Positions 1-64,000 of a DNA stretch of 64,000 nucleotides are shown here, piece after piece (position 1 is the first letter of the stretch; each line of letters starts with the position of its first letter). The translations under genes and the position numbers were made by a program. The notes beneath the pieces are model-generated. The model did no database searches and had not been told where the DNA came from. It saw nothing but the letters and a program-made list of their open reading frames with translations. This DNA comes from Microbotryum violaceum (Eukaryota): positions 2,681,591-2,745,590 of the forward strand of contig LN717261.1 in the NCBI GenBank assembly GCA_001244265.2. The letters are read 5' to 3'.

Positions 1-1719
1 TCGGCTGCGCAGAATACGTTGTTGTAGCCCAGGGGATCGTCGAGGTCGTGTCGGCTGCGGCCTGTGACGTTGAGTGGTGCTTTTTCTTCTTCTTCTTCTT
101 GGACTTGGTCGTGGCTCTATGGCTCGTCGTATTCTGCTTCGAGAAGGATGTGGAAGATCGGACAGACGAAGTCGTCGTTACGGGCCTAGGCGCGACTGCG
201 GACTCCCCATGGAACTGGGGTGTGAATGAGTACTCGCCCTTGCTTTCGTCGATAGTAAAGAACGAGATAGAATCGGAGGGCGATCCAGTCGACGTGTCGA
301 TTCCGAATGCGAACACGACCGTCCCTGAAACGAGTCGGGTTGCTGTGTGCCATGCCCGGCTAGGGGAGGCGAGAGACGAGTGGCGATTGCGGATCAGAGT
401 GGACCAGGTCCATAGAGCGGTATCCGAGTTGAGGTCGCTGGGAGGCGTAAGCAGATGAATATCGTTCAGGACGGCGTGGTCTTCGCGGATTCCACCATGC
501 ACCAGCACGGCTCCGGAAGGGACAGCGATCGCGACATGGCCCATTCGGGGCGAAGGAGGGGTGCCTCTTGCGATCTGCAGTGAGCTTGCGTTGTATCAGC
601 AGGTGTCATGAGTGGTGAACCAGGAGCATGCGGCCTCGAACTGACCCTTTTATTCCATATTTTCAGTCTCGAATCAAAGACAAGAATTTCTGAAAACGGA
701 GCGAGACCTCCGTGAGCAGTCTGGCCGCCCAGAATGGCGACAAAGCGTCCACCCTCAAGCACAGTCGCCGTGTAATCGCTGACGGGTGGTTCAAACGTTT
801 TGGCACTTGTGCCACTCGGCGCTGTCCACGCAAATGACTCGACCTCATTCTGGCCATGGTGATTCTCTGTCGTCGAGTATCGATCGATACCGAGGTAGCC
901 GATCGTCTCGTCGGAGCAAGTATATTGTTCCGCGATGCCGCCAAAGACGTAGATATCATCTGATCGTGCCGTGGCGTTGTAGATCGCCACTGCTTGCGCT
1001 TGACGACGACGAGGCGGCGTATGAGAAACTATCTGCGGTACGGTCCACTCGGCGCCGACCTCGATGGTGTCAGAGAGAGTGAGATTGCTCATGTCCAGCC
1101 GATGGACGGTATGATCGTGCTCGCAGTCCTCTGTGACCCCACCAATGACCCAAACTCTGCCACGATCATCGATTGCAGACGCGACCCACGCAAGTGGATC
1201 AAGGTCTTCCGAAACGCTCGAAACGGCGAGCGGGTTAAGGATTCTGGTCGAGGGGCGACTGTTCCAGACAATCGAGTTGGCAAGGTTGAAAACAAGCACC
1301 TCGTTCGTCACAGTTGTCCCATTCTCGCCTAACTGTCCTCCCACAAAGTAGAGCAAGTTCGTCTCTTGGACGTAGATGGCCGAATGACCGTATCGACCTT
1401 CGACGGCTATCGGATTGGGCGAATGTTCCACAACAGTCGCATTCGAGCTGCTGTTGTGCGCCCCGCCTGGCGGTGTGGCAGGTGCTTTCGGGTGCGGCGA
1501 CAACCGAATGGTACGATTCCCTGCTCGTGCCACCAACAACTGTTGAGGGGCGACGTCGAACGGCTGAGGCCCACGCCGAAGGAGCGAGCCGCGAAGTGCT
1601 TTCAACGGCGAGATGATCGCGGCATTCGTCGAGACGGAGGCCGTGGCCGCGATCAATGTGAGCGCGAACAAGCGATGGCCTCGACGGCGCCGACACGATG
1701 GCGATGTCATGGGAGCCAC
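1..1719 (-). CDS. Secreted/cell-surface Kelch-repeat protein (runs off the window start)
   Basis: N-terminal hydrophobic signal (LFALTLIAATASV) and Kelch motifs (GRYGHSAIY..YFVGG, VWVIGG, IYVFGG, ILGG). A GT-AG intron at 575-645 restores the frame into IARGTPPSPRMGHVAIAVPSGAVLVHGG. Confidence 0.85.
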
Positions 1720-3986
1720 GGTATGTTAGTTTGTGTTGATACACGCGAAGCCACTTGATCTGTGGTTGTGGCGGAGTGCGTTGAGGGCGAGGAGGTGCTG
1801 GGGGCGGGCGCGCTTCGCGCACTCCGAAAGCGATCATCGTCACTCAACACTTCGGTTTCCTGGGCACGCGTACTCGCCGCTTGGCCGCCCCCCTTTATAA
1901 GAAAGAAGCCAAGGCGTGACCCTCGAGCTCCCTCGAGCCTGCGCTAGATTATAGGGGACATGGCCTCCCATCTTCGAGTTGAGATGCACAGCCACCCTAT
2001 GGCGTCGGTACGGTAGAAAGGCATGCCTAAGGTGGCTCGATCGATTCCACTTCGTTCCGCCGCTCCACCCCTTCTGCTCTATATATCACACCCCTCAGAC
2101 GGACGAGAGGGACGGCAGACGTCGAGGCAGCTTTCAAAGCGTCAGGCAAGCCCGGCTCCTCGTACGCAAATACGCAAAAGGAGCTGATCGTGAGAGAACC
2201 GAAAGACTAGTTATTAGTAACAGACTTGCCGTTGACTCCGAAACCTACTGCCAAGACAGCTCGCCGCCGTCGTGTGGAATTTGACTTCTCCTAGCTGGAA
2301 GACTTGCACCTTCACAAGACTTCAACGAGGTCACCCGTCCAATTTTATATTGAGTCACTGCTAGTGGATTGTGATAAAAACACCAATTCCGAACCCAATC
2401 TTGCCTAGCGATGCGGCTTGCACGCTAAGCGCCGAATGGTGTCTGCGCCGGGATTTAAAATGCGGATTTCGCTGCTCCACCCGGGGAGGCTTTGTTGCCT
2501 TAATTCGCGCTGTTCAACGGCGTACTGATGACCGGCCATATCTTGTCCTGCGAGAGGACTGCCTCGTAGCCTGTGCGTTCTTTGGTGCCGACTCATGTGG
2601 GGCCTTGCACGCGCTAGGTCCGAGTCGCCGCTGGTCTCCACGATCTAAGTTCCCGCTCCGGAAAAGTCTGGCTTACAGTGTTACGATGCGCAACTACTTA
2701 TAAAGGTACATAGGTTTCAAAATTATTGGGTGTCAATGCATGCGCTAAAGGTGTAGATGATCGCGAGCGGGCCAACGTTCTGGCAGAAGGGCCACTCGTT
2801 CATCCACTCGAAATAGTCAATGCCGGAGATCCGGGATCCACTTCCCGTGCGCCAGTGCTCGAGTCCCCGGCCGGTCTAAGATGTACTTTGGCACTTGCCC
2901 GTTTCCAACACGTGTTTGTGTCCGTCCAGTAAGCACACTTCATGTCCTTACCTTACACATTCGAGTGATCTCCACCTAGACGGCACGACAAGCCCTCTTC
3001 GTCGGCCTCGAAAGCAGCGGACTCTGTGCCCCGCTGAGTGCCCAATGACATTTTGCAAGCGCATTCGCCAACCGGGACAGCATCACCGAAAATCAATGAA
3101 CGCATTGCCTACACCTCATTAACTGCAAATAAGTTCGGGTGTGCTTACAAATGCTGCTATCAAAGCTGCTTGCCTTGCACGGGATCTCAAGATAGGGGCT
3201 GAATGTGATCTAGCGATTGTGCCGGCACTATGTCCCCGTGCTTACGCGTATGAACGCTTCATCCAGGAGACGTTGTCTCGAGCACGGTGCAATATGAACG
3301 ATTTTTGTCCGAGGTGTTTCGAGCGGGTTGCTACTACTATGAAAAGCTAGACGAGCCCGCACACGGTTCCGCGGCAGGGCTGACATGCCAAAACGCGCGC
3401 TCGCTGTGCATCTGACCACTTCGGCTTCCGACTTTTGGGTTATCACTTCCGATAGCGAGCCAGATTCGCTCCTCATTGGCACTCGTTTTTTTTTAACTCG
3501 TTCATGCGTCAGCGTAGTCAGTCGTGGGGTCTCGCGGTCATGCAACATATCCCGTTCATTGGTTGGCAATCTCGAGTCGATCACCGCGACCATGCGCGCA
3601 ATGGCAAAGCCTTTTGCAGCTTCTGAAAATCAGCAGACACCTTAACATCACCATGAACCATATCATACTCTCAAATTTAACCATGAACAAAACTCACTGA
3701 GGCTACTCTCACTATTCCAGTCGGTATTCGTCTCGGCACTTCTCGAAGGACCATTTTCGATGTGGGGCACACTGGTGGGAAGTGGGACACCACTTACCTA
3801 CTACGTCGGCACCTCCACACCGAAGCTGGCATCCACGTCTCGCTTGGAGGACCTGGCTGCGTGTTAATTGAGCAGGATCAACTTCTGTGACACCTAGCGC
3901 TCTTTGCCGAAGTAAATTTAGCGCGTCCGAGCTCGGCAGCGTCGGAGGTTTTTCTGATTTTCGACCAAGCATGACTCGCAGGTTTC

Positions 3987-4362
<376 letters not shown>

Positions 4363-5369
4363 GTTTGGGACGGCAAGCTCTTTTGTCTTCCTCGGAGTCG
4401 ATCTGGCAGAATCGCCAGACTTTACAAGACAAAGAGCCTGAGGGAGGAAGCAGACACAAAATCTAACGGTTAGTAGTATACACTAATAAGTGTGCGTGAC
4501 ATCTCGTATGCAGTGCACCTCTCATTTGCGCCAGCTTCCAACAAGGCTGCAGTTGGCGCCCTCAATGGCTAAGGAAGGGGGCGCAAGCCCAAGCAGTTGA
4601 GCGCATACGGCGAAAGTCCACTGTCAACGAGCAGTCGCGTTAGGACGGGGACACTACTAGGTCGACAATCGGTAGCCAGGGGTTCGTTTCTGTCGAACCA
4701 TCGGAGGAAATCGGGCCCGCTTCCACACTAGTAGTAGCGTAACTGTTCTAATAGGTGTGTGACATGTGTCCGAGACGCCCGCTGAAGGCTTTGGCGAATC
4801 CGAACCTCTAAAAAGGGACGCGAGAACTTCGGGGAATCGCTGGCCCCAGTCCCGGTGCAAGAGGCATGCGCTGGGCCCGTTTTTAGTTTTGGATCTTCTC
4901 TTTATTAAATGACGTCGGAGTGGTTTTGAGTCTTGTAGAGCAGATCAGCGCCTCTTTTGTCTTAAGTGGTACCAAGCACCAGTTCCCCACCTCAAAAGCG
5001 ACGAGACTGGGAGCTACCCGCGCACGGCGACATCGAACAGACGCTCACGCGCGCCTGGCGCCCGTCCTCGTGACCTCGATCGAGCTCGGACTGCCGGTTG
5101 GCAACCCCGCAATCTATGGAGCGAAGCTCTTCGCCCGGATTCGCTTCAGGGTTCCAACATTCAGGCCTCATCCTGTCCCTACTAATTTACCTGTCCACCT
5201 ACGGCACACTTCCTTTCTTCTTCTTTATCATTAATCACTCGCAACACCTCTCTAGTCGTTGCTCCTCAGTGATTTTCATTGTGACTGTTCGTACCGCTTG
5301 CGTGCCGAACTTTATTTCGCTGTGCTTCGTTCCGCCTCATCGAACCAGCCTATCAGCTATCGCCGAGCA

Positions 5370-7116
5370 ATGTCTGCCTCTACGACCGACCACCCCCTCG
5401 CCAACGAGACCACAAGGGTAGACGACCACAGCAACCAGCACTTTGACCTTGAGAAGGGTAACGGTGGCGTAGGAGGTGCAGCACTCGGTCGTCAATTCTC
5501 GGTAAGTCGCGATTGCTCCATTCTTTCCAACTTCAGGACCCCCTGCCATGTGGGGCAACTCGGCCCCGAGCGCCTCCTCACCACATTGTCCCGGAGGGGC
5601 GTCACCGTTGCCTGCACGCGCCCGCCTTGAGACACGGCTTGCAAAAATGACAAAGCCGGTGTTTTCAGAGTAGTGACAGCTAGCTTACATTCCGCATGAC
5701 CCCGCCCCTCCCTCGATGTCACCTGGCTGCGCACGTCGCCTCGTCCATCGACACACATACTCCTGCCCGTTCATCATAGATTCAACTCACCGCCGAGCAA
5801 TTCGAGAGGCTTTACCTTCAACCCGGAGGTGTCGCCGCCAAGGGAGACCTTGCCAAGTACGTCACGAACGATGTGGGAAAGAGCCACTTTTGCTTCAAAA
5901 AGTCTGGCAGCTGACCTAAGCTCTCTCACCCCTTAGACGATTTGCGAACCCCACTCCTCTTGGTGTCGCATCGTTCCTCTTGTGCCTGACTCCTTTTTCC
6001 ACTGAGTTGATGGGATGGAGTGGCCCGACCACCGACAGTGCAGTCGTTGCTGGTACGTACGATCGCGCCGCGCTCCTCCTGGCGAAAAAGCCCTGAGCCT
6101 GACCAGTTTCTTTGCACCATCTGCCTTAACAGTCGGCGCCTTCTACTATGTCGGTACGTGAATGCGGTCGTTTCTTTCTACTGCTTAGTACTTGTTGCTT
6201 ATCCAGCGTTTGGACTCCATAGGTGGTGTGGTCCTCTACCTTTCCGGCCTTCTCGAATGGATCATCGGAAAGTAAGTCAGCGCCAGCGCACGCGCGCTTT
6301 ATCGACGATGGTCCACTGACCTTTTGCTGCTCCCGCAAACAGCACCTTCCCCGCCACGGTTTTCATGACCTTTGGTGGATACTGGCTCGCTTTCGCTTTC
6401 CTCTTCCAGGTAAGTCGCCGCGCCTCCTACCATCGAGGCCGCATCTAGTTTGAACTGATCTGGGCATCTGGCTGGCGTCTCCTGTTGCTTAGCCCTCGCA
6501 AGGCATCGCTGCTGCTCTCGGAGGCTCACCACGGCCGTCTACAACAAAGGCACAGCGTTGTATCTGGTTTGGTGGGGAGTGTTGGTTCTGAGTGAGCTCA
6601 AATGTCATTCGTACGCTCCGCATATACCCAATTCTGACGAGGACTGCTTCTGTACGCAGTCTACTTGATCGCCAGTCTGCGCACCAACGTCGTCTTTGCT
6701 CTCCTGTTTACGTTCCTCGACATTACGTTCTGGATCTTGGTGGCTGTCTGTGAGTTTTTGGTTTTCAAGGATGTGAAAATACTCGCAGAGACCTTGTGTG
6801 GGCATCAGTACTCACCAACTTGCTTCACGCGGGATATGCAGATGTCCAACTCGGCTACGGCCATGTGACCCACGTGCCGATGGAGCTCAAGACGGCGGGA
6901 GCCTTTGCATTCCTAACAAGTGCATGCGGGTCAGTAACTGAACCAGACATTCTTCAGTATTCCTCTCGCTATAAGCTGACCTTTCAAACCCTTTGTCTGT
7001 GTGCGAACAGATGGTACCTCCTCGTGGTCCTGATCTTCGGCTCCACTGGTATCCCCATCGCCTTACCCGTCGGAGATCTCTCGAACTTCATGTCCGGTCG
7101 CCGCAAGGCGAAGTAG
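5370..7116 (+). CDS. GPR1/FUN34/YaaH-family acetate/ammonia transporter, multi-exon, with an apparent 1-nt frameshift near 6525
   Basis: Exons spliced by eye give FANPTPLG, GNTFPATVFMTFGGYW, ASLRTNVVFALLF and LPVGDLS, which are family signature segments. Many GT-AG introns, the first at 5502-5779. Confidence 0.85.
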
Positions 7117-7152
7117 ACTTGGATCTTCTACTCGACTGTCTCAGTCCCGTGC

Positions 7153-7412
7153 TGTTCGGTGTGAGGTGTTAGTTGGTGTGTTGGGAATGAGGGTTAGGAA
7201 TGGCGCGTTCATTGGTAATCTGTTTAGAAGCGCTCGTCTGTTTAGTGAAGCCTGGCGAAGCGTACCAACCGTTGTCTTCTTTCTCTCCACGGTTGGAATT
7301 CACGCTCGTCAGGTACGCATGTTTAGCTTCACAGCCACTTTCGTTGCAATTAACTGACGGTTGGATTACACGCTCGTCAGTCTCTTATTTTGTAGCGTCT
7401 GTATTGCCGCAA
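7153..7412 (+). mobile_element. Probable 5' LTR of the truncated Copia-like element (boundaries approximate)
   Basis: Lies directly upstream of a gag ORF. Has a CT-rich tract followed by 24-bp direct repeats (7289-7312, 7357-7380), as in other LTRs of this window. Confidence 0.55.
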
Positions 7413-7454
7413 GGCACAGATCCGCACGCAGAAAAGACGCAGCGCATATCCAAG

Positions 7455-8770
7455 ATGGCTACGACCACGGTGGATTCCGGGTCTGCCACTCATCGCGGCC
7501 TTATGGGCGACCTGTATGGCAATGTCGACGCCACAAACTGGGGAACGGCCAAGGATCGACTCCAACGGGTGTTGGAGGGCGATGGCCGGTTCAAGCATGT
7601 CACGACCGAACTCAGCGTTGGCCCCGAGCCCGAACAGTGCGAGTTCACCCGTTCGCTGGGTGGCTCCACTGTGGCCGACGTAGTCACGTTCCGTACACAA
7701 CATCGGAATTACCGTCATGACGTCGACGACCTCGATCAAGGCTTGGCGCAGGCCCGCAACATCTTGTTCGTGTGCCTGGGGAGGCCACGTTCGCACGCAT
7801 CGCAGACCAGCCAACGCACGAGCTGTGGGCGGCCCTCGATAAGGATCTCGGCGCCGCATCCCACGACTTCGCGCGGTCGGTGAAACTCGATGCTCTTTTC
7901 CAATACCAACCCTACGTCGATGGAGGCCCTCTCGACCCTTGGTTGTCGCGCTTCAACCGGCTGTTCATCGATCTCAACGCCGCGCATGTTTCCCGTGATA
8001 AGGCCTACCAGCGCGCCAAGATTGACGGGGTCAAGTACACGCAAGCTGAGTTTGATAAGTGGGTTCCGCCGCCTGCGTTGTCGGAAGGCATCCGCATGGA
8101 CCTCTTGAAGGCGAGGATGCCACGGCCTATTGTCACGGTTATCGACGCCCTCGGCCCTATCCCGTCGCTCAGTGATGTGGAGGGCGCGATTCGTCGCGCG
8201 GCGATGTCTCGCTCTTCCGGCACCGACGTCGCCGAAGCCCTCGCGGCGAAGACTCAGGGTCGTCGCAGGCGCCCCGCTCGTTCGTCAGGCAAACCGAAGT
8301 CCAGTTTTCTCTCGGCTTCGAAGGTACGGGGTCTCGTGGACAAGTGGCCGCACGGGGTTGCGCAGAACGGTCGTCTGAGGCTGGGCCCGTCGCAGTGTCG
8401 GAAATGCTACGAGCAGGGTCGTCTTGGCGACGAATGTACCGTCCCCTCGACCTAACTGTCCCATCGTCGGGTTGCCGTCTTGGCCAAGCACAACATCTCC
8501 ATCGGCGCGGCCGACGCGATGGCGCTCGTGGCTGAGTGCGGTCCCGACCCATCGGTTGACGACGACTCTTACGAGAACTATTTTGCCGAGGTCGCCCTTG
8601 ACACCGAAATCTCTGCACTGTACTTGCACGACGGTCCCCGCTGCCTCCTCGACTCGGGGCGACGCGCCACATGACCACTCGTCGGGATCTCTTGGTCGAC
8701 TTCCAGCCTTTCACGACGGAGCGGGTGCGCGTAGCCTGCGCGTTCAAGTCCAGCGCCATGGCGGCCACGA
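7455..8770 (+). pseudogene. Ty1/Copia gag-protease fragment, frameshifted and truncated by a TIR transposon
   Basis: gag-like segment ELWAALDKDL, degenerate zinc knuckle CRKCYEQGRLGDEC, and aspartic protease LLDSG(ATRHMT) across a frameshift. Confidence 0.75.
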
Positions 8771-8771
8771 C

Positions 8772-9007
8772 ACATGTAAGGATATATCCTTACACATGAG
8801 TTCAGGTCAATACACTACCAAATCTGTTCATCTTAATATTGTAACATCAACATATAGCTATTTCTGAATGGTGTCTGCAAGGACTACATGATAGCATGTG
8901 TATTGCAAGACTTGTAGTGACTCAAAATTTCTGTGTCCTTACCGCACCTCCCGTATCCTCACCGCACCCTCGTATCCTTACATGTGTCGACATGTGTAAG
9001 GATACGC
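8772..9007 (+). repeat. Left terminal inverted repeat
   Basis: Reverse complement of 16206-16421 apart from a ~20-bp internal duplication and a few substitutions. Contains the perfect palindrome TGTAAGGATATATCCTTACA at 8775-8794. Confidence 0.9.
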
Positions 9008-10844
9008 CCGCGCGCGCACGTGACATGTGGAACGACAGGAGGCGCACTCAGCTCGAAGCCTTTGTTCACATTTGTTCACCTAATTGTCCCCACACCGCCC
9101 ATCGACGTCAACACCGTGGCACTGTTTCACTTTTGCGAACCAGCCAATTGCGACCTCCAGCTTTGTGCCAGCAGGCACGGACTCAAATCTTTCATCAATG
9201 AGATTGCGGAACCGCCAACTTCCCGACCGTGACGCCGGGCCCTGGACTCGGGCTCGTTCTGGAGCTGGAGACCGGCCCCAATGGCGGACTCCCAAGTCGA
9301 GATTCAAAGTCCCAAGTATCAAACGCCAATCAACGGTAGTAACCAATCGTCGAATCAGGAAAGGAAACGGCCAGTCGGTCCCCGAGTCGGCAAACTCAGC
9401 GCATCCTCAGGACGATTCTGGCGACCTTCAAGCTGAAGCATTGACCTGCACGGTGTCCGCACCGCGGCTATCGAAATCCCCGACTAGAACAGGAGAATTT
9501 CCTATCACCGATCGTACAAGCGACTTGCCTAATCGCATCAAGTCCGCAGAGGACTGCGAGGAGAACTGTGACAATTATGTGGACAATAAGCACAACGATC
9601 ATCAGGACGACCGTGACAATGACTCATCTTGTTCCACTCGGCCCGCCCACGACACTCCCTTCCACCACACTATCAAGCAAGGGAAGTCAACGATGCCTCT
9701 CCTGTGCTCCCAGAACAGCGATCCCGGTTGGCCGTCGCTGCGCAGTCAAAGCAGTGTTGAGAGTGTGAATTCCCCTTCTACCCTCCAAGTCGGCTCGCTT
9801 TCACCAGCCTTAGCTCCGAACCTCTCCCGTCTAAGCGTTTCACAACCCAAGGCTATTCCAAAGGACAGCTCTATTCTTCCCAAGCATCAACATACGACTC
9901 TTAAGCTTGAAGGTACGCCACATGTGTTGTCTAGATGGTAGGCCATCGGTAACGAGGCAAGGCGCGCGCCCGGAGGCTCGATTGATTTTAAGGCAGTGGA
10001 TTAGACTTAGTGTCTGAATGGATTAGAGTCTTGCGCGTGGGCCAATGCCTTCGCAAAGCAGACTCCCTTGTTTATCTTTTCTTTAATCACTCGTTCCTCG
10101 ACTATCGGTTCTGACACTGCGCTGCGTATCATCCTACCGCTGCCACCTCTATAGATGGTGCACTTTTACATCAACATGCGCTCTCCCAGCCTGCTTAACA
10201 AACGGCTTCACTGAAAATTGATATTGTCCGCTTGCCTTTCTTAGTGTTGATGGTCAACTCTGATGTTTCCTTGAAACCTCTCTTGGCGACTAACGTGCCG
10301 ATGATGTTTACGCTGTTGATGTCCATCAACTTCACGGAGACAGGACATTGTTTCGTCTATCTACGAGATATTTTGGAAGAGGTTGCTGAGCTAACTGGCC
10401 TGGCTCTCCAAGGTATGCAAGACAAGATTAGATTGGTTCCCAAGCAATGTTGACAGGCCACTCAGCCAGTCACTAACCGTTTAATTCGGCGACTTATCTG
10501 TGCCTTTGTACAGAGGACTCCTGTTTCGATTACTGGGTGGTCGACGACGCGGCTACGTTATCTACTCACTCGACTCCATGTCTTGCCTCCTGCCGGTACG
10601 ACCAACTCGCAGCATTTACTGCTGCGACCGACTCTTCGGACAAGGTTCTCGGGTTGACCGGCTTCGTACTCGACATCGACTCGTTGCCAGCAGAAGCAAC
10701 CATTACCTTGAGAGTGCGTATAGCTTCATGAGTTGACGGATTCTACGTCGTTGAGCTTTAGTCGCTGAGCTGACTCTTGATTGCAAATGTCACAGGTCTA
10801 CGAGCACATCAAGGCTCGACTCCCATTCGTAAATATCACTACAA

Positions 10845-11116
10845 TGTCAAAAGGGTATTACTGTTTCCTCCCACTTAGAATAGATTAGTATCTAGTTGTT
10901 GATATTAGCCGCGCGCCTCTAGCCTCCCTAGTGCGCGCGCACTTGGCTCTTCTCTCTCTTCTCCAACTATCTTTACTACCATCTTCGGCTCTCGTGCTTA
11001 CGTACCTCGTGCCTCGGGCCTCAGGTTAGTCTTGCAATATACCGGAACTATCTTTACTACCATCTTCGGCTCTCGTGCTTACGTACCTCGTGCCTCGGGC
11101 CTCAGATGTGCTAAAA
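10845..11116 (+). mobile_element. Solo LTR of Copia family A, long 272-bp form
   Basis: Matches the LTRs at 28366 and 33040 plus 81 extra bp. Perfect TSD TACAA at 10840-10844 and 11117-11121. Confidence 0.95.
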
Positions 11117-11183
11117 TACAAGACCTCAAGGCCGGGTAGATGCCCCTGTCTCAAGTGGCGCACCTTCTGCTTCCAAGCACGAC

Positions 11184-13167
11184 TTGCTTGTCAGGGAAAA
11201 GCGTGAAGCATCTCCAAGCGACAGGATCTCCGGCAATCTACGTCCGAACACCGAACCAGATTCAACGGATGACAAGCTCGTCAACAGTGAAGATCATGCG
11301 AATTTACCAACATATAGTGAAGGAAGGACAACGATGACAGACCTGATGCTCGAAGCATACCCACAAGAGATTGTTCTTGATCCTTGGCGGCCCAACGGGA
11401 CTTGGGGCGACGTCCTCATTGTTCGTGTGGATCCAGGCTCGAGCGGTGGCTTGTCACACATGTGGGCTTTCTCGGTGTCATCATCTCGAACCGATTTAAA
11501 AGGGCGATGGAAAGGCCCGCGTTTGGATGCAAACGTCGAGTACAGCAAGTACAGCAAAAGACGTTGCATGGGCGTGTTCGTCTGTTGTGATCAATCATGC
11601 CCTGGCAAGCGTCAACCTCACACATCGCTGTCGACAGCGAGTAGGTCGAAGTTGTTTCAGGAGGAGACTCCACAGCTCGTCACAGGACGCCCCAAGAAGG
11701 CTGTAACCCGCAAGCACCTCGCTCCAAACGTTGAGAGGCCTTCAGACGAGTTACCGCCGTGTCCAATCACAAGCTGTAACGCACCGATGAGGCACATCCT
11801 GTGCTCCGCTACGATTGCCCGAGGGCAGCGTGAGGAATGCCCGGGGGAAATATATATCTGGAATTCAGGGTACCATTTGCATCCTCCGCCTCCGGTGTCG
11901 CGTCCGTCCCCGCAACATCTGGAAGAGCTGCGACAATTACGTAAAGCCGGTCCACAAGCATCGGCCGCCGAGCTGCGCATGGGACAAATGACCGCATTTC
12001 CGCAGGACCCTCGTCATCGGCCGTCCGCCTCTGAGATTTGCCCCGTATTCGACAGCACTCGATCAATCTCGAGATACGCACCAAGAGTGGGCCACAGGAA
12101 GCGTAATGGAGCCCTACCCGACACGTTGATGTCAGCTATTGAAGCTGTTGCCAATGCCGGTTGCCTCGCGTACATCGAAATACCGGGACAGCGCCAAGGG
12201 CAGCCACTTGCCGAGCAAATACACGATCCCGACCCTCGGAAGCAACCCAGGAACGATGGGTCGCGGTCGAAGTCGAAGATCACCTCCAATTCGCTAACCG
12301 ACTCTGAGACGTCATTTGGCATCCAGACTCCTCAGATGAAAGCGAGGCTCTCGGAAACGATTGACGACCGGCTAGTCGAAGGCAATTTGGGATGGCCTAC
12401 CAACGCTCACAACACCTACTTTCGCGACAATCGGGTGTTGCTCGCCACGGTCTGCTATTCGCCAAGCGCTCGTCGCTGGTTTCCGATCCTGTACTCCGTC
12501 GGCAACCATGAGCGATCGGGCTTCTACCGCCGACATTTTGCGCACCTATTCCAGATTCTTGACGATGCCAACTATAGCGTGGAGGACATCGTCAACGGAG
12601 TTACATTTGTTGTCGATTATTCAAACGCGCAGATTTCGGGTCTTCGCCAAGCCATTTCGGATTGGTACGTGGCACGCAAGACCGCAGATGTGGGACGCTT
12701 GAACGTCACACCCAATCAGGTGTCACAGTGGACTGCAGAGGCTATTCAGATTGGCGAGAAGGCGGCAAGCGGGTGCGCCTCTCACTTCATTGAGCAGGTC
12801 AGGAGGTTCGGGGTCCGACATCTCAGTACGCAAACGGAGCGCGAACGATTTGCAATGCTGGTCAACACCATGCGCAACGCGAAGTCCCATGCATCGATTG
12901 AGTCCATGGCAAAGCGCACAATCGATGAGTTTCCTGTGTCAGAGAATTGGATCAAATGGTGGACATGACCAGCGATTCGAAATGTGGTATTCAAGGAACT
13001 CAATGGATCCGCAGAAAGATGCGTGGCTACCACAACAAATGCGGTGGTATCTTCCCACTGGCTCCCAATCCATTCATGTGGTGGTGAACGCTTTGGACCG
13101 GTGGAAGGGGTGATGCGACTTATCGACTTCGCGAAAATGATAGACCGAATTGAAAGTCATGCGACCG
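11184..13167 (+). pseudogene. MULE-type DDE transposase with N-terminal GCM/WRKY-like zinc finger, degenerate
   Basis: Zinc finger: CMGVFVCC..C..PCPITSC..C..GYHLHPPP. Transposase motifs: TNAH (expected D, 12402), VVDYS (12615), CASH (CxxH) and TTNAVVSSH (expected E, 13047). In-frame TGA at 12966. Confidence 0.65.
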
Positions 13168-14303
13168 GTAAGGCCCTGGCATAGCGTTACCACCAACCCA
13201 TTATCCTCATCTAAAACCATTCTCGCCTTTGCTTTGAAAAACAGACGGCTATGTCAGGAGTTCCACTTATCACGAGCAAGGCAACGTCCGCGCTCATATC
13301 AAAGAGATCAAGTCACGCAATCGGTACCTTCATCCTACGTCAGTGACGCCAACATGCCTGAGCCTTCGATCTCGTTCGCTGCACCTGCTCGTCTAGCTGG
13401 CATCGGGTTTTCTGAGTCACCACAAGGACCTTCAGACCTGTCAAAGGGTCCTGCAACACCACCACTGAGCGAATCAACCAAATTACCTCCTTCCACGTCA
13501 AATCGTTCCCGGCAGCAACCAAAGAACCGGTCAAGGCAGGGCAATGGGCCCACTGCGCAGTCGATGGCCTCCAAAAAGGGCTCAACACGTGTTGATTACC
13601 CCCACAAGCGCAAGATTCCTGACCCGCCGTCTGACGAGCATAGTTCGAGCGAATCATCAGACGACGTTGGATTGACGCCCTCAATTCATTGCAATTCATC
13701 CGAGGCCATTCCCCCGACGGATCGCTCCATCAAGCTCCATCAAACGTCCAATTCCAAATCGAAAGGTAGTCCTCCCCGCTCAGGTTTCAGCGGCCCATTG
13801 CGACGAGTCCCCGTTGTCCCTATGGCTGTGAGGGCGCTCAATGAAGAAACGGAGTTGTCCCAAATACGTACGCCTCCGCCCCAAACTGTTGACTGAGTGC
13901 AGAGGCGCTGAGGCCTGGCTGATGGAAATCCTGCTCTGATTTATCCTCCGTCTCACAGTTCTTGCGCAGCACAATGCACGAAATTTGGAAGCCCCAGTGG
14001 TCGAAAATACCGGATACCTCGAAAACGATTGGCCTTCCTCTTGTCGGAACCTGAATCACAATCGGAGGCAAAGAGGACATGTACGTCCGTATTGGACATT
14101 CCCCTGTCCATGGTTGCATCCAAGTCGGGGTTGGCGCCATCGAAATCTGCAAGAAAGGTAGAAATCGCCACGTCAAAACCTGCATGGGCGTCGACGTCAC
14201 TCGAGCGCATCAGTGACAAGCTCCCAGAGGACTCTAAATCTGCACCAAGGGTAAAATTCGCTCCGCCCAAGACACCGGCATCGACATCGCTCGTAGCACG
14301 ATT

Positions 14304-15891
14304 GTGCAGCTCCACGCAGACTTCTGGCTGCGATCAGGTGAAGACGGGCCAGTCGTCATTATCCAAGGCCCGTGGAGCGATAATTCTTGCTGGATTGACT
14401 CAACGCTTATCGCATTGCTCTCGGTCGCCAACGGATTGGAACCATGGCTGCAGTGTCTGGATATCCTTAACACCCATACGGCCTACGTGATTCCTCCACT
14501 TGGCGATGAGATGGTGTTGAGGTTCCGCCCTCGATATTTGGCACTCGAGCTATGGGATGCGATTCGCGAATACACAGCATTGGCTCGAAAGTTTGATATG
14601 AAACCGGCGGCGAACGCCATTGAAGCATACACACAATTACGAGAACGGATGATTTCCACTGTGGTTGGGATGTCGAAAGAGCGCGAAAGCCATTTTACAA
14701 CTCCATTTAAGCGGGGGAGTTATAGTAGCCCAGTAGTCAGTCAATCACTTAGCAAACCCCGCCCTCCCAAGACGATTAAAACTGGACGCTAATTATCACT
14801 TTTTTCGGCAGACCTGGCTCGAGACACTTCACTCGTTCACCGTCAATCATCCGGTTCTGCCAAGCGCTGTCACGTTGAATGATCCCGACCGAACTCTCGT
14901 CGAATTACATCTTCAACGAGCCGGGTATTGCACTGCATGCAACTGCATTCAGATTGAGGTGTTCCCAAGACGACAGTTTGTGGTTGACTGGCCCCTTCTC
15001 ATCTCAAGTCTCCACCTGCCTTCGCATTCGCTGGAAACGTTGTCGGACGTCCTCGCCTCAATCGTTGGGCAACCGTTGAAATTGTACACAGAGGCAAAGA
15101 ACTCAGGCCGTCGGCATCACAAGCGCAATTGCCCCGGAGGCTCTTACGTGCAATTCGTTTCGATCACCTCGCTCCCCCGTGTGATTGTGATCAACATCAA
15201 CGATATTTACACGGAACATTCACTGGCCCCAGCTGAGCTACGCTTCGGTGTTTCGGACCAAATGCCAGAGATGGTTTGGCGCCTTCGGTCAGGAGTGTAC
15301 AACATCAACAATTCACATTTCGTTACGAACGCGACGGTTGGATACGGGCAAGAGGCCGCATGCTATCATTTCGACGCAATCAAAGGCTCTCTCGTTTTAG
15401 AACATCTGAGGCCCGAGGCACGAGGTACGGAAGTATGAGAGCCGAAGATGGTAGTAAAGATAGTTGGAGAAGAGAGAGAAGAGCTAAGGGCGCGCGCACT
15501 TGGAAGGCTAGAGGCGCGCGGCTAATATCAACAACTAGATACTAAACTATTCTAAGTGGGATGAAAAGTAATACCATTTTGACATCTCGCTAGGCCGATA
15601 GGGGACAGGAACGCTGGCGGATTAGTTTCCGTTCTTTTCTACGAGCTAGAAGAGGAATCATTGAACTTCTTGCAAGCCTTCAACCTAATGCTAACGCGGC
15701 AGTGGCACGAAATGTGGAGTCTATACCATGAGCCCTCCGATCCTACCGATATCGGCATTAAAGTGTCAAGTCTACCACCCAAAGGGACTCTTGAAGAAGG
15801 ACAAGGTGTCTGGAAGATGGAAGATGCGTCGGCTTTTTTTCATGAAAGCAAGATAGTGAGTGTCGGGAACGCCAAAAAAGCAGATCAATAG
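14304..15891 (+). pseudogene. USP/C19-like cysteine peptidase domain carried by the transposon, interrupted by a solo LTR
   Basis: Cys box DNSCWIDSTLIALL, intron near 14736-14810, CTAC, LPRVIVININ, His box GVYNINNSHFVT..CYHFDA. Removing the LTR and one TSD restores the frame through VSVLFYEL to the stop at 15891. Confidence 0.7.
15395..15584 (-). mobile_element. Solo LTR of Copia family A, short form, more diverged
   Basis: Reverse complement of LTR A. Perfect TSD TCTCG at 15390-15394 and 15585-15589. Confidence 0.95.
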
Positions 15892-16205
15892 AGCTGACGA
15901 TGCTCTCCTCTTACAATGTTTTCCAGCGGTGCAGTGCTTCTGGAGGAAATCACAGTAGTGGGGAACATTCATGTTGATGGCAAGTTTGACTCACAAAGTT
16001 GTGCCCCAGTGGTCCAGTGAAGTTTTGGCCTTGTCAATGACTAATGTAGTGTACAGTAGGGGCTATGATAGCGGTCAGCAATAGTATGTATAACTAAACT
16101 TAGTGCAAAAATGGGCATGGCGGTACTTTGACAACCACTGGTGTGCGGAAAGAGTCAATTATTCACCAGCAGCAGCCAGTGCATGCCAGTGTTCTTTGCG
16201 TGCAA

Positions 16206-16421
16206 GCGTATCCTTACACATGTCGACACATGTAACGATACGAGGGTGCGGTAAGGACACAGAAATTTTGAATCACTACAAGTCTTGCAATACACATGCT
16301 ATCATGTAGTCCTTGCAGACACCATTCAGAAATAGTTATATGTTGATGTTACAATATTAAGATGAACAGATTTGGTAGTGTATTGACCTTAACTCATGTG
16401 TAAGGATATATCCTTACATGT
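16206..16421 (-). repeat. Right terminal inverted repeat
   Basis: Inverted copy of 8772-9007. Confidence 0.9.
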
Positions 16422-16422
16422 A

Positions 16423-16844
16423 TACAAGCCGCAGCGCCGCGCCACTGCCGCGCCGTAGTGCAAATGATCTGCCTTCTCCTCCGATCCTCCACGTCGGAAG
16501 CGGGCAAGTGTGCGAGCCAGAGCCTGAAGCTCGGGCAGCAAGTGTTGTTTGGTGGACGTCCAAGCTACTGATGGGTCGTCGGGCGTCTGGAGGAGGGCTT
16601 CATTGTAGAGGGTCTGGACAGTGGAGGTGAGGTACTCGCAGGTCGCGTCGCCCTTGATCACGTGCAAACCCAGCTTGAATTTGCCCGGACCGATGTCAAT
16701 TGCGCCCGGCACTTGGAACCGCGCCACCACCATCGAGTGCGTCGATTTGAGGACAGGATCCCAGATTTTGTGGTCATGGAAGAGGTCGACCCAATCAGGC
16801 GAGACATAGATGCGGTCAAGGCGGCGGCACGTGCCGGGCGCTGA
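16423..16844 (-). pseudogene. LINE ORF2 fragment (end of the AP endonuclease domain)
   Basis: RRLDRIYVSPDW...KSTHSMVVARF...GPGKFKL matches the RIDR..SDH..GPG.W segment of non-LTR endonucleases. Confidence 0.75.
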
Positions 16845-18168
<1,324 letters not shown>

Positions 18169-18361
18169 TTGAGACAATAGTGCTTGGATGTGGTGGCTGT
18201 AGCTGTTGCAAAAATACCTGATTGCACGGTGCTGAGTTCGGCTCGACCTCCGGTGAAAGACACGTCCCCGCCTTCGAACTTAACGACATGTCAATTGGCG
18301 CAAAAATCAAATACTTCCAAAATCGAGCAATTCTGGCGCCCAAGAACTCGCAGGTGGTTTT

Positions 18362-18677
18362 CTGTACTGTTCCAAAATAAGAGAGAAGTAAAGACTATAT
18401 CATAGACAGAAGTTTATCTATTTTTGGCAAAAGAAGAGGTTAAACTATATCCAACCAATTAATCGTATAACATTTCAATTTTATATCTTCTTTTGTATAA
18501 CCTATTCCTATTTCGAATAAATACAGAGTCGTCGCAATTTAATACTGCCTTAGCTGCAGTAATTGAGGGATATTCCACAACATTAGGTGGCGTAGCTAAG
18601 GTATCTGTCACTCTAATAGGTACTCACCGTTTTTTAGAACCGAATTTAATAGTATTATTTATAAGTGCATCAAATAA
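18362..18677 (-). other. NUMT: mitochondrial group I intron fragment with a homing-endonuclease C-terminus
   Basis: Strongly AT-rich island. Reads open only with TGA=Trp: KKRWVPIRVTDT..EYPSITAAKAVLNC..LYKRRYKI* (NUMOD1-like). It is followed by a group I S-like element ATGATATAGTC at 18393-18403. Confidence 0.65.
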
Positions 18678-21246
18678 ATGACATGGTGCTCAACCTGCTG
18701 CCGGGAGAACCTCAGACGTTCTACAGCGCGAATTCGGTCGAAAACGAAGACGAATCACTATTCTTGATCGAGTACCTTCAGAGCCTCAACATCCCCGGGA
18801 TGGCGTTGCACGCTGCAAAATTCAAAGTGGAATGTCCTGTTATGCTCCTCAGAAACTTGGACGCCGCCACGGGGCTGTGCAACGGCACCAGGCTGTTGTT
18901 AACTCGGTTACACACCCGCGTGCTCGAAGCCATCATTCTTACAGGAGATCATGCTGGACAACCCGTTTTGTTGCCACGGATCATGCTGAAGACAGGGTCA
19001 TCGGCTGAGCTTCCATTCACTCTGCACCGGACGCAGTTTCCGATTTGGCTCGCAATGGCTATGACAATCAACAAGTCGCAAGGCCAGTCACTCGCGCAGG
19101 TGGGAGTCTGTCTGGAGACGCCCGCCTTTTCTCACGGCCAGTTGTATGTTGCGTTGTCTCGAGCAACAAATGTGGATGGTGTCAGAGTTTTGCTTCATCA
19201 GACAGAGAATGAAGAAGCAGACAATGTAACAGAAAACATTGTCTTTAGAATGGTTTTGAATTGATGAAATGAAGAGTTATGTCAAAGCTCCATAGTGAAG
19301 CTCCGCCAATTCCAATTCCAATTAAATGGGGAGGGATAGTTGTCCGGGTGACTCCTGACCGCTGGGAGCGCTGGAAACGATGGCACCTTGACTAATTCCC
19401 CAACGGCGACAGTGGCTGTGGCCCGACTGAGCGGATCATGGATGTCTGGATGACTCCTCTAATGCCCCAATAGCGACAGTGGCTGTGGCCTGACTGCATG
19501 GATGTCCGGGTGACTCCTCTAATTCCCCAATGACAACAGTGGCTGTGGCCTGACTGGGCGGATCATGGAAGCTCGGCGAACGTGATGGGTGGTGTCCGCC
19601 AGTGCGCCAATTCCGCCCTTAGGCGCCCCGCCAGTGTGTCACGGCTTGCCGACACTGGCCTTCACTCCACGTCGTTCCGCGACCTTCCGCGACATTTTAT
19701 GAGCCCGGTTTAAATTGACGGGCAGACTCCTCCATCTCTCTCCCTCCTACTCTTCACACCCCCTTCGCACCTCCTCCCATTGTACATGATGAAAAGAGCC
19801 GAAACACAACCCACTTACAACAGCGCCAATGCGCAGCAAAGACCTCTCTCAGTCAATGACATTGATTGACTTGCCGCAATGTGGGCAGAACAACGCACCA
19901 CCCTTTCCTCTCTGAACACCAACAACTTCAAAATCGTCAAGTTACCCAACGGTAACTATGGCCATGCGGTCCTGGCCCAGGACACGGCTCAAGTAATCGT
20001 CACAATGTTTGGGAAGATTGTGTCGATTGATCCCTCAACAGGGATGCCGCCGGTGTAGTAAGTGACATGAACAGCAAATCGTTCAGGGGAGCAGACCATT
20101 GATATATATTGACGTCAACCCACTCAGCCTCAGAGACGCGGACATCAAACGGGTAGGCCGACCAGAACTGTTCTTTCGACAGATCAGTCTGGAGCTCGCA
20201 ACACCCGAAGCCGTCGTTGTCGACGCTCTGCAACACTTTACGGGAGAAATTTTCTCGAGAAATGGCTCCCGCATGCAGCATAGTGACAGATTCATGTAGG
20301 TAACTCCATTAACCGTGCTCTAGGTCTGGGATTATTGAGGAGCTAATGGAAGACTACCAAGCAGCAATTCCCTTCAACACATCTTCTTTGAATGTCAACC
20401 CTCGAGTTGTTTTTCTTCACCATCAACTGGTGACACTACATGCGTGAGTCATCCCTTGACATGAGTATGCAGTCTTAGGCATGACGTCAACTGATATGAA
20501 AAACAGGCATTGGACGTCTGTGACAGGAGGTGACCCTGTCCCCGAAAAGGGCGGGCACCCACCGTTGCCAACTCGGGAAAACGACATTGATGAAAGCAAG
20601 TATCACAACTTCTACAAAAATGCTGCCAAAGGCACCTACAATGGGCGAAAAGTAGCAAAGTCCTATGCTACACCGCTGCCCATCAATGTTGACGGCCATG
20701 CTGATCTGTACATACACACCATCCTAAGGGTGGGGAATGTCTGTTCAGTCATGTGCTCGATACAAGGCAGAGCGTGGAAGACAAAGGCCATGGGAAAATA
20801 CAGCGGAAGGATTGACTTCATACCACTGAGAATCCGGGTCCATGGGACACTAAATGTAAGTCTTCACTGCCATGGCTACAGATAGACAACAGCAAGAATA
20901 CTGGTAATTGTGTCACGCAAAAACAGATGTCTAACTCGATGAATTGCGGCTCACCATTACGTGGCAGCTCGCAAGTCAAGCTTGCAACACCCGTGAAAAG
21001 GTCCACACTCGACGCAGGTCTCGACGACATTCTGAGCCCATCATCGGGCTCCCGGAGAACAAAAAAGTAGTTCAATGATGGAATGAAGACTGTGTACATT
21101 TGATTGTCGCGCGCGGTCCTCTCTGGACTTGAACCATTAGGCTTCCGTTACAACAGTAGCGCAGCTGTTGCAGCAAAGTACATCACATTGTAGCGGATCA
21201 AGGGTTACGGTGTGAGGTGGCGCGGAGAGCGCGCTGCCGAACCTAG
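18678..21246 (+). mobile_element. Helitron 3' half: PIF1 helicase C-terminus, minisatellite, cargo ORF and 3' end
   Basis: Helicase motifs MLLRNLD..GLCNGTRL, QFPI.LAMAMTINKSQGQS and FSHGQLYVALSRA (stop 19264). Terminal hairpin GGCGCGGAGAGCGCGCT followed by CTAG at 21243-21246. Confidence 0.85.
19340..19570 (+). repeat. Minisatellite, ~60-67 bp unit, about 3 copies
   Basis: Repeated CAGTGGCTGTGGCC(C/T)GACTG and GTC(C/T)GG(G/A)TGACTCCT. Confidence 0.8.
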
Positions 21247-21341
21247 TATAATGAAAAATGTTGTCGAGACAAAGAACATTCTAGAACAAGACAAACCACG
21301 TGGCTTGACGTCATGGCGCATGAAGCGCGCCACCGTACTAG

Positions 21342-23116
21342 TCTACTATACTACTAAATGAATCAGTCACATCAGACAAAGAACGTCAAAGAACAAAAGA
21401 CAAACCACGTGGCGTGACATCATAGGCAGCTCTTGGTCTAGCGCGTCTCCGAAACTAGCTAGCGCTGATTCAGCATGGTCGGCCAGTGACAGACCGTTTT
21501 GCCCATGTTCGCCGAGATTCCAACGTCCATTGAGGTTCCATTTCCCATCAAAGCAGCCTGGCACATGACTCTCTGCTTCCCAGACGACCTGTTTTGCGTG
21601 CTCGCCACATCGTAGCGTAGTCCCTTCAACCATCCAGTTGCTGCCACTGCCGAAGAGTCATCTGCAAGCTTTCATGTCCCGTCTCCTCTACAACGATCTT
21701 CAGGGAGAGCAGCGGCGCAGCAGAGACGTCGGCAGCTGCTCGCGTTCCTCCTCCTCCGCACAATCCAACTCCTCCCGACTCCCGCTCTAATCGCACAGAC
21801 GTCACCGCAACCAACCTCGAACAATCGCCGAAGCTCAGCGGCAACGATGCCTTCGCGAGAGACAGCAGCGCAAAACCAATCAACACAACGTCGCGCAAAC
21901 TGGTTTGTCGAGTCAACCTGCACGAGCAGCACACAGTCTCAATATCGCATGGCAAGTGCAACGGGCCCACAGTTCTTCACCTCCGAGCTTGACATTTGCT
22001 CGTCCACTTGAAGCAGTTCCAGACCTTGAGTAGCGTCGGCCAGTGCGCCATTTCCGCTGTTAGGGGCCCCACGCCTTGCGGACACTGGGCTTCACTCCAC
22101 AATGTTCCGCGGCCTTCCGCGACATTCTATGAGCCCGGTTTAAACTGAGGCGCAGGCTCCTCCATCTTTCTCCCTCCGGCTCTTCACACCCTACCCATTG
22201 CCACCTCGAGCTCGCGACATCCGATTGAAGCGGTCGTTGTGGAAGGTCTGCAACGAATACGGGATCAAGAAATGCCTGCCGCATGCAACATAGCTACGAA
22301 TTCAAGTAAGTAACTTCATGAACTTTGTTCTTGATGTGGGATTGTTCAGAAGCTAATGGAACCCTACCAAGCAGAGATTCCCTTCAATGTGTCCTCTTTG
22401 AATGTCAACCCTTGAGATGTTCCTTCACCGTCAGCTGGTGATACTGCATGTGTGAGTCATCCCTTTACATGGCTGTGCAGTCTTAGATATGACGGAAAAA
22501 CTAATACCAAAAACAGACATTGAACGTCAGTGATACAGCGGAAGGCTTGACTTTGTACAGTTGAGAATCCGGGTTCATGGGACACTAAATGTCAGTCTTC
22601 ACTGCCATTGCTACAGATGGACAACAGCAGGAATACTGATAGCTGCACGACGTCTCGGAGGTCTGAAGGCTAGCAACAACATTTTCAATGGGAAAGGCCT
22701 GAGCAAAAGCGTTCCGGTCCGGTCCCACACAGCTCTTTGTCGAACCCTGCCTCTACCGCATCAACATTGATGAATCATTCTACTTCCAGAAGATCTAGGG
22801 CACAACAATTGCGGAGACTCGGGGAAAGGCAGCAAAATGAGTCTATCAATCAATCACCTCCACCCCAGCCAACGCCCGAAGTCCACTCTGTCCCGGTGGA
22901 TGTTGCAGCACAGTCACCAATTGCACTGCGTCCACTGCCCAAGGATCAACTTCGTCCAATGGATCCACCGCCTGTGAACGCTGCGATCTCTCGAAGGTCT
23001 CAAGGTCAGCAAAGATTGCGCATAGATGAAAGCAGTGTAGAACCGTAGCCATATAAAGTAACAGAACTGCTGATTCTCAATGTGAGGTGGCGCGCTCCGC
23101 GCGCCGCCGAACCTAG
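21342..23116 (+). mobile_element. Internally deleted non-autonomous Helitron
   Basis: 5' end TCTACTATACTACTAAA. 3' hairpin GGCGCGCTCCGCGCGCC followed by CTAG at 23113-23116. Blocks in 22040-22640 are homologous to 19598-20900. Confidence 0.75.
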
Positions 23117-23311
23117 TAGATACATAAATAGATACATAAAGACATGATTTGCTCTCGACACATGTTTGCAGTATTGCAAGATACTCTCCTACCAGAACTG
23201 AAGCTATACTCAATTGAGCAAACTCATGAGAGGGGCTATTCTGACAGATCCATTTGCGCCGCCATCCCTTTCCCTTTCCCGCAACTCTGAGGCGTTCTCG
23301 GACCACGTAGA

Positions 23312-26300
23312 ATTTTCCCAAGCGGCGGATTTCCAACGACCTAGATGTTTGATCTGATCCGCTGGGTAGCCTCGTAGAGCGTAGTGGGTTGCACCGCCGG
23401 ATCGGAGGGAGTGCCCGCTGTAATGCGGTCCGAACTGGCCTTGAAGACAACAGATGAACCATGTACGTGTGGGAGGGTGACCGTTGCTCGCAATGAAGAG
23501 CTGGTCTGCGTGCGGGAATTGTCGGTCTCGTGCAACAAGATACCTCTGAAGAATATCAATGAACGGGTACTCGTCGCTTGACGAACGACGATGAAGTGCG
23601 AACCCTGCCACCGTCGATTGGCTTTGTGGTAGGGCAAATGCACGATGAACGAGTCCTTCTCGATCTTGACGGTGTCGCGGCGAGGCAGCTTGTTGTAATC
23701 CCGATACGCAACTGTGTTGGATGTGCAGAGCTCGGCACAGCGTGCGCATGCGCCGAATCCAAGGGCAACCATGGCGAGGAAGACCAGATGGTCATACGAG
23801 ACAGCTGCATCTGATACTCCTGCTTTGAGAGAGTAGTCAACCGAGGCAAACGGTAGCGGCGTAGCTCGTTTGGCGGCACGCCTCCACGTTTTGATGCCCC
23901 CAATGATTACCAGCTTCACGGCGCAACAGGAGCGGATCCTATTCCATTTGTCCCCCATGATGGGTTTGAAGTAGTGGGCCAGGCCTGAAAGGGTCTGATA
24001 GACGGTTGAAACCAAACGGTACCGCCAGTAGACGAATTGGCAGAGCAAGACAACCGTTGGCAGCGCGGGGTAGCGGTAGTACGAGACAAACAGGTTCCAC
24101 TGGCGAAATGCGCGCGCGTAGTCGGAGCGAGTTTTTGGTTCCAGCGCGCGTAAGGACATCTCCGCTGTGCCAATGACTAGTTGGTCGAGAGACGGGAACG
24201 GCTGCGCTGGACGGGCCGGCGCCATGAGAGGGCGGGAAGCGAAAGACACGGTTCTTCCACCCTCTCCTCGTGTGGTTGTCATAGTGGCACCCCCACCAGC
24301 AACGGCACGGTGGTAGGTGTGTGCCAATGTCGCAAGACGAGACAAGTCATTGGCAATGGTGTTGTGGTCCCCCGCTACGTGCGCAACCTTGAGGTCGAAG
24401 TTGCGAGTAGATGCAATCTCGTAGGCCGCAAGAGTGAGCGTGCGCGGCCCCTGAGTCGAGCGCGTAGACCGCTGGTGCTGAATTGGTCCAAACCAGGACA
24501 TGGCGGAACGGGCCGTAGCCGCAAGTCGGGTCTGTTGCAATGTCAAGGGCTCGAATTATCATCAACAACTCGGCGAACTGGATCCTCAGATAGGTACGTC
24601 GGGGGCGGCAATAGAAGTGTCAACGTGTGCCCCCAGCTGTGGCCAACCAAAAGCCGAGCCCGGCCCCCGTGTTGTCGGCATTCTGCAGGCACGCATCCGT
24701 ATAGATTACTAGGTTGGCATCGGCCAGGCTCCATCTGGTGAGACTGGGTGACGCGAGATCAAGGGCAGGGCCCCAAGCAATCAAGACTGCAACTTGCGTC
24801 AATGCTTCCGTCACATCCTTGTTGATGGGGACTCCGGTGTCGGAGTTGACTTTGCCTCTGATCTTGTGGTAGAGTGGCGTGATGTACGGTCGAGCTTGCG
24901 GTGCTACGTTGAGTGCCCAGCTCAGCCATCCTGCCATCTGTTGCCACCGTCGGAGGGTCGGATGCCTGCCCGGCGTCTGCAGGAATGACTCAATTGCGGC
25001 CGCTAGCTTCGTTACCGTTGAGTGCAGTAGAGATACAATGAACTCATCCAGGTCGCAGTCGATGCCCGTGATAGTGACGCGGCGACCAAAAGGGGCTTTG
25101 TCCGCAGCGAGCTTGAAAGGAATCCATAGATCGCCCCAGAGTCTTGCCATCGCGGCTTGCTGGGCAGGGATCTTGTAGGTGGCGCCGTCGTGGGCAAATG
25201 GGACGAGTCGCCTACCAGATCGATCCCAAATGCGTCGTCCATGTACGCAAGGGGATGTTCAATTCCGTACCAGCGATGGGCGGCCCACATTAGGAGGGAC
25301 ATGAACCTCGTCCATAGGAAAGGCATGGCCCGGCAGCCAAAGACCCCGCGCCATTTGATGTGGTACCAAGTGACCGTAGATCCGTCTTCCAGGCGCCGTT
25401 TGATTGCGATGTTCTGCATTGCCTGCCAACGTTCGGACATTACCAGGATCTTGAACACTGATGATACGTTGAGTTTCCACAGGACCGCGTCTTGCCCAAG
25501 GAGGGAGCCCTTCGCATTCGAGAAGTGATGCCAACGAAGGAGTCTGATGAAATCAATTATTGTATCGTAGGTCGCTGGGCACGAGCTTCGGTCGATCCCG
25601 TTGTTTAGTCGGGAAGCGCTGTGATCTGCGACTACCCGCCTCCGGTGGTTCTCAGGCTCGACAACAAAAACCGGACTGTACGTGACTCCAGGGAGGGGGG
25701 TACCAGTTCCGCTTGAAATCCACCTTTTCTGTACTTCCTCGTCGACCGTTGGCTGTATAAAGTCATGGTGAAACTTGTCGTGAGAGAAGCGAAGGTTGTG
25801 AAGCTTGGTGTCGCCTCGAGGCACGCTGCCGTCATGCTCGGGCTCGAATCTGTTGTGCCGTAGAGCTTGCACCACGGAGTGGACAAGTGGTTGATCTGGG
25901 TGCTCTGCCAAAAGCTCCTCCAGGTACTCGTCGTTGATTGTTCGCATAAAATTGAACTGCGACGGGTGCTGCCTTCGCGTCTCGTTGATGAGCAAGAGAC
26001 GACCAGGCGAGAACGTCGCACGCGGAAGGGGTCCAGTCGGATGTTTGCACAATGAAGAAGAAGTGAAGAGCGAAAGATTCGGTGGGTCGAAGGAAGGAAC
26101 ACCGAAATGAAACTGTCTCTGGATGCGAGGTGCCGGCCCCACACCCGCAAGGAAAGAAGGAGGAGGGTGTCCGTCCGAGGGTATAATTGACTCGTCCAGC
26201 AATGCAATGGGAAGCGAGGTATCCGTCGGGACCACTAATTCCTCGCCATCCTCCAAGTAACTACTGCCCAGCGGCAGATCGAGCCGCAGCGGTGGCCGAC

Positions 26301-28050
26301 TCCTTTGCAACGCGCGCAGCAACCTCGGTGGCTCGATACGTGCAATCCGCACCTCCATGTCGGTGCGTGCCGCTACCGCAATCCGAGCATACGTGATCAA
26401 ATCTGCAAGGCGTCCCCTTCGCGTGCGAACCGTCATTGAACTTGTTGCACGGCCCCTTTGGTCGGCTGGTCGGCGTTCTCTGGGCGCCTTTGTTTGAAGC
26501 CGTACGACCTGCAGGCGTGGAGGAAGCCGGCCGGTCGCGAAATTGCTGCGCGTGATGGTTCGTAGAGGTGCGAAGAAAAATTGGGTCGTTCCAGCTCGCC
26601 TCGAGCAGAGATCAAATGAGTCGTGAACCATAGGCGGCCCGCTCGGTTTGAAATGCCGCGTCGTAGCGAACAACAAAAGCAGTCCCGTAGCCTTCCGTCA
26701 TGACCAGCTTGCGAAGGAACTTCATGTAGTGCTCCCAGTCCTTGCCACCGTGCGTGAGGCTACAAAAAACTGCGACCCCAACTGCTTGGATCTGCTTCAG
26801 ACAATGCTCAAGCTCAAAGAACTCGACGAAATCCCTCTTCTTGCGCTGGGCTTTGAGCTTTGCCAGCGTATGGAGGCCGTCGGCTTCTTTACCATCGACC
26901 AGCATCGTTGTGAATTCTTCGTTCGTTACGCGATCGCAAACGTCCATGGCGTCGACGTACGCCCCGATCAGGATCTTCGCAACGTCCAGTCAGTCTATGG
27001 CGGCGTCGAGCTTGCTGATGAGGAGAAGCGCCATGCTGTCGAGACGGGCTGGGTCGCTCCTCTTCTTCTCCTTGGAGAGGACAATCTGCGTCTGAACCTT
27101 ACGAAGCGCCACCGACCAGGAGGGTTCATCACTCGGGTCGGGTTCCATCGCGTTGATGTGCCGGCAGAGCTCGATCGCGTAATCCGTTTCGGGTGGTGCG
27201 CTGAGAACCTTGGCAATGTTGCTTTTGATGTCGTCTTTGACCGGAGGAGGCTTTGGCATTGAGAGCCCCGGCGGCTGAGTATCCGTGGGCCTTTGCTCTA
27301 AAGGCCAACCTTTCTCTTTGCCCTTGTCTTGACTAGCGCGAGCGATCGCAGCTTGTACGGCGGCAAGATCTGAGGCGGCTGAGCTGGTGACTCACGCATT
27401 CAGAAGCGGAGTGGTAGCGACGGGAGGGGCTGCCTGGCTGTCGACCCAATCAGAGTTGTAGTCTTCCTCAGTGATAGTGTCCACCAGGATGCCGCCCAAA
27501 GCAGAGAAGGGGATCAGATTGAATCCGTTGAACTGGAGGAAGTCGGTTGCTCCCGTAACGAAGATCTCTTGCGATATGCGAAGAGCCCCTTTCTTGTCCC
27601 GCGGGATCTTGCTGAAGTTGTAGCGTTGGACAGGCCAGTCCATGCCGGGAATAGTCACATAGGACGCCTCTGGAATTGGAGGATTGAGAGCTGAGCTGCG
27701 GCCATTCTGCGGGGTGCGGGCGCGCTGCCTCCAGGTCTTGGTTGTGCTTGTCCAATAAAGAGGCTCGTGCTTAGCGAGGTACGCTTCCGGGTCTCCTGAG
27801 AGCAAGGCATGTGCCACCACGGTGTGAACCCCGGCGGTTAGGAATGTCTCCGCTGACATCGGCGAGCCAGTCGGCAACTTGTCGACTACTTCCACCCACC
27901 ATGTAGCCGCAGGGCCTCAGTCGGTTTGTTGACGGATCGCAAGGGCGAGGGCCATGCGACGCTCGGGGGCAAGGAAGCCGCGTTCATCGTAAGCCACAAA
28001 GATCGAGGCAATCACCTCCTTTGTGCACTCGAAAGTACTAGGAATCGCTA
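23312..28050 (-). mobile_element. DIRS/Ngaro-type tyrosine-recombinase retrotransposon, degenerate (gag, RT, RNase H, YR)
   Basis: gag zinc finger CRFDHVCSDC..H..C, RT PLAYMDDAFG, RNase H IYTDAC, YR GACARCAEL / HSLRSGGAT / GRWKS (ATG 24282). Multiple frameshifts. Termini not resolved. Confidence 0.85.
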
Positions 28051-28365
28051 GTTATTTTTGCCATTTGGGGGGGACGTAGTCGCCTGAAAGATAATTTGAT
28101 GGTTGACGCAACATCAGCAGTGGGGCGGCGACTAGGTATTGATTAAGGAGCTTTGGCTTTGCAAGAACAAGCTCAGAGTGATGTCAGTTGGCTGCAACTG
28201 GTGAGAATGGGGATAGCTACCTTCGTCTCAGCATACCTTTGCAAGAACAACCGGGACTCTGTGATGCCGCGGAGGCTAGCAGAGGCTGCGTTTCGAGCAG
28301 GAGGGTTCGGCAGAAGGACTGCTGAGAGATGCAGGGGTTGCAAGTCAGTGAAGTGGTCCAACAAG

Positions 28366-33230
<4,865 letters not shown>

Positions 33231-34839
33231 ACAAGGACTACCAACTAACTGCCCGTACAGGACTGGCAAGATCACTGTAGGAATCAAAGTGGTAAGTTCA
33301 CCGTGCAACAAGCTTGGGTGACCAATAACACTTACCCCAAGTTACTCCTGGACAGAGCCATGTTGAGGATTTAGACGAGCTAGGTGTGGCTAGTCAAGAA
33401 ATGTCCTGCAAGATGAAATGCTTGGTCAGTGACTTTGTCAACTGTGAGGTGATCTTGGGAGTGAGGAACGCACCTGTATCAACGGTGGTAAACGCAGCGG
33501 CAGAGGCTGGTGGAGACGTCGACGGTGCAGTGAAGGCCCTGAAGGGAACGTGCAGCGCGAGTGACCGCCTGTGAGCCCGCGTGTGTATGAGGCACAGCTA
33601 TAGCTCAGCAGGGGAGAGAGGAGAAGGGAGGTCCGAGCGCGCGAGCTTGATCGGCGCGTCAAATCCTTGCAGCAAAGGCCGAAAAGAACATGCGCCTACG
33701 GACAGAGTGGGACTTAGACAAATTTTGGGAGCAAGGCGCGAGTCGGCGCGACGCGCGCGGCGACTCAACTGGCGCAAACCGGGCCTTTGCGAGGACGTGG
33801 GCGCAAGCGCCGTCACGGCCAAGTGACTCGCATTAGGCCACGGCCGCGTGTTTACCAAGTCCACGCGCCGTCGCGAGCCTCCTTTTCCCTCCTCCCACTC
33901 ACTGCCACCGCTCGCGATCCCCACCGCTTCTTCCCTTTTGCCTCCACCATCACCTTTCAATCTGCCCCTGGTTATTTCCGAGCGAGTCGACCGTATGGCA
34001 CAGTCATTGAAAGGTATGGCTGAAGCGTTACAAGCCGCCGGCAAAGACGCCGCCAACGACCGGCGGGACCGATGCTCGGTCAACCAAACACAAAGCAGAC
34101 TGAGGCACACGTCACATCTTGGCAACGCTGACCATCTTCGGAGGGGTTCTTGGAACTTCGCTTTGGCCACATCTTTAGGGTGATCTTGAAGAAGTTATAC
34201 TGTTGTCCAGAGCAGGAAGTGGCTGGTAAGTATTTGCATTACTGCAGAGAGATTTCCAGTTCGGCCGGAAGTCAGACGACCTGTCAAACTAACTGTTGAA
34301 CAATCTCGTTGCCGTGTTTGCAGCTTGCACCAAGAGCCAAAAGGTGGCCTCCCTCAATGCGGCGCAGCCGGACAACCAACCCCTGGCTTTTGGTCTAGTA
34401 TCTTATGCTTAAGCTGCGGTGAGTCGAGAGATTTTCCGCGGATATCGGTTTTATCCCTGTGACATTCAACCTAACATTTGTCTACTGGTCCCATCAATAG
34501 GCGCGTGAGTCTCTTGAAAAGGTGATGCCCCCGATTGCGGAATTCTCAGGTGAGTCTCAATCACCAGGTGTTGCGACATACACGAGTTGTTTCCGGGTGG
34601 GGGAGGGGGGCGGTTATGCTTCCGTTTTCAGGTGGCGAAGCAGTGGCCAAAGACTCGCTCGAGGCAGGCCTGGTACTTAGGCACAGGGCACAGTTGGTGC
34701 CGAATGATACATAAGAAGAGGACTCAGAATAGATTGTTTGGCTGGCAGTAGCCTAGTACTTAGCACTGTGATTATGAGTGGGAATGCAAGCATGTACCAG
34801 TACTACCAGGCATCAATTGCTCAAGCGCGCTTATACACA

Positions 34840-35040
34840 TAATAGCACTGAAAGCAGGTTGCTGTTGCAAAAGCACTATAAGTGCGCTAAATGGCACAAA
34901 GTGCACTTAAGTGCCTTTTAAGTGTCATTTAGTGACCCACCGGAGATTATAGAAAGTGCACTAAATTTCACTAAAAGTTCGCTTTTGGCACTAAAGTGCG
35001 CTAGATTTCACTAAATTTCACTAAATCACACTAAAGCGCG
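34840..35040. repeat. Array of short CACTAAA / AAGTGC motifs
   Basis: Many direct and inverted copies of (G/T)CACTAAA and AAGTG(C), resembling transposon subterminal repeats. Confidence 0.5.
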
Positions 35041-35044
35041 AGTG

Positions 35045-37525
35045 ACAAAGTTGCTGATGCAGTCGAGTCCGGGAGCACGAGGAGCGGTGGGAGTCGCATT
35101 AGCGCCAGTGCCATAGCCATAGGGTCGAGCCTGTCCGCCTTGCTGTCCTCCTCCGCCTCCATATCCACCATATCTGTACCCCTGAGTGTTCCTTTGAGGC
35201 TGATTTTGACCACCCGGCTGCATTTGCTGCGGCCCTTGGATGTTACCACCGTAGAATGATGTCGGTTGTTGGAGGTGAACAATGTCCTGCTTCATTGTCA
35301 TCAAGTCCTAGGACATTGTTGTTGTGCTCACAACCAAGCGACGAAAGCTGTTGAGAAAGTTGTCCGGCAAGCTCGAGCTCCTCTGACCACTGTCCTCCGT
35401 TCCCGAACCTGTTCCTGAACGACTCTTCGAAGATAAGGCTGAGCGTGTGGCCGTTGAAGGTGAGGAAGGCGAGGAATCCGAGTCCTGACAACGAGTGAAT
35501 GACAGGGGCAACCCGGAAAAGTGAACGCTCCGTGGGCCGGGGCTGGGCGCTCTATCGTTACGCGGCTTGTCGCGATATCCTCCTCCTTCCCCCTCCGATC
35601 CCGAGTCTGAATTGTAAAAGTCATCCAGTCGATTGTCCCTGCCCTGGCGAGGCGTATGACTACCCTCCTTGACCAACTTCATCTTGCCGTACAATTCACT
35701 GACACGAGGCTCACGGCGAAATTTGAGCTCGTCTGTAATACCCCAGGCCCTTCACGACTAGGTTACACAGTCCAAAAGACTGACAATTTCAATAGATGCA
35801 TATTGAAATCAGAAGGGTAGTTGAATAGCGTAAGGCAACCGAGCGTTACATCATCGTCCTAGTTCGAAACTGTTTCCTGATCGCCTTCATCTCAACCGCC
35901 GGAACCGCCGTGCCTGTTGCCTCCTGCCAGTCCTTGGCTCGCTGCTCGACCGAAGGAATAAGCTTGCGAAGAAAGCCGCGCATTGCATGTTACTCCTGAA
36001 CGATGTCCTTGGGCAATCCTTTGAGGAACAGTGATGACTCGGTTTGCCATGAAAGGATTTCCTTCTTGACCAGGGGCTCGGAGTGGCGCTTGAAACGACG
36101 ATAGTAGTCCTTGAGATCGTTGCGAGTCTGGAGCTTATGCTTCCCTTTGAGCTGGCGGTAGATGACATCGTAGAGATGGTCCGGTGAATCATCATCATCC
36201 CCCTCCCCATATTCCTGAATCATCTTCTCCTTAACTCCCGCCCAATCCCCACTCTTGTACTCCTCCCACTCCTCAATCACGCGCATGAAACGATGAGGCA
36301 GCTCTTTGTGAAGGTACCTGCAGAACATCTCCGCAGTTGTGAAGTGCTGGCTGAACGAGCGCTCGTTATCCCTCAGGAACGTCTCGGCGTTCCGACCGTT
36401 CATGGCATACTCCACCCCTTTTGCCAAGAATGGGTTTGCCAACAACACCAACCTTCCCACCACCTGCTCCGCAAGCGTAGTCGCAACTCCTGCCCATTCA
36501 CCTGGTCCTGCTCCTTCACCTCCCTCTTGTACCCTTTCCCCATGTCGTCCTCCAACGCTCTCCCCCATCCTGACTTCTTCCGCCCATCTTCATACAGTCC
36601 TCCACATCTGAGATATCCGCCATTCCTTGCACTCCTTGAAGAATGTTTTGAATCATAAACGGTGAGAGTTGAGGCGAAGGTTGCTGCGCCAAGAGATGCT
36701 CAACCCAGTTGTATGATACCGAACTTGATCCTTCCCAAAATTCAGATCCTTCCTCCGTTGTACCGTTCTTTCCTTCCTATACCTCCTCCAAAGACACCAG
36801 GGGCTGCCGATGACGAGGTGTCAAAGGCATGGGCGAGGTCGTTGATGCTGACCGCTGGCTCGGGCCTAAGATTCTCTTTCGTGTGAAAACAAAGAAAGAT
36901 CCCGGCTGACTCCCCAGTGATGGTATAGCAAGGGGTCGATCAAAAATGAAATGAGAAGATAAGGGATAAGGACCCTAAGAGCTCCTAAGAGACCCAAGGC
37001 GAGAGGGACAAGCAGAGCCGAGAGACAGGGGTACAAGAGCCGAGAAACGAGACTGGAACGCTGAGGCCGGAGACTGGAGAACGATGAGAAACGAGACTTG
37101 AGACACCAGGAATTGAGAACCAGCTAGGATGCTGTATTGGGTCCTAGAAGTGGTCTAACTAAGAATAAGAAGCAAACTCCCCTCAAACGTTCCGACCATT
37201 CAAACCGCTGCGCTTCTTTCATTCCCCTTCATCCCTTCATCCGCGCATCCGGCCCGGTCTTCCATTCAAATCCCACCACATGATTCGTCGCTGACAATCA
37301 AATCTCGAGTCACCGAAATGCTGAGTTTACCCGGGGCCGCTTAATCGCTGAGAATTCTGCCGAAACCGGCGTCTTGACCCTTCCCGAACCGGTGGAACTT
37401 GAAACGACTCCCGAACTCGGCCCAGCTAAAATGACCCGAACCCGCTAGAACCGAAATGACTCCTGAACCCGGCCCGCTACGTCCGAAATGACTTCTGAAC
37501 CCGGCCCGCTATGTCCGAAATGACA
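35045..37525 (-). mobile_element. Ty3/Gypsy-like 5' fragment: putative LTR (36819-37525) and degenerate gag
   Basis: gag-like NGRNAETFL..W..VKEKM..YYRRFK..FLKGLP. The block is bounded by TGTCA...TGACA and has tandem repeats near 37425-37525. Confidence 0.6.
35700..35850 (-). mobile_element. Small solo LTR inserted in the Gypsy gag
   Basis: Ends TGTAAC...GTGTCA. Imperfect TSD (TCATC vs TCAC). Removing it rejoins gag as DDELYGK. Confidence 0.5.
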
Positions 37526-37796
37526 TCGACGGGATCCCGAGTACCACACTGCGCGCCTGCGCGCTTTGCTCTCCCATTCTCCCCACATTATCGCCCACTC
37601 TTTGTGTTCACCAAAGTGAGCGCTGCTTGCCAATGCAAATCACCAAGCTGTTGTGCATGACTGATCGTCCAGTTTCTTCAATGAAGTGCCCGCTGTTGCT
37701 AAAGACTCTCTCAGTACGTACCGTACAATGGCATGTGCTCGATCAGTTGCGCAAAATGTCGATGCGGCCATCGAAGACGTCTAACGCGTCATCCGC

Positions 37797-37823
37797 GGGG
37801 GGGGGGGGGGGGGGGGGGGGGGG
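37797..37823 (+). repeat. Poly-G tract (27 G) in an intron
   Basis: Counted directly in the sequence. Confidence 0.9.
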
Positions 37824-38739
37824 CGAAGCCCCTCCACATAATCATGATCGTCGACGATCTCGCTCGTACTCGCGCGTCGGGTAGTCTGAGCGTCGAGTTA
37901 AGCTGACGTGAAATAGCACCCCTTTTCCCCAGTCCTCCTCACCAGAGCCTCAGGTACGTCACAACCTCCCTACTCGGCCCAACGCTCCCAGACTGATCGA
38001 TTTCCCACCCATCCCTGCAGGTTTCCTCGCCGCCCACGTCGGCCAACAATTGCTCCAACGCGGATTCCGAGTCCGAGGAACGGTCCGTTCCCAAGCCAAG
38101 GGTGAGTATCTCAAGAAGTTGTATGAGAAGGATGGCAAGGCGGATCAGTTCGACTTTGTGATTGTTGAAGATGTTGAGCAGGTACGTTTCGCCTACAAAG
38201 CATGGGGTTGCTAAGAAAGAAACAAAACGGGGAGTGAAGCACTGATGATGCGTATTCCGACTTGGGTGTTGGTGTAAACAGGAAGGTGCTTTCGATAAAG
38301 CTGTCAAGGGCGTCGATGCAGTCGTACACACGGCCAGTCCGTTCCACTTCAACGTCACCGATCCCCAAAAGGACTTGATCAACCCCGCCGTCCAGTCAGT
38401 ATATGAGCTCAGGCCGAAACAATGCCGTTCAACAGAAAGAAGGAGTCTGACTCTTTTGCTCGTGGACTCAATCAGGGGCACATTGAACGTCGTGCGTTCG
38501 GCTCTGCTCGAACTCAAGATCAAGCGCGTCGTCATCATGTCATCCTTCGCGGCCGTGACCAACCCCCTTACGATCCTGTTTACACGTTCACGGAAGAAGA
38601 CTGGAACGAGTTCTCACCCAAGGAGTTGGAGAAGAAGGGCAACGACTGTGACCCGTTCCGTGAGTTCAGATGCGGCAGGGTTTTTCGAAAGGAGGGAAGG
38701 AGCTGAGAGCGCTGATGCTGCGGTGTACAATGTGCATTC

Positions 38740-41700
38740 TGTAGAAATCGAACAGCGATGTGCTGAACGAGTTGGCGGCAGTGGCAAGCCAATGAGTTCG
38801 TAATCAAGTGAGGTTGCAATAAAGGAGTTCTTCACACACCTGAACAAGTTGGCGGCAGTGGCAAGCCAATGAGTTTGTAATCAAGTGGAGAAGAAGAAGG
38901 AAAGACGCGATTGGACCGCGCGGCTAATACAAATAGAGACGCGCGCTAGGCAGATTTAAGGCAAGAGTAATCTACCTCAACACCCCCACTTGCTCTTGGC
39001 CTGAAATGCGGCGCAGACCGATGGCGTCACAATGACGCTGGAAGACTACTCGCGGCAGCGGCTTGGTGAAAATGTTGGCAACCATATCGTGGGTTGGGAT
39101 GTAGGTGACCGAGATCTCTCCATTCCGAACATGCTCCCGAACGAAATGCTCCAACATGCGCAAATGTTTGGTGCGAGCGTGGAAGACCGGATTCTGGGTG
39201 AGCGCTATAGCTCCCTGGTTATCCCCGAGAAGACGTAAAGGGGACGACGTATCGAGACCGAGTTCGGTGAGGAGCGAGCGAAGGAAGACAGCCTCCTTGG
39301 CTGCATGCGAGAGGCCCAGGTACTCCGCTTCCGTGGATGAACAAGCTACGCGAGGTTGGAGACGAGATGACCATGAGATGGCCCCACCCGCCAGTTTGAA
39401 CAAGTAACCCATAGTGGACCTCGACGTCTGTATGTCCGATCCCCAGTCCGAGTCAGAGTACCCCTCGTACCCCAGCAGAGGCGAACTGGTGCGCGTGTAG
39501 TGTATGCCAAGATCGAGCGATCCTTTGATGTAACGAAGGACGCGCTTGGCCGCCTCGAGGTGAGTGTCGCCAGCCTTGCCGACGAAACGTGACAGATATC
39601 CGACGGAGTGGGCTAGATCAGGGCGAGTGGCAACAACAGCGTACATGAGTGAGCCGATCATGGAACGGTAGATGGCATTGTCGGCGGAGTCTGTATCGGG
39701 TTCCGGCGAAAGCTGTAGGTTGGCTTCCATGGGTGACTTGCAGGGGTTGCAGTCGGACATGTTGAAGCGATCCAAGACGTCAAGGAGGTATTGACGCTGG
39801 AGAAGGGAGATCCCGCCATCGTCGTGTCGTATGACCTGAACCCCGAGTACCCATTTGGCCGGGCCAAGGCATTTGACTCCGTAGAGGGTGTCGAGTTGGT
39901 CAAGGACTCGATCGATTTCCCCGAGATCCGGCCCAAAGAAGAGTAGATCGTCGACGTAGAGTGCAATGTAGTGATCACCCCAGCGTCCTCATGACGATAG
40001 ATGCATTCATCGCAGGCGAGGCGACGATAGCCAAGACTCGCGAGCATGGCGTTGATCGTGTCGTTCCACACTCGACTTGCCTGCTTGAGACCGTAGATCG
40101 ATCGATGAAGGCGGAGGCATTTGCCTTCGTAGCCTTCGATGCCAGTTGGAACCCGCATGTAGATCTCCTCCTCCAGCACACCGTGAAGATAGGCCTTGTC
40201 AACGTCGGCTTGAATGATGTGGTGGCCCTTCGAGGCCGAGTGCGCGATGAGCGTGCGGATGGAGGTGTACTTAGCCGTGGGTGAGAAGGTGTTGTTGAAG
40301 CTGTTTGGGCCTTGTGCGCAGCCCTGTGCAACAATGCGGTTCTTCAGTGAAACCATCTTCCCGGCTTTGTCGCGTTTGGTTCGAAAGACGTGACGACTTG
40401 GTAAGATCGTAGCTCCTTTGGGCACGGAGGACAGTCCGACGACGCTGAACACCTTGAGATCGTCTTTCATCGAGCGGAATTCCTCAATGGCTCCCGCTTT
40501 CCATGCCGCGGCGTGAGGATGGCGCATGGCCTCATTCCACGTGGTGGGATCACTGCTCGGGAGCGAGAACGGGTCCTCTGGTTCCGAGAGCGGTCGATTC
40601 GCCGTCGAGGTGTCAATGCCCGCCGCGTCGAGATCAGCAACAAGTTCGGTTACCTCCTTGCCTAGAGAGAATGCGAAGGCAGAAGGGGTCGAGCGCAAAG
40701 ATGCTAGGGCGCCGTAACGAGCTGGGGGTTGCGCGGGCGCGAACCCACGGGTGGCTGCCACGCGGGCCCCGGTGCGTCGAAACGTAAAGCAGCCGGAAGC
40801 TCCGCTTGGTCGGGGGTGCCTGATTGGCATGCTGGTCAGGGAGTACAACGACTTTGTCATCGTCATCGTCGTCGTCGTCGTCGTCGCCTGCGACGGGCGC
40901 GTGAGCTGCTGTGATGCCCTCCCGCCTGGCTGGGAACTCGTCCTCGAAGAATGTGACGCTGCGCGATTTGAAAACTTGTCTGGTAGCGGGGTCAAACAGT
41001 CGGTATCCCTTGGATTCGAGATTGTAGCCGACGAATACGAGTGGAATGCCCCGCGGATCGAGTTTGCTGCGCGCTTCGGTGGTAGCTGCCTTCCACGCTC
41101 TGCAGCCGAATACGCGGAGATGGCCGGCTGACGGCTTCGATCCGTGCCAACGCGTGTGTGGTGTGACGCCTGAATTTGCCGAGTGTGGTGAGCGATTTTT
41201 GACGTAGACATATGTTGCCAATGCCTCGGCCCACAAAGCGTGAGATAGACCCGACTGGTGGAGCATTGATCGGACACCCTCGGTGATCGAGCAATTTGCG
41301 CGTTCGGCAACCCCGTTTTGCTGAGGGGCATCGGGAATCGAAAGCTGACGAGTGATGCCTTGTTCTTCCAGGAAGCTCGAGAACTCGTTTGACAAGAATT
41401 CACCACCGTTGTCGGAGCGGACTGCCAGGAGTTTTCTCGACGAGGAGCGCTCGACCTTTGCAAGCCACGACTTGAAGGCCGCAAAGGTATCGGACTTGTG
41501 CGACATCGGAATTGCCCAGAGATATCGGGTGTAATCACCGACAATGACGAGGGCGTATTTTGCGCCGCCTAACGACACGGCGCCGTCGAACGCAAGAAGG
41601 TCCATGTGGACTCGATCAAGAGGCTGGGCTGAACGATTCGACGCGACGGTGGGGAAAGGGTGATGTGTGATCTTCCCAGCCTGGCATGTATCACATTTCA

Positions 41701-43391
41701 AGTCTGCGTTCAATGCTATCTCCATGTTGACTCCCAGCACAGCCTCAGTTGAGATCAGCTGTCGTAGAGCGCGTGGGTGAAGGTGAGCGAAACGTCCGTG
41801 CATGATGGAGACGGGGACGGCCGCGAACGCACGTGGGGACGCACCCGGTTGCTCGATGAGAGTAGTGACGTCGACTAGGGAAGCATGCATGTGGTACAAG
41901 CCGTTCGTGATCTCCCCGGTGTGGCAAATCGACCCGTCGACTGAGACCATTGCTTTGCCTCGGGAAAGGTTGATGTCGTAGCCCGCGGCGTTGGCGCGAC
42001 TGGCGGAGAAGAGGCTGACCGGCGCGCTGGGGACGAACAACGCGTGGTGGAGTTGACCGATGCTGCCGTTGAAGGAGCGAACGACAGCGGAACCGACGCC
42101 TTCGATCGAATTGACCGCCTCGCCCGTGATGCCCTCGAGCGGAGCAGGCTTGCACTTGCGGAAGTTGGTGAAACAAGCGCGATCGTTGACGATGTGATGC
42201 GTCGCGCCGCTGTCGAGGATGAGGGAAGGTTTGGCCAATGTGGACATCGCTGCGGTGAGGTATCCGCGGACCGGGCCGTCTACCAACGTCGAGATGTCGG
42301 GAGCAGCGGCGAGTGATGCGGACGGCGCGGAGGAGGCCTTGGACTTCTTGTCCTTGACGGGGCATTTTCGATTCCAGTGAGGACCTCCACAGTGTCGGCA
42401 CGGAGCTGACGGAGTCGATGAAGATCTGTCCGTCGCGGTCAAGCTAGCTACCATCGCCACGGGCTTGTGTGCCGGCGTGGATTCAGCTTGAGTCTGAAGC
42501 GTTTGAAGCGCTTCAATCGGATCAGGGAGCTTGTCGAGGTCTTGACGGAGCGCTTGAGTATAGTACTCCTTGTAGAGGTCCTTGCCAAAGTGGATCAAGC
42601 GTATCGAGATGACCTGGTCAAAGGTAAGGTTGTATCCCGAAAGAGTGTTAAACAGCTCAATGGTGTTGGCTTGGTACTTCTCGAACGCGTCGACACCGGA
42701 GGGAGGCGGACCCGCATCGAGCAGGGCTTGGAGCTTGATGAAGATGTCGGTGACTGTGCCTGCTGCGACCGCTTTCTTGATCATCTTCAAGACGTCGGTG
42801 GGAGTGTGATCGAATCCATCTTTGATCTGCTTCTTGATGTTGAGGGAGACCGAGCGCCTCAAGAGCGCGATCGCTTGGAAGTTGGCGTGCTCCAGGTCGG
42901 TGCGCGCGTTGGGTTTCTGAATGGGCGTCGCAAGCGTGCAGTTCCAATAGTCGCCCCGAGAGCTCCACGGACGTCGTTGATCCATTGCGACCAGCCTCCC
43001 GCGTTGCGCAGGTGGCATGACGGGTCGATATCGCGGGGTTTGACATAGACGATAGAGGTTGTTCCCCCTGATACCACAGTGTCCGTATCACCGGGCATGA
43101 TGACTTGATGACTCGAGTTGGCTGGGCCGCTACGTTGGGCTCGTAACCTGTAGAAATCGAACAGCGATGTGCTGAACGAGTTGGCGGCAGTGGCAAGCCA
43201 ATGAGTTCGTAATCAAGTGAGGTTGCAATAAAGGAGTTCTTCACACACCTGAACGAGTTGGCGGCAGTGGCAAGCCAATGAGTTCGTAATCAAGTGGAGA
43301 AGAAGAAGGAAAGACGCGATTGGACCGCGCGGCTAATACAAATAGAGACGCGCGCTAGGCAGATTTAAGGCAAGAGTAATCTACCTCAACA
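38740..43391 (-). mobile_element. Full-length Ty1/Copia retrotransposon, family B, frameshifted gag-pol
   Basis: 243-bp TG..CA LTRs at 43149-43391 and 38740-38982. TSD CATTC, PBS-like GGTTACGAGCCC, PPT GAGCAAGTGGGGG. Motifs CRHCGGPHWNRKC, LDSGATHH, SDNGGE, YVDD and YSDSDW. Confidence 0.97.
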
Positions 43392-45366
43392 CATTCATAT
43401 ACTCGTGCCGTGCTTCCAAGACTTTGGCCAAGAGAGCGGCTTGGGACTTCTTCAAGGAGAACACCAAGGACGGCAAAGCGCCTTTCGACATTGCGACGAT
43501 CAACTTCCGTGAGTTGAACGTAGCGACACAGAAAGGCAGCCCAGTTGCAACAGCCGGACTGATCCTTTTGTGGTTTTCCTTCATTCTTTTTACTCTCAAG
43601 CTTTGATCTTTGGTCCCGTGATCCATGAGATCCACTCAGCAAAATCGCTCAACACCTCCGTCGGAGTCACCTCCTCGGCGACAAGACGAGCGAGGACGCG
43701 ACCAAACCCGCTGGACTTTTGGTCGATGTCCGTGATGTAGCTTTGGCGCATATCCTCGCTTTGGAGAAGGAAGAAACCGGAGGCAAGAGGTTCCTCATCT
43801 CCAAGAAGGAATTCGTGTACCAAGATATCTTGGACCTGCTCGAAGGTTCGGAACAGGGGAAGAAATGGTTGAGCGAGTTCCCCAAAGCGACTAAGAGTGG
43901 GAAGGGGGACGTCAAGGGCGTGAAGCAGAATTTGATCGATACGACGAGGATGGAGACAGTGTTGGGATTGAAGGCGAGGAGTGTGGAAGAGACGGTCTTG
44001 GATATGACAAGGAGCTTGGCGGAGAGGCAGAAAGAGTGGTGAGCGGTTGAGTGTGAATAAGCTTAGAAGATGAAAGGTTCATCAAGCATCGTGGAATTTA
44101 AAGAATTCGTCGCATTCAAGCTTTCGCTCGAAACAGGGCTCGGCAAAAAGATTGTGGACCGAATGCGGACAAGGTCTTTGGCTGATCGATGGCTTGTCCT
44201 CCGCCGAGCAGTGTAACACCCAATAGTTTCCACATCTGGCAACAAGAGCAGCGAAAAGCTACTACGCATAAATATCTGCGTCGTCAGAGTATCTGGAAGT
44301 CTCTACGAATAGCGTGTGCTTCATCTAATGCGCCTCTCCAGGTCCGCGGAGCATCCTCGGCCGCGCTTGCCTAGTCAGTAGCCAGTCATTTCATTGTACT
44401 GACGAAAAGATGGTCCTGTGTATGTGAGTACATATATTTAAGGGCTGGTATCGGGATGTCGAAGCGGTGTATGCCACGGCCATCATTGAAACGAGCCGCA
44501 GCCGTGGAATAGATTCGAGACATTTTTTTGGGGTCCCAAACCGAAGTCCTCGCGCGAAGTCCGGCGTTCCGGGCCCACGGTATAGCCGTCCTATTCTGCT
44601 GGTGGTCGGCATGCGACTTTCTTTAACATCCTCTTGTCCTATTCATTAAAAAAAGCGTGGACTGCTTCCCTTGATGAAGTAGAGTGCTGTAGCTTTGAGG
44701 TGTCAAAGACGGTCTTGCTCTTCCGCAACTTGCAGCTCTCCCTGAAGGTGCTTGATTGATGATTTGAGCTGCTGATATAAGGGGCCGCCCAAGACAAGAA
44801 CATCGCCCCAGAATGATTACAATACAGTCAACACAGGGGCTCCGCCAAAGCCGTCGTCCACCCCGCCAGGCACATCCAAGAACGCTTGCCGCTTTCGCGC
44901 GAATGAAAAAAAGTCAAGTACGAGGGTGCTGGGTGTATGCGCGAAGGCCCTGCTTGCGCACGACACACCCACCCCGCGCGCCGGCCCCGCTCCAGAGGGG
45001 GAAAGCTCGGAGATTCATCAGAGACACTCACTCCCACGCTGAGGAATTGCGAACGCCGTCGGAACCCTCGAACACAAAGTTTTTATCATAAAGGTTTGCA
45101 CCTAGGGCCGCAAAAGGCCTTTAGCACGCAAGAGGTGCCATGAAATAGTAGAGGGTCCTTAATGCTGGGCCGGGTCGCGGCAGCGCCGGCAGCGCCAGTC
45201 GCACAGCCGGGTCCACGCTTTCGAGCCATTCATTGCCAAGGTCTCGCGAAGTGCTTTGGCCACCTTCCCCCCCTCTCCCCTCTCCCCTTTTCCCTTCCTC
45301 CGTACGATCCACAACTCCCTCGCCTCTTTCTTTCGACGCTCGTTCCAACTTCACAAATCTGCAATC

Positions 45367-46567
45367 ATGTTGTTCGCTTCCTTGACGGCCACCATGGCTC
45401 TTTTCTCCTCAGGTGAGTTGCTCGTGTCCGCTAACTCTCGCCGTCCGTTCGCATGCGATCGCAAGGCAGCGAGCGCCAAGTGGTTGTGTCCTCCTCTGGA
45501 CGGGCGGTGTGCGCGCGAACACTTCGGCGCGAGCGCGAGTGCTTGCATGCATGCAGCTTGCGGGCGGAGCGATCACCGGACCCCGATCAGGAGAACGGCT
45601 CGGCGATGGGCCAATGCAAGACAGCGTGTGATGAGCCAGCAGTACAGTCAACTGACAATTAGATTTATCTCTTCTTCTGCTTCGTAGTCCTCGCCGTGGC
45701 GGCATCGCAAGAGCTCGTCGTCGCGTCGCACATGGCTTTATTCCGCCGCGCGGACACGTCCGAGACGAGCTCGTCCTACTTGGCCAACATCCTCGGCATG
45801 GCCTCGAGCGCTTGCGCCGACTCGTGCAACACCGCTACCGCAGATTACACTGTACGTGCTCCGGATACTCCGGAGACGCTGGTTGGCTTTGCTGCTGTAC
45901 TCTGCGCCGCGTAGCGATCTCCCAATCTCGCGTCAGATCGGCAGATCGCTACCGCGCCTTGGGAATCCAATTCGGTTCCTTCATTTCGCTGACGAGCCTC
46001 CGATGCATTTTCTTGCCTCTCCTCTTTCCGTTGACGCCTTGCACAACACACACAATAGCAATGCGCCAATCAAACCAGTCAATCGAGCGTCGCCATGTGT
46101 GCATGCTCTGCCCAATCCCTTGGTGATCTTCGTCAGTCATTTTCTTCGGGACGTGGGCCGTGCCAGCGTTACCCAATTTGTACTGACTGCAATAGCCCTC
46201 GCGCGCATTTGGCTAAAGTAGGCACATGCGCGAATTGCATCGCCAACAACGGGAACGCGACGGCCAAGTCGAGTGCTGTTAGCAACTACAACTGTGAGTT
46301 CCTATCGAGAACTCCAAGCGATGCGGATCGGTGTGCTAACATGAGAGAGTCGATGCGCGCCCGCCCAAAAACTAGCCTTCGTCGATCTCTGCGTTAAGGA
46401 CGGCCTCGCGACCGTGACCGGCACCGTCGCCGTTGGTCAATCAACATCCGCCGTCCCGCGTGCAACGACGACCTTGGCCAGTTCTGCATCCCGAGCCGTC
46501 TACACCACCGCTGCATCGGTATCCGCTGTGCCCTTCGCTTCCCTTGCCGGTAACTCTTCTGCCGGCA

Positions 46568-46598
<31 letters not shown>

Positions 46599-46704
46599 AG
46601 GATCCGCTGCGCCGGCGTCGGCGACTGCCAAGTCCGGGGCGGGCAGACTTATTTCGAGTGGTTTGGGCGCTGTGCTCGTTGTCGCTTTGCGATTATTGGC
46701 TTGA
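45367..46704 (+). CDS. Secreted Cys-rich, Ser/Thr/Ala-rich, probably GPI-anchored protein (5 exons)
   Basis: Signal peptide MLFASLTATMALFSS-VLAVAA. Spliced exons give C..SC, CAN..CAC, C.NC and LC. S/T/A stalk and hydrophobic tail SGAGRLISSGLGAVLVVALRLLA. Confidence 0.75.
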
Positions 46705-47276
46705 TCGGACCTCGAGTGCTTCTTGGATCGATTTGTATTGACATGGACGGACGAATACCAGTACTGGATCCCGAAGCTCGCACCTTTGGAAAAACCCGCA
46801 AACCCCACAAAAGCACCCCTTGTTCATTAATAATATGTAGGCGGAAAGCTGGACCGCTTCTTTCTCTATCAGCATCTTCTTCTTCACTCCTCGCTAGACC
46901 TTTGGGGCCAGTGGCTGTTACTCCCTTCTCATTTATTTATGTTGTCCCTCTGTTTGGAGTATCTTCGCGGACGCTCTGTTTCCATCCCCCTTCTCCTTTT
47001 GCAACCTTTACTTGACATTTTTTTAATTTTGCACACTTTTTAACCCGAAATGGCAAGCAGAGAAAGAGAGGAGGTCACCATGGCGCTGTCCGGCTCGGCG
47101 ATGAGAGTCCCGACGAAGCAAGCGCGATCACGTGATTGCTAATCGATCGGCCCGATCGAGTGATCGAGGGGACGACTCGGCACGCCATTCCGTCTCTTGG
47201 CTCCGTTCCGCACCTGGCAAGTAGCCATCTTCGCTCGACTCGAACGTAGTACAGCTCGACACCATCGATCAGGACC

Positions 47277-48267
47277 ATGCTGGGCGAAGATATTCGCCGT
47301 ACGGTCACTCGCCTTACACATCGGAAGCAGAACTCGAGACCCGTTGCGACGTATAATGGTGAGTCTATTGAGGACGAGGTGACGTGCTCGACTGGGCTCA
47401 GGAGCTGAGAGGAAGAGAAGACGGTCGAGCTGACGACTTTGTCTTGTTGCTTCTCGAACCTCGGCATGATCTTCGAACATTAGGTCACCGAAGAAAAAGT
47501 TTCATCACTTCCGACATCGACGAACTGACCGAGCTAAGAGCCCGACAAAGGACCTTTGACGGTATGTACGTCCACGTGCCGTAGGCTTGACGAGGAAGCT
47601 GAGGCTTGCGGGGAGGTTTGGGTGCTCGTACAGGTGCTTATACCCGTACGGCGTTGGGGTTGTTTGATTACGCGCTCCTCATCTTGAAGATCTTTTCAGC
47701 CGAGTTCGCAAAGAGTGAGTGGCTCCTCCTTTTTATCGGGAGCTCACACTCGAGAAGGCTATGAAGTATTGTTGACTGATTGGTGTATCATTTCTTGTTT
47801 CAGTCGGTCTTCTCTATGTCATTCTGGGGACGCTCATCCTGTTGATCGGGTACCATCGCGCCAGAAGAAGCGATGTCGATTTTGCCGGTGCGTCTCTAAT
47901 GTCGGCACCCGGTTTGGCTGCTTGGGCAAATGATGAGTAGCTGAACTGATGCTTGAAATTTTGTACAGACGAATATCGGATATCTCCTACAACGACCGTC
48001 TCTCCGCCCTCCACTTCAGCCGAGACGACATCCAAAACCCCTGAACCCCGCACCGCTCCCTCCGAAGCGCACCCCGATTCCAATCCCGAACCACTGAACA
48101 CCACCCAAGCAGCCATGGTTGCCTCCGCACCTCCCCACGTCACTCAAGCCGTCGGTCCTAAACTCTGGGGTCGCCCTTTTCGAACGAGCGGGGACGTCGT
48201 CGTTGTGCTTTGCTTGGTCTGTGTGGTGTTGTATGCGGCGATCTTTGCGCTCGTGATAGAGCTGTAG
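47277..48267 (+). CDS. DUF202-like membrane protein (5 exons; N-terminus uncertain)
   Basis: Spliced product ELRARQRTFDGAYTRTALG...IGLLYVILG...GRPFRTSG plus three hydrophobic segments. Four canonical GT-AG introns keep the frame. Confidence 0.7.
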
Positions 48268-48971
48268 ATGAGGTGGTTGGGAGAGGGTGTCAAGATTAAT
48301 CTGGAATATTGTTATTGTTGGATTGCGCTGTTATAAAATATCCCAACTTCGACTCAACACGAGTCATCGCATGTCTCATCACCCTCGCGTCTGATTGAGA
48401 TGTCTGAGACAATGACTCTTTCGCATGGAAGTCGGGTTATACCGCCGTGTGGACTCAAAGCGGATACATGGGATCAGCGTCATATTTCGGTTCTTGATCT
48501 TGCGATCGCGACTCCTGAAGGCTATGCTCGGCCATTCAATGCGCTAAAAGTCCCGTCGCAGCGTCTTGACCGAGGCGCCGCTCTTCGTCTTCTTTGCTAT
48601 CCGCAATCGCTCGTCAACGACCTCTACGATCAAGAGGCCTACCATTCTATACCTATCCTTTAGAACCCATCACAAGTGGGAGGCGCGTAGCAGTGCGCCG
48701 AGCCCGAAGCAGGTGAGCAATCCATCCCCGAGAATCGCTTCAATCGAGAGGAAAAAAACACCTCCTGAGTCTGACGATCTTCTACCAAACCACCCTCTCT
48801 CGCTCTCTTTCGCACTCTCGCTTTCGCTTCGCAACACCGTTCTTGGGTCAAAAAGGAAGAATCGGGATCCTCGTAAAGGAATTTTTTGGATATACTACAT
48901 CACGAACGTTGATACCGTCGATCCAAAAGTGAAGCTCGTAGGATTACGTTCATTCGGCGAGTGAGACGGCA

Positions 48972-49562
48972 ATGATGCGGAATGACGGCTCCTCGCGGTT
49001 CAGGACCGACTCGACACCGCCTCTCATCGTCGAGAGTTCGATAAGGGTCGTTTCGGAGGATGGGGGGGGGACACGAGATGAATATGATGAGACCAGAAGT
49101 AATCTGTCAGATGAGGCGTACTGGGCCCACAGAGCGGGGCACTTTGGCTTGATGTCTATGACCGAGGTAACTAGAGACAACGTCGCGGCGTGGGAGCTGG
49201 GTGCGATCGAGCCGACGACGTCGACGACGACACCTTCAAGTAGCACGAGTTCACCGGCTCAAGGTTCAGCCACCAGCTCGGATACGATACAGCACCAGCA
49301 CCTCGACGAAGATGACGACCCCATTGTTCAAGTCGTCGAACCAACTTGGAAAGCCGTGCCTCTTCGACCTAGGAAGCAGACGCGTTTCGAGAGGGCCGAA
49401 GAGCGAAGACGGCAGATGACGGAGGAAGAATGGTTGATTAGGGTGAAGAAAAGGAGGAGGAGGACGCTCGGATTGATCGTGGGGGTTTTCGGAACGGTTG
49501 TGGTGGGAACGGTGGTGATTTGTGCGATCTTTGTAGCCCAGAAACGGAGGGATGGGGGCTGA
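48972..49562 (+). CDS. Hypothetical single-pass membrane protein
   Basis: 196-aa ORF with a basic patch KKRRRR followed by a C-terminal hydrophobic helix. Confidence 0.5.
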   Translation: MMRNDGSSRFRTDSTPPLIVESSIRVVSEDGGGTRDEYDETRSNLSDEAYWAHRAGHFGLMSMTEVTRDNVAAWELGAIEPTTSTTTPSSSTSSPAQGSATSSDTIQHQHLDEDDDPIVQVVEPTWKAVPLRPRKQTRFERAEERRRQMTEEEWLIRVKKRRRRTLGLIVGVFGTVVVGTVVICAIFVAQKRRDGG

Positions 49563-49935
49563 GAGCGGGATTGGCCGACCACGTGAACAAGGGCACCTAC
49601 TTCTGCATCTGTTCTGATAATGAGTACCTAAGCTAGATACCAGCTAACTGATACATTGTACAAGTTGAGATTGTACAATTTGAGATATCCCGCTATTGTG
49701 GTCTAAGTGATGACCGACCCGGGGGTTGAAGCACGTTTGAGGCCACGTGCTTCCCCGCCGCGGTCGGTGAATTTAGCCCACCCGGGTAGCCCCTTTTCTC
49801 GCAAGCTCACCGGCGTGAAACTGCGCCGTACCGCCACCTGAGACACTGTCGCGAGTTCAGCCATAGCACGGCTAGTGATTCTCCATTATCAAGTTTGAGC
49901 AAGTTGTGAAAGGTCTTGTGAGACGCAGGTGATGC

Positions 49936-50919
49936 TTGGTTCATGATCCTGAACTCACCCCATCCGTCGCCAACTCGAACACGATGCCCGGCGACGCCGA
50001 ACCACCTGATTCATCCAGTTCGCCACCTCCATTCGCAGTCTTGGGCCCACTTAATTCGAAGATTGCCGATTCCTCCCCATCTCCACGCCTTCAGGAGAAG
50101 TCCGCGCTCCATTCCGCTTCGCCGACCGTCGTGGAGAGTTCGGTCTCGCAGCCACTCGCACGAACGAATTCATTGCCTCGCGCGCCTGCACCTGCGCTCG
50201 CATCGACTGGGGTTCAGCCGATTCGAACGACCCACGCTACAAATCGAGGAGGAAAATCTACCTCATCTTCATTGCAACAAGCACCTCGACATGAATCCAG
50301 CCCTTCATCAGGTACCACTCGATCCAGCACTCGGTTCCAAGAAGACTTTGGGATTGGGATCGACTTGCCCACCCGACCCAGACCGAGTTCATTACGGAAT
50401 GGGACGGCACGATCGGCCATTAGTAGTCCGGCAGGCAAGGAACGTCGTTCTTCGGGGACGAAGTACGCTTCGACGCTTTCGAGGTTAACGGGGAGTGGGG
50501 AATGGACGATTGGGACGTGTGAGTTGGGGACGACGGAGAAGGAGTACAAGGTCGATTTGTCAATGGCGACGCGAGGATGCAGCGGGTTTGCGAACTCGGC
50601 TCTTGAAGAAAGTCCTGCGGAAGGTCAAGAAAGAACTGTCAACGACCTCTCGAATCGGTTTATCTCCACTTCGAGCCCTCATCAGCTCAGACCATCATCG
50701 AAAAATACGGACAACGCCGATCTCCCAAGCATCACTCCTACGGCACGTCAACATCGACGTTATCTGAAATCCGTTTTTGCCGTCATCGGCATCATCGCGG
50801 CTGTCGCGTTACTTTCGACCGCGCTCGTTTGCGGTCTGCTGCGAAGGCCGAGAGCGGTGCCAGTGTTGGTGTGCAGATGGATTCGACGAGGCTGGCTCAG
50901 GGAGGACGGTTCAGGATAA
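49936..50919 (+). CDS. Hypothetical Ser/Pro-rich single-pass membrane protein
   Basis: 327-aa ORF with a disordered N-terminus and TM segment VFAVIGIIAAVALLSTALVCGLL. Confidence 0.5.
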   Translation: MVHDPELTPSVANSNTMPGDAEPPDSSSSPPPFAVLGPLNSKIADSSPSPRLQEKSALHSASPTVVESSVSQPLARTNSLPRAPAPALASTGVQPIRTTHATNRGGKSTSSSLQQAPRHESSPSSGTTRSSTRFQEDFGIGIDLPTRPRPSSLRNGTARSAISSPAGKERRSSGTKYASTLSRLTGSGEWTIGTCELGTTEKEYKVDLSMATRGCSGFANSALEESPAEGQERTVNDLSNRFISTSSPHQLRPSSKNTDNADLPSITPTARQHRRYLKSVFAVIGIIAAVALLSTALVCGLLRRPRAVPVLVCRWIRRGWLREDGSG

Positions 50920-51041
50920 TGGCCATGTGAAGGGAACGTGGCTTGTGAGGACGCCGAGAGCGAGGTTTTGATCACGAGCTTTGTGCGAAAATATTTAACG
51001 TTTATTAGCTTATAGTCCTATCTCGATATGATAGCTAGTAA

Positions 51042-52488
51042 AGGTAAAGGCAGAAGGTAGTGTAGTGCTCACCTGCTCAAGCGGTGGTAAGGCTCTGATC
51101 GACAGACGAAGGAGACCAGACCAAGAAGTTGCTTGAGCAGGAGAGAGAGAGGCGCGGAGCCAGTTGGCTCGGGTGAGCGCGCGGCTGGTCCAAAAGGAGG
51201 TAAGGTGAGACCAAGAAAAGGAGACATGATGCGAGAAGGAAACACAGGAGGTTGTCGATCTCACACTTTTCATGAGAACAGAAATGCCCTTCTCCAAAGG
51301 ACCAAAATGCCCTCGGATTCTCGACTTCTGTAATACTTGATATATCAGCTCATAACCAAGAGGGTAGCTTCTTGTAGTCGTTGTGATCAGCGCCGTATAC
51401 TCAGAATCCCCAGAGATGCCGTGAGAATTCATATATCACGGTCGCAAAGTCAGGGGTCCTCATCGATCGTCGACGCGTCGAGGCGCGCGAGTTCGCGAAT
51501 CGAGGTTGGCCACCTTCCGCGTTCTCGCCTCGACATCGAAGTCACCACCAACTTTCGACAATGGAACATTTTTTAAGAAAGGGGGGCAGTCTCTACAAAA
51601 AGAAGGAGCTCACAGATGCGGGCCATCAATATGCGCTTGATCACCAGTTTCAGCTCGACATTCGCAAGTCTGACACGCGTCGTGAGCAAGAGTGTCCAAG
51701 ATCCTCCGTGCGCCTTCCCTGCCACTGCTATCTCCAAAGAAGAACGCAGTGTTTGGACCATCATTGTCTTTAATGAAGCCCACAGTCACCGATCGCTGCT
51801 GCACACCGGCGACAGCAAGAGCAGACTTACGCGACACCGCTCCAACCTGTTCCATCTCGGGCCGAATGGAAGCTGCATTGTCTTCCTCGTGAGCGTCATG
51901 AGGTCATGGTGAAGTGGACGATAGTGACTCAACTGTCGAAGAAGAGGGTGTCATTATCATTTCGTCACATCTCTCCAAGCGTATACGACGTCCGATCAAA
52001 CGCAGGTTCCGGGGTGCGGACGAGAAGTCCAAGCGCGACACGATCTGTGGTCTCTGCAAAGGCCCCGGACACAACCGAGTTACATGCGATAGATAGATAG
52101 ACCGTTTGAATCTGAGCATAAGGCGTCAAGACTGTCAATGCTACTACTGCTGGCCTTTTTCATATGGAATTCACTCGGTCTATACTCATCGCTCGCTTTC
52201 GACTTGGACTCGCTTCAGTCGCGATAGGGCCCTGACTTTGCAACCGTGATATATGAATTCTCACGGCATCTCTGGGGATTCTGAGTATACGGCGCTGATC
52301 ACAACGACTACAAGAAGCTACCCTCTTGATTATGAGCTGATATATCAAGTATTACAGAAGCCGAGAATCCGAGGGCATTTTGGTCCTTTAGGGAAGGGCA
52401 TTTCTGTCCTCATGAAAAGAAGCGAGGTCATTTTCGTCCTTTCGCTATCTTTCGAGGGCATTTTTGTCCTTTACCCTAACTATTACCC
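51042..52488 (+). mobile_element. Non-autonomous, internally deleted Mutator-like element
   Basis: ~190-bp inverted repeats (51266-51456 vs ~52229-52419), Mutator-type end GGGTAAAGGACAAAAATGCCC and 10-bp TSD TAGCTAGTAA. Residual FAR1-like CAF..W..FNEAHSH and zinc knuckle CGLCKGPGHNRVTC. Confidence 0.85.
51051..51265 (-). mobile_element. Truncated LTR (family E) inserted in the left TIR of the MULE
   Basis: Starts TGTGAGATCG on the minus strand, has CGCGCG and CT-rich tracts like the other LTRs, and replaces part of the TIR. Confidence 0.55.
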
Positions 52489-53027
52489 TAGCTAGTAAAA
52501 ACAAAATGTGAGTTAAGGAATATACCTAAAATCGCTGTTTTTAACTAGGTTGCGGCCTGGAGGGCCGCCTGTGGTGGATGTACCAGCATACTGTTGTGTC
52601 TGCCGCACCTGCCTGTGGTGTCCATGTTCCGATCAGAAGTCATGTACAAGCCCTGTGGTGACTTTTGTATTTTCCGCGTCGTTCCAACGAAGTTACAGCG
52701 CTCCCAGTATTTTCCTTCTTTTTTCGCTCACATAAAACAATGCTTCCACTCATATTGCATTTAATGAACCGCAAGCGCGTGGCTTTGCATGATATTGCTT
52801 CTACAGCAGAGCTCTGCCTGACGTGCGAGGCGAGGGCTGGCGTTTGTCACGTGATGCGGTGCGCCGGCGGTGGAGTGTCATTCCGGCAGTCGACCAGCGG
52901 CATTAGGGGCTGAACAACAAATCAAACCACGTAGATAATCCTGCGCCACTCCCTCGAACCTTTCCTTTCTCCCTCTCACTCTCATCCAATTTTAGTGATA
53001 CTCATTCAAGAACAAACCCTCGCTGCT

Positions 53028-55040
53028 ATGTCCCGGTCCCAAGGTCGCCAGGGACTCAGGGAGGGCCATCGCAACCTCGCCAAGTCTTGGGCGCGAGGGT
53101 AGCGCCGTACCATGGGCTACCATGGGCCTGCCTGAGCGCCCCGCGGCTCGACCCTCCTCTTCGTCCCGCTCCGATCAACAGAATCAGCCCCCCGGCGCGT
53201 CATGACAACAATTCAACCGATCTTGGCATTGCGACACGTATACGACCCCGCCGTGCAGCTGTGCAGAACGGACAGCGTGGTCAGCGCGATGGCCAACTCG
53301 ACGCTGGGCTCGCCCCACCAACCACCTCCGCAAAGGCGAGTGCGCCGGGCTCGAATCGCGCTCAGACCCCTCAAGCCCACGTTTCGATCCGCGACGACCT
53401 CGGCCCCCAGACGGCCGTGTGCACCCACTGCAAGGCTCGGCACTGGGAGTGCGAAAGGTCGAAGTCGACCAGACACTTCAGCGCGTGCTGCTCGCAGGGC
53501 AAGGTGCGGCTACCTCCCCCTCCCCAGCCCAATCTCGAGTATCGGCAGCTTCTTCAAGGCTCGGATAGCGGTCAGTTGCTCCGTCCAACAACGTTCGTCT
53601 GCAGTAGACCCACATGCTGAACTGTTCTACCCACCCACACAGAAGCTAAAGCATTCCGCGAGAATGCCCGGTCGTACAACAACGCATTGTCGTTCACTTC
53701 GCTCGCTGCCCTCTGGGACCAAACTCAAGTGGGCACGCTAGGACCCCCCGTGTTTCGCGTGTTTGGTCGCCTCTACCATCGACTCGGCGCCCTGATCCAC
53801 GCCGTGACTCAACGCCCAACCTTTGCTCAAACATGGCTGATCGACCCGGCCGAGGCCACCGACACTCGACTTGGACCCGACGGCGCAGACAGTCACATGC
53901 AACGATCTACTTTGACCAAGCTCGAGTCCATTCTGCGCACCGGCAATCACTTTGTGAGGGAGTTCGCATCGGCCAAAGCTCGCGCAGGTTGGGATACGGC
54001 CAAAGAGTGGATCCTGCGCCTCTGCCTCCCGCCAAGCCGGGACCGACCTACCCACAACCTTCCTACGTCAAGCACGGAAGTGGCGATGCTTATCTGCGAT
54101 TCCGACACCAACATGGGAGATCGTGGACCTTAAGACCGTATTCTCCAGGTGCACAGTGATCGATGTCCCGATGGTCGGCCCAAGTACCAAATCGTTAGCT
54201 CGCTCCATCCGTCCGCGATGCCTCTCCGTTACCCACTACTTTTTCCTGCAGGGGAAGATGGCTTCCACCCCAACATTCCTCTTTGCAGTTTCAACCAAGC
54301 TGGGCCGCCCATCGCCAGAAACCGAGAGCAGATCGACAATGGTGTCCAATTGCGCGAGCTACTTGACGGCCTTGGTCCAGATGAAGTACTTGCGGGTCTC
54401 AGTCTTGATGACGGAGGCGAAGAGGAGGACGAAGACCGCGACGATGAGGATGAAGACGGCGAGGAAGGGGACGAAGAGGATGGTGATGGCGAACGTACGC
54501 GTCTTCGGCTCTTTCTTTGATGTTCCATTCTGCCGAAGGCGCAAGCACAGACTGACATTGAGCTTTTGAACACCTAGGACGAAGGTCAAGTAAAGGGGTC
54601 GAGGTGGCGAGTCTCGCGTTCACCATTCTTTGCGCACTACTTGCCAAACGCGACGAGTACTTCTCAATCACGCATTGCACCCAACGTCCCATCCTGGAGT
54701 TTGTGATTTACGGATATCCTCCCAAGTCGAGACCGATCGACTCAACACATCCGATTGCATCAAGAGAACCTACGCCTCACCACGACCCAAGGCATCAACG
54801 GCTTGACCCCGAACCAAATCGCGACATCACGCAGCGATACCAGGATGCGATGGCGTGTGTTGTCAAAGAGGAAAAGCCTCCGCTGCTGATCACGATGACG
54901 TACGACCCCGACTCACCGGAAACCAAGGCTGCACTGGGGCCGTTAAAGCATGCAACCGTCCGGATCTCATTGCACGAGTGTTTGAAGCCAAGTCCGGCAA
55001 CAAGCGACATGCAGGCTGTTTCGGCGATGAATGTAAGATG
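53028..55040 (+). mobile_element. Helitron RepHel N-terminal region, degenerate and deleted
   Basis: CTHCKARHW..CCSQGKVRLP, intron, RSYNNALSFTS, GRLYHRLGAL, PLRYPLLFPAGEDG, RYQDAMA..LITMT..RPDLIARVF. Confidence 0.85.
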
Positions 55041-57008
55041 AACAGATTTTGTTTCTTTGCTGTACTTCGTGTTTAACCTCTGCGCTAACATCATGTAGAC
55101 TGTTCGATTATCCTGCTATTTTTTGAATTTCATCCTCCGTTAATTTAACGGGTTCCCACTGGTTTCTCAAAATAAAAATCACACAAGACTGCCCGCGAGA
55201 AAATAAAAATCCTCCAACTCTAGGGTGGTTCAACCCTCGGGAGCCGTCGAGGACGTCGACTGGCTAAGAGTTGACGACGGCGCTTTACATCTGCTTCAGT
55301 CCCCCTTCAGTTCCCATCGCCCGAGATGGCTACGCTGCTGCCTGTTCTCACCTACCTTCAAGACGGCGATCAGCATGCCCTAGGAACGGAAGTCGGCGAC
55401 GAACTGCTGGACGAAGAAGCCAAGACAGCGCTATTCGAAGAGATCCGAGTTCAAGGTTTCCAATCTAATGCTCTTGAGATTGAGGAGGCGCGGCGGAAGT
55501 ATTTGGTGGCTGTTCGATGGTCGGAAGAGAACCTTGCAATGTGACAGCTTTTCAAATGATACCCTATCGCTCGCTAGCTGGAATTGATGGTCCAAGCTGG
55601 GCCTCGTCCGAGTGACAAAGTGACAGCCGCGCAGTGTCGCCGATGCGCCGATCGTCTCTGTCTCGCACAAGAGTCAAGATTTGGTACATGTTACGGACTA
55701 TTGTCCATAGTTTCAATCCGAACTCGCTAGTCTACAACGCATGGTTAGTCTCGTGGCCGCGGGGACGAGAGGTTCGTTCCGAGCGTCGAGGGGAAAAAAC
55801 CTCCGAAGGTGCGTTCGACAAGGCGGGGTAGCAAGGCGAGTGAGATCTTCTGGAGTTTCGGTCGAAGAGCAAGCGGTCGCAGGTTCCCTTGAGTCGGCAA
55901 GTGATTGCATCTGCTGCTCAATCACCTGCTTTGGCTGTCGCTTCGGACCAAAGCTCGGTGGCGGAGGTAACGTTTTCTCCTCTGACCCCTCTTCGGATCC
56001 GAACTTAGAATCATCTCCTGAATCCTTTGCTTCCCCGCAAGGATGTCCTGAATCTAACGCCTCTCCGCACTTGGTTCCGAAAGTCCCGACGAAGGTGAAT
56101 CATCCTCGCTCGCTTTGTCGTCGTCGTCGTCCCGGCAGATTAACACTTGCGCTCTTCCCCCAGTCTTCCTCTTCTTCTGCTTGCTCCCCACTTTCGAATC
56201 TTTGCACGCCCTTGCCCTTCCTGCTTTCCTCCTTACTAGTGGGCATCAATTGCATCGCTTCGGCGGGGGAGGGGGAGGGGGCGTGCGAAGCGGATTTCTT
56301 GAGCCCTAGCTGAGCGCCACTCAGCCGGTCACGCGCCGAGCGTGCCGCTGGTGTCAAGAGCCCACCACCCCCATTGCGATCATTCGCATGTACCGGAGAT
56401 GATCGCGTCGTCCTTGCGTCGCTCGAGGTCGATCGGCTAAAAGCCGGGTCGGGCAATGGCGCGGCGGGAGCTGGATGACGGGTGGTCGAGGCGCGACTCG
56501 ACGACTGCAAAAGAGTTGAGCTCGATCCCGAGATAAACCAGGGACGACTTGAGGATGTGGAAAGAGTCGAGCCGGATTTGAAGGGATTTGACCAGTCGTT
56601 AACGTAAGCCCAAGGCACATTGTCCCGGATCTAGTCTACGAAAGCGAGAGCCGAGAGATCAGCAATGGACACGGAACAAGGGACGGCAAACGGCCAACGT
56701 GAATCGACGAGACTGACCTGTTTCCTCTAAACCCAGATTGTGAGAGTTGATCAGCTCCAGATATGCTGCTGGACCTCGTTTCTCAGCCGCGACCCTAGCT
56801 TCCGTCTTGCCGAAAGCCATCGCGCGCTGTTCAATTAAGCGTAAATCGGCTCGGCGAGCTTCGATTTTGGCAGCCATGGCAGCGAATTGTTGTTCATTTT
56901 CTGGAGCGTTACCATCGGAGCGTTATCATCATGTTCATCATTTCGAGCTGCTGAGCTGGAGTGAGTGGAACTTGAGGTTGAGGTTCCTAAGAAGAGTCGG
57001 GCGCCCGC

Positions 57009-57129
57009 CCGGAGAGGCTAGGAATACGCTGAGCGCTCCGGAGAGGCTAGGAAAATACGCTGAGCGCTCCGGAGAGGCTAGGAAAATACGCTGAGCGCTC
57101 CTGAGAGGCTAGGATTGGCTGACGCTGAG
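57009..57129 (+). repeat. Tandem repeat, 29-31 bp unit, 4 copies
   Basis: CCGGAGAGGCTAGGAA(AA)TACGCTGAGCGCT-like units start at 57009, 57038, 57069 and 57100. Confidence 0.85.
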
Positions 57130-57332
57130 TCAAGACTAGAATGCACGGATGCGCGCTTGAACAATGAGCGTGGAACTCTTACCGCTTAAGCTGAACAGAC
57201 ATCAACTCTCCAAAGCTGCTTGCACAGTGATTTTTAGCGAGAGAGGTGATGTCATGTTGCAGCAGAGCTTGAGAAACCGAAAGGGACCGTGTTGTATATG
57301 TTGTAATTTGATTGATGACCGGCAGATGAAGA

Positions 57333-60300
57333 TCACTTTTGGTGTGCAAGGAGCGCCATATTGAGCTCAGGCGAAATGTGAATGTACTCCTCCCATGAGG
57401 CTAATTTCCAGCGGCCAATGCGTTGAATTTCTGCGGGCAGAAAGCCCCTGAGCGCGAAGTGGGTGGCGCCGCCGGAACGGAGCGAGTGGCCAGAGTATGC
57501 CCTGCCAAACTCCGCGTGAACCCGCATGACAAGCCATGTGCGAGTCGGCGGGGAACCGGTGGACAACAGGAACAGTTTTGCTCCGCTCCCTGAGGCATGA
57601 AAACGAGAGTCACATGCCGCAAGGAAAAGTGGGGACTTGTAGCCTCAGTAACAACCTGAAGATGGGATCCTCGCCAACGTCGGACGGCTTTGTGGTAAGG
57701 GAGACGAACTTGAAAGCCCGATTTGGAGATGACAACAGAGTCGCGGTCCGGTAGCTTCTCCGCGTCTTGAAAGTGTATGGTGTCGGGAAGAGTGAGCTTG
57801 CCACTCCTCACGCAGGCGCCAAATCCCAAGGCAAGCATTGCAAGAAAGCATAGACGATTGTAGTCAAGCAGCGGATCGGAGAGTGCGTGATCAAGTAAGC
57901 TGTTGACCATTTCAAAGGGGAGGGGTTTAGCCTGTACCAGTGCGTGCCTCCAGAGTTTTTGCCCTCCAACGATTGCGGCCCAAACCAAGCAATCAGACCG
58001 CACTTCTTCCCACGTCGAGCCCATGATGGGACCAAGGAAGTGGGCAAGGCCAGAAAGCGTTTGGTGCACAGCGGTGACAGAGCAATAGTGATGAGCAATG
58101 AAGGTGCGCAGTGTGGACACAGTTGGGTGGCCGCTGATGTTGAAGCCTATGTCGTTTTGAACCTGGATGTACATCAACCACTGGCAAAGGGAGTGTTGGT
58201 AGTCGGATCTCGTGCAAGGCTTGAGCACACAAAGGACCAGCTCGTCAGGAAACTTGAGGTCATCTGACAGTGGGTGGACCAAACCTTGCAGGCTTGGTCC
58301 GGGCAGGGGGCGGGAGGCAAAGGAGACACCTCGTCCGCCCCCTGGGCGGTAGGTCGTCATAAAGGTGTCCCCTCCAGCACGCGCAAGGAGGGGTTGAAGT
58401 CATGAAAGGCCGGGAAGGTCCGGCGAAGCCTCGGAAGAGGCAGGCGAGACAGAGCATCCGCCGTGGTATTGTTCTTACCCGCAATGTGTTGGACCTTCAG
58501 GTCAAAGCGGCGGGCGGCGGAGATGGTGAAAGCCCGCAGCGGGAGGAACGGAGTGTCCGAGCACGCATCCAAATCCAGCGCGTAAACTGCGGGTGCGGAG
58601 TCCGTGCGAACCAAGACTCGCCAAAAAGGCCCAAACGCCCCCAATGTAGCGATGTCAAGAGCGATGACCACCGTCAGGGCTTCCGCAACTGGATCCACTC
58701 AAACGTGCGGCCTGGGCACGTGGCAAAGTAGTGGCATCCCCTGGGTAGCGTGAGCCAGAAGCCCAAGCCGGCGCCAGTGTGGTCATCGTTTTGGAGACAT
58801 GCGTCGGTGTAGATGACCAGATGGGCGTCATCGATTGACCAATGAGTCAGGCTCGTTGTGTCGAGGTCAAGCCTTGGGGTGGCCGCCAATAGTCGTGTGA
58901 TCGAGGCAAGCAACTCCCGTACCTCGAGGTTCAGGGGAACTCCCGCATTGGCCTGGGTTTTTGAGCCGATTTTGTTGTATAAAGGTGTGACGTGTGGGCG
59001 GGCCTGAGGCGCCATGTTGAGAGCCCAGCTCAGCCAACCCGTCATCTGGCGCCATTGGCGGAGTGGCAGGCAGCGGCCTGAAAAGTCCAGAAAGGCCTGA
59101 ATTGCGGTTGCGAGGTCGTTGATAGCCTTGGGTGTGAGTGAGATGGAAAATTCGTCTAAGTCGCAATCAATCCCCGTGATGGTTACCCGCCAGCCAAAGG
59201 GGGCTTTGCCCGGTGAGAGTTTGAAGGGGAGGCCGAGTGATTGCCACAGGTCCGCCATCTGTGCCTGCTGCAAGGGTATCATGTGTTGGACGCCATTGTG
59301 AACAAAGGGAACGATTTTATTGGATATGTTTACCCCGAAAGTGTCATCCATGTAGGCCAGAGGGTACTCGATGCCGTAGGACTGCTGAGCGATCCAAACT
59401 ACAAGCGACATGAAGCGGGTCCAGAGATAGGGCATAGCCCGGCAACCAAATACGCTGTGCCACTTGATGTGATACCACGTGACGAGTTCACCGTCCGGCA
59501 ACCACCTCTTGATTGCGATCCCTTGGCGAGCCTGCCAATTCTTTGACATGACAAGGACTTTGAACGCAGAGGAGACGTTGAGCTTCCACAGCACCAAATT
59601 GGGTGTCAGCAATTTGGAGGCAAAGCGGTGCCACCAAAGCAGTTGAATGAGATCAATGATCGTGTCGTAGACCGTGGGACAAGCTGCCCGAGAGATCGCG
59701 TCGTTGAGGCCCGACCTTGTGTGGTCGGCAACAACGCGCATCCGGTGATTGGTTGACTTGACAACAAAGACGGAGCTGTATGTTGCGCCGGGGATGGGAA
59801 AAGGTGTTCCCGCTGATAGCCAGCCCTTGCCAACTTCTTCATTGATGGGTTGATTGGATGAAGCTTCGATGAGTTTCCAAGCGAGAGAAGTCTATTGTTG
59901 ATGGGTTGTCCCCAGAGGCCACGCTGCCATCGTGCTCTGGTTCAAACCCCTCCGAACAAAATCCGAGAACAAAAGACCGGACGAGGTCCTGGTCAAGATG
60001 TGAGCAAAGTGATGTCTCAAACAAGTTGTCCTTGATTGTACGGACAAAATTGAATTGTGACGGGTACATGCATTGTGCACGCTGGATAGAGTGAAGTTGC
60101 GCGGGGGTGAAGGTTGCGGAGGAAGTGAGAAGTGGGGTAGAGGGAGGGTCTGAAGTGGGAGCCTCGAAGTGGAATTGGCGCTGTATGCGGGGTGCCGGCC
60201 CGATGCCAGCAAGGAGAGGGGGGAGGGTGTGCAGCGACAGGGGGACCTGGTCTTCCAAGCTGTTGCCGTTGTCGAGGAATCTACTTCCGAGCGGCAGAAC

Positions 60301-61132
60301 AAGCTGAGGACTTTGCTTCCATTTGTGCGAGTCGGCCGCCAATCCCGGCCTCGAGATTCAAACAGATGTGATCACCAGATCGGTGTCCTTCGGTCTCGCA
60401 GTCCCAGCAAATATGCTCCAGTCTGCACGTTTCAACCGGGTGCGCCTGCCCTCTGTTGAAACGCATGCAAATACAATCGATCTTCGAGAGCGTCGATCTC
60501 TTCTTTGACGGGCCAGAAGCGCTTGGCAGGTGGTGCTTGCGAAACGTCCGCTCCTCGAGCGCGGGTTGGGTTGACAATTGGCTCGCAAGGGTCGCTACCT
60601 TGATAATGATGTTTACGTAGACTGAGTGGCTGGCGTTGGAGAGACCTCGAGGAGAGAGGGCCCGTAGCGCTTGGTTCTGAGCGCAGGGTCCGAAAATGCT
60701 CATCAAAAGCAATTGGAAGCTTGGAGCCCTTCATGCCGCTGTGCACTCCTGCATGCATGTCATCGAGGAACTTGAGGTAATGAGACCAATCCGCTCCCGC
60801 CCACGTGCCAAAAACCTCGTTTTCGACCGCTTGAATCTCTTTCAGAGCGCGGAGATACTCAGGGAAGTTGGTAACGGGAGTCTTGACCTTGTGGGCCTTT
60901 CGCTGGGCTCGCGCTTGGATGCCCGTGAATTTGATGCCATTCTTGTCAGTGTAGGAGTCGAAGAGTTCAGCCTCTTGGGGGTGTACTATGTCGCGAACAT
61001 CTACGTAGGCGCCACACATGATCTTCATGACTTCAATCACGTCCATCTTGATCTTGCCTTGGTGCTGGAGCTTAAGCCTGATGATGCCTGCCGCCGTCTC
61101 GAGACGAGTCGGATCATTGCGTGGGAGCGTGC
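57333..61132 (-). mobile_element. Second DIRS/Ngaro-type tyrosine-recombinase retrotransposon, degenerate and 5' truncated
   Basis: gag CMRFN..CRLEHICWDC..H..C, RT PLAYMDDTFG, RNase H IYTDAC, YR (ATG 58360) HSLRSGGATH..GRW..EEYI. Confidence 0.88.
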
Positions 61133-61369
61133 TGTAAGGCGCGCGCCTTACTACGGGCCACAGGCACTAGAAATAGAGATCCGCGCACCTAGCTTCTTCA
61201 GTTCCCTCCTCATCAGGCTGACACCAGAAGCTAGGTGAGTACTGGTGTTCCATATCTCAGCACTCTTGTAGATGATTGGGCTGACACCAGAAGCTAGTTG
61301 CAATCCATACAACTTGCACCTGTCAGCTTAGGTCGCCAGTGAGGCTCGAGAGCGATCTTGTGCCTTTCA
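61133..61369 (+). mobile_element. Solo LTR (family F, architecture like family D) with non-matching flanks
   Basis: Ends TGTAAGGC...GCCTTTCA. 19-bp direct repeats at 61216-61234 and 61279-61297. Confidence 0.65.
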
Positions 61370-63106
61370 CTTTTTTTTTTGACAACATCGAGTTCATTGG
61401 TACCCCAACGATATGGTCTACATTCATCAGGCCCGGCCGTAGTCGAACCATCGAACCCATCGACTAGCCCAGATTGGTCAAGGCAAGCCAATCCCACAAC
61501 CATAGCACGCACACCCCCAGCCCCAGCACAGCCCAGCACGCCCACACACGCACCACCTTCGCACGCCTCACCAGCCGCCCCCGCACAATCTCCGCGCACC
61601 ATGTCCACATCCACTGCCCCTAGCCCCAGCCCCGCGTACAAGCCCAATGGCCCGCCCCAACTCCACAGCACCTACGCACCGCATCCCTTTCTCCCCTTCC
61701 CCATCTCCCTACTTTTTTTTTGTTTTTGTATGAAACTCATCGCTAATTTGCAAGACGAGAAAACCCCCTACGGAACTAAAGGAGATGCTACCCAGCATGC
61801 ACGATGATGACCACAACCGCCGCTTGATGCGTTGTAACTAGCAGAACAGACCAACCCGATACATCCGAGTTCAAGTCCCCCCCACCCACGGTTGCTCCCT
61901 CCCAGAGACGAATGAAAGGAAGGTTGAAGATTATACACAAGGAATCGGGAAAAGATGGATGAGTCGTTGGTGATGGTACATGTGTTGTACAGGCGAATCC
62001 GATTATAGTCGTACAGTTGAACCTTCTTCGATCTTTTGACTTCAGCCCCCCCTGAGACCGCCATACTCCTTGAAGCCCCTTAATTCTTTGAGACGCGTCG
62101 AACAAGGCCTCCGATGGCACAAACATCCCGCTCAATGCAAATGATTCACGTGGTCCAAAGGGGGAATGTAACCCCCTGCGACCGCAGCAATCACATACCC
62201 CTTGTACCCGTCTGCGCTGGATCTCCACCGCGGATTCCAAACCCCTTTTCGGTTACCAAAGTCGGCCCCCCCTCGCGACCGCACGACCCCAGATCACCCC
62301 CATTCCAATGACTGCAACTGCGAAACAGGCCTACTTCGCACAAAAACACACAATCCAGAGATTTCCGGGGAAAGTCACGGAGCATGTGACAGTCCATTGG
62401 ACACGCCTCGGTCGGGTGCAGCGCGGGCGGGTGGCCGTCAACACCGGCGCGCGGCTGGAGACAAGGGCGGGGTATACCTTCCGCAGGGGCCTCGCTTCCC
62501 TGCGGCGTACTCCCAATCTCGGAACGCACACTCGAGTCCCGTTGTACGTGCAGGTGGTTCCCAATCACCGCAGATACTGGGGAAAGAAGGAGCATGAGGC
62601 CCACGACGGTGATGTCATTGGGTGGGACCTCGCTCGAGTGTGGATGTGTATGGCGGTTCGGTACCCGAGTCACCCGCCGCGGGGCCGCGACTCCGAGCGA
62701 GCAGCAAAGCAAGGAGAGGCGAGCCACGCAGGCAGTTTGTGCCGGCCTTGAACAGGAGATCACGGGGTCGCTCGACCGAAAGAGAAGACAGACCCGGCCC
62801 TTGAGAGGAGTGGAAAACTCACGGTATAGTCCAGGAGAGGGCCAAGGGGATCCGTTTTCGCTGTGTGTCATCGTGATGTGGCAGAAGCTCGAACCAAGGG
62901 CGACAATGCCCGCCGGCGCAAAGAACCCGAGGCTCCTGGGGAGTACGGAAGCCTATGAGGAGGAATGGCAAAAAGAGCGAGAGAAAACAGGTTCAGTATT
63001 CTGGCGTGTTTGGGAGACATTTTGGAGATTGAGAAGGAGGGAAAAGGGACTTGTGATTTTTTGGGGGTTTGGTTTTTGCTTGGATAGGGAGGGAGGGACA
63101 TCTACT

Positions 63107-63477
63107 TCATCGCGCCAATCTGAGCTCCAACCTCTCCTTCAGTCCCGCCATCTCCTTGTCCATGCTCGACATCGCTCTGGCGTGGCGATGGAGATCCCAG
63201 CGTCGGTTGCTGAGAGTGTCGAGCGCCAGCGCAATGAAGGCGCGGATTGGACGCTTTTTCGACGTCGGAAGGCGAGCGCGCAGTCGAGGGAGGCCGTGCT
63301 CGATCTGAAGTGCCGTGTAGTCGAGGTCGAGGATCGACACGACCCCCAGCGCGTCGCAGATAATGGACCTAGCTGCTTGCCAAAATTGAGAAGAGTCAGG
63401 GCAATCATGCCAAAAGTGAGTAAAGTCATCCTCCACCCCTGCCAGGCTGCATGCATGGGCCAGCTCGAGCGCCCGCT
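63107..63477 (-). pseudogene. LINE ORF2 C-terminal fragment (zf-RVT-like)
   Basis: AC..GVEDDFTHFWHDCPDSSQFW matches the C..C..ED..H.F..C..W motif. Stop at 63107. Confidence 0.6.
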
Positions 63478-64000
63478 GCTGGGCGCCCCGCGGCTCGACC
63501 CTCCTCTTCGTCCCGCACCGATCAACAGAATCAGCCCCCCGCGCGTCATGACAACAATGCAACCGATCTTGGCATTGCGACACGTATACGAGCCCGCCGT
63601 GCAGCTGTGCAGAACGGACAGCGTCGTCAGCGCGATGGCCAACTCGACGCTGGGCTCGTCCCACCACCACCTCCGCATAGGCGAGTGCGCCGGGCTCGAA
63701 TCGCGCTCAAACCCCTCAAGCCACCGTTTCGATCCGCGACGACCTCGGCCCCCAGACGGCCGTGTGCACCCACTGCAAGGCTCGGCACTGGGAGTGCGAA
63801 AGGTCGAAGTCGACCAGACACTTCAGCGCGTGCTGCTCGCAGGGCAAGGTGCGGCTACCTCCCCCTCCCCAGCCCAATCTCGAGTATCGGCAGCTTCTTG
63901 AAGGCTCGGATAGCGGTCAGTTGCCTCCGTCCAACAACATTCGTCTGCAGTAGACCCACATGCTGAATTGTGCGATGCACCTACACAGACGCTAATGCAT
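63478..64000 (+). mobile_element. Helitron RepHel N-terminal fragment (runs off the window end)
   Basis: Near-identical to ~53130-53650, with CTHCKARHW..CCSQGKVRLP. Confidence 0.85.

What the first reader, a model, noticed from the sequence alone, without database searches (positions are those of the whole stretch)
8772..16421. Long-TIR DNA transposon coupling a GCM-finger MULE-like transposase to a USP-like deubiquitinase domain
Seen: ~220-bp TIRs enclose a spliced + strand coding region with a GCM/WRKY-like finger and D-D-CxxH-E transposase motifs, where the first D and the E appear mutated. A low-complexity linker leads to a papain-fold domain with Cys (14388, NSCWIDS), His (15316, NSHFV), Asp (15373, HFDA) and a terminal LFY motif, recovered after removing the solo LTR. 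Established: these motifs match the USP/C19 Cys and His boxes. Some transposons carry Ulp1- or OTU-type proteases, whereas a USP-like cargo on a fungal Mutator-like element is unfamiliar to me. Inference: the protease may protect the transposase from ubiquitin/SUMO-dependent turnover or counter chromatin silencing.
Basis: partly seen in the sequence, partly recalled or inferred. Interest (0 to 1): 0.82.

Follow-up and report, generated by a model that had tools for sequence, protein, structure and literature searches.

The report
Dead fungal Mutator transposon with protease-like tail
This is a broken copy of a Mutator-type jumping gene of the anther-smut fungus Microbotryum whose transposase carries an extra tail domain that looks like a ubiquitin-removing protease, a likeness that is plausible and unusual but could not be proven with the tools at hand.

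Summary
Window 8772-16421 is bounded by 244-bp terminal inverted repeats.

The window copy is dead. It has two Copia solo-LTR insertions, each with its own 5-bp duplication, one premature stop, at least three 1-bp deletions, and D->N and E->V changes at catalytic positions.

Relatives occur only in Microbotryum. Four gene models of 1412-1623 aa join the zinc finger, an intact D..D..CxxH..E core and the C-terminal Cys box in one protein. A second family about 50% identical keeps the Cys, His and Asp motifs.

Mutator-like (MULE) assignment: supported by motifs, long TIRs and language-model neighbours, but not by Pfam.

USP-like assignment: not demonstrated.
- Pfam, PDB, HMMER and hhalign against 43 verified USP domains are all non-significant (P 0.07-0.15; 4 of 147 shuffles reach the observed score).
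- Both AlphaFold runs failed (pLDDT 30-32).
- In its favour are eight collinear motif boxes with USP-like spacing, and the fact that all named Atlas neighbours are UCH.

Spliced contigs confirm three introns. The intron that must be removed to join transposase and tail is retained in the contigs shown.

Verdict: a new variant of a known kind (protease-carrying MULE), of moderate interest.

The parts
8772..9015 (+). Left terminal inverted repeat (244 bp). It holds the terminal 20-nt palindrome 8775-8794 and the subterminal 36-nt palindrome 8971-9006. Both contain the ATCCTTACA core, a likely transposase binding site.
   Evidence: sequence read
16198..16421 (-). Right terminal inverted repeat, with the terminal palindrome 16399-16418 and the subterminal palindrome 16207-16242.
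   Evidence: sequence read
10250..10412 (+). Exon 1 (MVNSDVSL...). Intron 1 is about 10413-10513 (GT..AG).
   Evidence: tblastn of P0001/P0002/P0016/P0018; splice sites read; no spliced contig is listed for it
10514..10713 (+). Exon 2. Intron 2 is about 10714-10795 (GTGCGT..CAG).
10796..13167 (+). Exon 3, the finger plus transposase core. Finger motifs lie at 11541-11588 and 11760-11882. D1 is N at 12402-12404, D2 is 12615-12617, CxxH is 12774-12785, the W-rich NWIKWW stretch is 12945-12962, a premature TGA is at 12966-12968, and E is V at 13047-13049.
   Evidence: G at 12402 in all 4 runs
10845..11116 (+). Solo LTR A of a Copia family, inserted in exon 3. TSD TACAA lies at 10840-10844 and 11117-11121. 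It carries an internal 81-bp-spaced duplication (10965-11024 and 11046-11105).
   Evidence: skipped (277 nt, 5 shared letters) in contigs of X1 and X8; absent from P0002/P0008/P0009
13168..13244 (+). Intron 3 (77 nt, GT..AG).
   Evidence: spliced joints in X2 and X3 contigs; retained in X1 and X8
13245..14735 (+). Linker of about 330 aa rich in S, P and K, followed by the start of the C-terminal domain with the Cys box. The window has 1-bp deletions near 13322, after 13991 and near 14293. A putative intron 4 (13868-13958 or 13890-13969) is needed to avoid the stop at 13897-13899.
   Evidence: C inserted after 13991 in all 4 runs; intron 4 retained in X2 record 13 and X3 record 18
14376..14402 (+). 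Cys box SDNSCWIDS, with the candidate catalytic Cys codon at 14388-14390.
   Evidence: present in 6 of 6 gene models that cover the region
14736..14811 (+). Intron 5 (76 nt, GT..AG).
   Evidence: spliced joints in X2 and X3
14812..15855 (+). Body of the C-terminal domain. CxxC is at 14923-14946, HHKRNC at 15115-15141, SLPRVIVININ at 15169-15201, His at 15316-15318, Asp at 15373-15375, and LFYELEE within 15622-15654.
15395..15584 (-). Solo LTR B, of the same Copia family and in inverse orientation to LTR A. TSD TCTCG lies at 15390-15394 and 15585-15589.
   Evidence: skipped (195 nt, 5 shared letters) in contigs of all 4 runs
15856..15926 (+). Last intron (71 nt, GTGAGT..CAG).
   Evidence: spliced joint in X3. 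The spliced C-terminus resembles that of the second family (P0011/P0014).
15927..15977 (+). Last exon (RCSASGGNHSSGEHSC, then the stop codon).

Best explanation
Window 8772-16421 is a degenerate copy of an autonomous Mutator-like (MULE) DNA transposon family that is confined, as far as searches reach, to Microbotryum anther-smut fungi.

Intact copies encode one protein of about 1500-1600 aa. It has a short conserved N-terminal region and a Cys/His finger of WRKY-GCM1 type that presumably reads the palindromic ATCCTTACA modules in the 244-bp TIRs. Next comes a DDE core with the (C/D)xxH signature, which would cut and paste as shown for Muta1. A disordered linker of about 330 aa follows, and then a C-terminal domain of about 400 aa.

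The C-terminal domain carries a Cys...His...Asp set and six further boxes in the order and spacing of USP-type (clan CA) cysteine peptidases. The most likely role is an element-encoded deubiquitinase or Ubl-peptidase acting on the transposase or on chromatin at the element. Self-processing of the polyprotein is the second option.

Shown: the TIRs, the gene structure, the defects of this copy, co-occurrence of both parts in other copies, and conservation of the triad in a family about 50% identical. Inferred: the MULE fold, the peptidase fold, and any activity.
For: TIRs and palindromes.

Copies elsewhere:
- Only Microbotryum proteins are found: 7 of 7 hits, 6 of 6, 6 of 6, and 5 of 5 hits in 1.84 billion representatives.
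- P0008, P0009, P0016 and P0018 (1412-1623 aa) hold the finger, WPTDAHN, VVDYS, GC(A/S)FHF, NAVESSH and the Cys box in one gene model.

MULE:
- D-71-D-144-E with CxxH between and W upstream of E, the signature described in PMC5499845 (passages read).
- A terminal palindrome plus subterminal repeats, as in Muta1 (same paper).
- Atlas neighbours carry PF10551 MULE at 0.94 with 174 shared features, and 9 of the 10 best named hits share that family or clan.
- The secondary structure of the poor model runs beta-beta-beta-alpha-beta around D1 and D2.

C-terminal domain:
- The Cys box is present in 6 of 6 models that cover it. His326 and Asp345 are invariant in 6 of 6 rows of alignment A1, including the second family at 41-49% identity.
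- The hhalign best path is collinear over query 24-413 and template 13-368. It places Cys on Cys, CxxC on CxxC, SLPRVIVIN on lPxvLIIxLKRF, SHF on GHY, YHFD on WYxFN and LFYE on LFYx.
- Atlas: every named neighbour is PF00443 UCH, at 0.93 with 162 shared features.
- There is a weak CoV_peptidase (PLpro) hit exactly on the Cys box, E 0.2.

Transcription and splicing: GT..AG joints at three predicted introns appear in X2 and X3 but not in X1 and X8.
Against: No curated profile recognises either domain. Pfam finds nothing at E<=1 on the window ORFs and on P0008/P0009, and nothing at E<=10 on the six C-domain sequences.

PDB sequence and profile searches find nothing relevant.

Comparison of the C-terminal domain with 43 ORFs that are all PF00443 (43 of 43):
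- hhalign score 21.5, P 0.066, probability 0.8%. The session's own hhalign tool gives score 18.8, P 0.15.
- 4 of 147 column shuffles reach the observed score.
- hmmsearch --max gives -2.1 bits, and 112 of 1500 shuffled decoys do as well or better.
- hmmalign aligns nothing.

Both AlphaFold2 models failed, with mean pLDDT 30.6 and 32.0.

The Atlas score lies in a range that 4-10 in 100 shuffled proteins also reach. The shared-feature count of 162 is below the 170 typical of true family members.

CxxH lies 53 aa after D2, outside the 15-45 aa quoted in PMC5499845.

No target-site duplication is visible: the flanks read ..GGCCACGAC | ATACAAGCC...

The putative intron that must be removed to join the transposase and the tail is retained in both listed contigs that cross it.
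Confidence: 0.65

Rival explanations
1. The C-terminal domain is a papain-like (clan CA) cysteine peptidase but not of the USP type. It would be a new or C1-like family whose job is to cut the polyprotein in cis, releasing the transposase from the linker and tail. Babu et al. proposed this for OTU-fused MULE transposases.
For: The Cys is followed by Trp, and a Gln lies 8 residues upstream. The His is followed by ...VGYG. These details recall, from my memory and not from any call, the papain C1 active-site motifs as much as the USP boxes. No USP profile reaches significance. The OTU-MULE precedent and the self-processing idea are in PMC1702500 (passages read).
Against: The Cys-to-His distance is 284 aa, with a CxxC...xxC pair and an LPxV(I/L)xIN box between them. 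The hhalign path to USPs is collinear through all of these. All named Atlas neighbours are UCH and none is C1.
Confidence: 0.15
2. The C-terminal domain is not a peptidase at all. It would be a lineage-specific accessory domain, for instance a zinc-binding or protein-interaction module, and its Cys, His and Asp resemble USP boxes by chance.
For: All statistical tests against real USPs are non-significant. No fold could be obtained. The domain has no relatives outside two Microbotryum families.
Against: Eight boxes match in the right order and with matching spacing. His326 and Asp345 are invariant, and the Cys box is kept in a family at about 50% identity, while the linker does not align.
Confidence: 0.17
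3. The tail is a passively captured fragment of a host USP gene (Pack-MULE-style transduplication) with no function for the element.
For: MULEs often capture host sequences. ULP1 capture is recurrent in plants (PMC2528002, passages read).
Against: phmmer over 1.84 billion representatives finds no host gene, only element copies. The domain is fused in frame behind a long open linker. It is kept in two families that have diverged to about 50% identity with the triad intact. Its introns are spliced in the contigs of X2 and X3.
Confidence: 0.03

Closest known systems
ULP1 (C48)-carrying MULEs of plants (Arabidopsis KAONASHI/KI-MULE; melon, rice and grapevine MULEs)
   Same: A Mutator-like element that carries a cysteine peptidase of the ubiquitin-like-modifier system downstream of the transposase. 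Such peptidases were acquired repeatedly (PMC2528002, passages read).
   Different: In those elements the peptidase is Ulp1, clan CE, with motif order His-Asp-Cys (order recalled). It is recognisable by sequence and is often a separate ORF or in the opposite orientation. Here the order is Cys-His-Asp, no profile recognises the domain, it is fused in frame to the transposase in the gene models, and the host is a basidiomycete.
Medicago MULE transposases with a C-terminal OTU papain-like protease (Babu et al. 2006)
   Same: The architecture is WRKY-GCM1 finger, then MULE core, then a C-terminal papain-like peptidase in one protein (PMC1702500, passages read).
   Different: The peptidase is an OTU superfamily domain and the host is a plant. 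The Microbotryum tail gives no OTU hit in Pfam.
Helitron/Helentron-encoded VTD and OTU deubiquitinases (Erven et al. 2022)
   Same: A transposon-encoded papain-fold domain, shown biochemically to be a deubiquitinase and proposed to protect transposition proteins from degradation (PMC9741609, passages read).
   Different: Those are rolling-circle elements. VTD has an Asp-x-His active site, unlike the His...(19 aa)...Asp found here.
Muta1 / MuDR / Hop-type autonomous MULEs
   Same: Long TIRs with a terminal palindrome and subterminal repeats, an N-terminal zinc finger, and a DDE core with (C/D)xxH and a W before E (PMC5499845, passages read).
   Different: Those transposases have about 500-900 aa and no peptidase tail. 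Their 8-10-bp TSD could not be shown here, and Pfam MULE does not match this protein.
USP / peptidase C19 (PF00443), e.g. the compact USPs of giant viruses used here as reference
   Same: Order and spacing of the Cys box, a QxDxxEF-like box, CxxC, xxC, LPxVLxI, the His box, the (N/D) box and LFY.
   Different: There is no significant profile similarity. The GHY of the His box is SHF or EHF here.

Membership tests
Mutator-like elements (MULE superfamily) | Long terminal inverted repeats | tested here: met
   244 bp at 88.9%, with a 188-nt core at 96%
Mutator-like elements (MULE superfamily) | 8-10-bp target-site duplication | tested here: not met
   The flanks GGCCACGAC and ATACAAGCC do not match. 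Both flanks are other repeats that break at 8762 and 16429 in other contigs, so this copy may be rearranged. No other genomic copy was available, because no genome is held.
Mutator-like elements (MULE superfamily) | DDE triad with a (C/D)xxH motif after the second D and a W before the E | tested here: met
   In intact relatives the positions are D279, D350, C403xxH406, NWIKWW and E494 in P0004 numbering. CxxH lies 53 aa after D2, against the 15-45 aa quoted in PMC5499845. The window copy has N and V at D1 and E.
Mutator-like elements (MULE superfamily) | Match to Pfam MULE (PF10551) or Transposase_mut (PF00872) | tested here: not met
   No hit at E<=1 on the window ORF, P0008 or P0009. Atlas neighbours with PF10551 at 0.94 and 174 shared features are a lead only.
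Mutator-like elements (MULE superfamily) | RNase H-like catalytic fold | tested here: inconclusive
   The AlphaFold2 model has mean pLDDT 32.0. Only its secondary-structure order around D1 and D2 fits.
WRKY-GCM1 zinc fingers | Four-stranded Zn-binding fold with Cys pair ... His/Cys pair ligands, N-terminal to a MULE core | tested here: inconclusive
   C-x4-C ... HxxxHxH and a preceding CxGVFVCC...C pattern lie at 11541-11882. There is no Pfam or PDB hit, and the model is unusable. The likeness to the GCM motif is recalled from memory, not computed.
USP / peptidase C19 (PF00443 UCH) | Match to the family profile | tested here: not met
   Pfam gives none at E<=10 on 6 of 6 sequences. A HMMER profile of 43 verified USPs scores -2.1 bits, and 112 of 1500 decoys do as well.
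USP / peptidase C19 (PF00443 UCH) | Profile-profile similarity to verified members | tested here: inconclusive
   hhalign P 0.066 and 0.15, and 4 of 147 shuffles reach the score. The best path is collinear and puts the catalytic residues in register.
USP / peptidase C19 (PF00443 UCH) | Cys box ... His box ... Asp/Asn in that order, with His-Asp about 16-19 aa apart and Zn-ribbon Cys pairs between Cys and His | tested here: met
   C42, CxxC at 197-200, C262, H326 and D345 in the 451-aa stretch. They are conserved in the second family. The typical USP spacings are partly recalled from memory.
USP / peptidase C19 (PF00443 UCH) | Thumb-palm-fingers fold | tested here: inconclusive
   The AlphaFold2 model has mean pLDDT 30.6, and Foldseek on it is meaningless.
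USP / peptidase C19 (PF00443 UCH) | Isopeptidase activity on ubiquitin or a Ubl | not testable with these tools
   This needs recombinant protein from an intact copy.
Ulp1 / peptidase C48 and OTU | Family profile match; His-Asp-Cys order (C48) | tested here: not met
   There are no Pfam hits. The motif order here is Cys-His-Asp.

The most novel reading that the evidence does not exclude
Microbotryum harbours MULE families whose transposase is joined, through a splice that may be regulated, to a very divergent USP-class deubiquitinase. This would be the first USP-type DUB on a cut-and-paste DNA transposon, and a DUB family invisible to current profiles. Retention of the 13868-13969 intron would give a transposase-only product, and its removal a transposase-DUB fusion, so the element could switch between two protein forms.
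Probability: 0.4. Interest if true: 0.65.

Novelty: new variant of a known kind. Interest (0 to 1): 0.45.

Why it matters
Transposons have repeatedly picked up peptidases of the ubiquitin and SUMO systems: Ulp1 on plant MULEs and CACTAs, OTU on Medicago MULEs and Helitrons, and VTD on Helentrons. Why they do so is still open.

A fourth, USP-like class on a fungal MULE would strengthen the case that removing ubiquitin-type marks is a general need of DNA transposons. It would also add a DUB lineage that no profile detects. And it would offer a tractable pair of families, about 50% identical with the triad kept, for biochemical testing.

If the tail turns out not to be a peptidase, the finding shrinks to the annotation of an uncharacterised Microbotryum MULE family.

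Tried and rejected
- No whole genome is held for the window, so genome-wide copies, empty sites and TSDs could not be examined.
- Pfam on 8 window ORFs, on 4 relatives and on 6 C-domain sequences gave no relevant family.
- PDB sequence and profile searches gave nothing relevant.
- The search for homologous proteins on the DDE core alone found only Microbotryum.
- A metagenome scan with alignment A1 matched 121 pattern stretches, none confirmed by tblastn.
- tblastn of P0005 against plasmids gave 2 chance-level hits, E 5-8.
- AlphaFold2 on the C-terminal domain (6-row alignment) and on finger plus core (6 rows) gave pLDDT 30.6 and 32.0. The second model was not searched for the same reason.
- hmmsearch and hmmalign with a profile of 43 giant-virus USPs gave no signal.
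- The genome search for PF00872 through a viral locus handle failed because the record is not held.
- A Pfam call with a mis-framed window reference failed and was not repeated.
- Rfam and tRNA scans of 8000-17500 found nothing above chance.
- The flanks have no other copy in the window.
- An inversion between the two inverted solo LTRs was considered and rejected, because each LTR has its own matching 5-bp TSD (and the sequence) and relatives read straight through both sites.
- Sequencing runs: no RNA holder is listed. X1-X7 are only guessed to be RNA.
- Literature searches for a USP or deubiquitinase on a Mutator-like or other cut-and-paste element found none. PMC6446971 has no occurrence of protease, peptidase, Ulp1, ubiquitin, C48 or OTU. 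Supplements were not consulted.

Full report
**1. What is in the sequence**

The element runs from 8772 to 16421.
- blastn pairs 8772-9015 with 16421-16198 (244 nt, 88.9%). The repeat finder reports a 188-nt core at 96% and a further 63-nt arm at 90%.
- Each tip carries the same 20-nt palindrome (8775-8794, 16399-16418). There are 2 matches in 64 kb against 0.01 expected.
- Each TIR also has a 36-nt subterminal palindrome built on the same ATCCTTACA core (D3). This layout is like the terminal palindrome plus subterminal repeats described for Muta1 (PMC5499845, passages read).
- No target-site duplication is visible. The flanks read GGCCACGAC on the left and ATACAAGCC on the right.
- Contigs of other genomes that share the flanks diverge at 8762 and 16429. 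Contigs that share the element's left end have mutually different flanks, with agreement 0.57-0.63.
- So the element is inserted at several sites in other genomes, and this copy lies between two unrelated repeats. It may be rearranged.

**2. Organism and copies**

All protein relatives are from Microbotryum silenes-dioicae or M. saponariae, at 83-97% identity. That is 7 of 7 hits and 6 of 6.

Cluster look-up and motif scans identify four gene models of 1412-1623 aa: P0008, P0009, P0016 and P0018. Each contains the finger, WPTDAHN, VVDYS, GC(A/S)FHF, NAVESSH and the Cys box. P0016 aligns to the window from 10238 to 15888 in the expected exon order.

The sources name them only by locus tag.

There are also internal-deletion derivatives. 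P0012 joins the N-terminal exons directly to the tail. Joints 9470->14052 and 13215->13933 appear in X2/X3.

A second family (P0011, P0014, P0015) is 41-49% identical to family 1 in alignment A1 (43-53% by tblastn to the window). The available models of this family lack the transposase.

**3. State of the window copy**

The window copy is dead.
- Two solo LTRs of a Copia family interrupt the coding region. A full copy of that Copia lies at 28361-33235, with TSD ACAAG and an ORF carrying gag_pre-integrs, rve and RVT_2.
  - LTR A is 10845-11116 with TSD TACAA.
  - LTR B is 15395-15584, in inverse orientation, with TSD TCTCG.
- Contigs of X1 and X8 skip LTR A. Contigs of all four laid runs skip LTR B, each with 5 shared letters.
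- Because each LTR has its own TSD, I reject an inversion between them.
- Further defects:
  - TGA at 12966-12968, where relatives have Arg.
  - 1-bp deletions near 13322 and 14293, seen as frame changes.
  - A 1-bp deletion after 13991, where all four runs have an extra C.
  - Asp->Asn at 12402-12404, where all four runs read G at 12402. This is a CGA->CAA change of the RIP-like type described for Microbotryum (PMC10502011, passage read).
  - Glu->Val at 13047-13049.

**4. Gene structure and transcripts**

Gene models and splice-site reading give these exons: 10250-10412, 10514-10713, 10796-13167, 13245-about 13867, about 13959-14735, 14812-15855 and 15927-15977.

The runs listed as 'RNA?' are only guessed to be RNA. 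The contigs of X2 and X3 carry GT..AG joints at 13168-13244 and 14736-14811, and X3 alone also at 15856-15926. X1 and X8 run straight through these places. That fits spliced transcripts of the family in organism B.

The last intron moves the stop codon to 15975-15977. It gives a C-terminus like that of the second family.

One caveat matters. An intron must be removed to avoid the stop at 13897-13899 and to join the transposase and the tail. It is 13868-13958 in some gene models and 13890-13969 in P0004. It is retained in both listed contigs that cross it, X2 record 13 and X3 record 18, although record 18 has intron 3 removed. Only 15 of 20 joints were shown. So 'one spliced ORF' is supported by gene models and by a long open linker frame, but not yet by transcripts.

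**5. The transposase**

Pfam does not recognise it. PDB sequences do not either. A search on the core alone finds no relative outside Microbotryum.

What supports a Mutator-like enzyme:
- The long TIRs.
[quoted passage not shown] This is the signature stated in PMC5499845.
- The Cys/His finger upstream. Such fingers are typical of MULE transposases (PMC1702500).
- Atlas neighbours, of which 9 of the 10 best named clusters share the MULE family or clan. The first scores 0.94 with 174 shared features, a count the tool associates with true family members.

AlphaFold2 failed, with mean pLDDT 32.0. I put MULE at about 0.9. The 'GCM-like' flavour of the finger rests on my recollection of the GCM motif and on no computation.

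**6. The C-terminal domain**

phmmer over 1.84 billion representatives returns 5 proteins, all from the two Microbotryum families. Within them:
- The Cys box (SCW[IL]DS) is present in 6 of 6 models that cover it.
- His326 and Asp345 are invariant in 6 of 6 rows of A1.

To test the USP reading I fetched USP genes of giant viruses with a Cys-box DNA pattern, giving 120 loci. From these I extracted 95 complete ORFs of 240-480 aa that also carry GHY, and reduced them to 43 representatives below 55% identity. All of them match PF00443: 43 of 43, best E 4e-65.

Against this set:
- hhalign gives score 21.5, P 0.066, and 18.8, P 0.15 with the session's own tool.
- The reversed query scores 14.1, and 4 of 147 column shuffles reach 21.5.
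- HMMER sees nothing.

So there is no statistically significant similarity.

Yet the best path is collinear over nearly the whole domain, query 24-413 on template 13-368. It pairs Cys with Cys, AANAIEAY with QNDAxEFL, CxxC with CxxC, xxC with CxxC, SLPRVIVININ with lPxvLIIxLKRF, SHF with GHY, YHFD with WYxFN and LFYE with LFYx, at matching distances.

All named Atlas neighbours are UCH, at 0.93 with 162 shared features. The tool warns that shuffled proteins reach such scores 4-10 times in 100. The agreement with a family predicted beforehand from motifs is what gives it weight.

AlphaFold2 failed, with pLDDT 30.6.

My estimates are: papain-like cysteine peptidase about 0.75, USP-type specifically about 0.6.

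**7. Mechanism**

Shown: the architecture, and the conservation of the triad.

Inferred:
- The finger binds the palindromic modules.
- The DDE core excises through flank hairpins and inserts with 8-10-bp TSDs, as for Muta1.
- The tail, held on a flexible linker, removes ubiquitin or a Ubl from the transposase or from chromatin at the element, or cleaves the polyprotein.
- Retention or removal of the linker intron could give transposase-only and fusion forms.

**8. Comparison and novelty**

Peptidase-carrying transposons are known:
- Ulp1 on plant MULEs and CACTAs (PMC2528002).
- OTU fused to Medicago MULE transposases (PMC1702500).
- VTD and OTU on Helitrons, with VTD activity shown biochemically (PMC9741609).

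My searches found no USP-type domain on a Mutator-like or other cut-and-paste element. A survey of MULE diversity does not mention peptidases at all (PMC6446971).

In Microbotryum, TIR elements are reported only as a class making up about 0.4% of the genome (PMC10502011).

I therefore rate this a new variant of a known kind, with interest 0.45, limited by the unproven fold.

Noticed in passing
window 28361-33235: A full-length Copia retrotransposon with 191-bp LTRs, TSD ACAAG and an open 1237-aa ORF (gag_pre-integrs, Pol_BBD, rve, SH3_retrovirus, RVT_2). It is the source family of the two solo LTRs inside the MULE.
   Followed up: partly
window 10965-11105: Solo LTR A carries an internal duplication: two identical 60-nt copies 81 nt apart. 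The other three LTR copies in the window do not have it.
   Followed up: no
P0018 residues 1347-1384 (relative in M. silenes-dioicae): Another copy of the MULE has an independent insertion of the same Copia LTR at a different place in the tail. This Copia family has therefore hit the MULE family at least three times.
   Followed up: no
window 9925-10174: A stretch of about 250 bp upstream of the start codon has much higher contig depth in X2/X3 (150-470) than its neighbours (0.6-34). It has loose ends on both sides (9924 and 10174), so it occurs elsewhere in other contexts. There is no Rfam or tRNA match. Its nature is unknown.
   Followed up: partly
window 13868-13969: The putative linker intron is retained in the two listed spliced contigs that cross it. 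This may be alternative splicing that decides between a transposase-only product and a transposase-tail fusion.
   Followed up: partly
window 9470->14052 and 13215->13933 (joints in X2/X3); P0012; P0011: These are internal-deletion derivatives that lose the transposase but keep the N-terminal exons and the tail. The second family is so far seen only in transposase-less gene models.
   Followed up: partly
window 38972-43087 (- strand): A second, degenerate Copia element (rve, SH3_retrovirus, RVT_2 in overlapping frames).
   Followed up: no
window 17064-17921 (- strand): A gag-like ORF (DUF4939 E 1.8e-7, Retrotrans_gag E 1.3e-4) just right of the MULE. The ORF at 16389-16898 (-) next to the right TIR has no Pfam match.
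   Followed up: no
window 466-1725 (- strand): A Kelch-repeat protein ORF (419 aa), apparently an ordinary host gene at the edge of this transposon-rich stretch.
   Followed up: no
window 8500-16700, table 1: Differences between the window copy and other copies are mostly transitions. There is an excess where the window has T or A and the others have C or G (for X1: T>C 35 and A>G 28, against C>T 18 and G>A 21). This fits RIP-like decay of this copy.
   Followed up: no

What the first reader, a model, noticed from the sequence alone, without database searches (positions are those of the whole stretch)
10845..11116. Candidate self-regenerating intron inside LTRs: repeat-GT...AG-repeat architecture shared by several LTR families
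Seen in sequence: this 272-bp LTR has a CT-rich tract, a 60-bp unit ending CTCAG (10965-11024), a donor GTTAGT at 11025, a 21-nt spacer and a second copy of the unit ending CTCAG (11046-11105). The stretch 11025-11105 is therefore an 81-nt GT-AG intron candidate. The other three copies of this LTR (15395, 28366, 33040; 190-191 bp) lack exactly these 81 nt. The same design recurs in LTRs with different sequences at 3987, 7153, 16845, 38740/43149 and 61133, with a truncated case at 51265. Intron lengths are 58-97 nt, like host introns here. In family A the gag ATG (28560) lies 4 nt after the LTR, so the 5' UTR is essentially all LTR. Established: retroelements normally lose introns through their spliced RNA intermediate, and first-strand transfer uses the terminal R redundancy. 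Inference: transcripts start near repeat 1 and splice the 5' LTR intron. The 3' LTR copy is polyadenylated within repeat 2 and stays unspliced. Strong-stop cDNA annealing to repeat 2 rebuilds the intron, while annealing to repeat 1 gives the short LTR. This would let LTR elements keep an expression-promoting 5' UTR intron in an intron-dependent host. I do not know whether this has been described.
Basis: partly seen in the sequence, partly recalled or inferred. Interest (0 to 1): 0.92.

Follow-up and report, generated by a model that had tools for sequence, protein, structure and literature searches.

The report
Intron-like repeats inside fungal retrotransposon LTRs
Several unrelated retrotransposon end-repeats in this anther-smut fungus carry a short intron-like stretch whose last part copies the piece just before it, a layout that could let a mobile element keep an intron through reverse transcription.

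Summary
The window is Microbotryum DNA. Six sequence-unrelated LTRs show the same order: CT-rich tract, unit ending in AG, GTNNGY spacer, the same unit again, then a short U5. Three are shown to be Ty1/copia LTRs; the other three are LTR-like by layout only. Of 8 two-copy spaced repeats in the window, 7 have AG|GT at the unit edge.

New evidence:
- Family C is the 5' LTR of a third copia lineage. Gene models of two sister species hold its long form, and one holds the exact short form.
- A metagenome contig with Agaricomycete-like relatives has the design in two nested LTR families.
- In one of these, repeat 2 equals repeat 1 minus a 50-nt GT..AG stretch. That is what a copy made from spliced RNA would look like.
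- The left edge of the unit is C|A in 4 of 9 sites, as at a transcription start.

No RNA evidence was obtained: the runs found were contigs and none is on record as RNA.

Verdict: these are very probably real LTR-internal introns. Rebuilding by first-strand transfer is the best explanation so far but is unproven. I found no description in eight literature searches.

The parts
10845..11116 (+). Family A solo LTR, long form (272 nt), flanked by 5-bp duplication TACAA
10947..10964 (+). CT-rich tract just before unit 1; the junction to unit 1 reads C|A
10965..11024 (+). Unit 1 (60 nt, ends CAG), read as exon 1 and R
11025..11105 (+). Intron candidate, 81 nt: spacer 11025-11045 (GTTAGT...) plus unit 2 at 11046-11105 (ends CAG)
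11106..11116 (+). U5, 11 nt
28366..33230 (+). Family A Ty1/copia element with short LTRs (28366-28555, 33040-33230). Target duplication ACAAG, PBS GGTTATGAGCC, ATG at 28560, one TGA where relatives have R
15395..15584 (-). Family A solo LTR, short form, target duplication TCTCG
3987..4362 (+). Family B LTR-like unit. Unit 1 at 4141-4220; intron candidate 4221-4317 (97 nt, GTTAGT..TAG); 2 mismatches between units
7153..7405 (+). Family C 5' LTR. Unit 1 at 7290-7312; intron candidate 7313-7380 (68 nt, GTACGC..AACTGAC..CAG). Followed by a copia gag ORF from 7456
16845..17004 (+). Family D LTR-like unit. Unit 1 at 16912-16933 (holds GACTAAC); intron candidate 16934-16991 (58 nt, GTGAGC..CAG). 3' end uncertain
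38740..43391 (-). Family E Ty1/copia element, long form in both LTRs (43391-43149 and 38982-38740). The LTRs differ at 2 of the 244 aligned positions 38739-38982. Target duplication CATTC on the + strand
43172..43248 (-). Family E 5' LTR intron candidate (77 nt, GTGTGT..CAG). Unit 1 at 43296-43249, unit 2 at 43219-43172
38763..38839 (-). Family E 3' LTR intron candidate. Its unit 1 (38887-38840) carries two transitions at CpG sites
61133..61312 (+). Family F LTR-like unit. Unit 1 at 61216-61234 (holds GCTGAC); intron candidate 61235-61297 (63 nt, GTGAGT..TAG). 3' end uncertain
28157..28250 (-). Site X: 14-nt unit, GTATGC spacer, same unit (period 80). No CT tract and no LTR context. Kind unknown

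Best explanation
These are spliceosomal introns inside the R/U5 part of LTRs of basidiomycete Ty1/copia retrotransposons.

In these elements the start codon sits in the primer-binding site. The 5' UTR is therefore all LTR, and an intron in the UTR can only lie in the LTR.

Proposed cycle:
1. Transcription starts at the C|A junction after the CT tract, so unit 1 is exon 1 and acts as R.
2. The intron is the GT-spacer plus unit 2. It is removed from the 5' copy.
3. The 3' LTR copy on the RNA stays unspliced and ends in or after unit 2.
4. Minus-strand strong-stop cDNA, made on the spliced 5' end, carries unit plus U5.
5. If it lands on unit 2 of the 3' copy and is extended, it rebuilds U3-unit-spacer-unit-U5. 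If it lands on unit 1, it gives the short LTR.

Shown: the anatomy, its recurrence, the splice-like signals, the short forms, and a processed second repeat in L004.

Inferred: the transcription start, the splicing, the poly(A) site, and which repeat the cDNA lands on.
For: 1. The same order of parts occurs in 6 window LTR families with unalignable sequences, with units of 18-80 nt. It also occurs in 2 nested families on metagenome contig L004. The polyprotein of L004's inner element has Agaricomycetes as its named relatives, at 37-40% identity.

2. AG|GT lies at the unit edge in 7 of 8 spaced two-copy repeats. Donors fit GTNNGY in 7 of 7 window sites, and 6 of the 7 units end in YAG (X ends in AAG). 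CTNAY lies 10-50 nt before the 3' end in all of them. Sizes are 58-97 nt. Two introns inferred from gaps in the match to a sister-species protein are 58 and 83 nt, with GTTAGC and GTACGC donors.

3. Unit 1 equals unit 2 in every family: 0 mismatches in A, D, E 5' and F, and 2 in B and C. The two differences in the E 3' LTR are transitions at CpG sites. In the M. saponariae gene model P0097, unit 1 of family C translates as unit 2 does.

4. In the inner L004 LTR, copy 2 equals copy 1 minus exactly 50 nt that start GTGAGT and end TAG, in both LTRs. Only 21 of 200000 random 13-mers match as well.

5. The left edge of the unit is C|A in 4 of 9 sites (p 0.0015 at 1/16 per site).

6. E, the inner L004 element and, at gene-model level, P0097's element carry the long form in both LTRs. 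So the long form passes through reverse transcription.

7. A toy run of the model returns the parent LTR for A and E, plus the 191-nt short form seen in the window.

8. The polyproteins start with MS, from ATG AGC of the primer-binding site.
Against: No RNA evidence of any kind: no start site, junction or poly(A) site.

In family A, 3 of 4 LTR loci are short, and so is a sister-species copy. The short form therefore replicates well without the intron.

Of 19 LTR pairs in 53 metagenome copia loci of 4.5 kb or more, only L004 has the design. L080 has the same type of primer-binding site but lacks the design.

In L004 the 50-nt intron must stay unspliced in the 3' copy although it is complete there. 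That needs a further assumption.

Intron b of L004 has a weak donor, GTACAT.

B, D and F are not proven to be LTRs.

An unspliced genomic RNA would also carry the long form faithfully.
Confidence: 0.55

Rival explanations
1. The introns in the LTR are real, but replication is conventional. Spliced RNA serves only as mRNA, and unspliced RNA is the template. The long form is then copied faithfully. The repeat is a relic of occasional aberrant strand transfers or of copying from spliced cDNA. Short forms arise when spliced RNA is used now and then, or by recombination between the units.
For: Long forms in both LTRs of E and of the inner L004 element fit this as well. The L004 processed copy needs only one event. 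Retroviruses use unspliced RNA as their genome (established knowledge).
Against: This gives no reason why 8 unrelated families should each hold a near-perfect copy of exon 1 at the end of the intron. It also does not explain why unit 1 in D and F carries a branch-point-like motif and an AG that it would not need. Without homogenisation the two units should drift apart. Yet they match while the families are unalignable.
Confidence: 0.28
2. DNA-level tandem duplication or replication slippage produced the repeats. The GT and AG are accidents, or the duplication of an AGGT-bearing stretch created intron-like DNA that is not used.
For: Tandem duplication of AGGT-bearing exon DNA is a proposed route of intron birth (recalled, not from a call). 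An AGGT somewhere in a 20-80 nt unit is not rare: my estimate is about 0.06-0.28 per unit.
Against: The spacer is not duplicated and is absent from the short forms, so a duplication of short-form DNA cannot make the long form. The repeat edge falls exactly on AG|GT in 6 of 7 sites, not at a random offset. +5 G and +6 Y are present in 7 of 7 donors. The L004 copy lacks an internal GT..AG stretch.
Confidence: 0.05
3. The repeated unit is a duplicated promoter, start-site or termination module of the LTR. Examples would be two initiators or two poly(A) modules. The splice-like signals would then have another role, such as U1 binding that silences the 5' poly(A) site.
For: The unit follows a CT tract and starts at C|A. 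Spacers of A, E and C share TTGCAA close to unit 2. Splice donors in or near R that control polyadenylation are known in retroviruses (recalled).
Against: This does not explain AG at the unit end, branch-point-like motifs in the units, the exact short forms, or the processed copy in L004.
Confidence: 0.07

Closest known systems
Penelope-like elements with an intron in the pseudo-LTR
   Same: They are retroelements that keep a 5'-UTR intron after retrotransposition. In Penelope the pLTR holds the start site and a 75-bp intron. The authors call this retention highly unusual and of unknown significance (passages of PMC8557442).
   Different: PLEs have a telomerase-like RT with GIY-YIG endonuclease and use target-primed copying. 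Here the elements are Ty1/copia with integrase and true LTRs. No repeat of exon 1 at the intron end is described in the passages I read.
Split-intron retroviral vectors (engineered; Ismail et al. 2000, seen only as cited in PMC3182074)
   Same: The intron exists in the integrated copy only because reverse transcription copies LTR sequence from one end to the other (passage of PMC3182074).
   Different: The vector is man-made. Its donor sits between U3 and R and its acceptor lies beyond the packaging signal. There is no repeat, and the vector is not meant to go through further cycles.
Minus-strand strong-stop transfer through R in retroviruses and LTR retrotransposons
   Same: The proposed step is the ordinary first jump, guided by terminal redundancy (established knowledge).
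   Different: Here R would be present twice in the 3' LTR copy. The choice of landing site then decides whether the intron is kept.
Intron birth by tandem duplication of an AGGT-bearing exon segment
   Same: The sequence before the donor is repeated at the end of the intron, and splicing restores the single-copy form (recalled).
   Different: In that model the start of the intron is also repeated after the acceptor. Here the spacer is unique and the repeat edge lies exactly on AG|GT.
Fungal LTR elements primed by the anticodon region of initiator tRNA
   Same: The PBS GGTTATGAGCC follows the LTR in A, E and L004. A passage of PMC10886601 says that most fungal Helenus families have PBSs complementary to tRNA anticodon loops, tRNA-iMet among them.
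   Different: That paper concerns non-autonomous elements with tRNA-like LTRs. The passages I read mention no LTR intron.

Membership tests
Ty1/copia LTR retrotransposon | Polyprotein with protease/integrase before the RVT_2 reverse transcriptase | tested here: met
   Pfam finds gag_pre-integrs, rve, SH3_retrovirus and RVT_2 in that order in A and E. The ORF after C is 95% identical to the N-terminal part of a copia polyprotein.
Ty1/copia LTR retrotransposon | Two LTRs in direct orientation flanked by a short target duplication | tested here: met
   A: ACAAG. E: CATTC. The two solo A LTRs: TACAA and TCTCG. B, C, D and F have no partner LTR and no clear duplication in the window.
Ty1/copia LTR retrotransposon | Primer-binding site next to the 5' LTR that pairs with a host tRNA | tested here: inconclusive
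   GGTTATGAGCC (A, L004) and GGTTACGAGCC (E) follow the LTR. That this pairs with initiator tRNA is recalled. The window holds no tRNA gene to test against.
Spliceosomal GT-AG intron | 5' splice site GT with the local extended consensus | tested here: met
   GTNNGY in 7 of 7 window sites. The donor types match those of two introns inferred nearby.
Spliceosomal GT-AG intron | Branch-point-like motif and 3' YAG | tested here: met
   CTNAY lies 10-50 nt before the 3' end in all sites. The end is CAG or TAG in A-F and AAG in X. The motif itself is recalled from general fungal knowledge.
Spliceosomal GT-AG intron | Removal from RNA | tested here: inconclusive
   No run on record as RNA was found. 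Only contigs could be laid, and none joins across the candidate. Indirect evidence: exact short forms and a processed repeat in L004.
Penelope-like element | Telomerase-like RT with GIY-YIG endonuclease, and no integrase | tested here: not met
   RVT_2 and rve were found instead.
Intron born by tandem duplication | The intron start is also repeated after the acceptor, and the single-copy form holds all the sequence | tested here: not met
   The spacer is unique and missing from the short forms. The repeat ends at AG|GT.

The most novel reading that the evidence does not exclude
Basidiomycete copia elements use spliced RNA as their replication template and rebuild their LTR intron at every cycle, because R, which is exon 1, is written twice in the LTR. 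Reverse transcription would then be a routine maker of 'exon-1 copy at the intron end' structures. It would also be a way for a retroelement to be licensed by the splicing machinery of an intron-rich host without losing its intron.
Probability: 0.4. Interest if true: 0.9.

Novelty: new variant of a known kind. Interest (0 to 1): 0.85.

Why it matters
Retroelements are expected to lose introns, because they copy themselves from processed RNA.

A natural LTR layout that keeps a 5'-UTR intron, and may rebuild it by the ordinary first-strand jump, would matter in several ways:
- It would be a new solution to that problem.
- It would show how mobile elements adapt to hosts whose gene expression leans on splicing.
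- It would predict that R, the start site and the poly(A) site can be read from the repeat edges.
- It would give annotators a simple signature to look for in fungal LTRs.

It is testable at once with existing Microbotryum RNA-seq. A paper on M. lychnidis-dioicae reports strand-specific poly(A) RNA-seq (passages of PMC4469406).

Tried and rejected
RNA evidence. The look-up of sequencing runs could not be reached 14 times and was answered. It listed 24 runs, and no RNA holder was listed. I laid X17, X18 and X16 (guessed RNA) and X10 (DNA?) on 38700-43450.
- All are contigs, and none joins across the LTR candidate.
- The two joints listed (41007/42479 and 42295/42794) are internal and not GT-AG.
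- One contig each in X10 and X16 puts the U5 edge directly before the unit next to U3, as a short form would. The unit is 48 nt and contigs break there, so this may be an assembly path. I draw nothing from it.

Tools not available.

Wider sequence searches.
- The first metagenome scan, with a single protein, found nothing.
- The viral-contig scan found nothing.
- The design scan over the 80 metagenome loci gave 4 plus-strand and 0 minus-strand hits. By eye only the L004 hit is a real repeat.

Other dead ends.
- There are no tRNA genes and no Rfam matches in the window.
- The in-frame stops in A and in L004 looked like a shared readthrough site, but they lie at different places. The one in A is TGA where relatives have R.
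- An origin by a jump onto the poly(A) tail was rejected, because no spacer ends in an A run.
- Site X could not be placed in a gene. The joined flanks of element A give no open frame.
- The gene models of P0104, P0105 and the N-terminus of P0110 cross the C LTR in ways I could not resolve from protein alone.

Literature. Eight searches found no paper describing an intron within an LTR with a repeat of exon 1. Supplementary files were not opened.

Full report
**What the window is.** The polyprotein of the intact element at 28366-33230 is 91% and 86% identical to proteins of Microbotryum silenes-dioicae. Further hits are from M. saponariae and M. intermedium. The window has 50-60% G+C and is packed with mobile elements. 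It holds:
- two Ty1/copia elements;
- a gypsy-type gag remnant at 17064-17921;
- two Helitron-like copies;
- a possible MULE transposase (a lead only).

Passages of PMC4469406 give 55.4% G+C and 5.6 exons per gene for M. lychnidis-dioicae, so the host is intron-rich.

**The observation.** In the LTR 10845-11116 the 60-nt units 10965-11024 and 11046-11105 are identical and lie 81 nt apart. Unit 1 is followed by GTTAGT, and both units end in CAG. The three other copies align to positions 1-180 and 202-272 of this LTR, so they lack exactly 81 nt.

The long copy is a solo LTR with the duplication TACAA on both sides. 15395-15584 is a short solo LTR (TCTCG). 28366-33230 is an element with short LTRs on both ends (ACAAG).

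**The same order of parts elsewhere.** The order is CT-rich tract, unit ending in AG, spacer starting GTNNGY, the unit again, then a short tail. It stands in five more places with unalignable sequences:

| Family | Unit | Candidate intron |
|---|---|---|
| B | 80 nt | 97 nt |
| C | 23 nt | 68 nt |
| D | 22 nt | 58 nt |
| E | 48 nt | 77 nt, in both LTRs |
| F | 18-19 nt | 63 nt |

The claimed truncated case at 51265 could not be confirmed.

**Is it chance?** An exact-repeat scan (14 nt or more, period 20-160) gives 13 loci.
- Five are tandem arrays that TRF also lists.
- Of the other 8, 7 have AG at the unit end and GT right after it (B at offset -2). One, at 21288, does not.
- C is found once a mismatch is allowed.

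That looser scan returns 9 sites. Eight are B, C, A, D, F, E 5', E 3' and X. The ninth is an antisense by-product inside the A repeat.

All 7 window donors fit GTNNGY. All have CTNAY 10-50 nt before the end.

Two introns inferred from gaps in the match to a sister-species Helitron protein are 58 and 83 nt long. They start GTTAGC and GTACGC.

**Are they LTRs?**
- A and E are, by partner LTR, target duplication, primer-binding site and domains.
- C is followed by an ORF that is 95% identical to the gag part of the 1677-aa copia polyprotein P0097 of M. saponariae. C is thus the 5' LTR of a third copia lineage, cut off downstream.
- B, D and F are single copies in the window. They share the layout only: a TGT start, a GCGCGC motif and a CT tract.

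**Why the LTR?** The ORF of A opens with the ATG inside the PBS GGTTATGAGCC, 4 nt after the LTR. Nine Microbotryum copia polyproteins were printed. Eight of them start with MS, as ATG AGC would give, and the ninth (P0001) carries MS after a 32-residue extension. The 5' UTR is thus R plus U5 only. In family C the ATG lies about 50 nt beyond the LTR.

**Sister species.** Some gene models of sister species run into LTRs and so show them in translated form. These are gene models, so DNA and predicted splices cannot be told apart.
- P0097 reads straight through unit 1, spacer, unit 2 and U5 of family C (67 aa, 90% identity, no gap). Its C-terminus holds spacer and unit 2 again, so that element has long LTRs at both ends.
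- There unit 1 translates as RLDYTLV, the reading of the window's unit 2. The two differences in the window's unit 1 are therefore private to this copy.
- P0098 and P0102-P0106 hold the end of the spacer, unit 2 and U5 (for P0098, P0102, P0104 and P0105).
- The C-terminus of P0110 reads CT tract, unit and U5 without the spacer. It matches a computed short form in one piece. This is either a short DNA form or a gene model that splices exactly this intron.
- P0009 shows a short A-like LTR in M. saponariae.

**Outside Microbotryum.** A profile scan of metagenome contigs gave 80 copia-like loci totalling 516 kb. Of these, 53 are 4.5 kb or longer, and 19 of those have LTR pairs. Only L004 shows a unit followed by GT. 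L004 shows it twice, in two nested and unrelated LTRs, both followed by GGTTATGAGCC. Named relatives of its polyprotein are Agaricomycetes at 37-40% identity.

The outer LTR has the plain design: a 24-nt unit with 1 mismatch, GTGTGT, and period 103.

The inner LTR is the most telling. Copy 1 is a 25-nt piece, then 50 nt starting GTGAGT and ending TAG, then a 13-nt piece. After 19 nt starting GTACAT comes copy 2. It is the same 25-nt piece joined directly to the 13-nt piece (12 of 13 identical), followed by U5. Both LTRs of the element show this. Only 21 of 200000 random 13-mers match the spacer as well.

Copy 2 is therefore copy 1 without a GT..AG stretch. That is what a copy made from spliced RNA looks like, and what a DNA duplication does not give.

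**Mechanism.**
- If RNA starts at unit 1 and the 5' copy is spliced, strong-stop cDNA carries unit plus U5.
- The 3' LTR copy on the RNA, if unspliced and ending in unit 2, offers two landing sites.
- In a toy run, landing on unit 2 returns the parent LTR exactly for A (272 nt) and E (245 nt). For L004 it returns the same length, differing only at the one position where the two copies differ.
- Landing on unit 1 gives 191, 168 and 286 nt. The 191-nt form is the one seen.

The model also makes unit 2 a fresh copy of unit 1 in each cycle. This would explain several things:
- The units match within families that share no sequence with each other.
- Unit 1 of D and F holds GACTAAC or GCTGAC plus AG, which an exon has no use for.
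- The difference between the two L004 copies is shared by both LTRs. This fits a parent whose 5' and 3' LTRs had drifted apart.

The left edge of the unit is C|A in 4 of 9 sites by script, and in 5 of 9 if C's imperfect repeat is extended by eye. This fits a transcription start after the CT tract.

**What is not shown.** No start site, junction or poly(A) site was seen. The run search listed no RNA holder, and the four runs laid are contigs that break at the 48-nt unit.

An unspliced template would also carry the long form. That rival needs only rare events to make the repeats. It does not explain their recurrence, their upkeep, or the splice-acceptor features of unit 1.

Further points against a general or necessary role:
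- Family A is mostly short.
- 18 of 19 other LTR pairs lack the design, and so does L080, which has the same PBS type.
- In L004 the complete 50-nt intron must escape splicing in the 3' copy.

**What is known.** Passages of PMC8557442 say that Penelope-like elements are highly unusual in keeping introns, and that the pLTR of Penelope holds the start site and a 75-bp 5'-UTR intron. Those elements have another enzyme set and copying mode.

A passage of PMC3182074 describes engineered split-intron retroviral vectors, in which an intron is assembled by LTR copying.

Eight full-text searches gave no paper on an intron inside an LTR with exon 1 repeated at its end. I read only listings and passages. 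Subscription journals are not covered, and supplements were not opened.

**Verdict.** The feature is real, non-random, and found in several lineages and at least two fungal groups. My estimates are:
- about 0.8 that these are true introns;
- about 0.55 that they are kept by strand transfer onto the second repeat.

I place it as a new variant of a known kind, LTR retrotransposons, with a new proposed way of keeping an intron.

Noticed in passing
window 28556-28566; 43148-43138 (-); L004 4981 and 6445: The start codon of the copia polyprotein is the ATG inside the primer-binding site GGTTATGAGCC. Eight of the nine Microbotryum polyproteins printed start with MS; the ninth has MS after a 32-residue extension. 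In E the ATG reads ACG.
   Followed up: partly
window 38846 and 38876: These are the only two differences between the E LTRs. Read on the element's strand they are a CGA-to-CAA and a TCG-to-TTG change, both in unit 1 of the 3' LTR. They look like the RIP-like hypermutation reported for Microbotryum; its TCG target is recalled.
   Followed up: partly
window 39977, 40723, 40811, 42953: All four laid runs (two of them at 40811) carry one extra base here compared with the window. The frameshifts in element E may therefore be private to this copy, or may be errors of this assembly.
   Followed up: no
window 32265-32267: Element A has a single in-frame TGA where four relatives have R or Q. This is a plain nonsense change in an otherwise open 1488-codon frame.
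   Followed up: yes
window 28157-28250 (-): Site X: a 14-nt unit ending in AAG, then GTATGC, 66 nt holding CAACTGAC, then the same unit. It has no CT tract and no LTR features, and it lies just beside the insertion site of element A. The design may not be limited to LTRs.
   Followed up: partly
window 11033-11039, 43229-43224 (-), 7343-7349: The spacers of A, E and C share TTGCAA(T) 3-9 nt before unit 2. In F the same word follows unit 2. Possible signal; role unknown.
   Followed up: no
window 10913-10946, 4044-4056, 16874-16883, 61139-61148, 43352-43320 (-): Every LTR or LTR-like unit has a GCGCGC-type palindrome in its U3 part, 60-100 nt before the CT tract. This may be a shared promoter element.
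   Followed up: no
window 7100-7109 and 7406-7415: The 10-nt word GCCGCAAGGC stands on both sides of a 296-nt stretch that holds the family C LTR. It is too long for an LTR target duplication. Unexplained.
   Followed up: no
window 53090-55073 and 63476-64000: Two copies (95% identical) of a gene that matches a sister-species protein. It has a cysteine-rich N-terminus that I take for Helitron-like (recalled) and introns of 58 and 83 nt.
   Followed up: partly
window 11115-12968: A 617-codon open frame next to the long solo LTR has no Pfam match. It resembles MULE transposase clusters in the protein atlas (score 0.94, a lead only).
   Followed up: partly
window 51266-51465 and 52222-52419: An inverted pair (95.5% identical) that holds a PBS-like TGGTTATGAGC and about 100 nt on either side. 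These look like fragments of a further copia element.
   Followed up: partly
sister-species proteins P0102, P0103, P0106 against window 7340-7460: A copia subfamily whose gag is only 64% identical to family C has a nearly identical translated unit 2, U5 and leader. The LTR end is better kept than gag, or LTRs were exchanged between subfamilies.
   Followed up: no
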